A stretch of 32,000 nt of DNA from Nostoc punctiforme PCC 73102 (GCF_000020025.1 NC_010630.1:30001-62000); one strand, 5' to 3'; shown: positions 1 to 32,000, counted from the first letter of the stretch. The notes: generated by a model from the letters alone, not told the origin. Translations and numbers: made by a program.

Positions 1-1
1 T

Positions 2-1183
2 AAGTTTAGCCAACACTTTCAGAGTGTATCAACACGAGAGGTTTTAGGCGAATATACTTTACAAAAACGCTTGCTACTTTGTTTATATGGTTTAGGAACG
101 AATACTGGATTAAAGCGTTTAAGTGATGAGATTAAAGGCGACAATTATCAAGATTTACTCCATGTTAAGCGTCATTTTATTCAGAAAGAACAATTACGTA
201 ATGCTATTGCCTGTATTGCAAATGCAATTTTTACTGCCAGAATTTCTACTATTTGGGGAGAGGGTACAACCGCCTGTGCTTCTGACTCGAAAAAGTTTGG
301 TGCTTGGGATCAAAACTTAATGACTGAGTGGCACATCCGTTATGGTGGAAGAGGTGTGATGATTTATTGGCACGTTGAGAAGAATTCTGTTTGTATTTAT
401 TCACAGTTAAAAACTTGTTCTTCTTCTGAAGTGGCAGCCATGATTGAAGGATTATTACGCCACTGTACTGAGATGAAAGTGGAGACAAATTATGTGGATA
501 GTCACGGTCAAAATGAAGTGGCTTTTGCTTTCTGTCATTTACTGGGTTTTCAGTTAATGCCGCGTCTTAAACGTATCAATGTTCAGAAATTATACCGTCC
601 TTCAACTGGAAATAATGATGCTTATCCAAACTTGCAACCTATTTTAACTCGCGCTATTAATTGGGATTTAATTCGCCAACAATACGACCAAATGGTGAAG
701 TATGCTACTGCTTTGCGTTTGGGTATGGCAGAAACTGAAGCCATCTTAAAGCGTTTTACTAGGGGTAATTTATTACACCCTACTTATCAAGCCTTGGCGG
801 AATTGGGCAAGGCTGTAAAAACTATATTTTTATGTAAATACCTGCATTCGGTTGAACTGCGACAAGAGATAAATGCTGGACTCAACGTGGTGGAGAACTG
901 GAATAGTGCTAACAGTTTTATTTTTTACGGCAAGGGTGGGGAGATTGCTACTAATCGTTTGTCTGACCAAGAATTAGCTGTGTTATCTCTGCATTTACTC
1001 CAGATATCTTTGGTATATATAAATACGTTGATGATTCAGGAGGTTTTGTCCCAACCACAATGGATGAAGTTGATGAAGTTGGAGGATTTGCGGGCGCTTT
1101 CGCCTTTAATTTGGGGTCACGTTAATCCCTATGGTACTTTTCGTTTGGATCTTAATGTCAGGTTGCCAATTGAGACGGGGTAA
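2..1183 (+). CDS. tnpA: Tn3-family DDE transposase, C-terminal ~390 aa; the 5' end lies left of the window
   Basis: The frame is open from nt 2, with no stop before the listed Met at 71. By eye the protein aligns with the catalytic C-terminal half of the full-length Tn3-family TnpA at 7532-10510. Matching blocks: [15 protein letters not shown] vs WGDGTTSSSDGQRF, and [29 protein letters not shown] vs [29 protein letters not shown]. Confidence 0.9.
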
Positions 1184-1219
1184 ATGTGTCTAAAAATACG
1201 CTTTGTTCGTATGTCTCTT

Positions 1220-1299
1220 AATCTTATAGTCTGAAAGTCATCCACCGCAGTACTTTCAGCCTATCTTGCCCCTGGTGACAGCTTCGCTATATTTACCCC
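1220..1299. repeat. ~80-bp hairpin-bearing element, copy A; probable terminal region of the left-hand Tn3-family element
   Basis: Stem arms are ATAGTCTGAAAGT (1226-1238) and ACTTTCAGCCTAT (1252-1264), pairing 12/13. The reverse complement of the segment starts GGGGTAAATATAGCGAAGC, a GGGG tip typical of Tn3-family ends. A diverged second copy lies at 14339-14417. Confidence 0.5.
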
Positions 1300-1443
1300 T
1301 AAACCCGATTTTAGCAAGATTTTTATTACTATGAATAGTTGACAAAATATTTTACTTATGCGTAATTATTCAAAATTCCTTATTTCTTGTTATTTTTACA
1401 AACATAAATTTTCTTACAACTTTCTTTATCTATTTTTATAAAA

Positions 1444-1563
1444 CCTCATTCAATGAGGATAAATATTGTTTTTTTGAGTGTTGAATATCTATTTATGGCA
1501 TCAAAATAACTGGTTTTGATGCCATAATGCCCATTTTTGGGACATAATTATCTTTTTTGGGAC
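1444..1563. promoter_or_regulatory. AT-rich region with two perfect dyads and a 20-bp-spaced direct repeat; candidate origin or regulatory DNA next to rep
   Basis: CCTCATT-c-AATGAGG lies at 1444-1458. A 14-bp perfect inverted repeat has arms TTATGGCATCAAAA (1493-1506) and TTTTGATGCCATAA (1514-1527). TTTTTGGGAC occurs at 1534-1543 and again at 1554-1563. Confidence 0.3.
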
Positions 1564-1848
1564 TAAAATGCGATAAAAGCTGGAATTAGTCACAACAACG
1601 CACCTATGGTTGCATTGTTAGACATCTTTAACCGCTTTTATGCTCTTGTTTATTCAGAATGGGACAATTTCTTTTTGTTAATTTTTTATAAAAATGGTTC
1701 ATAAATACAAAAATTTAAAGGCTTTATCTTAATGCCGATTGAGTAACATTTTCCGTAATACTACGTTTAGAGAAAAAAAACACCGCAAAAAACTTGCTTT
1801 GTATCTCCGTATATAGTACATTTGTTCTAAATATCCAGGTTCTAATTT

Positions 1849-1872
1849 CCCCACTTAATTGTGGGGTTTTTA
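1849..1872 (+). terminator. Rho-independent terminator-like hairpin with no annotated gene upstream on that strand
   Basis: CCCCAC (1849-1854), loop TTAATT, GTGGGG (1861-1866), then TTTTTA. On the minus strand no T-tract follows the stem, so it is not the rep terminator. Confidence 0.5.
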
Positions 1873-1930
1873 TTGAGTTTTTGCAGTTAAGTCAATCATT
1901 TTTAATCAAAAGCCTGCACGATCGCAAATT

Positions 1931-4120
1931 CTATAGCCTGTAGTCATGTCTGCTTTGTTTTAAACGCTCTGCCATCTCTAGGGCAGAGGGGTTACTTGCC
2001 AGCCATTCCTGCGCTTCCTGTTGTAAAATCAGCGACGGCGATTCTAGCATTAGCAAACGCATGGCCACCTTTTCTAGTTTGATTCGCTCCTGGGGCAGGA
2101 AGGATAAGTTTTCTATAGTGCAGTATAATTTCAGCCAATGACGTGCTTGAGCAGTTGCCTGAAGTTTCAGTCTGATTGCCTGACGGTAATCATCTGGGCT
2201 AAAAGTTTGCTGTTCAAGTGGATCATCCGCTTCTACAGGAATGGGTAGTGAATCTACACATCCTACATTTGAGTGTGTAGTAGTTGGTATAGAAACTGGT
2301 GCAAAAGGTTCGGCTTCTGAGGTATATTCACCCTGTAAAGTGTTCTTAGAGGTGCTATCAACATCACTATGATCAGTGGTTACTACGTCTGAAACACCTA
2401 ACCCAGTAATTGTTTCCTCATTTGATAAGTCTTGCTTATTGTCATCAAACGATTCGCTTCGGAAAGGTTGGTATAGGTTTTGCTTATGATTGGTAAAATT
2501 TGAAATTTCTGAAGAATTAAAACTAGGATCTGAAGAATTAAAACTGGGAGAAAATTCTTGAATTTGAATTTGAATTTGAATTTGAGAAGATTCCTGAATT
2601 TGATTAAGTTCAGCTATAGGCGTTGCTGGCGGCAACGCTTTAGCTGAACTCAAGTACAACACCTTCATATATGGGGGGAGTGTGTAAATTTTTGCTGTTT
2701 GCTCCTGTATCCCTTGTTTGGTCTGAGTTTCAGACTGCGATTCTTCTAACCACGGGTCTGGTATTTGGGGATATTTTTCAGGATATAAAATCGCTGTGTT
2801 GCTGTCCAGAAGCTCATTTACAGGCTGTTTTGATGCGTTTTTTTGGTGGTCAGGATGCCATAAGGGTAGGTATATTGCTTTGTGCAGGGTTGTCTGACTT
2901 ACTCCTTTGCCATACTGGGCTTTGGATGCGGCGATAATTGCTAGAGCGCGATCGCTTGTCCGTTCTGGAAATGTTAGAGCTTGTTGTAACTGTGCAACAA
3001 TCGAACGAATCCGCCCTATTGTCTCTTGCTGACGTTGTTCGTTAGGGTGCAGGTTGATGATTTTATTTTCATCTACTCTGCCAAATTGTTCTTTATAACT
3101 GTTTACCCGTTGCGGTGTGCCTGGGTACGGGGTGTAAAATCCTTCACAGCACCTTGCCCATTCTTTGGCTCGTTGTTCGATTTCATGTTGATGGCGACAC
3201 CAGTTTACGTAACCTGGAGATTGGCAGGCTGTGATCACTATATGATCTACTAGTGTCTGTCCGCTTAATTGGCGAAAGACTATGCCGTAACACGCTATAT
3301 CTTTGAGCAGTTCGTTGGTCTGTCCGTTTCCTGTCCATCCTTCAGAGATGCGTTGTTCTAGGTCTTGCTTCCATTGCTCGGCTGCACTGCGCTGACGGTA
3401 GGGAAATTTTATAATTTTTTTGCTGTTGGCTCGGACTAGTGCTTGGGCTAATGCTTCGTAGTCTTGCCCTTTTGCTGACCAGTCGGCGGCATTGAGGAAG
3501 TCTTCGATGTCGTCTGACCACGGTTCTAGGCAATCATCAAGTACATAAGAGCCTGTCTGTAAGGGTAAGCGATGGGCGTTAAAGTTACTGGGGCTGCCTT
3601 TGCTGTACACTTTGCAGTTGGGGAATATTTCTAGTTCTCCTCCTTTGATTTTGAAGCCTGCTGCTTCTAGGGTCTGCTGGATGGCACAGGCTAGAGTGTA
3701 GGAATGTTGTTTTTCTTCTAGGAAATAATATATATGCAGTCCGCCACTATCGCTTGATTGTATGGGTATTGGTCTGCATAAGCCGATTTCTTCTAGGCTG
3801 GCTAGTAGCTGCCGGTATTTTATTTGGCTGTTTGATGGATGTAGCTGGCTGCCTCTGTCTATGTCTATTAGTAGGTAGTTGGTTTGTTTGGTAAACCGCA
3901 GTCCTATTAAGACATCGGGGTTTAAGTATTGTTGCCACAGGTTACGCGGCTGTAAGGGATAGCGGGTTTCTGTTTGCCACTGTGGGCGTTCACCACTTTT
4001 TGGGGTGGGGGCATAGATGAATCCCCAACCGTGATGGAAGTATTCTAGAAACCTTTGCCCTAGTGGATCTAATGGCTCTAGGGTAGGTTGTGCTGCTGTG
4101 TTTACTTTGGCTTTTGCCAT
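1931..4120 (-). CDS. Plasmid replication initiator candidate with an N-terminal primase-polymerase (AEP)-like domain; 729 aa
   Basis: AEP-like motifs are LLIDIDRG (DxD), SGGLHIYYF (sGxH) and AHRLPLQTG. I prefer the ATG at 4120 (MAKAKVNT), which is preceded by GGGGAGAG. The track ORF extends to 4252 with an unlikely leader. The middle of the protein is a low-complexity linker encoded by tandem DNA repeats. Confidence 0.6.
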   Translation of the reverse strand: MAKAKVNTAAQPTLEPLDPLGQRFLEYFHHGWGFIYAPTPKSGERPQWQTETRYPLQPRNLWQQYLNPDVLIGLRFTKQTNYLLIDIDRGSQLHPSNSQIKYRQLLASLEEIGLCRPIPIQSSDSGGLHIYYFLEEKQHSYTLACAIQQTLEAAGFKIKGGELEIFPNCKVYSKGSPSNFNAHRLPLQTGSYVLDDCLEPWSDDIEDFLNAADWSAKGQDYEALAQALVRANSKKIIKFPYRQRSAAEQWKQDLEQRISEGWTGNGQTNELLKDIACYGIVFRQLSGQTLVDHIVITACQSPGYVNWCRHQHEIEQRAKEWARCCEGFYTPYPGTPQRVNSYKEQFGRVDENKIINLHPNEQRQQETIGRIRSIVAQLQQALTFPERTSDRALAIIAASKAQYGKGVSQTTLHKAIYLPLWHPDHQKNASKQPVNELLDSNTAILYPEKYPQIPDPWLEESQSETQTKQGIQEQTAKIYTLPPYMKVLYLSSAKALPPATPIAELNQIQESSQIQIQIQIQEFSPSFNSSDPSFNSSEISNFTNHKQNLYQPFRSESFDDNKQDLSNEETITGLGVSDVVTTDHSDVDSTSKNTLQGEYTSEAEPFAPVSIPTTTHSNVGCVDSLPIPVEADDPLEQQTFSPDDYRQAIRLKLQATAQARHWLKLYCTIENLSFLPQERIKLEKVAMRLLMLESPSLILQQEAQEWLASNPSALEMAERLKQSRHDYRL
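2508..2586. repeat. Tandem repeats inside rep: 21-bp x2 followed by (TTGAAT)x4
   Basis: TCTGAAGAATTAAAACTAGGA (2508-2528) and TCTGAAGAATTAAAACTGGGA (2529-2549), then TTGAAT x4 at 2558-2581. These encode ...QIQIQIQIQEFSPSFNSSDPSFNSSE... in the minus-strand Rep. Confidence 0.85.
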
Positions 4121-4594
4121 TTTTCTCTCCCCGATGATGATGATTGGTTCATCGGAGCTACCCACACTTTTTAGGTTCGGGGTGTATCTTTTGTGGTCTG
4201 GGGTCTTGGCGTAGGGTGTAATCGATAATCTTTTCCTACACCCAACATCCAATACCCTAAGCCCTTCTTGGTTCTTAAACCCTACCCCCTACCCTCTCAT
4301 TTGAAGGTTCATTAGCGGTGTTTATATCAAATGTCACCAACGGCTACAAACAAAAATTTTCCAATTTGCTCAAAAATTAATTTTCTTGTCAAAATGGCTG
4401 TAATCCTTAGCCTGAAGCTCTCATAGTCAATTTTATAAGGTTGATGTCACTTGATTTAAGTTGCACTAATTTTGCCTTTATGACCCAGACATTGCTACAT
4501 TGAAATTGTTTATAAAAAATATTGACGGTTAGTCGTTAACCGCTAAACGTATGTCTGGCGTGTGGGCAGCTAGCCGATTTCTTTTTTTACCTAC

Positions 4595-4625
4595 TTGACG
4601 CAAATTGACCAGCGACTGGTATAAT
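4595..4625 (+). promoter_or_regulatory. Sigma-70-type promoter candidate with an extended -10
   Basis: TTGACG lies at 4595-4600 and TGgTATAAT at 4617-4625, a 19-nt spacer. No ORF lies downstream for >1 kb. Confidence 0.3.
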
Positions 4626-5458
4626 ACCTGGCGCTAGCTTGTGGGTAGTAAAGAAAGCAGAAATCAGCCCTTTGCATTATTTTTTTTAAAAAGAAAAGTG
4701 CAGTTTTTGATTGAAAAAATCCATTATTCACGACGTTATCCTCTTCTACGAGGCATCTAGCCGTCAAATCATCCCTCAATTATTTCTGGCTCAATAGCTT
4801 TTGCCAATACTCCGCTTAAATTCAGAGTTGGGATAAATTGTAGCGGCAGATGCTTTTTTTACTATTTGTCCAAAAAAAAGCATAAAGTATCCCGCCTGTG
4901 TGCTAATATTGGCAACAGACAGATACACGTAGGTTACGAGTGGTGAGTCCTCGTCAGTTTGGAACAATTTGGTGTTTGTGACCGGCAAGTCTTTATCGCA
5001 CCGAAACAGTTCTACAACGACTCACATTTATTCTGACTATCTGAATATGCTGTTTTGGTCGTTACTACCTCCCTTGTAAAGACTAATTGCAGTTTTACGT
5101 GCAGACTTACTCTCGCTAGAGTAGCATGAAAAGCGGCTCGACCGTATAAAAACAGATTTGTCTGTCTGGTCTTGTAGGCTTAAAACATTCAAGCGAACAT
5201 TTAAACAATTACATACAAACAGCGATCGCTCTTTAGCTGGAGTGGTCGCTTTTTTCAATCGCCCTCCAGAAATGTTAAGTAATTTTAATGATATTTCATT
5301 CATCTGTAACCAACCCATTTCTTGTATTTACGTCTTTTGAAGGCATTGAGTTAATTTCGTTTTTATTGACGTGCTGACCAGTCCCTTGGGTCTGTCACTG
5401 GCTCAAAATCATAATCTGGCTTGTTTGGTTGATTTTCCTCCGTCACGTTTGGCGACTA

Positions 5459-5626
5459 TTAGTTTTGTTGCATATATCCCAATTCGGTTAATCGCTCTTT
5501 TAAAAGTTTATTTACGGCCGCGTTAGAACTAATCATTTGGTCTTCTGCGTATTTGTCCAGAGCCTCAACGATTTCATCTAAATATCGAGTTGTCCTATTT
5601 GTTGTCGGTTTTTTCTGGCGGGCCAT
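5459..5626 (-). CDS. 55-aa ribbon-helix-helix (CopG/Arc-like) DNA-binding protein; below the ORF-track size cutoff
   Basis: Hand translation gives MARQKKPTTNRTTRYLDEIVEALDKYAEDQMISSNAAVNKLLKERLTELGYMQQN, running from ATG to TAA over 168 nt. It has a basic N-tail, a short beta-strand and two helices. It is divergent from the parM-like gene across the TGATACCA repeat region. Confidence 0.55.
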   Translation of the reverse strand: MARQKKPTTNRTTRYLDEIVEALDKYAEDQMISSNAAVNKLLKERLTELGYMQQN

Positions 5627-5674
5627 GAAAGTAATCATAATTTTTCTATCTATACATTAGATTGATTACATCTA

Positions 5675-5795
5675 CTCTAACTAAAGTGATACCACATTAG
5701 TATCAGCAAGTCTAATAGTTTTTGAACAAGATATTTAAAATAATGATACCATAATGCAACCACAGTGATACCATTTTAGTTACACTTTAGTTATT
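5675..5795. promoter_or_regulatory. Repeat-rich divergent control region; candidate parC-like centromere or operator
   Basis: (G/A)TGATACCA occurs at 5686-5694, 5743-5751 and 5765-5773. An inverted half-site GTATCA lies at 5700-5705. Outer inverted arms are TAACTAAAGTG (~5678) and CACTTTAGTTA (~5783). Confidence 0.4.
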
Positions 5796-6010
5796 ATATT
5801 TATATGCGTAAAGCGAATACGTTAAGCCTGAATCATGACAACTAGGATGTAACAAGCACCTTTGAGGTAACGCGTCTCTGCAATTTTGAGTAAGAGTTTG
5901 GCAGATCCAGACTTAGGGAAATAGTAGAGAAAAGTACGACCAAAATAGCTATCTGCAAAGGTTAGCAACAGCCAAAAACGGCTGCTACTAGCTTTATCAG
6001 GAGATTGCAA

Positions 6011-6943
6011 GTGATCAATATTTACTGTGCAGATATCGGAAACTACAGCAGTATCACCGCCCTCAAAGGTGAAAAACCTCGCGTGATGCGCTCAGTCTTC
6101 CAAGACGTGACTTACACCAGTGCCAGAGATTTGGACACTGATAATTCACCCTCTATCAAACTTGATGATAAGGTTTTAGTCCTTGGAGACCGCGCTACTA
6201 AGCAGAAAAATTCACAAACCGCAGCAGAAAGGGGTAAAGACCTGCCAGAATTCTTTAAACCGTTCACCTTGGCTGGATTGCGGCAGGATTTTGATGGTGT
6301 TGTCCGGTTTCTCGTCCCAGAACATTCTCAATGGCACGAAGACACAATCAGACGGACTCTAGTTGCAGAGCATCAAATTAACGTCAACGGCACAAACTAC
6401 AGACACCGAATCAAAAACGTTGAATTTTTCCTTGAGACAGATGTTGCTGTAATTAATGCTTACAGAAACGGCAAGCTTGACATGGATGGTGACACACTCG
6501 CTATTGATATCGGTGGCGGTACAACTAATTATGTTGTCATCACCCCATCCTCGGAAGTTCTCACCCGTCGTTCAATTCCCAAAGTGGGCGGTGTCTCTCT
6601 GGCTAACGACATCATCAATAGTGATTTGATGCAGAGTTACGCCAAGCGCGATAACGTTGCTTTTAAAGTGGCAAAGATGATGGACGCGATCGCTGACGGT
6701 TCTTTCACTTACGGACGTAAATATGACTTTAGCTCAGTCTTTCCAGGGTTGTTAGAAAACTGGTTTAACAATCTGATGGACAGCATCTCTACAGCTGCTA
6801 ATGACTATCTTGCAGACGTTACCAACGTGATGCTGATTGGTGGATGTGCTAATTTAGTCCGTCAAAAGCTGAGTGCCAAGCAAGGCTTTTACATTCCTGC
6901 TAATCCACAATTATCAAATATTCAAGCACTGTTGGCTATGTGA
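6011..6943 (+). CDS. parM: Actin-like plasmid segregation ATPase (ParM/StbA family)
   Basis: Actin-fold motifs are IYCADIGNYSS (phosphate-1), LAIDIGGGTTNYVV (phosphate-2) and MLIGGCANLV (adenosine). The GTG at 6011 lies 7 nt after AGGAG. The track start, TTG at 6005, is the alternative. Confidence 0.8.
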   Translation: MINIYCADIGNYSSITALKGEKPRVMRSVFQDVTYTSARDLDTDNSPSIKLDDKVLVLGDRATKQKNSQTAAERGKDLPEFFKPFTLAGLRQDFDGVVRFLVPEHSQWHEDTIRRTLVAEHQINVNGTNYRHRIKNVEFFLETDVAVINAYRNGKLDMDGDTLAIDIGGGTTNYVVITPSSEVLTRRSIPKVGGVSLANDIINSDLMQSYAKRDNVAFKVAKMMDAIADGSFTYGRKYDFSSVFPGLLENWFNNLMDSISTAANDYLADVTNVMLIGGCANLVRQKLSAKQGFYIPANPQLSNIQALLAM

Positions 6944-6944
6944 A

Positions 6945-7355
6945 ATGCAAGTACGTTTAGCGGCTCAAGTCGCCAGCAAAGTTGAAGGAGTCCGTCTTTC
7001 ACTTAACTATTCCAAACTGAGTGACACTGTAAATCTGCTATTGGATGCAATCAAACATCAATGGCATCTGAATCTGTCATCCTTGCCCCAAACTGGGACA
7101 ATTAACCCCAAAGTCAGGCTAGATGAACGTCATCAAGCCTGGGTGTCTCAATATGCAACCGAGAGGGGAATTAGCGTCACATCTGCCACAAATCTCTTGA
7201 TTAGTGAATATCTAGCAGGCAATACGATGAATGTTTTGCCTCAGATTCAAAAAATTGAAACAGAAAATCTTGCATTAACTCCACAAATATCTCCACAAGA
7301 ACAAACGACCGAAAAACTGAAAGGTCAGCTATTAGTTAGGAGTCTTAAGTTATGA
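6945..7355 (+). CDS. ParR-like adaptor candidate with ribbon-helix-helix-like segments; 136 aa
   Basis: The ATG at 6945 lies 1 nt after the parM stop. The track start at 6873 would overlap parM by 71 nt. KVRLDERHQAWVSQYATERGISVTSATNLLISEYL looks like an RHH fold. Its position directly downstream of parM matches type II par loci. Confidence 0.5.
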   Translation: MQVRLAAQVASKVEGVRLSLNYSKLSDTVNLLLDAIKHQWHLNLSSLPQTGTINPKVRLDERHQAWVSQYATERGISVTSATNLLISEYLAGNTMNVLPQIQKIETENLALTPQISPQEQTTEKLKGQLLVRSLKL

Positions 7356-7467
7356 ATCAGACCCGTGTAGTCTTGGACGAGAAGCACATACCTAAAGCCA
7401 AGGAAATCATTGAGCAAACAGGAATTAATACATATTCACAATTATTTACCATCCTGTTGGTGAACTA
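7352..7467 (+). pseudogene. 5' part (38 codons) of a small gene split by the Tn3-family insertion
   Basis: The ATG at 7352 overlaps the parR-like stop (ATGA). The present-day stop TAG (7466-7468) is created across the target-duplication/IR junction. The ORF continues in frame at 14548 once the transposon and one AACTA copy are removed. Confidence 0.65.
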
Positions 7468-7505
7468 GGCGTCACCGTGCCAAAACGGGAAAATTGTACG
7501 CTAAG
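7468..7505. repeat. Left terminal inverted repeat of the Tn3-family transposon
   Basis: GGCGTCACCGTGCCAAAACGGGAAAATTGTACGCTAAG. The inner end ACGCTAAG matches the conserved inner end of Tn3/Tn21-type IRs as I recall them. Confidence 0.9.
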
Positions 7506-7531
7506 GCTGAAACTTGTATTAGATAAGCATT

Positions 7532-10510
7532 TCAGCGATACTTATTTTCTTTAACCCGCAAAGGACGCAACTGGCCAAAACTGGTCGCCTGCTTCAAATT
7601 CCACACATAATCGCCAGTGAGATTGATATGCTCCCAACCCAACGGTGACAAATGTTGCAAATGTTCTTCAGGAATATCCATCCCCTGTTCCTGCAAATAA
7701 TCTACAGCTTTTTCTAAGTACACCGTATTCCACAGAACAATAGCAGCAATCACCAAATTCAAGCCACTAGCCCGATAAAACTGGTCTTCATAAGAGCGAT
7801 CGCGCAATTCCCCCAGCCGATTAAAAAACACTGCTCTTTTCAAGGTATGTTTCGCCTCACCTTTATTAAGTCCCGCCGTCGCTCGTCGCCGCAGTTCTGG
7901 ACTCTGCAACCATTCCAGGGTAAATAAAGTCCGCTCAATCCTCCCCAACTCCCGCAAAGCCAAAGCTAAACGATTCTGCCGAGGATAAGAAGCTAATTTC
8001 CTCAACATCAAAGAAGCAGTCACCGTCCCCGTGCGAATTGAACTAGCAAGGCGAAGAATCTCATCCCAAGACTCTTGAATCAATTTCACATTAATCTTGT
8101 CACCTACCAGAGGTGCTAAAACCGAATCAGGGGAACTAGGTTCAAAAGTATATAATTTCTTATCAGGTAAATCTCGCATTCGGGGTGCAAATCTAAACCC
8201 TAATAAATGGCACATTGCAAACACATGCTCGGTATAACCGCTTGTATCTGTATAATGCTCCTGAATCTGTAAATCACTCTCGTGATACAACAAACCATCT
8301 AAAACGTGAGTTGCATCCCTAATCGTGGCGTTAATTACCTTAACGTGAAATGGAGCATACTGGTCGGAAATATGCGTGTAAAAAATCACGCTTCTATCCT
8401 TACCGTACTTGGCATTGATCTCTTCATTAAAACTGCGATGTCCACCTGCTTTAAACCGTTGGCCATCAGAAGAAGATGTTGTCCCATCACCCCAATAAGC
8501 AGCAAATGGGATCTGTGCATGAAAATTCACTACCTCAGCTAAAGCCTTGGAATAAGTTTCATCTCGAATATACCAATCCGCCACCCAAGCTAAACGCTCA
8601 AAAGACATTCCTTGAGTTGCGTCAGCCATCCGCGTTAAACCTAAATTAATACCATCAGCAAGCAAGGCACTTAACAAAACAACTTTATCTGAAACTTGTT
8701 CTCCGGAATGTAAATGCGTAAAATGTTTAGTAAATTGTGTCCAAGAATCAACTTCTACCAACAAATCAGTCAACTTAATTCTTGGCAACAAACTATGAAC
8801 TTTTCTGCTAAATTCATCAACCTCCTTGGGGACAGCATTGGTGAGAGGAGTGATAATTAACAACTCGTTTTCTATCCTGACATCTACCAACTTATTCTCT
8901 ACAATCATTGAAGAAACAAGCGCTAATTGTTCAGACAATTCGATTGAGCGTTGTTCAATATAGGTAGTAAAATCCGTTGTTACTGCCACAGGTATAGTGT
9001 TAGAAGAACGCATTGACTGCCATGAGCTATCTGGTAATAAATAATCCTCAAAATCTTGGAACTGCTTCGAGCCTGCTACCCAAATATCCCCAGAACGCAA
9101 ACCACTACGTAACTCAGCTAAAGCACACATCTCATAGTAGTGACGGTCAATAGTATCGCCCTTAATTACGTGTTTTGACCAACGAGGCTTAACGAAACTA
9201 GTGTCCGCAGATTCCGGCACTTTTCGACCACCTGATATATTTAATTCTTTAATAATCTCTAAAGCCTTTATTACTGGTAAACTGGCAGAAGTAGCTTTAA
9301 ATTCAAAGGCTGACAACAATTTAGGCGTATACCGTCGTAATTGTGAATAACGGTTATCAAGCAGTTCAAGATAATCAAAATCTACGGGTCTGGCTAGCTT
9401 TTCCGCTTCGGCAACACTACTAATAAATTTCTCCCAATCCAACACAGATTCAATCGCTTGATAGGCATCATTGGACTCATCTCTAGCTGCAATTAATGCC
9501 TTGCCCACTTGAGCATACAATCGGACTTTTTCATTAATCGCTTTGCCATCGCGTTGAAACTTATCGCCGTGCTGATGCTCACTTTTATTAAATAATTTAC
9601 CCATCATTTTATCATGCATTCCAATCGCATAATCGACCAATGAAGCACTCCATTCAATCAGAAAAGCAACTAAAATAGCATAACGTCTCGATTCATCCAA
9701 CCTAGATAGGTGAGCAGGTGTAGACTTTGCACCAGTTCTAGTAAATTGCAGCAGACGATTTTGGTGTACTCGTTTCAAGCATCCAGAGTCGAGGTTGAGA
9801 TGGCGAATAAACTCCAGTCGTTCCACCACTTTTAAAAAGTTTCTTGGATTAGCCTGACCTGGTGGTTGACGTAGCCAAATTAAATCAGTCAGTTTTTTAT
9901 CAGGCTCTACAACTAATAACTTATCTAGCGCCGTCTTTTGTAATGTTGTCAAACTTTTAGTCAACTCAAGACATACTAATTTTTGAGCGCGATGCCTGAC
10001 CTCCCAGGCTAAACGTTCTACTGTAGAAATAGCTGGAATAATAATTTGGCGCAAGCGCATCTCATCAATCAACACTCCCACAAGCGCCATCCCTTTATCT
10101 GACGATATTGCAAAAGGTAATAACCATTTTGAGAATTGCTTGTATGTAGATGTATTAAAAGTATGAAATCCGAAATTGTTTTGAATTTCTGCCAGATGTT
10201 CGCGTCGAGTTGTATCCCTTTGGGAATATTCGGTGATGATTGTTGGGTCAAGTTTTAATTGAGATGCAATATAAAACAGTACAGATTCCGGTACTATTTC
10301 TCCTAAACTCCAAACACGACCGGGGAAGCGTAGGTAAGATAACTGTACGGCGAAACCAAGACGATTGTGCGGTCTACGACGCTCTTTGATAACTTTGAGT
10401 TCGTCATTACTAAAAGTATAGTAGCGAGCTATATCTCTTGTCGTGATAGAATTGGGAATTTCAGTAAATTGAAGTCGTTGTGTCGGAGATAAAAGTTCGC
10501 GCGTTGCCAA
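7532..10510 (-). CDS. tnpA: Tn3-family transposase, full length (992 aa)
   Basis: The N-terminus (LSPTQRLQFTEIP...ARYYTFSNDELKVIKERRRPHNRLGFAVQLSYLRFPGR) and the C-terminal DDE region are typical of Tn3 TnpA. The start is TTG at 10510. The stop lies 26 nt from the inner end of the IR. Confidence 0.95.
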   Translation of the reverse strand: MATRELLSPTQRLQFTEIPNSITTRDIARYYTFSNDELKVIKERRRPHNRLGFAVQLSYLRFPGRVWSLGEIVPESVLFYIASQLKLDPTIITEYSQRDTTRREHLAEIQNNFGFHTFNTSTYKQFSKWLLPFAISSDKGMALVGVLIDEMRLRQIIIPAISTVERLAWEVRHRAQKLVCLELTKSLTTLQKTALDKLLVVEPDKKLTDLIWLRQPPGQANPRNFLKVVERLEFIRHLNLDSGCLKRVHQNRLLQFTRTGAKSTPAHLSRLDESRRYAILVAFLIEWSASLVDYAIGMHDKMMGKLFNKSEHQHGDKFQRDGKAINEKVRLYAQVGKALIAARDESNDAYQAIESVLDWEKFISSVAEAEKLARPVDFDYLELLDNRYSQLRRYTPKLLSAFEFKATSASLPVIKALEIIKELNISGGRKVPESADTSFVKPRWSKHVIKGDTIDRHYYEMCALAELRSGLRSGDIWVAGSKQFQDFEDYLLPDSSWQSMRSSNTIPVAVTTDFTTYIEQRSIELSEQLALVSSMIVENKLVDVRIENELLIITPLTNAVPKEVDEFSRKVHSLLPRIKLTDLLVEVDSWTQFTKHFTHLHSGEQVSDKVVLLSALLADGINLGLTRMADATQGMSFERLAWVADWYIRDETYSKALAEVVNFHAQIPFAAYWGDGTTSSSDGQRFKAGGHRSFNEEINAKYGKDRSVIFYTHISDQYAPFHVKVINATIRDATHVLDGLLYHESDLQIQEHYTDTSGYTEHVFAMCHLLGFRFAPRMRDLPDKKLYTFEPSSPDSVLAPLVGDKINVKLIQESWDEILRLASSIRTGTVTASLMLRKLASYPRQNRLALALRELGRIERTLFTLEWLQSPELRRRATAGLNKGEAKHTLKRAVFFNRLGELRDRSYEDQFYRASGLNLVIAAIVLWNTVYLEKAVDYLQEQGMDIPEEHLQHLSPLGWEHINLTGDYVWNLKQATSFGQLRPLRVKENKYR

Positions 10511-10533
10511 TTAGATACCTGGATATTCAGTTT

Positions 10534-11004
10534 TTAAGAAGTAGTTTGATTTTGTTTATAATTCGCACCACAGTAAGGGCAGAATTTAAATTTCAATGAC
10601 ATAATTGGTTCATTGCAACTAACACAGCGATTTCGTAAAGCTGTGCCACAAGCAAAGCAATACTTCGACCGTAAATCTGTCCACATTTGGTCAGGGGTAG
10701 TTCCTGGAGTCCAACATTTAGGACAAAATTTTAACGTAGTTATTGTTTCTGGAGAGACTTTCTTCGCTGCCGCATCTAGGTACTCCGGTGGTATTCCCAA
10801 CGCAGCAGCTAGACCGCCTTTAGCCTTTTGATTGAGTCTATTAGTTTGTCCACCCTCAATTTTGCGGATGGTCTGGATATGTATTCCCGCTTTGAAACTC
10901 AACTCTTTTTGGGTTAAAGAAAGCTGACCTCGCAATCTCTGGACGTAATTAGCAAGCCCTTCTTCTCCCAATGGTCGCGTTGAATGTTCTGTTACAATCA
11001 TCAA
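10534..11004 (-). CDS. XRE-type HTH protein with a C-terminal double zinc ribbon, co-oriented with and 23 nt upstream of tnpA
   Basis: The HTH is LSLTQKELSFKAGIHIQTIRKIEGGQT. Four CxxC pairs are present: CPKC, CFAC, CVSC and CPYC. The ATG at 11001 is the likely start; the track begins at TTG 11004. Confidence 0.75.
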   Translation of the reverse strand: MMIVTEHSTRPLGEEGLANYVQRLRGQLSLTQKELSFKAGIHIQTIRKIEGGQTNRLNQKAKGGLAAALGIPPEYLDAAAKKVSPETITTLKFCPKCWTPGTTPDQMWTDLRSKYCFACGTALRNRCVSCNEPIMSLKFKFCPYCGANYKQNQTTS

Positions 11005-11088
11005 AATATATCTGAAAATATATTTGTTAATGATAAGTTAATATCTAAACCTTTATTCAAATAAATTGTAAAAAGCTTTTCTAAAGTA
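11004..11088. promoter_or_regulatory. Divergent promoter region; candidate resolution (res/IRS-like) site
   Basis: AAATATAT (11004-11011), a 6-nt spacer CTGAAA, then ATATATTT (11018-11025). This is the geometry of a tyrosine-recombinase core site. GTTAAT is directly repeated just downstream. Confidence 0.3.
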
Positions 11089-11982
11089 ATGATGACTTTA
11101 GCAGCTTTAGCCACCAAGTTTTTAGAACGTCCAGGACTAGCCAAAAGTACTCTGCGTTCATATCAGTCTACGATTATCCCCTTGCTCAAGGAGTACGGTC
11201 GATGGTCAATAGAAATCATCGACAGACAAGTTTTGATGGAATATCTCAATCATTTAACTGATGTTTCCTATACGACCCACCACCGTCATCAAGCTGTAAT
11301 CACGGCTTTGTTCAGTTTTGCTGTTGATATGGAATATCTCAAATCCAATCCGGTTGCGGGTCTCAGAAGACGTAAACCCAGTCGAGAACAAGGAGAACAC
11401 GCTACTGATGAGGCTGTGCGTTACCTTACTCCATACCAATTAAGTATCCTGTATCGTGTCATCAAAAAAGATGTTCGTTTGTCTGCATTGGTGCGTTTGT
11501 TGCATACTAGTGGCGCTAGGATTGCTGAGGTACTAGCTCTAAATTTAGATGAGATAGACCTCAAAGCCCGAAAATTTCAGGTTGTTGGGAAAGGCAACAA
11601 GCAACGGTGGTGTTTTTACAGTGAAGTAGCACTCAATAGTCTAAATCACTACATTGAATATTATAGACATCCTAAGCATCCAGCCCTGTTTACTGCTCAA
11701 CAGCCAAAGACTTTGGAAGTATCCCGGCTTTCTTACCGCATGGCGCATAAATCCTGGATTAAGCTCATCAGAGATAGTCCTGAACTCCAAGAAATTCGTA
11801 TTCATGACCTACGGCACACTTTTGCTACAGAGCGAGTGGGATTAATGGGAATTGAAGAACTCAGGGCGCTCATGGGACATGAAAGCATTCAGACAACATT
11901 ACGGTATCAAAAAGTAACGTCGCAACGTGCAGAAATTGTGGCACAATTGGCGTTGAAAAACCTACCAAATTTTTCTGAATAA
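11089..11982 (+). CDS. Tyrosine site-specific recombinase (XerC/D- or TnpI-like), candidate cointegrate resolvase
   Basis: Catalytic signature: SGARIAEVLAL (Arg), IHDLRHTFAT (HxxR) and LMGHESIQTTLRYQ (His...Tyr). An N-terminal SAM-like core-binding domain is present. Confidence 0.9.
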   Translation: MMTLAALATKFLERPGLAKSTLRSYQSTIIPLLKEYGRWSIEIIDRQVLMEYLNHLTDVSYTTHHRHQAVITALFSFAVDMEYLKSNPVAGLRRRKPSREQGEHATDEAVRYLTPYQLSILYRVIKKDVRLSALVRLLHTSGARIAEVLALNLDEIDLKARKFQVVGKGNKQRWCFYSEVALNSLNHYIEYYRHPKHPALFTAQQPKTLEVSRLSYRMAHKSWIKLIRDSPELQEIRIHDLRHTFATERVGLMGIEELRALMGHESIQTTLRYQKVTSQRAEIVAQLALKNLPNFSE

Positions 11983-12172
11983 TTTCAGTATTTAACTGAC
12001 CAAGTGTGATAATAAAACAATACTTTTGCCAAAACATACTATGCTTGGTGCAGGGAATACATACTACTCTGCACCAACAAAATAAGGGTAATCAACCACT
12101 CAGGTAAAACATCAGCCATCGCGCTGAAAAACAATACAACAAGATTATCCATCAAGTGACAAAAAGGGAATT

Positions 12173-12322
12173 ATGTATTTAAACGAGAAAACAGGTCAAC
12201 CCTGCACAATAATTGAACACACCACAGCAAACGCACCTTATTGCTTAGTTAAGTATGCCGATGGTGTGCGTAAAACTGAGCATTTCGCGGATTTGAAGAG
12301 AATTAGGGAAGTTGCAAAATAG
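12173..12322 (+). CDS. Hypothetical 49-aa protein (transposon cargo); below the ORF-track cutoff
   Basis: The ATG is preceded by AAGGGA. Translation: MYLNEKTGQPCTIIEHTTANAPYCLVKYADGVRKTEHFADLKRIREVAK. The stop lies 9 nt before the next ORF. Confidence 0.4.
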   Translation: MYLNEKTGQPCTIIEHTTANAPYCLVKYADGVRKTEHFADLKRIREVAK

Positions 12323-12331
12323 GAATTAATT

Positions 12332-12553
12332 ATGAGCAACCCTGACAATCATCCTGTTTTTGAAATTACCGTTACCGAAGAAGATGGAACTTTTTACGAG
12401 TCGTTTATTGCGTATGTTGATGGAGATTTATTTCGATGCTTGAAAATTTTAGATTATCCCGAAGACTGGGAAATTGATACAGAAGAACTATCAAAAGATA
12501 CGCCGGAAGTGAAGTGGTATTTATGCGAATCTCAAATGATTGAAATCGATTGA
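12332..12553 (+). CDS. Hypothetical strongly acidic 73-aa protein (cargo)
   Basis: Hand count gives 20 Asp+Glu against 4 Lys+Arg. It is tightly packed with neighbouring same-strand ORFs. Confidence 0.55.
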   Translation: MSNPDNHPVFEITVTEEDGTFYESFIAYVDGDLFRCLKILDYPEDWEIDTEELSKDTPEVKWYLCESQMIEID

Positions 12554-12571
12554 TAAACACTATAGCCTGCT

Positions 12572-12937
12572 ATGCTAGCCAAGACTATGGATATGAACTG
12601 GAGAATTTCAATAGGCACACAGCCAAAATATAATACAAGCCAAATGCTATCGAATCATTTTGATAGTTTATTAGCAGATGCCAGATTTAATTTTACCATG
12701 CCTAAATACTATTTTAGGGAAAAGTGTATTGGAATTGTACGGTATTGTGAATGTATTGAATGTACCGCTTTTGATTGCTACGAATGCCAAAAGAGAATAC
12801 CAAAAGGTCAAGAAAATATTATTTACTGGTCGGATGATAACCCACACTACTATTGCCAAGATTGCTTGCCAAAACAATTAGAAGCGATTCAACAAACAGT
12901 AGATTACGGGTTAAATGAAACACACGATAGTTTTTAA
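12572..12937 (+). CDS. Hypothetical Cys-rich (zinc-finger-like) 121-aa protein (cargo)
   Basis: CECIECTAFDCYECQ...YYCQDCLP supplies several CxxC-type pairs. Confidence 0.55.
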   Translation: MLAKTMDMNWRISIGTQPKYNTSQMLSNHFDSLLADARFNFTMPKYYFREKCIGIVRYCECIECTAFDCYECQKRIPKGQENIIYWSDDNPHYYCQDCLPKQLEAIQQTVDYGLNETHDSF

Positions 12938-12942
12938 AATAT

Positions 12943-13146
12943 ATGGGGAAAAGAAAATTAAAGCCGGGCGATCGCGTAATCTTTGAATCGCACGATGAAC
13001 ATTGCTTGCCATTTCAGCAAGTTGGCATCGTAAAACGCTATATTTATCCACACTTTCACCCAGATGGATATATTGAAATTGTGGATGAAGCCGGCGATAC
13101 AATTCTTTACGGCGAAGCAGTCAAAGGGACTCAGAAGGCGAAATGA
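12943..13146 (+). CDS. Hypothetical 67-aa protein (cargo)
   Basis: The ORF starts 5 nt after the previous stop on the same strand. I recognised no family. Confidence 0.5.
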   Translation: MGKRKLKPGDRVIFESHDEHCLPFQQVGIVKRYIYPHFHPDGYIEIVDEAGDTILYGEAVKGTQKAK

Positions 13147-13203
13147 CGAAATGGATATTTTTAAATTTTGTATAATCATCTCATTAAAGCATGGATTTAT
13201 ACA

Positions 13204-13533
13204 ATGAAAATTACTGAAATTTACGTGAGGAATAATTGTTTAGTATTTTGCACCGATGATGGATGTAAATCAATTTATCATTTATCAAATATTGTTGTAG
13301 ATACAAGCTTATCAATAGATTCGCTCTCTCCCGAAAACCTACCAGAATCAAGAGTAGAAACAATTATTGAAGCTGAAGGCGAGCAAATAGCAATGATTGA
13401 AATCAAAGGCCTAATTGGTAGATTAGAAAATGCAGAAAATTGCCTTGAGGCTAATTCTAATGAAGCTTATCACAGCTGCTCTTATTGCTTTTCCGGGCAA
13501 ATAAACAATATTTTAAATCAACTTTTTAGTTAA
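13204..13533 (+). CDS. Hypothetical 109-aa protein (cargo)
   Basis: I prefer the ATG at 13204 (MKITEIY) over the TTG at 13168. No family recognised. Confidence 0.5.
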   Translation: MKITEIYVRNNCLVFCTDDGCKSIYHLSNIVVDTSLSIDSLSPENLPESRVETIIEAEGEQIAMIEIKGLIGRLENAENCLEANSNEAYHSCSYCFSGQINNILNQLFS

Positions 13534-13671
13534 CCTAGTGAGTTGAAAAGGGAAGGGGAAAGAAACCTTTAACCTTTTCCCAAAACTCAATTCCGAGTTA
13601 AAAATGCAAAACCCGAACAGTATTGCGATCCAACGGATGACCTAGATAATGAATGGGGATCTAGAAAGAGA

Positions 13672-13938
13672 ATGACTAGCAAAAAATTTTATGACCCTTT
13701 GGAGCATTCACCACAAGAAAATCAACAATACTTGATTACTTTGATAGAAGAAATGCGATCGCTTTTGATTGAAATGCAGCACGGAGAAGAAGATTTTCTA
13801 CAAGTTTCAAAAGATACTAGAGCAATGCTGTTGGCTGCTGTGTCTGAAGCAGGAAGGTTATTAAAGCCGGCTCAAGAGTACAGCGTAGAAGCTCAAGCTG
13901 TAGTTGATTATGGCTTTCAACCAGAGCATCTACTGTAA
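13672..13938 (+). CDS. Hypothetical acidic helical 88-aa protein (cargo)
   Basis: Same-strand ORF containing a HIP1 site (13755-13762). No family recognised. Confidence 0.5.
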   Translation: MTSKKFYDPLEHSPQENQQYLITLIEEMRSLLIEMQHGEEDFLQVSKDTRAMLLAAVSEAGRLLKPAQEYSVEAQAVVDYGFQPEHLL

Positions 13939-13981
13939 GGCGTTAAGTCTAAATCTCATAGCAAGGGAATAAAAATAAAAA

Positions 13982-14353
13982 ATGAATATCAAGAGTGAAA
14001 ATTATGCTGATTTTCAAACTTGGTCAAAGCAAGTTGCATCTTGGCAATGTATTCCTCCGATAGTTTCTATTGACATTGAGCGAGAACGTAGTTGCGTGTG
14101 GTTTAATGTAGGTGGCGAAAATCGTCCTCTTGTTAGGTACGCAATTTTTTCCAATATGGGTGGTTGGCAAAGTGGTCATGAGGCTAATGCTGCTGCTAAT
14201 CCATCGGCTTCTTCATTAGGAGAAGCCAAATATTTATACAACCAACTTATTACTGGCAAGATGAATAATGAAGTCAAGTCAATTTTGACTATTGTTGCAA
14301 TTGCTAAGTCTAAAAATACTAATATTAGTATTTCTGAGAATCTTATAGCCTGA
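13982..14353 (+). CDS. Hypothetical 123-aa protein (cargo)
   Basis: Last cargo ORF. Its stop codon lies inside the left arm of hairpin element copy B. Confidence 0.5.
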   Translation: MNIKSENYADFQTWSKQVASWQCIPPIVSIDIERERSCVWFNVGGENRPLVRYAIFSNMGGWQSGHEANAAANPSASSLGEAKYLYNQLITGKMNNEVKSILTIVAIAKSKNTNISISENLIA

Positions 14354-14417
14354 AAGTCATTCATAGCAATACTTTCAGGCTATCTTTCCTCTCTGAAAGC
14401 TTCGCTGTCTCTACGCC
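14339..14417. repeat. ~80-bp hairpin-bearing element, copy B, inside the transposon
   Basis: A perfect 13-bp stem has arms ATAGCCTGAAAGT (14345-14357) and ACTTTCAGGCTAT (14371-14383). By hand alignment it is roughly three-quarters identical to copy A at 1220-1299. The reverse complement starts GGCGTAGAGACAGCGAAGC. Confidence 0.5.
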
Positions 14418-14504
14418 AAAGTACACCTATAGGAGGCTCAATCTTACTTACGGGTGTTATTGAAAAATGGGTGGCTAAGATGCTTATGGGGGAAGGCTTT
14501 TAGC

Positions 14505-14542
14505 CTTAGCGTACAATTTTCCCGTTTTGGCACGGTGATGCC
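14505..14542. repeat. Right terminal inverted repeat of the Tn3-family transposon
   Basis: The reverse complement is GGCATCACCGTGCCAAAACGGGAAAATTGTACGCTAAG, with one mismatch to the left IR. Confidence 0.9.
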
Positions 14543-14547
14543 AACTA

Positions 14548-14593
14548 CGGTGACATTCTTGTTCGTTCTTTAAAAGGTGGGAGTGAAAACTAA
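14548..14593 (+). pseudogene. 3' part (15 codons plus stop) of the gene split by the transposon
   Basis: It reads (Y)GDILVRSLKGGSEN-stop in frame with 7352-7467. Its TAA overlaps the ATG of the next gene (TAATG). Confidence 0.65.
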
Positions 14594-14859
14594 TGCAAAA
14601 TCTCACTCGCATCCATGATTCAACATTACTGACTCAATCGGGCGTTTATCAAATAGATAGAACTTTGTACCGATATCTAGAAAAAACAGGCACAGTTAAA
14701 GCACCACAGTATATCTTCCGTCCTCTTTCTGGAGAGAAGAAGAAGGCAGATATCAAGCTGAATGATAAAGCTTTAACTACTCGTTGTTATGTCGTAGAAG
14801 GCTTATCTACAAGCAGTTCTGTAATCAATCAACAATCACAGCAATTGTCATTATTTTGA
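14593..14859 (+). CDS. Hypothetical 88-aa protein
   Basis: The ATG is preceded by GGTGGGAG and coupled to the interrupted upstream ORF. Confidence 0.5.
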   Translation: MQNLTRIHDSTLLTQSGVYQIDRTLYRYLEKTGTVKAPQYIFRPLSGEKKKADIKLNDKALTTRCYVVEGLSTSSSVINQQSQQLSLF

Positions 14860-14860
14860 A

Positions 14861-15046
14861 GTGAATATGAGTCGGCAATCATTACCCCAATTGGTTGTAC
14901 AAGCCCAACAATTGCTCACACAAATTCCTCAACATCCACAATACCAAGCTTTGCAATTTGATTGTGATGTCAATTTGGGTGATGTAAATCAGTTTTTCAA
15001 TACTTTGCAATCTGAATGTCAAATTAAAGGCGATCGCACCCACTAA
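14861..15046 (+). CDS. Hypothetical ~60-aa protein
   Basis: A GTG at 14861 lies 1 nt after the previous stop. An ATG at 14867 is the alternative start. Confidence 0.4.
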   Translation: MNMSRQSLPQLVVQAQQLLTQIPQHPQYQALQFDCDVNLGDVNQFFNTLQSECQIKGDRTH

Positions 15047-15110
15047 CGCCAATCAGTAATGCGAATCGCCAGCTAATAGCATCAGGTATCAATATAAAGG
15101 ATCTTACAAG

Positions 15111-15536
15111 ATGAGCGACAACATCTTCTTTGCAGCCCTGAACGCGCTAACCCTGAACGGATGCCCCTCGGAACTGGCACAGTCAGCCGCCTCCATTGTG
15201 GCTAATGATGATCCCTCGAAACCAGATTTAGGCAGAACCACTGAAGATCAGCAGATTATTCAAGAGACGCTGCCATATTTGCAGAATCAGACTTGGGACT
15301 CAACAGGAGCTTATGACAGCTATCAAACTATTGATGATACACCGCATCCCCTAGCTCACGGGCAGTTTTTAGCTAATTTAGGTGGGTTAGTCCCTGACAA
15401 TCTGATTTTTGCACTGGCAGAAGGTGAGGATTACCCGTTTCAGGTAATGCAGGAATTGGGCATTAGCGAGGATGTGATTGAACGTGCTGAATCCATCCAA
15501 TCCAGACTGGGTGAGATGAATTATTGGGGTGAATAG
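15111..15536 (+). CDS. Hypothetical acidic 141-aa protein
   Basis: Same-strand ORF. No family recognised. Confidence 0.55.
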   Translation: MSDNIFFAALNALTLNGCPSELAQSAASIVANDDPSKPDLGRTTEDQQIIQETLPYLQNQTWDSTGAYDSYQTIDDTPHPLAHGQFLANLGGLVPDNLIFALAEGEDYPFQVMQELGISEDVIERAESIQSRLGEMNYWGE

Positions 15537-15538
15537 CT

Positions 15539-15664
15539 ATGAAGGTTTTGATGAAATTGCTGATGCGAATCTTGCCAGATGAGGTGGTAGAAGAAATCAA
15601 TGCTGTCAGTCTGGATGAGTTGGATAAACGAGGTTTAATTATTTGGGCAGAGGAGCAAACATGA
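15539..15664 (+). CDS. Hypothetical 41-aa protein; below the ORF-track cutoff
   Basis: It starts 2 nt after the previous stop and overlaps the next start as ATGA. Translation: MKVLMKLLMRILPDEVVEEINAVSLDELDKRGLIIWAEEQT. Confidence 0.35.
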   Translation: MKVLMKLLMRILPDEVVEEINAVSLDELDKRGLIIWAEEQT

Positions 15665-16266
15665 GCAGAACAGTAAAACTCAAGCTGGATGCACCCGTCA
15701 CATACGCTGCTTTACAGTCCTTAACGAACATCAGCCAAGAAACCATATTCCAAGCACTCGACGGCAACAAGACCGCCGCCGCAGAGGTGGCAGATTTCAG
15801 AATTAAGCAAACCCAACGCGCCCAAAATGCCAAGGCGGTATTCGGTAACTTAAACCAAGGGTTGCAGGCAACTGAAGCTGTTATGGCAGAAGAAACCCAG
15901 TTTCTCACCGCCGCAGGTACAAGCATCAACAAAATGGCTGATGGTTGGTCAAAGGTCAGAGTCAGCGATGCGCGTTTGGGCTATGGTCTACAGGAAAAAG
16001 TTATTGCATCTGACAACCAACTAGCCCAAGAACAGTTTCGGCATGGACGGACACTTAACCTGCTTGGTGAATCGCACCGTGCAACGCTCAGAGTGATTGA
16101 GATTGATGCTACCAAAGCACAATCTCAGGTTTGGCAGCAGGTAAAGGACAAACAGCAAGGACTTTCACCCGCAGACCGAGCCAAAGAAACACTAAAAGAC
16201 ATCCACAGACACGGTTCTAACGCCATGCGAGGGGTGAAAGGTTTCTTTAGACGGTTGATTGACTAA
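15661..16266 (+). CDS. Hypothetical 201-aa protein, probably helical or coiled-coil
   Basis: I prefer the ATG at 15661 (MSRTVKLKL) over the track start at 15643, because of the ATGA coupling. Confidence 0.55.
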   Translation: MSRTVKLKLDAPVTYAALQSLTNISQETIFQALDGNKTAAAEVADFRIKQTQRAQNAKAVFGNLNQGLQATEAVMAEETQFLTAAGTSINKMADGWSKVRVSDARLGYGLQEKVIASDNQLAQEQFRHGRTLNLLGESHRATLRVIEIDATKAQSQVWQQVKDKQQGLSPADRAKETLKDIHRHGSNAMRGVKGFFRRLID

Positions 16267-16273
16267 CAAGTAA

Positions 16274-16298
16274 ATTCCCAGGGGTGAACCCTGGGAAT
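16274..16298 (+). other. Perfect 10-bp intra-operon hairpin
   Basis: ATTCCCAGGG, loop GTGAA, CCCTGGGAAT. Only a weak T-tract follows. It may be an RNA-stability or attenuation element. Confidence 0.4.
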
Positions 16299-16320
16299 AA
16301 CTCTTTACAAGGTTTGGCCA

Positions 16321-16884
16321 ATGCTAACCAAAAATCAGAAAACGCCTATTTATTTTGATGCTGAGATTGTTGACGATTCGCCTACCTCCGTAACTGGGGA
16401 TGAATACGACAGTGAACAGGTACAACAGGCGATCGCAGAAATTGACAGTTCTATCACTATATTTCGTGGTATTGCCCAAGGTGCTGTTTTAGCAGGTTTT
16501 CAACTCACGTCAACGCAATCTCTGTATCTGGCTGGCAGTGTGGGACTGTTCCCCGCCGTTATTGCTGGCTTACCAGTGGGTGCTTCTTTCGCTGCTACCC
16601 TCTGCTACTTACGCTTTGAAAATGGTTTGATTCCCAAAATTACCAATCGTCAAAAGTTGGCTATTGGTGTGACTCGCACCGCGATGCTGGCTGCTAGTTC
16701 TTGGAAGCTAACCGGGGATGCCCAACAGATGGACTTTATAGCCCGTGGCAGTTTTCAAGTATTTACTCAGCAGGTGAGAGAGTTTGAAGGTATTCCGCAA
16801 CCTAGTCAAAATCATTTTGGCTTCTTGCTGGGTTTTTCCGTATGTGCAGCCCTAGCACTGTTTTTATTTTTACGTAAGAAGTGA
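16321..16884 (+). CDS. Hypothetical polytopic membrane protein (187 aa)
   Basis: An acidic N-terminal region is followed by several hydrophobic segments (AVLAGFQL..., LFPAVIAGLPVGASFAATL..., FGFLLGFSVCAALALFLFL). Confidence 0.6.
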   Translation: MLTKNQKTPIYFDAEIVDDSPTSVTGDEYDSEQVQQAIAEIDSSITIFRGIAQGAVLAGFQLTSTQSLYLAGSVGLFPAVIAGLPVGASFAATLCYLRFENGLIPKITNRQKLAIGVTRTAMLAASSWKLTGDAQQMDFIARGSFQVFTQQVREFEGIPQPSQNHFGFLLGFSVCAALALFLFLRKK

Positions 16885-17345
16885 TAATGAAAGATGTTAA
16901 ACCAGCAGAACTTAATCAACGCTCTTACAGCCTGCCACTGCGTTTAGATTTGGCTGTCAAACTGTCTGTGGTAGGTGCTGTAGTTTGTGCTATTGCTGCT
17001 CATATCGGTGATGGCATAGCCAAGAAAGAAATCTGTTTCTACCCAAAATCAGCCAGAATCCACGATGCACCCATTCAAGCTGGTGAAGGCAATCCAGAAA
17101 AACTATTGCTAGGTAAAAAGTATTGTCGCTATGAACAGCGATCGCAAATCCCAGAACCATATTTGAAGGCTAATCAGTACCGCACCAGCAACCCAAACTT
17201 TAACCCTTGGGCATTCCTCCAGCATGAAAGCTTGTACGTGTTCCGCGAACTGCCAGCCGACAACCCATTTAAGATTCATTTGGGTATTGCAGCGATCGCG
17301 TTCGGGGGGATGGGGTTATGGGGTGCTGGAGTTGATTTTAAATAG
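16881..17345 (+). CDS. Hypothetical membrane protein (~152 aa)
   Basis: A GTG at 16881 overlaps the previous stop (GTGA). An ATG at 16887 is the alternative. Hydrophobic segments sit near both ends. Confidence 0.55.
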   Translation: MIMKDVKPAELNQRSYSLPLRLDLAVKLSVVGAVVCAIAAHIGDGIAKKEICFYPKSARIHDAPIQAGEGNPEKLLLGKKYCRYEQRSQIPEPYLKANQYRTSNPNFNPWAFLQHESLYVFRELPADNPFKIHLGIAAIAFGGMGLWGAGVDFK

Positions 17346-17796
17346 GGGTGACATTATCCCTGGCAAGCAAGAAAGGGAAGAGATTAAATCTAGATATCTT
17401 CAGATAAAACCCATATCCTATAAAAACTTACGTCCTATATTGATTGCTTCTCTGGGTGGTTTTGTTGTGGCACTGATGCCTAAATTATCAAAACAGTCTA
17501 ATCCTGTTGCTGATGAAAAAACTTATCTGGATAGAGTTTTCGACTTGGAATTTGATTTGAGTGAGATAAGTCAACAATCAAAACACCAACAGCAATTAAG
17601 TGAAGTAGCCAACAAGGTTTTAGAATACTTCCAAAATGTGAAAAATAAAGTCCCAAAGACATTACGTGATTTAAAGAAAGCTGACAGACTTACCAGTTAC
17701 TCAGAACAAGAATTAATTGCTGGTTTAAAGGAATTAATCCAATTCGAGAAGCTCAACACTGGTGAAAACAATACTTATTTCTTACCTAATTGGTAA
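17323..17796 (+). CDS. Hypothetical protein with one predicted TM segment; start uncertain
   Basis: The longest ORF starts at ATG 17224 but would overlap the previous gene by 122 nt. In-frame GTG 17323 or TTG 17332 give a short overlap. The TM-like segment is ILIASLGGFVVAL. Confidence 0.45.
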   Translation: MLELILNRGDIIPGKQEREEIKSRYLQIKPISYKNLRPILIASLGGFVVALMPKLSKQSNPVADEKTYLDRVFDLEFDLSEISQQSKHQQQLSEVANKVLEYFQNVKNKVPKTLRDLKKADRLTSYSEQELIAGLKELIQFEKLNTGENNTYFLPNW

Positions 17797-17810
17797 AGTA
17801 TCTGCGGTAG

Positions 17811-17941
17811 TGCCGTAAATTTTAGAGGCTGTATCAAGTGGTTTATTGTTTTTGTACGGCATACGCTCAAATTACGGCAATCCTCATGCTGAAGGCATCT
17901 TAGCCTACGGCATAGTTACGGAACATTGGACACTTACGGCA
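17811..17941. repeat. Array of TACGGCA heptamers (four exact direct copies, one TACGGAA variant, one inverted copy)
   Basis: Direct copies lie at 17855, 17873, 17906 and 17935. The TACGGAA variant lies at 17917. The inverted copy TGCCGTA lies at 17811-17817. Confidence 0.7.
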
Positions 17942-18014
17942 GATATAGCGGTTCCCGGTCTACTGAGGTACATCGGTTAAATAAATAAGGTTGTGTATCT
18001 AAACAAGTATAGAA

Positions 18015-18380
18015 ATGAAAGCATACTCGCTCGACTTACGTCAGAAGATAGTTAATACATACTTAGAAGGTGGAATATCACAACGTCATCTAGCTAAAAG
18101 ATTTGGAGTAGCTTTAAGCTTTATTGAAAAATTACTTAAACAATATCAAGAAACAGGAAATATAGCTCCTAAAATCAGGATACAACAAACTCCACCAAAG
18201 TTAAATGAACAGCAATTGAATGTTCTGAAAGAAATTGTGGAAACAAATAATGATGCTACGTTATCAGAGATTCGTAACGAGTTAGAAAAAAAGACAGGGG
18301 TTCTGATTGGTCGTTCAACAGTAGATAGAATGTTGCAAACGCTGGAAATTAGAGTAAAAAAAAACATTGCACCCCTCTGA
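18015..18380 (+). CDS. IS630-family transposase, N-terminal HTH part (orfA)
   Basis: An HTH-like N-terminus (YSLDLRQKIVNTYLEGGISQRHLAKRFGV) is present. The ORF ends just after the A9 run at 18356-18364. Confidence 0.8.
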   Translation: MKAYSLDLRQKIVNTYLEGGISQRHLAKRFGVALSFIEKLLKQYQETGNIAPKIRIQQTPPKLNEQQLNVLKEIVETNNDATLSEIRNELEKKTGVLIGRSTVDRMLQTLEIRVKKNIAPL

Positions 18381-18969
18381 GAAAGAAACAGAAAGAGTTC
18401 AATTATTAAGAGTAAAATTCTGGCTCCAAATTCAAGCTATATCTGCTGTAAACCTTGTATTTATTGACGAATCAGGCGTAAATATATCTTTAATCAGAAA
18501 ATTTGCTCGTGCCTCAAAGGGTAAAAGAGCGTATGGGTCTCGTCCTCAAAAGCGTAGTCAGAATGTCTCTATAATTGGTGCAATTGGGATCAAAGGTGTC
18601 ATTAGTAAATATAGTCTTGTCGGTGCAACCAACGGGCTGACATTTGAAGCTTTTATTTCTCAAAAATTAGTCCCACAACTTTGGGAAGGTGCTTATGTCG
18701 TGATGGACAATTGTTCCGTTCATAAAGGTAAAGAAATTGAAAAGTTAATTGAAGCAGCAGGAGCTAAATTAATTTATTTACCTCCATATTCTCCTGATTT
18801 TTCACCAATCGAAAATTGCTGGTCAAAGATTAAAAGTATACTACGTTCTTTGGGTGCTAGAAATTATCCAGATTTAGCAAAAGCGATTGAAACAGCTTTT
18901 AATAAAGTTTCTTTAAATGATATTCGCAATTGGTTTATCCATTGTTGCTACTGTACCTCACTAGACTAG
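18367..18969 (+). CDS. IS630-family transposase, DDE catalytic part (orfB)
   Basis: The signature is FIDESGV...VMDNCSVHKG...PPYSPDFSPIENCWSKIK. It lies in the +1 frame relative to orfA. Confidence 0.8.
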   Translation: MHPSEKETERVQLLRVKFWLQIQAISAVNLVFIDESGVNISLIRKFARASKGKRAYGSRPQKRSQNVSIIGAIGIKGVISKYSLVGATNGLTFEAFISQKLVPQLWEGAYVVMDNCSVHKGKEIEKLIEAAGAKLIYLPPYSPDFSPIENCWSKIKSILRSLGARNYPDLAKAIETAFNKVSLNDIRNWFIHCCYCTSLD

Positions 18970-19093
18970 TAAACGCTATATCCAGTATTAATTAGTTTTA
19001 GATAGAATCCATATTTATATACATTAATTTCTGTACATATTACTATATTTAATCGTTAGAAATGCTCAATCAATTTCATTAAATGAGGCATCA

Positions 19094-20089
19094 ATGATGA
19101 CAGGTTTTATCCAATTTCGCCAAAACAACTTTTTTGCACTTGAAAGTCTAGCTCAAAATTTAAAATTCACACTTCAAGAAGTAGCAAGACTGGAGAAAGA
19201 TAACAAATATTTATTTGTACAAGCGGAAGCGACAATGGTTTACAGTCTTGTAAAAAATGCTGCTAGCTCCATCAATCATTTAGTACGTATAAATTTAGAT
19301 TGTGAAAAAAAAGCTATTGCAGTAATAAAAACTGTAGCTAATTATCTACATACTGCCTATATTCGAGTCTGCAAATATACTGGTTATATTGCACATAAAC
19401 TAGAACAGCTATTGCATGAAGCATTTAATCTGTTACCTTCAGGTATGACATTACAGCCTGAACTTTTTGCCCCCAATGAAATCAATACTGTTAGAGAAAA
19501 CAAAACTCCCCTTCTTGGTGTTATTGCCAATTGGTTTAAAGATAATGCTCAACGCTGGGCTTTTCAACAGCAACAAAAATTAGATAAACAGTATTTCGAT
19601 TATACCAACAATGGTAAACAAAAGCCTCCAGTTGCAGTGCAGCTATGTCTTGATTTAGAAAGTGTTACTCCTGCCCCGCCTGTTGATTCACCTGAAGTTA
19701 TTGCTCAAAAACTCGCTGCTTATGGTTATGTGAAATTGGAAGTCGAGAGTGAAACTAGACCTGACAGTTCTTGGAGTAGAGGAGATCGCCTAAAAAGCAG
19801 TGGGTGTTCTGGGACAATCGCCGACGTTAAGGGTAATAAAGCCAAAATAGATTGGGATAACGGATATTCAGAAGTTTATACCTTTGAGCAAATACACCTT
19901 TACGGTTATCAAAAGGTGGAAGCGCCGAAAAATCACACTTTTACTATCGACAATATCAAAAATTTAACCCTACGGGCTGCGCGAAAACTTGCCAGTGAGT
20001 TGGGACTGCCTCAAAAAATGAATGGGCAGGATTTGAGAAAGGAGGTGCTGATTGCTTCTCTGCTACACTGGCGGCAGCAGCAAGCGTGA
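19094..20089 (+). CDS. Hypothetical 331-aa protein with a C-terminal SAP/HeH-like motif
   Basis: The C-terminus LTLRAARKLASELGLPQKMNGQDLRKEVLIASLL resembles a helix-extension-helix (SAP or Rho-N-like) motif. The rest is unrecognised. Confidence 0.5.
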   Translation: MMTGFIQFRQNNFFALESLAQNLKFTLQEVARLEKDNKYLFVQAEATMVYSLVKNAASSINHLVRINLDCEKKAIAVIKTVANYLHTAYIRVCKYTGYIAHKLEQLLHEAFNLLPSGMTLQPELFAPNEINTVRENKTPLLGVIANWFKDNAQRWAFQQQQKLDKQYFDYTNNGKQKPPVAVQLCLDLESVTPAPPVDSPEVIAQKLAAYGYVKLEVESETRPDSSWSRGDRLKSSGCSGTIADVKGNKAKIDWDNGYSEVYTFEQIHLYGYQKVEAPKNHTFTIDNIKNLTLRAARKLASELGLPQKMNGQDLRKEVLIASLLHWRQQQA

Positions 20090-20232
20090 CGTTGTTACTA
20101 TTGTCCGAAATTCTATCCTTAGTAATAGGTTTATATGCAGACAATCTGGTGTTATAAATGCTGTGACTATAAAGCCCATCAAGAAAATGTTTGTTCTTGC
20201 TGTGGCAGAGTTAGGGAGTCTGCCACAGCAAG

Positions 20233-20469
20233 ATGTCTACAATGAATGCTAAGATCCCATCTAAAAATTATCGCTGGATAGTAAGTGGCATTTACGAAAA
20301 TAATGTAAGTTACTATCTTGATGTCAGAAATCATTGGATTTTAGATAAGGAACAAGCGCACCAGTTCACTGATAAACGCCAAGCTTTAGAAGCCTTTGAA
20401 ACTGTAGAAAGACCCTTTGATGATTTTTACCCTAATGTGCTTCAGATTGAAGAAGGTGAAGCGTTTTAA
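20233..20469 (+). CDS. Hypothetical 78-aa protein
   Basis: An ORF only. No family recognised. Confidence 0.4.
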   Translation: MSTMNAKIPSKNYRWIVSGIYENNVSYYLDVRNHWILDKEQAHQFTDKRQALEAFETVERPFDDFYPNVLQIEEGEAF

Positions 20470-20658
20470 TCAATGGGGTTAGGACAGTAGCAAGTGTCCT
20501 TAAATAGCCGCCATTAACGGACAGTTAGCCATAGCCCAAATGAATGCTTAACTGCTAAGATGCAAAGATAACAAGCACGATGGATCTAGAGAATACCCTA
20601 CACCAAGCAAAATTTGTTCTCTCTTGGATACGATTAAAAAAACACAAAGCTCATTATA

Positions 20659-21543
20659 ATGACTTATAAATATAAGCTAAAACTATACATTGTTAAGCCG
20701 ATGAAATGGCTCTTAGCAATTGCTGTGACTTTAAGCAGCACCACTCAATATCCAGTACAAGTAATAGCCCAAACAAAACAACCACCAACTACTAAGCAGC
20801 CTGTACAACCAGTTAAGACACCTGCTTCACCTCAACAACGTACCTCGCAACCAGTTTTTGTTTGGCCAAAAACACCTGCTCTAAGTCCTATATCTGGACG
20901 TAGAGTAGGAATGGGTAGTCGGGATAATTGTCCTGCGGTTGCAACTGCACTCACTGCTTTAGTACCATTGCAAGAGGCACAAAATGTTGGCAAACAGAGA
21001 GACGCATCAGTTATAGGGATTGTAGAGGGGCTAACCATCTCTGAAAGACCTACATTTTGGTTTTACGTTCCCTACACACGGGATTTAGCTGACTCAAGTG
21101 CTGAATTTATCTTACAGGACAGTGCAGAAACGAATATTTATGAAAAAGCGATCGCACTACCGTCGCAGCCTGGTGTCATTGGTATTTCTCTTCCTGATAA
21201 TGTTGCATCCTTAGAAGTAGGTAAAACATATCGCTGGTATTTAAAAGTTCGCTGCAACCAGAGAACAGCCAGCGTTCCTATATATGTTGAAGGAGACATT
21301 CAAAGAATCAATTTAGATTCTCGTGTGATGCAGCAATTGCAAACAACAACCGATCCCCAAGAAAAGATTGTTATTTATGCCAAAGAAGGTATTTGGTTCG
21401 ACGCTTTAACTATGCTGGCAAAACTACGCCTTGCTAATTCTAATGATGCATCTGTTAAAAAACATTGGCAAACTTTATTGCAATCTGTCAGTCTGGATAA
21501 TATTGCTACAGATCCTCTAGTGAATTCATCAAATGGCCAGTAA
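20659..21543 (+). CDS. Secreted DUF928-like protein
   Basis: A signal peptide follows the internal Met at 20701 (MKWLLAIAVTLSS...AQ). Blocks ERPTFWFYVPY, GKTYRWYLKV and VEGDIQRI match my memory of the cyanobacterial DUF928 family. Confidence 0.65.
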   Translation: MTYKYKLKLYIVKPMKWLLAIAVTLSSTTQYPVQVIAQTKQPPTTKQPVQPVKTPASPQQRTSQPVFVWPKTPALSPISGRRVGMGSRDNCPAVATALTALVPLQEAQNVGKQRDASVIGIVEGLTISERPTFWFYVPYTRDLADSSAEFILQDSAETNIYEKAIALPSQPGVIGISLPDNVASLEVGKTYRWYLKVRCNQRTASVPIYVEGDIQRINLDSRVMQQLQTTTDPQEKIVIYAKEGIWFDALTMLAKLRLANSNDASVKKHWQTLLQSVSLDNIATDPLVNSSNGQ

Positions 21544-21916
21544 TTTACAGCAGAATTTAGGTGTTTTTATACATAATCTTAGCGATCGCTTTTTTGTAAG
21601 TATCTAAAAGTTCTTTATCTTCTGCTGTCATTAGCCTCGATCTACTTCTTGGATATGATTAATACTCTCGAATTCCGACGTTGATCTACAGTCCCTCCTA
21701 TATTTGCGATTAATCCGACTCTGTTGGCGAATTGCGATCGCTTCCTCAAAGCTTTGAGATGTCCTAGCTCCTCACCCCAGAAATTGAAACACAACTATCT
21801 TAAGAAAGATAAATTAGGTTAAAACCCTCTTCCCTCCTGCTACCCGACCACGGTGATGCCTAGCTTGAAAATACTACTTCGACCAATATCGATGTAGATA
21901 CCTCAATACCCTAATT

Positions 21917-21997
21917 CCCCCTGCTCCCTGCCCCCTGCCCATTTTCATGCTTGGCTGTGAAATTTTTTCATCGGGACTGCCTCCTGCCTCCTGCCTC
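21917..21997. repeat. STRR-like heptamer tandem repeats
   Basis: CCCCTGC-like units x3 lie at 21917-21940, and (CTGCCTC)x3 lies at 21977-21997. Confidence 0.7.
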
Positions 21998-22260
21998 ATC
22001 CCAACTACAAATATTTACTCGGTTTTACTTACTTTGGTTCATTCTGTAAGCGATTTACAGATATTTTTGGCAATTTTTATCACACCAGTGAATACCTTCA
22101 TCTTATTCATACCTATAAAAATATAGGAGCCAAGCTTCTTAATGCTTAACTTAATGAAATTAAGAAACCTTGGATTTTAGCAAATAGGGAACAGAGAGAA
22201 TCTTGCAAGGGATCTTTCAAGTTTTACAGTATCAATTTTCAATTTTTGGGAGTATTGTTT

Positions 22261-24618
22261 ATGTCCAATCGCTTTTCTCGACGCAAATTTGTCAAATTTG
22301 CAGGTGGTGTCATAGCTGGAAGCGCAGCAGTAGGAAGTGCGCCTTTAGTTAACTTGCTTGCAGCTAATGCCCAAAGCTCTACAGGATATAAAGTTGTTGG
22401 TTATTTTGAAAACTGGTCTCAATACCGGCAAGGAGGCGGAAAGTTTTTGCCAGCACAGATTGATCCATCACTGTATACACACATAAACTTTGCTTTTGGC
22501 ATTTTCGGCTATATCACCAAAGGCATTGCGCCAAATAACCCGCGCCTTACTGGTGACTATAGAATCCAACCCATAGAGTGGAACGATCAGACGGTACTGT
22601 ACCCAGAAATCCAAAAACTGAAGCTAAAGAACCCTAATCTTAAGACTTTATTATCAATTGGTGGATGGGGCTTTAATGACCCCCAAGATCCGATTCAAAT
22701 AGGCACTTATACTTATAATCTTTTCAGCCAAATGGCAGCTTCGGCAGCAGGCAGGCAACAGTTTATTTATTCTGCGCTCGAATATGCTCAAAAATATAAA
22801 TTCGATGGAATTGACCTAGATTGGGAATATCCTGGTTATCAAGGTAGAGGAGGTAGACCAGAAGATTTCGCAAATTTCCTTGCTCTAGTCCGAGAGTTCC
22901 GTACTGCCATCTCTGGAAGAAACTTTCTTTTAACGATCGCCTCATCTGCCATAGTCCCATCAGGCGTACCAGATCAATATCGCTCCAATCCAGGATCTTA
23001 CTTTCAATGGCTGGCTCAGTGTGCCCAATATTTGGATTGGCTCAACGTCATGTCCTACGACTATCATGGTGCATTTCCTGACGATAAAGTAACAGGGATG
23101 AACGCACCCCTACCCCAAGACTCTACGCCCAAAGGGCCATTCAGCGTCAAAAATACTATCGAAGCCTACTTAGCAGCAGGGATTCCCAATAGCAAAATCG
23201 TTATGGGTATACCAACTTACGGTCGGACGTTCAAGGTATCCAGCCCACTGAGTTTAACCGATAATGGCCCAGGAAAGTCTTATAGTAGTGTCGGCCCTGC
23301 GGGAATATCAACTGTGACTCCAGGAGTTCTCTCATACTACGAGATTCAAAACCGGATCTCAAGCGGTTCTCTAACACGACGGTGGCATGAACCAACTCTG
23401 ACTCCCTACGCCTACAATAGCCAAACTAGTGAGTGGGTGAGCTATGACGATACTGAGTCAATCGGTTATAAAACCAGTTACTTGATTGAGAAAAAACTGG
23501 GTGGCGCGATGATTTGGGCGATCGGTCTAGACCAATTTCAAAGCGGTTTTCCTCTGATTAAAAGGGTAAAATCTATTTTAGATAATCCTGCATTAAGGCC
23601 AAAGTTGCCGTCTTACTTTGTGTCTGGTGGACGCAGATATAACCAATACTCCTTTTTATGTACCCATAATTCTTTTGCTAATTCTGACGAGAATTGGACT
23701 GCCGCTAACCAATTTAACACTATTACTAAGCAACTCAATGACGGTGTTAGGGCACTTATGCTTGATATATATAATGCTGAGTTCGATTCTCTATTAGGAG
23801 GAAAAGGTGTATATCTACTCCATAACTTTAATCCAAACGCTTCATTCCCGGGAATAAATTACGCTTTGCCTTTAAAACACCTGTATGATGCTTTAAATGA
23901 AGTAGTAGCTTTTCTCAAAAATAATCGCAACGAAGTAGTAACTATTTTCTTGGAAGATTACGTTTACCCTGACACTAATAAGTTAAAGGAAGAACTTGAC
24001 AAAGTTACAGGCTTGAAAGAGTTAATCTACGATCCGGATAACAATCCAAATTGGAGCGTCCGAGTTACAGGAGAATGGCCTTTACTATCCGAAATGATCG
24101 AATGGAATAAACGCTTAATTATTTTCAGCGATAAAAACCACAATAATTTAACTACAAAAATTGGAGTAGCTTACGATCGCAATTACATACTACAAAATTT
24201 TTGGAGTCTTGGAGTTGGTGGTACTGATTGGGATTGCCAGTCAAGATGGCGTGACGGATATCATTATCAAATAGTGCCAGAAGGAACGCCATATAGCCAG
24301 TGGAGATATGCAGATCCCCAATTACATCCTAAAGTTGTGGAGAAAAAATCAGCATTATTCCTTTTTAACCATTTTAGAGATACCCCTACTAGGATAACCG
24401 CAGCACTTGATAACACCTATGACAAAATCATGGACAGAATCGAGAATCGTTGTTGTAATTCAGCATTTCTGCCTAAAGAAAAGACAACAAAGCAACTGCC
24501 AAATTTTGTAGCTGTTGATTTTTGGCAAGAGCCAGTTTTATACAATAATAAAGCTGCTAATGTTGTCCAAGAACTAAATAGAAGATGGGAAAATAAACTG
24601 GGATGCGCTAATCGATAA
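22261..24618 (+). CDS. Tat-exported fusion protein: GH18 chitinase-like domain plus PI-PLC X-domain-like phosphodiesterase domain
   Basis: The twin-arginine signal is SRRKFVKFAGGVIAGSAAVG. The GH18 catalytic motif is FDGIDLDWEYP. The C-terminal half carries FLCTHNSFAN...GVRALMLDIY...EVVTIFLEDYV, typical of PLC-like phosphodiesterases of the At5g67130-like type. I prefer the ATG at 22261 over the TTG at 22246. Confidence 0.85.
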   Translation: MSNRFSRRKFVKFAGGVIAGSAAVGSAPLVNLLAANAQSSTGYKVVGYFENWSQYRQGGGKFLPAQIDPSLYTHINFAFGIFGYITKGIAPNNPRLTGDYRIQPIEWNDQTVLYPEIQKLKLKNPNLKTLLSIGGWGFNDPQDPIQIGTYTYNLFSQMAASAAGRQQFIYSALEYAQKYKFDGIDLDWEYPGYQGRGGRPEDFANFLALVREFRTAISGRNFLLTIASSAIVPSGVPDQYRSNPGSYFQWLAQCAQYLDWLNVMSYDYHGAFPDDKVTGMNAPLPQDSTPKGPFSVKNTIEAYLAAGIPNSKIVMGIPTYGRTFKVSSPLSLTDNGPGKSYSSVGPAGISTVTPGVLSYYEIQNRISSGSLTRRWHEPTLTPYAYNSQTSEWVSYDDTESIGYKTSYLIEKKLGGAMIWAIGLDQFQSGFPLIKRVKSILDNPALRPKLPSYFVSGGRRYNQYSFLCTHNSFANSDENWTAANQFNTITKQLNDGVRALMLDIYNAEFDSLLGGKGVYLLHNFNPNASFPGINYALPLKHLYDALNEVVAFLKNNRNEVVTIFLEDYVYPDTNKLKEELDKVTGLKELIYDPDNNPNWSVRVTGEWPLLSEMIEWNKRLIIFSDKNHNNLTTKIGVAYDRNYILQNFWSLGVGGTDWDCQSRWRDGYHYQIVPEGTPYSQWRYADPQLHPKVVEKKSALFLFNHFRDTPTRITAALDNTYDKIMDRIENRCCNSAFLPKEKTTKQLPNFVAVDFWQEPVLYNNKAANVVQELNRRWENKLGCANR

Positions 24619-24759
24619 TCCAGCAGATTGCAAGTTTATTAAGTACAGTGACAGCAGTGAATAAACCAGTTTTTTAGATGTTTAGGGTTGGCTAAATCAA
24701 ATGCAGTAGCAATTACAGCAGATTCAAATTAATGAAGTATATTATTTAGTTTTGATAGC

Positions 24760-24801
24760 TAGGCTCTGAGCCTATTTTCATTCAGAATTCATAATTCTGA
24801 A
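24760..24801. terminator. Two small hairpins between convergent genes; possible bidirectional terminator
   Basis: TAGGCT-ctg-AGCCTA followed by TTTT lies at 24760-24778. TTCAGAATT-cat-AATTCTGAA lies at 24781-24801. Confidence 0.35.
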
Positions 24802-24816
24802 TTCTGCTGTAAATCT

Positions 24817-27441
24817 CTACAACCAATTGCCAACTAAAACATAGGGTGCCCAATATCTAGGACGAGTATATTCAGAACCAGACAGTAGTTTTAGTTGAGC
24901 AAGACGTAGAGCTTCTGCTGTAGTTTTACCAGTCATTAATTGACGATAAAATTCATCAATAAACAAAGCTGTGGAGTTATCGCCAATTTGCCACAAGGAT
25001 GCTAAAGTACTCCGCGCACCAGCGCGCAGAGCAACTCCTGCTAATCCTAATGCAGCTCGGTTATCTCCTGTTGCTGTTTCGCAAGCACTCAAAACAAGTA
25101 ATTCAATTGGCTCTGCGCGTTTTTGCCCTCTACTTTTGAGCAAGCTGTCTAATTCACTGACATTGATGCGTCTATCAGCTGCTAGGATGAAAGTGTCTTT
25201 GGCTTTAGAGCTAAATTGCCCGTGAGTTGCTAAGTGAACAACTCTAAAAGGTTGAGCGTTAATAGTTTCTTCTAACGTTGCACTATTAAAATTTCCATCC
25301 AATAATGTGATTTTTGACACACCCAATCTTTGAATTAATTGCAGTTCAACTTTAACGTTAGGAAGTGGTGCAAAGTTTTCATTTTTGGGTGGTTGCGATA
25401 GTCCTCCAGCCAGAGCATTTAATTTGTGCTGTGCTAGAGGTTTGGGTGTAAATAGTTGTAGTCCTGGAGTAACAGCTACAGAGTATTTTTGCACTAAATA
25501 CTCTTTGCCATCATACAATGCAGACATCGGGATATTTCGCAACAAACCATCTGGAATAAAGACTAAAGTATTTACTTTCCTCTTTTTGAGGTCTGTTTCC
25601 ACTGGTTTTATTAACCACTCATAAAGCTGTTGAGAAAGTACTTGAAATTGCCGATTAGCATCGGGTTCCACTATTGTCTCTCGCATTTTTATAATGACTT
25701 GCTCTATTTCCTGACGGTTGACTACAAAAGTTTTATGTATCAACGGTTGATTGGGAAGTTTGACAATAATTTCTAAATGTTTATCTAGGATAATCGGATA
25801 GAAAATAGCAGTATCCGGGTTGTCACGGTTTACCACATTGTCTAACGCCACAAATTGGTTATTTAAGCAAGCTTCTCGGAAAAAATTGTCCAGTTCTGCT
25901 AATTGTAAAGCTTCAATTCGCTGACGTGCTTTATCTAAATCGGGCTTTCCTTGTCCTTTCTCTTGTAAAAGCAACTCTACAGACTGGCGATAAATCGGCT
26001 CTATGCGATCACGAAAATTAAATTGTACCTCTCGGTCAACTGCAACTAAATCACTACGAAGTAACTGTAGCCTTGCTACTGCTGCATCGTAAGCAGATAT
26101 CGCTTCTGGGATATTTCCTTGTGCTTTGAGCAAGCGTCCTAACTGCCACTCCCAGCGATAAGCTATATCTGAGGCATCGATTTTTTGCGCTAGAAACAAG
26201 GCTTGCTGTGTCAAATCCTGCGCGTCTTGCCATTGATGGTTCTGCTCGTAAACTTCTCCTAAGCTGCCTAATGCATAGGATTCGGCGCGTTCATCGCCTA
26301 TGATTTTAGCTTGTTGAACGCTGCTGGCTAGAATCTCTGCAATGTCTTTTTTATAAGCAATTTTAGTCAAAGTCTGAGCAAAATTGATCCTCGCATAAAT
26401 ACCAGCTTGATTTGTCGGTAAACTAGCTAATTGAGATTGGATTATAGGTATTAATGTTTTCGCTGCTGTTATTTGTTCTTTCTCAACCAGTAAGCTAAGT
26501 TGATTGATTTGAGCTTGCACTTTGGGAAGTGGGTTAGGCGCAATTTTGGCAGCATTTTCATAATGGATAATAGCATCTTTGATATTACTTAACGATCTCG
26601 CAGTATTACCGAGGCTAAATTCCGTCAAACTAATTTCTAGAGGTAGTTGCAGATGTTGAGCAATTTCTAAGGTTTGTTGTAAAATTTTCTGAGATGACTC
26701 TATTTCGCCTAATTGTTGTAAGACGTTACCAAGCGATCGCAAAGCTGTTACTTTTAGAAGTGAGTCAGGTTGAGCTTTTAACTGTTCGGATACTTCCTGC
26801 AATATATCCCGGCTACGACGGTAAAAACCAGAAACTCGTAAAGCTTGTGCTTGGTCGATCCGGCTGCGCGTTACTCCAGCATTGTCACCTAATTTTTTCC
26901 AGATTTGCTCTGCTTGCTGTGATGTTTTCACAGATGCATCAGTTTGTCCCTGTGCCAGTTGCAGTTCGCCCTGAATATTCAGAGTTTGTGCCAGAATTTC
27001 CCACAATTGAGACTTTGGATTGTTGACATTTAACGTTTGATTTTTCTCATCCCAGCCCAGCAAATTTAAGCTAGTGTCAATCGTTGCATCAGCTTTTTTC
27101 CACGAACCGATTTGCTGGTATACAAGGGAGAGGTTAGTCAGTGCTGCGGCTTGGGCAAGGTTATTGCTTTCTGCTTGAGAAATACGGACAGCTTGTTGTA
27201 AAACAGTTACCGCTTCAGTAAAGCGCCCAGCTTGATAAAGTGCTTCTCCTTGCTCAAGAAGTTGCTGTGATGTTGTCGCTGGGGGTTTATTGGTTTGGAT
27301 GTGAAACTCGTCTGGTAAATTTGTCTGGATTGGTTTGGCAAATGTGCTGGGGATAATAATCAAAAAAATAGCAAGAGTAAACAAGATTACAGGATTTACC
27401 GCAAATTTAACTACTCGCTTTGCCAGCTGAAGTTTTTGCAT
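24817..27441 (-). CDS. TPR-repeat CHAT-domain (caspase-like) protease with an N-terminal signal or anchor
   Basis: The N-terminal hydrophobic segment is VILFTLAIFLIIIPSTFA. A long TPR-like region follows. The C-terminal CHAT dyad context is VVHLATHGQF (His) and LLVLSACETATG (Cys). Confidence 0.9.
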   Translation of the reverse strand: MQKLQLAKRVVKFAVNPVILFTLAIFLIIIPSTFAKPIQTNLPDEFHIQTNKPPATTSQQLLEQGEALYQAGRFTEAVTVLQQAVRISQAESNNLAQAAALTNLSLVYQQIGSWKKADATIDTSLNLLGWDEKNQTLNVNNPKSQLWEILAQTLNIQGELQLAQGQTDASVKTSQQAEQIWKKLGDNAGVTRSRIDQAQALRVSGFYRRSRDILQEVSEQLKAQPDSLLKVTALRSLGNVLQQLGEIESSQKILQQTLEIAQHLQLPLEISLTEFSLGNTARSLSNIKDAIIHYENAAKIAPNPLPKVQAQINQLSLLVEKEQITAAKTLIPIIQSQLASLPTNQAGIYARINFAQTLTKIAYKKDIAEILASSVQQAKIIGDERAESYALGSLGEVYEQNHQWQDAQDLTQQALFLAQKIDASDIAYRWEWQLGRLLKAQGNIPEAISAYDAAVARLQLLRSDLVAVDREVQFNFRDRIEPIYRQSVELLLQEKGQGKPDLDKARQRIEALQLAELDNFFREACLNNQFVALDNVVNRDNPDTAIFYPIILDKHLEIIVKLPNQPLIHKTFVVNRQEIEQVIIKMRETIVEPDANRQFQVLSQQLYEWLIKPVETDLKKRKVNTLVFIPDGLLRNIPMSALYDGKEYLVQKYSVAVTPGLQLFTPKPLAQHKLNALAGGLSQPPKNENFAPLPNVKVELQLIQRLGVSKITLLDGNFNSATLEETINAQPFRVVHLATHGQFSSKAKDTFILAADRRINVSELDSLLKSRGQKRAEPIELLVLSACETATGDNRAALGLAGVALRAGARSTLASLWQIGDNSTALFIDEFYRQLMTGKTTAEALRLAQLKLLSGSEYTRPRYWAPYVLVGNWL

Positions 27442-27451
27442 ATTTCATACC

Positions 27452-30400
27452 TTACCGAGATACAGGACAGGAAGCAGGTGTTTGCCAAAGGCTGTGAGGG
27501 TTGAATTGAGGAACTTCTGCTACTAGCTGTAAGTTTCCTTTACTATCAACTAGCCAACCAGAAGCTTCTACAATTGGAGTTGCAGCAGTAATTTGAGAAC
27601 TACTTGAAACTGCTGTTGGTTGCACCTGAGTCGTTGTGTTTGCGAAGTTTTCTGGTTTTGCTCTCAATCTGACCCACGCAGATACAGTACTAGAATCTTG
27701 TAAAGGCTCAGTAGGATTGATGGGTAGTCCACTGCGTCCTGTTGCCACAAAAGTATTTTGGAATTGTCGAGTTCCAGGCGTGCAGGCATTGGAAATTTGG
27801 TTAGAAGCATCAACCAGATTGATTGGGAGTTGGACTAAGCCGTTAGTGGGGTCTATATCTGGTGGAGTAATGTCTACATTGCCGCTTAAATCAGGAGTTG
27901 CTCCTTTTGCGCTAATGTCACTTGTGTTAGGGGACGGCTCTTTCCTGGACTGGATACCAAAAATTCCCGCAGCATTCTTAATGGTGACATTCCCACCACG
28001 GAAGTTTTCCGAATCAGCGCGGATGTCGCTGTTTTCTGATGGTACGGCGATAATGAAGCCATTTTTGGCATCAATAGTTATGTTACCGCCAGTTATATCG
28101 TTTCCACTAGCGTTAGTCGTAATGCTGCTACCTCGACGTAATAATAAAAAAGGTGAGTTGAGAAAGATATTTCCCCCACCTCCGGTAGTATCAGCGCGAA
28201 TTTTTCCTTGGTTGTCTAAAAGAATAGAGTCTGCGTTAACTGTTAATGCACCGGCTTCTCCCGAACCGACACTGCTGACTGTGACTTGTGCCCCATCCCG
28301 CACTGTTAACTTTCGTGTATCAAGAGTTAAATCGCCTCCTCTACCCCTACCTGTAGTTTCAGCCGAGATAATAGAACCATTGCCACGGATGGCGATAGAC
28401 TCAGGAGCCTTGACCGTTAGCGTACCACCTTTACCACTATTTAACGTCGATGCTGATATTTGGGCACCATCTTCTAAATTAACTAGCAAGTTCTGCTCAT
28501 TATTAAGGGGTTGAATAGTTAGGTTTCCAGCGTTTGCGGAACTGAGTGTTTGAGCAAATAGTCCGCTATTGGCACTGAGTTGCATTTCTCGAACATTTAC
28601 TGTAATGTCACCAGCATCACCACTACCAGAGGTCGAAGTCAGTAGTCTGCCGCCTGTTGTTGTTTGAAAAAGATTTGCATTGACTGTAATGTTACCTCCT
28701 TGAGAATCAGTCTGAGTTGTAGCATCTAAAACAGCATTATCAACTACCCTCAGATTGGCTGTTGTCAGGTTGATGTTCCCACCTTGACCAATTTCAGCAG
28801 AGTTTGTATTCCTCAATAAACTATTTTCGCCACCACTACTTGAGCGTAAAGCGCTACCAGTACCAGAGATATTAACTTGTTTGGTTGCATTGACAGTAAT
28901 TTCTCCAGCCTTTCCCAGTCCTAGTGTCTGCGTTTGTACAATTCCGCCGTTTGTGACATCCAGGAAACGAGTTTGCAAGTTAATCTTGCCACTATCACCC
29001 CTCGCTTCTCCTGCTACTCCGCTTAATATTGAGCCATTGTCAACTAGGATGGAATCAGCTTTGATAGAGATGTCACCTGCATTGCTACCTTGTCCGAATG
29101 TTGTGGTGGCGATCGCTCCTCCATCTTTAATGATTAATTGCCCGGTTTTGATGGTCAAGTTGCCAGCATTGCCAGTAGAATCAATGGTTGCTTGAGTAAA
29201 CACGCCGCTGGGAAAGACTGTTCCAGCAGCAGGTTCTTGTTCAATATTACCAGTGGGGATAAAACCGCCAAGGAATGTATTGGGTGGAATTCCTGCTAAT
29301 CCTAAATCTTGACCCAGTTCAAAAATACTTCGGGGACTTTCAGTTGTTGCTCCACTTAACTCTAAAAATTTGGATGTTACCAAAGTGATATTTCCACCTT
29401 GCCCATTACTATGTGTGGAAGCAGATACTTGTGCGCCACTTTTGAAAGAAATGGAAGGAGCGGTAATCTCAATGTCCCCGCCCTTACCAGAGCCAAAGGT
29501 ATCGCTAGAGATAACGGTGTTGTCCAAAATTAAAGGTGCATCACTGATAATAGTAATGTTTCCTGAACCTAACCCCCCGGTGGAGTTAATTGAAGAGCTA
29601 CCTGGAACCAGCTTGAATTGATTAGTGTTGCTATCAAATTCCCCACGGCTCAAAAGCTGGATGTTATTGGTTGCGAAAAGGCTAATATTGCCCCCATTTC
29701 CCTCTGGTTTAGAATTAGAGAAAGAAAAAGAGGATAAAGGCCCAGCGGAAATGCTGCCGTTGACAGCTTTAATAGTAATTACACCTCCATTTTTAACCGA
29801 ACCATTAAACGAAGCTGAGCGAGATTCCACATCACCCGTAGAAATATTTCCGTTATTAGTATTAAGGCTAATATTGCCTCCATTGCCCGCTTGCTCATCC
29901 CCACCAAACGAGAAAGAGTACAAACCACTAGTGGAAATGTTCCCGTTGGTGGTATTGAGGCTAATATTGCCCCCATTTCCCGCTGTATAACCAGCACCTG
30001 AAGTAGAGAATAAAGAACCAGCGATGGTGATACCATTATTAGCCTTAAGGTCAATATTGCCCGCATTTCCTGCTAGATTAAGATCGCCGTTACCACTTGA
30101 AGAATCCAAAGAAATAGGTGAGGAAGAGTCCAAAACGCCAGTGATGTTGATGCTGTTACCAGCTTCAAGGGTAATTGCACCACCATTTCCTGCAATATAA
30201 TTAGATGATTCCGAGGTAGAATCCAAACCATCAGCAATGTTGATATTGTTGCCAGCTTTAAGGGTAATTGCACCCCCATTTCCTGCTGTGTGATTAGAGT
30301 CTGAGGAAGAGTCGAACCTACCAGTAATGTTGATGTCGTTGGCAGCTTTTAGGCTAATATTGCCCCCATTTCCCGCTGTGCCATCATCCTCATCATAATT

Positions 30401-32000
30401 GAAATAAAGCGAGTAAGAGTACATACTACCAGTGCTAATGCTGCCATTGGTGGCTTCAAGAGCGATCGCTCCTCCGTTGGTGTTATTAGAGTCAGGAGCT
30501 TGTTGTCCATTACTGCTGATGAGTTGAGTATTCACATCCCCTGATGCTGCCAAAAGACTAACTATACCCCCAATCCCATTAAACGGTTGTAATACAACAT
30601 CTCCACCTATCGTAATTCCAGGAGGTACATTGCCAGTACCGTAAGTAGGTATTGAGCCAGAATTAACACCCCCGTAAGCTAGATTCGACTGTCCCGAACG
30701 TAGAATTAACGCTGAACGAGTACTAAGGGTTTCTGTATCTGCTCCTATAGGAAAAGAAGTGATATTATCTGGTCTAGTAATATTGATGTCACCTTGGAAG
30801 CGAATATCACCTGTGGCTTCAACTAATAGCGAGGCTCCTACATAATTGGCAGCAACATCAACATTGCTATTAGCACTGATAATTGAGCCATATTTACTAA
30901 TAAAAGTGGCTAACCCTCCGGAGCCGCTACGAATCAAAACACTATCATCACTCTGAAAGTTACCATTGTCAGCAATTATTTGATCGGCAAGAAAAGTTAG
31001 ATTACCGCCACTTATAGAACCGATCTTAATGTTGCCATTGGCTGTTATGAGGCTAATATCTCCTCCATTTCTGGCTACGCTATCAGTAGCAAGAGAGTTA
31101 GAGTCCAAATTACTGGCGGCAATGTTACCGTTAAAAGCAATAATATCAATTGCACCCCCATCTCCTGCTATCTCACCACTGGAAAATGAGTATAAACTGC
31201 TTGTAGAAACGTTATTTTTAGAGGTAGATAGAGTAATCGCACCACCCTGACCTGCACTACCAAAATTAGCTTGTGAATTAGAATTCAAATTGCCACTGAT
31301 ATTGATGCCATTGGTAGATTCAAGAGTAATTGCTCCACCATTTCTGGCATTGCCAAACTCAGAGAGTGAGTCCGAACTCAAATTTTGTGCTTCAATCTTA
31401 CCGTTGGTAGTGCTAATGGTAACTATGCCTCCATTGGCTGCATTACCAACATTGTTAAGAGAAGAGGAGGATAAATCATCTTCAATATTGATGTCATCGG
31501 CAGCTTTAAGGCTAATTGCACCACCATTTCCGCCATTGCCAGAGCTAGAAAAGGAAGAAGAATTTATATTATAAATATAAATACCTTCAGAGGATTGAAG
31601 AGTAATTGCACCACCATTTCCGGCATTGCCAGAGCTAGAAAAGGAAGAAGAATTTATATTATCAGTATAAATACTAGCTTCAGAGGATTGAAGAATAATT
31701 GCACCACCATTTCCGGCATTGCCAGATTCAGAGTATGAGTAAGAGAGCAAATCATCTGTTTGAATATTGCCATTGGCAGTTAAAGCGATCGCGCCCCCCT
31801 GACCTGCACTGGCAAAACGAGAATCCGAAGAAGAGTCTAAATCGCCAGTGGTAATGTCCTTAGCAGATTCAAGGCTGATGTTGCCCCCATTTGCCGTACT
31901 GCCAGATTCAGAGTATGAGTAAGACAATAAATCATCTGTTTGAATATTGCCATTGGCAGTTAAAGCGATCGCGCCCCCCTGACCTGCACTGGCAAAACGA
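27452..32000 (-). CDS. Giant filamentous-haemagglutinin-like beta-helical repeat exoprotein; the N-terminus lies beyond the right edge
   Basis: The frame stays open to nt 32000, so the track start at 31927 is only an internal TTG. GNGGNISL/GGAITL-type repeats run throughout. The C-terminal block FVATGRSGLPINPTE...IVEASGWLVDSKGNLQLVA resembles cyanobacterial TpsA-like proteins as I recall them. Confidence 0.8.
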   Translation of the reverse strand, partial: RFASAGQGGAIALTANGNIQTDDLLSYSYSESGSTANGGNISLESAKDITTGDLDSSSDSRFASAGQGGAIALTANGNIQTDDLLSYSYSESGNAGNGGAIILQSSEASIYTDNINSSSFSSSGNAGNGGAITLQSSEGIYIYNINSSSFSSSGNGGNGGAISLKAADDINIEDDLSSSSLNNVGNAANGGIVTISTTNGKIEAQNLSSDSLSEFGNARNGGAITLESTNGINISGNLNSNSQANFGSAGQGGAITLSTSKNNVSTSSLYSFSSGEIAGDGGAIDIIAFNGNIAASNLDSNSLATDSVARNGGDISLITANGNIKIGSISGGNLTFLADQIIADNGNFQSDDSVLIRSGSGGLATFISKYGSIISANSNVDVAANYVGASLLVEATGDIRFQGDINITRPDNITSFPIGADTETLSTRSALILRSGQSNLAYGGVNSGSIPTYGTGNVPPGITIGGDVVLQPFNGIGGIVSLLAASGDVNTQLISSNGQQAPDSNNTNGGAIALEATNGSISTGSMYSYSLYFNYDEDDGTAGNGGNISLKAANDINITGRFDSSSDSNHTAGNGGAITLKAGNNINIADGLDSTSESSNYIAGNGGAITLEAGNSINITGVLDSSSPISLDSSSGNGDLNLAGNAGNIDLKANNGITIAGSLFSTSGAGYTAGNGGNISLNTTNGNISTSGLYSFSFGGDEQAGNGGNISLNTNNGNISTGDVESRSASFNGSVKNGGVITIKAVNGSISAGPLSSFSFSNSKPEGNGGNISLFATNNIQLLSRGEFDSNTNQFKLVPGSSSINSTGGLGSGNITIISDAPLILDNTVISSDTFGSGKGGDIEITAPSISFKSGAQVSASTHSNGQGGNITLVTSKFLELSGATTESPRSIFELGQDLGLAGIPPNTFLGGFIPTGNIEQEPAAGTVFPSGVFTQATIDSTGNAGNLTIKTGQLIIKDGGAIATTTFGQGSNAGDISIKADSILVDNGSILSGVAGEARGDSGKINLQTRFLDVTNGGIVQTQTLGLGKAGEITVNATKQVNISGTGSALRSSSGGENSLLRNTNSAEIGQGGNINLTTANLRVVDNAVLDATTQTDSQGGNITVNANLFQTTTGGRLLTSTSGSGDAGDITVNVREMQLSANSGLFAQTLSSANAGNLTIQPLNNEQNLLVNLEDGAQISASTLNSGKGGTLTVKAPESIAIRGNGSIISAETTGRGRGGDLTLDTRKLTVRDGAQVTVSSVGSGEAGALTVNADSILLDNQGKIRADTTGGGGNIFLNSPFLLLRRGSSITTNASGNDITGGNITIDAKNGFIIAVPSENSDIRADSENFRGGNVTIKNAAGIFGIQSRKEPSPNTSDISAKGATPDLSGNVDITPPDIDPTNGLVQLPINLVDASNQISNACTPGTRQFQNTFVATGRSGLPINPTEPLQDSSTVSAWVRLRAKPENFANTTTQVQPTAVSSSSQITAATPIVEASGWLVDSKGNLQLVAEVPQFNPHSLWQTPASCPVSR
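31511..32000. repeat. Near-identical in-frame tandem repeats (90-93 bp and 180 bp periods) in the FHA-like gene
   Basis: 31514-31572 and 31604-31662 differ at 1 nt. 31721-31820 and 31901-32000 differ at 3 nt. Confidence 0.9.

Follow-up and report, generated by a model that had tools for sequence, protein, structure and literature searches.

A Tn3-family transposon in a Nostoc punctiforme plasmid with a tyrosine recombinase and a candidate TniQ-like partner

Is a segment of Nostoc punctiforme PCC 73102 DNA that resembles a transposon a genuine member of the Tn3 family and, if it is, which of its genes would complete its transposition? Movement in this family is replicative and proceeds via a cointegrate, which is resolved at res by a site-specific recombinase that the element itself encodes. 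The original prediction, made from the sequence alone, described an intact 7.1-kb Tn3-family transposon of unusual layout, in which tnpA is preceded by an HTH/zinc-ribbon gene and a tyrosine recombinase is transcribed divergently. Here, we studied this segment within its window, the whole stretch of 32,000 nucleotides that was analyzed (GCF_000020025.1 NC_010630.1:30001-62000), with positions counted from the first letter of the window.

Results

Element ends and transposase

Direct reading places AACTA at both 7463..7467 and 14543..14547, immediately outside two 38-bp terminal inverted repeats. The left repeat (IRL; 7468..7505, plus strand) reads GGCGTCACCGTGCCAAAACGGGAAAATTGTACGCTAAG, and the reverse complement of the right repeat (IRR; 14505..14542, minus strand) is identical to it but for G>A at position 4, so that 37 of 38 positions match. 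Similarity runs on to 7512, and a repeat search gives a longer pair, of 45 nt at 96% (7468-7512 / 14498-14542); the 33-nt core of the repeat occurs exactly twice in the window, versus zero occurrences expected from 100 shuffles. From repeat to repeat the element measures 7075 bp (7468-14542). As is characteristic of the Tn3 family, the repeats are about 38 bp long with a conserved inner ...ACGCTAAG / TAAG motif, and the duplicated target is 5 bp. The right end also includes a conserved subterminal region (14461..14504, plus strand), and the last 82 bp are common to all relatives.

A large DDE transposase of roughly 1000 aa is a further mark of Tn3-type elements, and tnpA (7532..10510, minus strand), predicted at about 990 aa, encodes a protein of 992 aa that appears intact. 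It matches Pfam DUF4158 and DDE_Tnp_Tn3 (the latter at 6.6e-162 over 1-389/389) and NCBIfam NF033527 (1151 bits vs a cutoff of 500), is 43% identical end to end to the structurally characterized TnpA of Tn4430, and has the motifs SSSDG (D682), HYTDT (D755), and LNKGE (E885). We also considered ISNpu13, an ISfinder Tn3-family entry from N. punctiforme whose TnpA is reported to be 43% identical to that of TnXax1 (PMC4337579). With 25% identity to its TnXax1 counterpart, the TnpA found here does not agree with that figure, and the element appears distinct from ISNpu13.

Empty sites and other copies

Five plasmids match both flanks of the element contiguously: pNe_2 of Nostoc edaphicum, whose flanks are 96% identical to the window's, pCC7120gamma, and plasmids of NIES-25, NIES-3756, and TCL26-01. 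The exact junction was read base by base in two of the five, pNe_2 and pCC7120gamma, and each has one AACTA exactly at the element's place. Removing the element together with one AACTA restores an interrupted 53-aa ORF; the element was inserted into a pCC7120gamma/pNe_2-type Nostoc plasmid, truncating this ORF downstream of parM. Because related plasmids match both flanks contiguously, the AACTA duplication is no coincidence.

Before these comparisons, the repeats and AACTA could have been coincidental, or the outer ends of two separate insertions, and some related loci do have unmatched flanks. The probability of this is now negligible, given the absence of repeat matches expected from shuffles, the five contiguous flank pairs with the exact single-AACTA junction in the two that were read, and a 4726-bp, cargo-less Scytonema copy in which these two ends enclose the same three genes. 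It is the empty sites that effectively refute it, and we consider the segment at 7463-14547 a confirmed Tn3-family transposon with a duplicated target.

Four independent copies share these termini, and each is flanked by its own perfect 5-bp duplication: L038 (4838 bp, AGACT), L069 (1850 bp, TTATT), L089 (2377 bp, CCGAA), and L102 (387 bp, AACCT). The original prediction was to fall if other copies had different boundaries, or if related plasmids carried the segment without AACTA and the inverted repeats. It survived on both counts: the same repeat terminus bounds all related copies, and in the related plasmids the entire segment is missing and AACTA occurs once. Repeat pairs without matching duplications occur in other genomes (L012, L034, L057, L090, L095), and not every copy is therefore a simple insertion. 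More than 120 stretches bear the repeats, and they are widespread in Nostocales; the layout is thus unusual when set against textbook Tn3 or Tn4430, but standard in a large cyanobacterial clade.

The prediction also held the insertion to be recent and the element probably still active, which is reasonable: near-perfect ends, intact ORFs, catalytic motifs, and empty backbones of 96% identity all suggest that both are probably the case. Alternatively, the element might be a dead relic, formerly mobile and now unable to transpose or resolve, as the broken tnpA of many relatives (L005, L006, L007, L038, L095, L105) would allow. We judge this improbable for the window's copy, in which tnpA, the recombinase gene (int), and the HTH/zinc-ribbon gene are full-length with catalytic motifs, the repeats match at 37/38 positions, the duplication is perfect, and empty sites persist in 96%-identical plasmids; in addition, identical TnpA is found on 5 contigs and identical Int on 30.

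Recombinase and putative res core

The divergently transcribed gene at 11089..11982 (plus strand) encodes, as predicted, a tyrosine recombinase. The 297-aa protein matches Pfam Phage_integrase (6e-22) and is Xer-like, with Xer-type NCBIfam matches below their cutoffs; the catalytic residues R144, K168/171, H239, R242, H264, and Y273 are present, and it is a putative cointegrate resolvase. It shows no significant similarity to TnpS (BLASTP E 0.065, with the match limited to the catalytic C-terminal motif), nor does the HTH/zinc-ribbon protein to TnpT (BLASTP E 5.4), and by these comparisons the recombinase appears unrelated to TnpS/TnpT.

About 65 bp past the recombinase stop codon lies an 11-7-11 imperfect inverted repeat, GGTGCAGGGAA - TACATAC - TACTCTGCACC (12047..12075, plus strand), followed by a conserved flank, AACAAAATAAGGGTAATCAACC (12076..12097, plus strand; family motif AAAnTnAG), which may serve as an accessory site or extend the binding site. 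The core remains constant where the surrounding DNA has diverged, with a difference at 1 of its 29 positions. Loci with recombinases 61-66% identical conserve the arms GCAGAGTA...TACTCTGC and vary in the spacer, and across Tn3-type, Tni-type, and transposase-less loci the arms are kept, with a varying 7-bp spacer, 50-110 bp after the int stop codon. This is the single strong 11-7-11 site near int, with no other such site in the element, and non-autonomous elements bounded by the repeats retain a core. Tn3-family cointegrate resolution would call for a recombinase gene and a res, and the element has the first and a candidate for the second; the repeat at 12047-12075 is the probable resolution site.

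The res sites of Tn3, Tn4430, and Tn4651 owe their resolution selectivity to accessory recombinase-binding sites. No clear counterpart of these was found beside the core, only the short conserved flank, and a motif shared between the leader repeats of the HTH/zinc-ribbon gene and this flank was not significant (p = 0.17).

Two known subgroups were rejected for the element. Membership of the Tn4430 (TnpI) subgroup, defined by a TnpI colinear with tnpA and an IRS (IR1-IR2 plus DR1, DR2) upstream of tnpI, does not fit a divergent gene whose product is 24% identical to TnpI and whose candidate core lies downstream with different arms. Membership of the Tn4651 subgroup (TnpS + TnpT, with rst between) does not fit an element in which no TnpS/TnpT homologues were detected and no core was found between the genes, that is, in the 84-bp region separating the HTH/zinc-ribbon and recombinase genes.

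Cargo

Beyond the core lies a cargo of about 2.4 kb (12098..14460, plus strand), with seven small same-strand ORFs at 12173-12322, 12332-12553, 12572-12937, 12943-13146, 13168-13533, 13672-13938, and 13982-14353 (49, 73, 121, 67, 121, 88, and 123 aa). In line with the prediction, which called them unknown, none of the seven matches a Pfam, NCBIfam, PHROGs, or PADLOC family. The cargo is mosaic between relatives, with subsets common to L052, L013, L028, L095, and L025. Homology with cargo-less relatives ends at the flank of the core; this break falls to the right of the core, at a distance of ~20 bp, and not inside the spacer, a position that does not establish cargo exchange at the crossover point.

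The site sits precisely where the transposition module gives way to the cargo, whose gene-sized modules form a mosaic and all lie on the recombinase strand; this could suggest that recombinase and site form an integrase/att or integron-like system that captures cargo, rather than a cointegrate resolvase. Such a role seems quite unlikely, however, considering that the element has one core and no attC-like or half-site repeats between cargo ORFs, cargo-less copies retain the site, the recombinase and its neighbor take the resolvase position in TniA/B/Q elements, and the homology breaks fall outside the spacer. We likewise rejected membership of the integrons, which have attI and an array of attC-ended cassettes: the element has a single core and its cargo neither full nor half sites, and the recombinase scores 45.9 bits against the IntI NCBIfam model, whose cutoff is 265.

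The HTH/zinc-ribbon protein

The gene at 10534..11004 (minus strand) encodes an XRE-type HTH followed by a double zinc ribbon (Pfam HTH_3 + DZR), in a protein of 156 aa if translation starts at TTG, or 155 aa if it starts, as in homologues, at an ATG (11001). Only 23 bp separate the gene from tnpA downstream, and the two are likely to be co-transcribed. Eight Cys are invariant in the protein; its N-terminal domain is a Cro/434-type HTH, and conservation is higher in the zinc-ribbon half than in the HTH half. A candidate operator, made up of two tandem 12-bp direct repeats (AAAATATATCTG / AAAATATATTTG; 11003..11026, plus strand), abuts the gene start, and distant loci keep a similar tandem-repeat architecture there.

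Several comparisons point to the TniQ proteins. The top three Foldseek matches were ShTniQ over 148-149 columns (E 1.5e-5 to 1.2e-4), with TM ~0.4 and rmsd ~10 A; hmmsearch against PDB matched 7oxd (E 0.0037 over 125 residues); and hhalign against short TniQ gave 91.6% (E 8.3e-7, 138 columns, all four zinc-ligand pairs aligned), with low-diversity profiles (Neff about 2.2-2.5). The window's protein scores 13.4 bits against Pfam TniQ (PF06527), short of the gathering cutoff of 27, and 15 of 27 family members match that model, only at E<=1. An N-terminal HTH with two zinc ribbons, a matching fold, and profile-level homology are as expected of a short TniQ, and we conclude that the protein appears to be a remote homologue of these. 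The AAA+ protein TniB/TnsC and the transposase TniA/TnsB, with which TniQ proteins are partnered, have no counterpart in the element: an ORF/Pfam scan found neither tniA nor tniB.

A divergent pair as a portable cassette

Outside the window's own clade, the divergent HTH/zinc-ribbon and recombinase genes recur as a pair in 11 of 12 sampled contexts, including one with tnpA on the other side (L129), three with no transposase nearby (L128, L130, L136), and others with TniA/B/Q neighbors (L131-L135, L144). Because the pair recurs with Tn3-type, TniA/B/Q, or no transposase, its HTH/zinc-ribbon gene belongs with the recombinase; the prediction had its position before tnpA right, and we refine its assignment to recombinase partner, not tnpA accessory. 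We infer that recombinase, partner, and core form a portable cassette of cyanobacteria, present also in TniA/B/Q (Tn5053/Tn7-like, TnsA-less) transposons and transposase-less plasmids. In the literature searched, we found no resolution system that combines a tyrosine recombinase and a small DNA-binding protein of TniQ-like type.

Discussion

With considerable confidence, we interpret the locus as a recently inserted Tn3-family transposon whose recombinase would resolve at the 11-7-11 core and whose TniQ-like protein would be its partner in a portable cassette. Following established Tn3-family biology, TnpA would bind the 38-bp repeats and carry out copy-in transposition, duplicating 5 bp of the target and fusing donor and target into a cointegrate. 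The Xer-like recombinase would then recombine the two copies of the core, just downstream of its gene at the boundary between transposition module and cargo, and the HTH/double-zinc-ribbon protein would act as its TniQ-like partner, most likely by binding DNA to regulate the divergent promoter region, by assisting at res as an accessory factor, or both.

This protein may instead do no more than repress transcription from the divergent int and xre-tnpA promoters and take no part in recombination, with the recombinase working alone like TnpI, a reading to which we would give somewhat less than an even chance. TnpR of Tn3 also acts as a transcriptional repressor, and the Cro/434-type HTH, the tandem repeats that abut the gene start here and have similar counterparts in distant loci, and the probable co-transcription with tnpA are all consistent with such a role; moreover, TnpI of Tn4430 works without a helper (PMC7157771). 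Against it, the zinc-ribbon half is the more conserved, the protein stays with the recombinase where tnpA is absent, moved, or replaced by TniA/B/Q, and the relatives it has over its full length are adaptor proteins of the TniQ type rather than simple repressors.

A bolder proposal, which we advance tentatively and hold to be rather unlikely as a whole, is that the Xer-like recombinase and a TniQ-derived protein constitute a two-component resolvase with a simple 11-7-11 core, a fourth type in the Tn3 family, exchanged as a cassette among transposons and plasmids of cyanobacteria. TniQ of Tn5053 senses resolvase-occupied res sites, and the TniQ-like subunit would similarly recognize the res/recombinase complex. 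According to a 2024 review, a resolvase system of the serine or tyrosine type is usual in Tn7-like transposons that lack TnsA (PMC11406308), and Tn5053/Tn402 and the related cyanobacterial loci are TnsA-less, replicative, and in need of resolution (PMC9527255, PMC11406308). If the cassette is indeed exchanged among Tn3-type transposons, TnsA-less Tn7/Tn5053-like transposons, and plasmids, it is therefore a candidate for the resolution function in TnsA-less cyanobacterial Tn7-like elements.

As a transposon, the element is otherwise ordinary, an addition to a family that is already very well known. Its exact empty site, near-perfect ends, and many relatives, miniatures included, make it a convenient natural system for Tn3 mobility in Nostocales plasmids. 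A resolution module common to Tn3-type and TnsA-less TniA/B/Q transposons would provide direct evidence for modular cassette exchange between unrelated replicative transposons. Should the partner of the TniQ-like protein be a recombinase and not a TnsC/TniB ATPase, the known roles of the TniQ fold would widen, with a bearing on the link between res-hunting and cointegrate resolution.

Comparison with known systems

Tn5053/Tn402 carry tniR/res after tniA/tniB/tniQ, and related cyanobacterial loci similarly have tniA/tniB/tniQ followed by the HTH/zinc-ribbon and recombinase pair with its core. TniR of Tn5053 is a serine resolvase, whereas these loci have a tyrosine recombinase, and in the element of the window the transposase is a Tn3-family TnpA in place of TniA/B/Q.

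The window's protein is within the ~155-175 aa range of short TniQ proteins (ShTniQ, PDB 7OXD; cyanobacterial Tn7-like/type V-K CAST) and, like ShTniQ, has an N-terminal HTH with a P..E.L..Y/F..R.R motif and then two zinc ribbons. Unlike them, it is ~20% identical to ShTniQ and below the Pfam TniQ threshold, and its conserved partner, in a Tn3-type element without TniB/TnsC, is a tyrosine recombinase; in Tni-type loci it coexists with a separate canonical TniQ.

The listed Tn3-family resolution types are TnpR, TnpI, and TnpS+TnpT (PMC7157771), and the window's module is outside all three. Tn4430 of Bacillus thuringiensis (TnpI subgroup) shares with the element 38-bp repeats with inner ACGCTAAG, a 5-bp duplication, a TnpA of about 990 aa, and a single Xer-like tyrosine recombinase. 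Its recombinase gene is colinear with tnpA, however, and not divergent; its res is upstream of that gene and not downstream; its IRS consists of unrelated CAACACAAT repeats in place of arms GCAGAGTA; and it has neither a TniQ-like HTH/zinc-ribbon gene nor a cargo region. Tn4651/TnXax1-type elements are likewise Tn3-family transposons with a divergent tyrosine recombinase and a second DNA-binding-type protein, but neither protein is related in sequence to its counterpart in the window, TnpT is 332 aa (vs 156 aa), and TnXax1 TnpA is distant. The res of Tn4651 (rst) lies between the two resolution genes, tnpS and tnpT (PMC7157771), whereas the window's core follows the recombinase gene. Finally, the 387-bp and 1850-bp relatives (L102 and L069), with the same repeats and 5-bp duplications and without tnpA, resemble TIME/MIC-type non-autonomous Tn3 derivatives; they differ from these in keeping a res-like core, and the window's own element differs in being autonomous.

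Ends of the element and the empty insertion site

The original prediction read window positions 7468-14542 as an intact Tn3-family transposon with 38-bp terminal inverted repeats (IRs) and a 5-bp target duplication, and direct reading of the ends bears this out. The left IR (7468-7505) reads GGCGTCACCGTGCCAAAACGGGAAAATTGTACGCTAAG; the reverse complement of the right IR (14505-14542) is identical except at position 4 (G>A), and copies of AACTA (7463-7467 and 14543-14547) abut the outer side of both IRs, which lie at the ends of 7075 bp. A repeat search extends the IR similarity to 45 nt at 96%, and a 33-nt IR core has exactly two copies in the window, against none expected from shuffles. Apart from the inverted repeat I1, other short direct or inverted repeats in the window look like chance matches, and the element does not stand out from the backbone (0.40-0.41) by its GC content (0.39).

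In PLSDB, megablast with 7000-15000 as the query identified five plasmids that match the flanks only, contiguously over about 920 bp: Nostoc edaphicum pNe_2 (96%), pCC7120gamma, and those of N. linckia NIES-25, Nostoc sp. NIES-3756, and TCL26-01. The site in pNe_2 and pCC7120gamma reads ...GGTGAACTACGGTGA..., with a single AACTA, and the junction is exactly the window sequence minus the element and one AACTA. A 53-aa ORF downstream of parM (window 7352-7468), intact in pNe_2, is cut by the insertion at codon 38/39, and the TAG stop codon of the shortened ORF arises across the AACTA/G junction. The stretch 7468-14542 is a true insertion into the plasmid backbone, and presumably one that is able to transpose.

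To the right of the element, the backbone encodes a DUF928 protein (20659-21543, + strand), a GH18 chitinase-like protein (22246-24618, +), a TPR-CHAT protein (24817-27441, -), and a 1491-aa ORF with no Pfam match (27452-31927, -). At window positions 1-1183 (+), another Tn3-family transposase, a distant relative, is represented by its C-terminal ~394 aa (DDE_Tnp_Tn3, 1.9e-135); it continues past the window's left edge and is 30% identical to the element's transposase, TnpA, and its stop codon is not followed by a ACGCTAAG-type IR.

Other copies share the same boundaries

An exact scan of 185,579 species genomes recovered at least 120 stretches carrying 26 nt of the IR. Among the matches listed, nearly all are from Nostocales, with a few from Chamaesiphon and Plectonema, and the IR starts with GGCATCACCGTG at 74 of 127 ends and with GGCGTCACCGTG at 7 of 127. 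IR pairs that could be located within one 8-kb locus have the same ends as the window element and fall into two groups. Four are flanked by perfect 5-bp duplications of their own: a 4838-bp copy (L038, AGACT), a 2377-bp deletion derivative (L089, CCGAA), an 1850-bp copy with one cargo gene and the putative resolution core (L069, TTATT), and a 387-bp miniature element (L102, 5185-5571, AACCT). The flanks of the other five are unmatched, a result that is to be expected from rearrangement or from recombination between copies. The empty sites and exact junctions therefore answer both objections raised with the original prediction, namely that other copies might have different boundaries or that related plasmids might carry the segment without its AACTA repeat and IRs, and the Tn3-family interpretation is supported overall.

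A shorter version of 4726 bp, bounded by the same IRs and containing three genes only, is found on plasmids of Scytonema sp. NIES-4073; it matches the element at 95.5% over positions 1-4630 (window 7468-12097) and again over the last 82 bp (14461-14542). Because this cargo-less copy matches only these two parts, the cargo can be placed at ~12098-14460. The copies from N. carneum, A. cylindrica, Calothrix, and N. commune differ in their cargo or have a broken tnpA. The Scytonema copy (L003/L012) is found on three plasmids (2-4) of the one strain; its flanks, GCCTA and CCTAC, have 4 bp in common, offset by one base, and form no clean 5-bp duplication.

Gene layout and cargo

TnpA (7532-10510, -) is a 992-aa Tn3-family transposase that matches DUF4158, the full DDE_Tnp_Tn3 profile, and NF033527 (1151 bits). 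Over its whole length it aligns at 43% identity with Tn4430 TnpA, whose structure is solved (PDB 7QD4/7QD8); it is about 52% identical to TnAs3/ISPa38-type transposases, and has intact SSSDG, HYTDT, and LNKGE motifs, which we take to carry the DDE residues. As in the original prediction, an HTH/zinc-ribbon gene precedes it, 23 bp upstream: this gene (10534-11004, -) encodes a 156-aa protein, HTH-ZnR, with an XRE-type HTH and a double zinc ribbon (155 aa if started at the ATG that homologues use). The predicted divergent tyrosine recombinase is likewise present, as a 297-aa Xer-like protein (Int; 11089-11982, +) with the R...K...HxxR...H...Y residues, and an AT-rich spacer of 84 bp separates the two divergent genes. 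A candidate operator, made up of a tandem pair of 12-bp direct repeats (11003-11026), abuts the HTH-ZnR start codon; distant loci have a similar tandem-repeat architecture at this start, with a different sequence.

The description of the cargo as seven small unknown ORFs stands: the ORFs (12173-14353, +) matched no family in Pfam, NCBIfam, PHROGs, or PADLOC, and nothing credible on function emerged from these databases, even at E<=5 in Pfam. The cargo as one unit is absent from PLSDB and is a mosaic, in which 12157-13554 is common to L052 at 97%, other subsets occur in L013, L028, L095, and L025, and the last ORF is found alone on Nostoc and Tolypothrix plasmids. Between two cargo ORFs, a ~60-bp sequence (~13566-13628) has 83-91% matches on many Nostoc plasmids and can be classed from them as a small dispersed repeat.

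A conserved core downstream of the recombinase gene

The int stop codon is followed, about 65 bp on, by an imperfect inverted repeat with an 11-7-11 layout (12047-12075), GGTGCAGGGAA-TACATAC-TACTCTGCACC, which alignments of relatives reveal as an almost invariant island within diverged DNA. In A. cylindrica, 1 of its 29 positions is different and the flanks are unalignable; a fully symmetric form, GGTGCAGAGTA-N7-TACTCTGCACC, occurs in many loci with differing spacers. Loci whose recombinase is 61-66% identical have, 50-110 bp past the stop codon, a site with identical inner arms (AGAGTA-N7-TACTCT), and many of these also have the flank motif AAAnTnAG in common. Such a combination, conserved arms and a free 7-bp spacer, characterizes tyrosine-recombinase cores. 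We infer the identity of res from these sequence features, and the core at 12047-12075 is probably the site.

Other readings of this region were considered. The core as a terminator for int can be ruled out: it is not followed by a T-run, a terminator scan did not report it, and its "loop" is invariant between relatives. A res site in the 84-bp intergenic region can also be dismissed, since that region contains neither a core nor a half-site and has the tandem 12-bp repeats instead. A single protein binding both these leader repeats and the core flank through a common motif is rejected as well, the shared motif being not significant in a permutation test (p = 0.17). Homology with cargo-less relatives stops ~20 bp to the right of the putative res core, outside the spacer; thus, the core marks the boundary between module and cargo. 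It is the sole 11-7-11 site of its kind in the element, and integron-like cassette capture was rejected on this single core and the lack of attC-like repeats.

Two IR-bounded miniatures of ~387 bp, that in L102 and one in L057 (1908-2293), each have a full res-like core plus a half core into whose spacer a degenerate IR intrudes, as could result from a past insertion of a related element into such a core.

HTH-ZnR resembles TniQ

An AlphaFold2 model of HTH-ZnR built from 27 homologues (pLDDT 78) has as its three best PDB matches the TniQ of the type V-K CAST of Scytonema hofmanni (ShTniQ), over its full length (148-149 columns, E 1.5e-5 to 1.2e-4), with HTH-only matches such as 434 Cro ranked below. 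With a TM-score of about 0.4 and an rmsd of about 10 A, the model agrees in its domains but not in how these are oriented to each other. The family profile matches the ShTniQ sequence over 125 residues (E about 0.004), whereas its Cro-type matches cover the HTH part only. In a profile-profile comparison, 28 short cyanobacterial TniQs matched with 91.6% probability (E 8.3e-7, 138 columns), with an N-terminal P..E.L..Y/F..R.R motif and all four pairs of zinc ligands in register. The Pfam TniQ model scores 13.4 bits on HTH-ZnR, below its cutoff of 27, and reaches E<=1 for 15 of the 27 members. In view of both the likeness and the sub-threshold score, we describe the protein as TniQ-like rather than as a member of the TniQ family, and regard it as the putative partner of the recombinase.

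The same pair accompanies unrelated transposases

Plasmids of Picosynechococcus PCC 7002, Gloeothece PCC 7424, and Pseudanabaena encode recombinase homologues at about 60% identity, all three with a zinc-ribbon gene divergently upstream. The first two loci have no Tn3 transposase nearby, and in Pseudanabaena tnpA follows int and the core downstream, on the opposite side. The HTH-ZnR family is large: all 120 members listed have the same architecture, and every named one is cyanobacterial. We sampled twelve contexts, all outside the clade of the window element, and found a divergent recombinase in 11 (in L145/146 it was not called). Judged from these neighborhoods, the HTH-ZnR gene belongs with the recombinase.

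Transposase genes around the pair vary. Three loci (L117, L141, L142) have the xre-tnpA operon layout of the window element, in L129 tnpA is located downstream of int, on the opposite side, and three (L128, L130, L136) have no transposase within 6 kb. In four contexts (L131, L132, L133-L135, and L144), which are cyanobacterial chromosomes and metagenome contigs, pair and core lie beside TniA (Mu-transposase)/TniB/TniQ genes, and a canonical TniQ is present there as well as HTH-ZnR. The order in L132 is tniA-tniB-tniB-tniQ, then the pair, then the core; Tn5053 carries tniR/res at that position, after tniA-tniB-tniQ. According to a 2024 review (PMC11406308), a resolvase system of the serine or tyrosine type is usual in TnsA-less Tn7-like transposons. 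The strongest indirect argument for a role in cointegrate resolution is that one recombinase cassette serves two unrelated replicative transposases, and pair and core are a candidate dedicated cointegrate resolvase for TnsA-less Tn7/Tn5053-like elements.

Comparison with known resolution systems

For the Tn3 family, the literature names three types of resolvase, TnpR, TnpI, and TnpS+TnpT (PMC7157771). The TnpI subgroup is ruled out: Tn4430 TnpI is 24% identical to the window recombinase, gene orientation differs, and the Tn4430 IRS, with CAACACAAT-type arms, lies upstream of tnpI, whereas the core here is downstream of int. A TnpS/TnpT module is excluded for want of sequence similarity, the recombinase matching Tn4651 TnpS at the catalytic C-terminal motif only and HTH-ZnR having no similarity to TnpT. 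The element is also not ISNpu13 (ISfinder), whose TnpA is reported to be 43% identical to that of TnXax1 (PMC4337579), compared with 25% for the window TnpA. Full-text literature searches yielded no Tn3-family element with a TniQ-like or HTH/zinc-ribbon partner, and ISfinder/TnCentral may name the family. As a Tn3-family transposon the element is of a familiar type; its distinctive part is a putative resolution cassette, also present in Tni-type transposons, that combines the Xer-like recombinase with its TniQ-like partner and the 11-7-11 core downstream.

What the first reader, a model, noticed from the sequence alone, without database searches (positions are those of the whole stretch)
20659..32000. 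Envelope gene cluster: FHA-like giant exoprotein, signal-anchored TPR-CHAT protease, DUF928 protein and an exported GH18/PLC enzyme
Four neighbouring genes all carry export signals or exoprotein architecture. The FHA-like gene stop (27452) and the CHAT start (27441) are only 10 nt apart, which suggests an operon. The DUF928-like gene and the Tat-exported hydrolase converge on that operon.

From memory, FHA-like, CHAT and DUF928 genes recur together in cyanobacterial genomes, often with a ShlB/FhaC-type TpsB transporter. I know of no assigned function for that association.

My inference is that the extracytoplasmic caspase-fold CHAT enzyme processes, or acts as a transpeptidase on, the two-partner-secretion-like exoprotein, with DUF928 as an accessory factor. 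If so, this would be a surface maturation or anchoring system distinct from classical TpsAB or CDI loci. There is no small immunity-like ORF after the exoprotein.
Basis: partly seen in the sequence, partly recalled or inferred. Interest (0 to 1): 0.75.

Follow-up and report, generated by a model that had tools for sequence, protein, structure and literature searches.

The report
Cyanobacterial exoprotein–CHAT protease–DUF928 envelope module
Three of the four genes (a giant secreted beta-helix protein, an exported caspase-like CHAT protease and an exported DUF928 protein) form an uncharacterised module that recurs in nearly every related cyanobacterial locus I sampled, while the chitinase-like gene is a strain-specific insertion.

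Summary
The window encodes four genes:
- DUF928 at 20659-21543(+), Pfam E=5e-65.
- A Tat-signal GH18 fusion enzyme at 22246-24618(+).
- A signal-bearing TPR-CHAT protease at 24817-27441(-).
- A beta-helical exoprotein at 27452->32000(-), 5' end cut by the window edge. It stops 10 nt before the CHAT start.

The exoprotein has no Pfam hit in the window, but orthologues carry an N-terminal TPS domain.

Across 121 related loci the layout DUF928> <CHAT <TpsA is almost invariant. In 60 of 69 genome loci CHAT sits convergent to DUF928, at a median gap of 44 nt. GH18 is never there, so it is an insertion, not a component.

Related loci also carry a cytoplasmic-caspase/periplasmic-CHASE2 membrane protein, DUF1822, a sigma factor and, in 7 diverse loci, a TpsB. 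None of these lies in the window.

The exoprotein ends in a conserved, poorly structured tail of about 135 aa. It holds the protein's only two cysteines, about 104 residues apart, and invariant linear motifs.

Best reading (inferred, not shown): the exported CHAT protease cuts this tail, which I assume stays in the periplasm, to mature or release the surface filament, much as LapG cuts CdrA. DUF928 and the CHASE2 sensor would be regulators. I found no literature on this link.

The parts
20659..21543 (+). DUF928 protein (294 aa from the first ATG; likely true start is Met15 at 20701). Order of features: signal-like N-terminus, Pro/Gln-rich linker, invariant motif SGRRVGMGSRDNCP (aa 79-92), then a beta-sandwich plus a four-helix domain. 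It has exactly two Cys (C91, C199).
   Evidence: Pfam PF06051 E=5.4e-65. Motif and invariant columns. AF2 model confident for aa 90-290. Cys positions and second Met.
22246..24618 (+). Tat-exported GH18 (chitinase-like, DGIDLDWE motif at aa 187) fused to a C-terminal PI-PLC-X/Rv2075c-like domain. Likely ATG start at 22261. This is a strain-specific insertion between DUF928 and CHAT, not a module component.
   Evidence: Pfam GH18 E=1.5e-78. TIGR01409 Tat signal. Precomputed PF26178/PF26146 hits. Absent from the DUF928-CHAT interval of all related loci. Window gap between DUF928 and CHAT is 3274 nt against a median of 44 nt.
24817..27441 (-). TPR-CHAT caspase-fold cysteine protease, 874 aa. N-terminal signal or anchor (aa ~15-35), TPR array (aa ~60-460), CHAT domain (aa 602-872).
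   Evidence: Pfam CHAT E=4.2e-63 plus TPR families. 79 of 81 orthologues have only an N-terminal hydrophobic segment.
25081..25224 (-). Span holding the codons of the CHAT catalytic dyad: His740 (25222-25224, ATHGQ) and Cys787 (25081-25083, SACET).
   Evidence: Both columns conserved in at least 97% of 83 orthologues. Coordinates.
27452..32000 (-). 3' part (1515 codons plus stop) of a giant repetitive beta-helical exoprotein, a TpsA-type protein by orthology. The N-terminus with signal peptide and TPS domain lies beyond the window edge.
   Evidence: ORF open to base 32000. No Pfam hit in the window. Orthologues have a TPS domain. AF2 beta-helix with pLDDT >90. 90-93 nt tandem repeats.
27455..27859 (-). 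Conserved C-terminal tail (aa ~1381-1515). Features in order: LPINLVDAS (27803-27829), Cys1406 (in NACTPG, 27773-27790), TGRSGLP (27722-27742), variable linker, beta-hairpin IVEASGW...LQLVA (from 27574 downwards), Cys1511 (in ASCPVSR, 27455-27475). Proposed periplasmic retention and protease-recognition module.
   Evidence: Consensus and invariant columns. The only two Cys of the protein, and 62 of 65 full-length orthologues likewise have two Cys spaced 96-107 residues. Low pLDDT apart from one hairpin.

Best explanation
**What it is**
The window holds the three-gene core of a widespread, uncharacterised cyanobacterial envelope module.
- A two-partner-secretion (TpsA-type) beta-helical surface filament.
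- An exported TPR-CHAT caspase-fold cysteine protease, probably co-transcribed with the filament gene: its ATG lies 10 nt after the filament's stop codon.
- A convergent exported DUF928 protein.

**Proposed mechanism (inferred)**
1. The filament is threaded outward through a TpsB pore encoded elsewhere.
2. Its ~135-residue unstructured C-terminal tail stays in the periplasm. There its two invariant cysteines close a ~104-residue disulfide loop that acts as a stopper.
3. The TPR array of the periplasmic CHAT enzyme binds the tail's invariant linear motifs (LPxNLVDAS, FVxTGRGGLPxxPxEPL). The His/Cys site then cuts the tail and matures or releases the filament.
4. DUF928 modulates this step. Related loci add a membrane protein with a periplasmic CHASE2 domain and a cytoplasmic caspase domain, plus DUF1822 and a sigma factor. 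These would couple the step to transcription.

**Functional analogy**
The nearest known analogue is CdrA/CdrB with LapG/LapD, but the parts here are not homologous to them.

**The GH18 gene**
The GH18/PLC gene is an unrelated exported enzyme inserted in this lineage.
For: **Shown**
- Domain identities.
- DUF928> <CHAT adjacency: 60 of 69 Nostocales genome loci, median gap 44 nt. A CHAT gene is present in 23 of 23 diverse metagenome loci that have enough flank.
- TpsA is present in 47 of 52 genome loci with at least 8 kb of flank.
- The same gene set is kept through several different gene orders, while other neighbours vary.
- TpsB lies next to CHAT in 7 diverse loci and in the Nostoc plasmid pNsp_a; in several other annotated Nostoc plasmids the TpsB match also overlaps a CHAT gene.
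- Caspase-CHASE2 is present in 27 of 41 diverse loci, usually directly upstream of DUF928.
- In the closest relative, sigma, DUF1822 and caspase-CHASE2 lie about 9 kb upstream of TpsA.
- 79 of 81 CHAT orthologues have an N-terminal signal and no other TM segment.
- The CHAT dyad is conserved in at least 97% of 83 orthologues.
- 62 of 65 TpsA orthologues have exactly two Cys, both in the tail, 96-107 residues apart.
- C150, F161, P173, G232 and C255 are invariant across 58 tails, and G165, R166, G168, P170, E222, A223 and G225 are conserved in at least 90%.
- The tail is predicted disordered after a confident beta-helix.

**Precedent from the literature**
- A periplasmic cysteine protease, LapG, releases the TpsA adhesin CdrA. 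CdrA is held in CdrB by a C-terminal cysteine hook.
Against: - No cleavage, localisation or interaction was tested. All mechanistic steps are inferred from anatomy and neighbourhood.
- The window, and the +/-10 kb of the Nostocales loci, hold no TpsB. Secretion therefore depends on an unlinked pore that I could not identify for this organism.
- The window shows no CHASE2, DUF1822 or sigma genes.
- If the CHAT site is the invariant TGR/GG, it lies inside the putative disulfide loop. A cut there would not free the filament unless the bond is reduced.
- DUF928-CHAT pairs occur without a detectable TpsA nearby, and TpsA-TpsB-CHAT occurs without a Pfam-detectable DUF928. The true substrate could therefore be DUF928 or something else.
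- The signal peptide might act as an uncleaved anchor.
- Many of the 80 genome loci are close relatives, so the counts are not independent events.
Confidence: 0.5

Rival explanations
1. Trans-envelope signalling is the primary function. The surface filament is a sensor for contact or damage. CHAT cleavage of the filament tail or of DUF928 produces a periplasmic ligand for the CHASE2 domain. The cytoplasmic caspase domain of that protein then cleaves DUF1822 or itself to free the sigma factor. In this reading adhesin release is secondary or absent.
For: - Caspase-CHASE2 lies directly upstream of DUF928 on the same strand in many diverse loci. In L088 the gap is 8 nt.
- Sigma, DUF1822 and CHASE2 are co-linear with the core in several distinct orders.
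- Kaur et al. 2021 predicted that EACC2-caspase, ECF sigma and DUF1822 form a stimulus-activated proteolytic switch.
- DUF928 carries its own invariant Arg/Gly-rich N-terminal motif in a disordered region.
Against: - The regulatory genes are missing from the window and from many Nostoc loci within +/-10 kb.
- No ligand or cleavage is known.
- This rival is compatible with the best explanation rather than exclusive of it.
Confidence: 0.25
2. DUF928, not the exoprotein, is the CHAT substrate or partner (zymogen-inhibitor or adaptor pair). The TpsA gene is merely a frequent neighbour or a co-regulated cargo.
For: - DUF928-CHAT adjacency is the most constant feature: 23 of 23 diverse loci with enough flank. 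It persists where no TpsA is seen (L097, L114, L111).
- The DUF928 motif GxPxGRxxGGASRGxCP loosely resembles the tail motif TGRGGLP.
Against: - In the window TpsA and CHAT are only 10 nt apart on one strand, and in many Nostoc orthologues the two ORFs overlap.
- TpsA-TpsB-CHAT exists without a Pfam DUF928.
- The TpsA tail is as conserved as DUF928.
Confidence: 0.12
3. The module is a conflict or defence system: either a contact-dependent toxin delivery (CDI-like) system, or an anti-phage or programmed-cell-death module that uses caspase-fold effectors and travels on mobile DNA.
For: - The window's left 20 kb is plasmid-like and transposon-rich.
- Related loci lie on Nostoc plasmids.
- EACC2-caspase systems were interpreted as conflict systems.
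- A mutation in a filamentous-hemagglutinin-type gene is listed for a phage-resistant Nostoc 7120 substrain.
Against: - The C-terminus is conserved, not polymorphic. There is no toxin domain and no immunity ORF.
- No PADLOC system match beyond generic TPR/CHAT similarity.
- The CHAT protein is exported, not cytoplasmic.
Confidence: 0.08
4. There is no functional link: the genes are neighbours only through inherited synteny among related Nostocales.
For: The 80 genome loci are all Nostocales, with DUF928 55-88% identical. Many are near-duplicate Nostoc MAGs.
Against: - The association holds in metagenome loci whose DUF928 is only 29-46% identical to a distant family member (the search query P0133), itself about 41% identical to the window protein.
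- It survives inversions and reshuffling.
- Flanking genes are not conserved.
Confidence: 0.03

Closest known systems
CdrA/CdrB two-partner secretion adhesin controlled by LapG/LapD (Pseudomonas aeruginosa)
   Same: - A TpsA-type surface filament whose C-terminal tail stays in the periplasm.
- Cysteines near the C-terminus thought to form a hook that holds it in the pore.
- A periplasmic cysteine protease that cuts the tail to shed the filament.
- An inner-membrane protein with a periplasmic domain that regulates the protease.
   Different: - The protease here is a TPR-CHAT caspase-fold enzyme, not a LapG-type transglutaminase-like protease.
- There is no LapD (GGDEF/EAL) receptor. The candidate regulator is a caspase-CHASE2 protein with DUF1822 and a sigma factor.
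- DUF928 has no Lap counterpart.
- The tail motifs differ (no TAAG).
- Nothing has been tested experimentally.
FhaB/FhaC of Bordetella (classical TPS with C-terminal prodomain processing)
   Same: - TPS domain, beta-helix and TpsB pore.
- A C-terminal region that remains intracellular (title of Noel et al. 2012, seen) and, from my own knowledge, is removed by proteases.
- Accessory proteases encoded outside the core pair.
   Different: - Here the tail is short (~135 aa) and strongly conserved.
- The protease gene directly follows tpsA.
- In Nostocales the TpsB is not linked.
EACC2-caspase + ECF sigma + DUF1822 systems (Kaur, Burroughs, Iyer, Aravind 2021, PMC8195603)
   Same: The sigma, DUF1822 and caspase-CHASE2 trio found next to the core module in related loci matches that description.
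   Different: - My term searches of that paper (DUF1822, CHASE2, CHAT, hemagglutinin/haemagglutinin, FhaB, filamentous, secretion) found no mention of the TpsA / TPR-CHAT / DUF928 partners; 'DUF928' itself is absent from it.
- The trio is absent from this window.
Contact-dependent inhibition (CdiA/CdiB/CdiI)
   Same: A large TPS-type beta-helical exoprotein.
   Different: No polymorphic toxin C-terminus, no immunity gene, and a conserved Cys-bracketed tail instead.

Membership tests
TpsA (type Vb / two-partner secretion exoprotein) | N-terminal TPS secretion domain (PF05860) | tested here: inconclusive
   The N-terminus lies outside the window, and all public contigs with the identical CHAT break inside the repeats. 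Orthologues do have it: L001 E=4e-54, L088 E=3e-63, and 47 of 52 loci by local HMM.
TpsA (type Vb / two-partner secretion exoprotein) | Right-handed beta-helix passenger | tested here: met
   The AF2 model of the last 259 aa shows its first ~125 residues as regular beta strands with pLDDT >90. The upstream sequence is repetitive and Gly/Asn/Ser-rich. No Pfam repeat family matched.
TpsA (type Vb / two-partner secretion exoprotein) | Cognate TpsB (POTRA_2 + ShlB) transporter | tested here: not met
   None in the window or within +/-10 kb of the 80 Nostocales loci. Present beside CHAT in 7 diverse loci and in the Nostoc plasmid pNsp_a, with TpsB/CHAT co-annotation in several other Nostoc plasmids. 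The rest of this genome could not be searched.
CHAT (PF12770, caspase-hemoglobinase fold peptidase) | CHAT domain with catalytic His and Cys | tested here: met
   E=4.2e-63 over 3-289 of 289 profile positions. His740 (ATHGQ) and Cys787 (SACET) are conserved in at least 97% of 83 orthologues.
DUF928 (PF06051) | Match to the family profile over its full length | tested here: met
   219 bits against a cut-off of 26, over profile positions 2-184 of 184. 4867 representative clusters found with E<=1e-3.
GH18 chitinase-like hydrolase | GH18 domain with the DxxDxDxE catalytic motif | tested here: met
   PF00704 E=1.5e-78. DGIDLDWE at aa 187. Enzyme activity not tested.
Tat-exported protein | Twin-arginine signal | tested here: met
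   TIGR01409, 17.4 bits against a cut-off of 16.7. Motif SRRKFVKF followed by a hydrophobic stretch. The margin is small.
Lap-type regulated adhesin release (LapG/LapD) | LapG-family (transglutaminase-like) protease and LapD c-di-GMP receptor | tested here: not met
   No such domains in the window proteins scanned or in the recurrent gene clusters of related loci whose representatives I scanned. The resemblance is functional only.
CDI (CdiA-CT/CdiI) | Variable toxin C-terminus followed by a small immunity gene | tested here: not met
   The C-terminal 135 aa are conserved across orders. The next gene is CHAT, 10 nt downstream.
EACC2-caspase / DUF1822 / ECF-sigma system | Presence of the three genes | tested here: not met
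   Absent from the window by six-frame HMM search. Present in related loci and in the closest relative. The window's right flank is unknown.

The most novel reading that the evidence does not exclude
The module is a cyanobacterial envelope-spanning proteolytic relay built from two caspase-fold proteases on opposite sides of the inner membrane. One is a periplasmic TPR-CHAT enzyme acting on the tail of a two-partner-secreted surface filament and/or on DUF928. The other is a cytoplasmic caspase fused to a periplasmic CHASE2 sensor. Together they convert the state of a cell-surface filament (contact, damage, phage binding) into release of the filament and activation of a dedicated sigma factor.
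Probability: 0.3. Interest if true: 0.8.

Novelty: new variant of a known kind. Interest (0 to 1): 0.62.

Why it matters
- DUF928 is a very large family with no assigned function: 4867 representative clusters at 50% identity.
- CHAT proteases are known mainly from heterocyst regulation (HetF) and CRISPR-linked Craspase (own knowledge). An exported CHAT enzyme tied to a type Vb secretion substrate would be a new role for caspase-fold enzymes in bacteria.
- The module gives a testable model for how filamentous cyanobacteria attach, release or sense through surface filaments. This bears on biofilms, symbiosis (many of the loci come from lichen cyanobionts and hornwort/liverwort-associated Nostoc strains) and phage adsorption.
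- It would also supply the missing periplasmic input for the predicted caspase-CHASE2 / DUF1822 / sigma switch.

Tried and rejected
1. **Extending the contig.** Every public contig with the identical CHAT protein ends 4112 nt upstream of the exoprotein stop, inside the repeats. The N-terminus could not be recovered.
2. **Diverse DUF928 alignments as queries.** Alignments of 35 and 9 sequences were too divergent for the locus scan. A four-sequence alignment worked.
4. **Sequence search of solved structures.** With CHAT it found only TPR matches. With the GH18 C-terminal half it found nothing meaningful.
5. **Promoter and terminator scan.** No more sites than in shuffled sequence.
6. **GH18 as a module member.** Rejected.
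7. **CDI or defence assignment.** Rejected for lack of defining features.
8. **Homology between the DUF928 N-terminal motif and the tail motif.** Both contain GR..GG, but the resemblance is too short to test. I kept it only as a note.
9. **Cooley et al. 2016 (CdrA cysteine hook).** The paper is not held in the library. Its content is cited through later papers.


Full report
**1. What is in the window**

ORF listing and translation give four genes.
- A 294-aa protein at 20659-21543(+).
- A 790-aa protein at 22246-24618(+).
- An 874-aa protein at 24817-27441(-).
- A reading frame on the minus strand that ends at 27452 and is still open at base 32000. It contributes 1515 codons, and its N-terminus is outside the window.

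Pfam assigns these as follows.
- DUF928: E=5.4e-65, full profile length.
- GH18: E=1.5e-78.
- TPR repeats plus CHAT: E=4.2e-63.
- Nothing for the large protein.

NCBIfam adds a marginal but positive Tat signal for the GH18 protein (17.4 bits against 16.7; SRRKF). Precomputed annotations give its C-terminal half Rv2075c_cat and PI-PLC_X matches. The GH18 catalytic motif DGIDLDWE is intact.

The junction reads ...CGG TAA GGTATGAAAT ATG..., so the exoprotein stop and the CHAT start are separated by 10 nt.

The left 20 kb of the window is plasmid-like and rich in mobile elements.
- Two Tn3-family transposases.
- A ParM/ALP actin-like protein.
- A tyrosine recombinase.
- An IS630-type element.

**2. 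Is the large protein 'FHA-like'?**

This cannot be shown from the window alone. The closest public DNA is Nostoc sp. UHCC 0926 plasmid pn1, 84% identical over CHAT and the 3' part of the exoprotein gene. It shows the layout DUF928(+), CHAT(-) and a 1512-aa exoprotein(-) whose N-terminus is a TPS secretion domain (E=4e-54).

An AlphaFold model of the last 259 residues of the window protein, built on 58 homologues, has two parts.
- The first ~125 residues form a regular beta-helix with pLDDT >90.
- The last ~135 residues have low confidence apart from one beta-hairpin.

Public assemblies that encode the identical CHAT protein all break inside the exoprotein repeats, so the N-terminus could not be recovered. 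They do confirm the gene order in at least six independent samples.

**3. Co-occurrence**

A scan of one genome per species with a DUF928 alignment returned 80 loci, all Nostocales. tblastn and local HMMs gave these results.
- Of 69 loci with at least 3 kb downstream of DUF928, 60 have the CHAT orthologue (64-85% identity, full length) convergent within 1.5 kb. The median gap is 44 nt.
- Four more have CHAT elsewhere in the locus, two have only a divergent CHAT, and three have none.
- Of 52 loci with at least 8 kb of flank, 47 have a TPS-domain exoprotein with the same C-terminal tail, normally directly upstream of CHAT.

DUF928 is a very large family, with 4867 representative clusters. A second scan of metagenome contigs used four distant members as query. 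It returned 41 loci whose DUF928 is only 29-46% identical to the first query sequence, P0133. All 23 loci with enough flank hold a CHAT gene, 13 of them in the same convergent position.

All-against-all clustering shows that no other flanking gene is comparably conserved. The shared genes appear in several different orders and orientations. This argues for functional linkage rather than inherited synteny.

The GH18 gene is absent from the DUF928-CHAT interval of every one of these loci; tblastn found only two weak (27-31% identity) GH18 matches, elsewhere in L058 and L076. The 3.27-kb DUF928-CHAT interval of the window has no DNA counterpart in them. GH18/PLC is therefore a lineage-specific insertion.

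**4. The module is larger than the finding**

Clustering plus Pfam identified further recurrent partners.
- **Caspase-CHASE2 protein.** About 790 aa. It has a cytoplasmic caspase-like domain (weak CHAT hit; AGHS and NSCD motifs), TM helices and a CHASE2 domain. It has no N-terminal signal in 30 of 34 cases and TM-like segments in 34 of 34.
- **DUF1822.**
- **A ~400-aa sigma-70-region-4 protein.**
- **A TpsB (POTRA_2 + ShlB),** lying between tpsA and CHAT in 7 diverse loci.

Caspase-CHASE2 is found in 27 of 41 diverse loci, mostly directly upstream of DUF928 on the same strand. In L088 the gap is 8 nt.

Typical gene-order strings are these.
- SIG> D1822> CHASE2> D928> CHAT< TpsA<
- D928> CHAT< TpsA< CHASE2< D1822< SIG<
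- CHASE2> D928> CHAT< TPSB< TpsA<

The closest relative has sigma, DUF1822 and caspase-CHASE2 about 9 kb upstream of tpsA. The window may therefore have them beyond its right edge. A six-frame HMM search finds none inside it.

The Nostoc plasmid pNsp_a carries a tpsA-tpsB-CHAT operon, and in several other annotated Nostoc plasmids the TpsB match also overlaps a CHAT gene. In pNsp_a the convergent gene is not a Pfam DUF928.

Kaur et al. 2021 already described the sigma / DUF1822 / EACC2-caspase trio as a predicted stimulus-activated proteolytic switch. My term searches of that paper found no mention of a link to TpsA, TPR-CHAT or DUF928.

**5. Anatomy relevant to mechanism**

CHAT:
- 79 of 81 full-length orthologues have one N-terminal hydrophobic segment and no other. 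The enzyme is therefore exported or N-terminally anchored outside the cytoplasm.
- His740 and Cys787 are conserved in at least 97% of 83 orthologues.

Exoprotein tail, in order:
- LPxNLVDASxQI
- Cys
- FVxTGRGGLPxxPxEPL
- a variable linker
- IVEAxGW...G.I.LVA
- Cys, about 5 residues from the end

The two Cys, F161, P173 and G232 are invariant across 58 homologues, and the GRxG...P core and the EA.G of the hairpin are conserved in at least 90% of them. In 62 of 65 full-length orthologues (770-2000 aa) these are the only two cysteines of the mature protein, spaced 96-107 residues apart. The window protein has C1406 and C1511 only.

DUF928:
- It has exactly two conserved Cys.
- Its N-terminal region is disordered and carries the family-wide motif GxPxGRxxGGASRGxCP.
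- Its folded part is a beta-sandwich plus a four-helix unit with only generic structural neighbours.

**6. Interpretation**

The features are:
- a type Vb filament;
- a short conserved unstructured C-terminal tail bracketed by its only two cysteines;
- an exported cysteine protease with a peptide-binding TPR array, encoded 10 nt downstream;
- an inner-membrane protein with a periplasmic sensor domain nearby in related loci.

This is the logic of CdrA/CdrB with LapG/LapD. There a C-terminal cysteine hook holds the adhesin in its pore, and a periplasmic cysteine protease cuts the tail to shed it. No component here is homologous to LapG or LapD, so this is an analogy, not membership.

I commit to regulated periplasmic processing of the filament tail by CHAT as the most likely mechanism, at about 0.5. 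DUF928 and caspase-CHASE2 / DUF1822 / sigma would form the regulatory or signalling arm.

What is shown and what is inferred:
- Shown: domain identities, conserved residues, predicted export signals and gene linkage.
- Inferred: the substrate, the cleavage site, the disulfide, the topology of the tail and the direction of signalling.

Weak points:
- No linked TpsB in Nostocales.
- The strongest motif lies inside the putative disulfide loop.
- DUF928-CHAT pairs occur without a nearby TpsA.

**7. Alternatives**

- **Signalling relay.** A relay in which proteolysis feeds the CHASE2 sensor is compatible with the data and may be the main purpose.
- **DUF928 as the real CHAT substrate.** This is possible.
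- **CDI-like or defence roles.** These are unlikely: the C-terminus is conserved, there is no immunity gene, no PADLOC system matches, and the protease is exported.
- **Mere synteny.** This is contradicted by the diverse loci.

**8. Novelty**

Full-text searches gave little.
- One unrelated paper mentions DUF928.
- No paper combines CHAT with TpsB or two-partner secretion in cyanobacteria.
- One paper lists a mutated filamentous-hemagglutinin-type gene in a phage-resistant Nostoc 7120 substrain.

The association is visible in public annotations but, as far as I can see, is neither described nor explained. I rate it a new variant of a known kind: protease-controlled type Vb surface filaments, with unrelated parts and an added caspase/sigma arm. 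Interest is 0.62.

Noticed in passing
window 1-20100: The left part of the window is plasmid-like and rich in mobile elements. It holds a partial Tn3 transposase (71-1183), a full Tn3 transposase with DUF4158 (7532-10510, -), a ParM/ALP actin-like segregation protein (6005-6943), an HTH plus double-zinc-ribbon protein (10534-11004, -), a tyrosine recombinase (11089-11982) and an IS630-type element split into HTH and DDE_3 ORFs (18015-18969). These occupy the position where related loci carry the caspase-CHASE2 gene.
   Followed up: partly
window 1931-4252 (-): A 773-aa ORF with no Pfam hit lies in a stretch of raised GC (0.465) and strong negative AT skew (-0.31). Its identity is unknown.
   Followed up: no
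window 31748-32000 (-) and 30120-30380, 31513-31726: There are near-exact direct repeats inside the exoprotein gene. About 100 nt at 32000-31900 recur 180 nt downstream, and there are 90-93 nt tandem units. All public short-read contigs of this strain break in this region.
   Followed up: partly
L016-L036 and other Nostoc loci, e.g. L028 18277-18651 (+) and L016 17367-19619 (+): Upstream of tpsA, 22 Nostocales loci carry one or several small double-glycine-leader peptides with a beta/gamma-crystallin (peptidase inhibitor I36-like) domain; an ABC-type ATPase cluster recurs in 21 loci, the member at this position scanned (L016) being a C39-peptidase ABC exporter. A protease-inhibitor-like secreted peptide next to a protease module may be more than coincidence.
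   Followed up: no
L001 23278-29678 (Nostoc sp. UHCC 0926 pn1): Between tpsA and the caspase-CHASE2 gene, the closest relative encodes an S8 subtilase and a protein that combines lysozyme, a peptidoglycan-binding domain and a YkuD L,D-transpeptidase domain. These are further envelope-active enzymes near the module.
   Followed up: no
window 20893-20934 (DUF928 aa 79-92) and 27722-27742 (tail TGRSGLP): The invariant DUF928 motif (G.P.GR..GGASRG.CP) and the invariant tail motif (TGRGGLP) both centre on Gly-Arg followed by glycines and sit in disordered regions next to a conserved Cys. They could be two recognition sites for the same protease. The match is too short to test statistically.
   Followed up: partly
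L041, L053, L068, L069, L075: Several loci have two tandem tpsA genes, each with the full Cys-bracketed tail, but only one CHAT gene. This fits one protease serving several filaments.
   Followed up: no
L129 18153-19184 (-) (Nostoc sp. ATCC 53789 pNsp_a): In a tpsA-tpsB-CHAT operon without a Pfam DUF928, the convergent gene encodes a 343-aa signal-bearing hypothetical protein, which may be a very distant DUF928 analogue (judged from the sequence by eye only).
   Followed up: partly
L016-L024 and others, e.g. L023 6495-8699 (+): In a group of Nostoc loci the gene directly upstream of DUF928 is a CHASE3-PAS histidine kinase rather than the caspase-CHASE2 protein. This may be a swapped sensor or simply local synteny.
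   Followed up: no
literature, PMC10811720: A phage-resistant Nostoc sp. [quoted passage not shown] Another substrain carries a mutation in the CHAT gene all2170. I did not determine whether these belong to this module.
   Followed up: no
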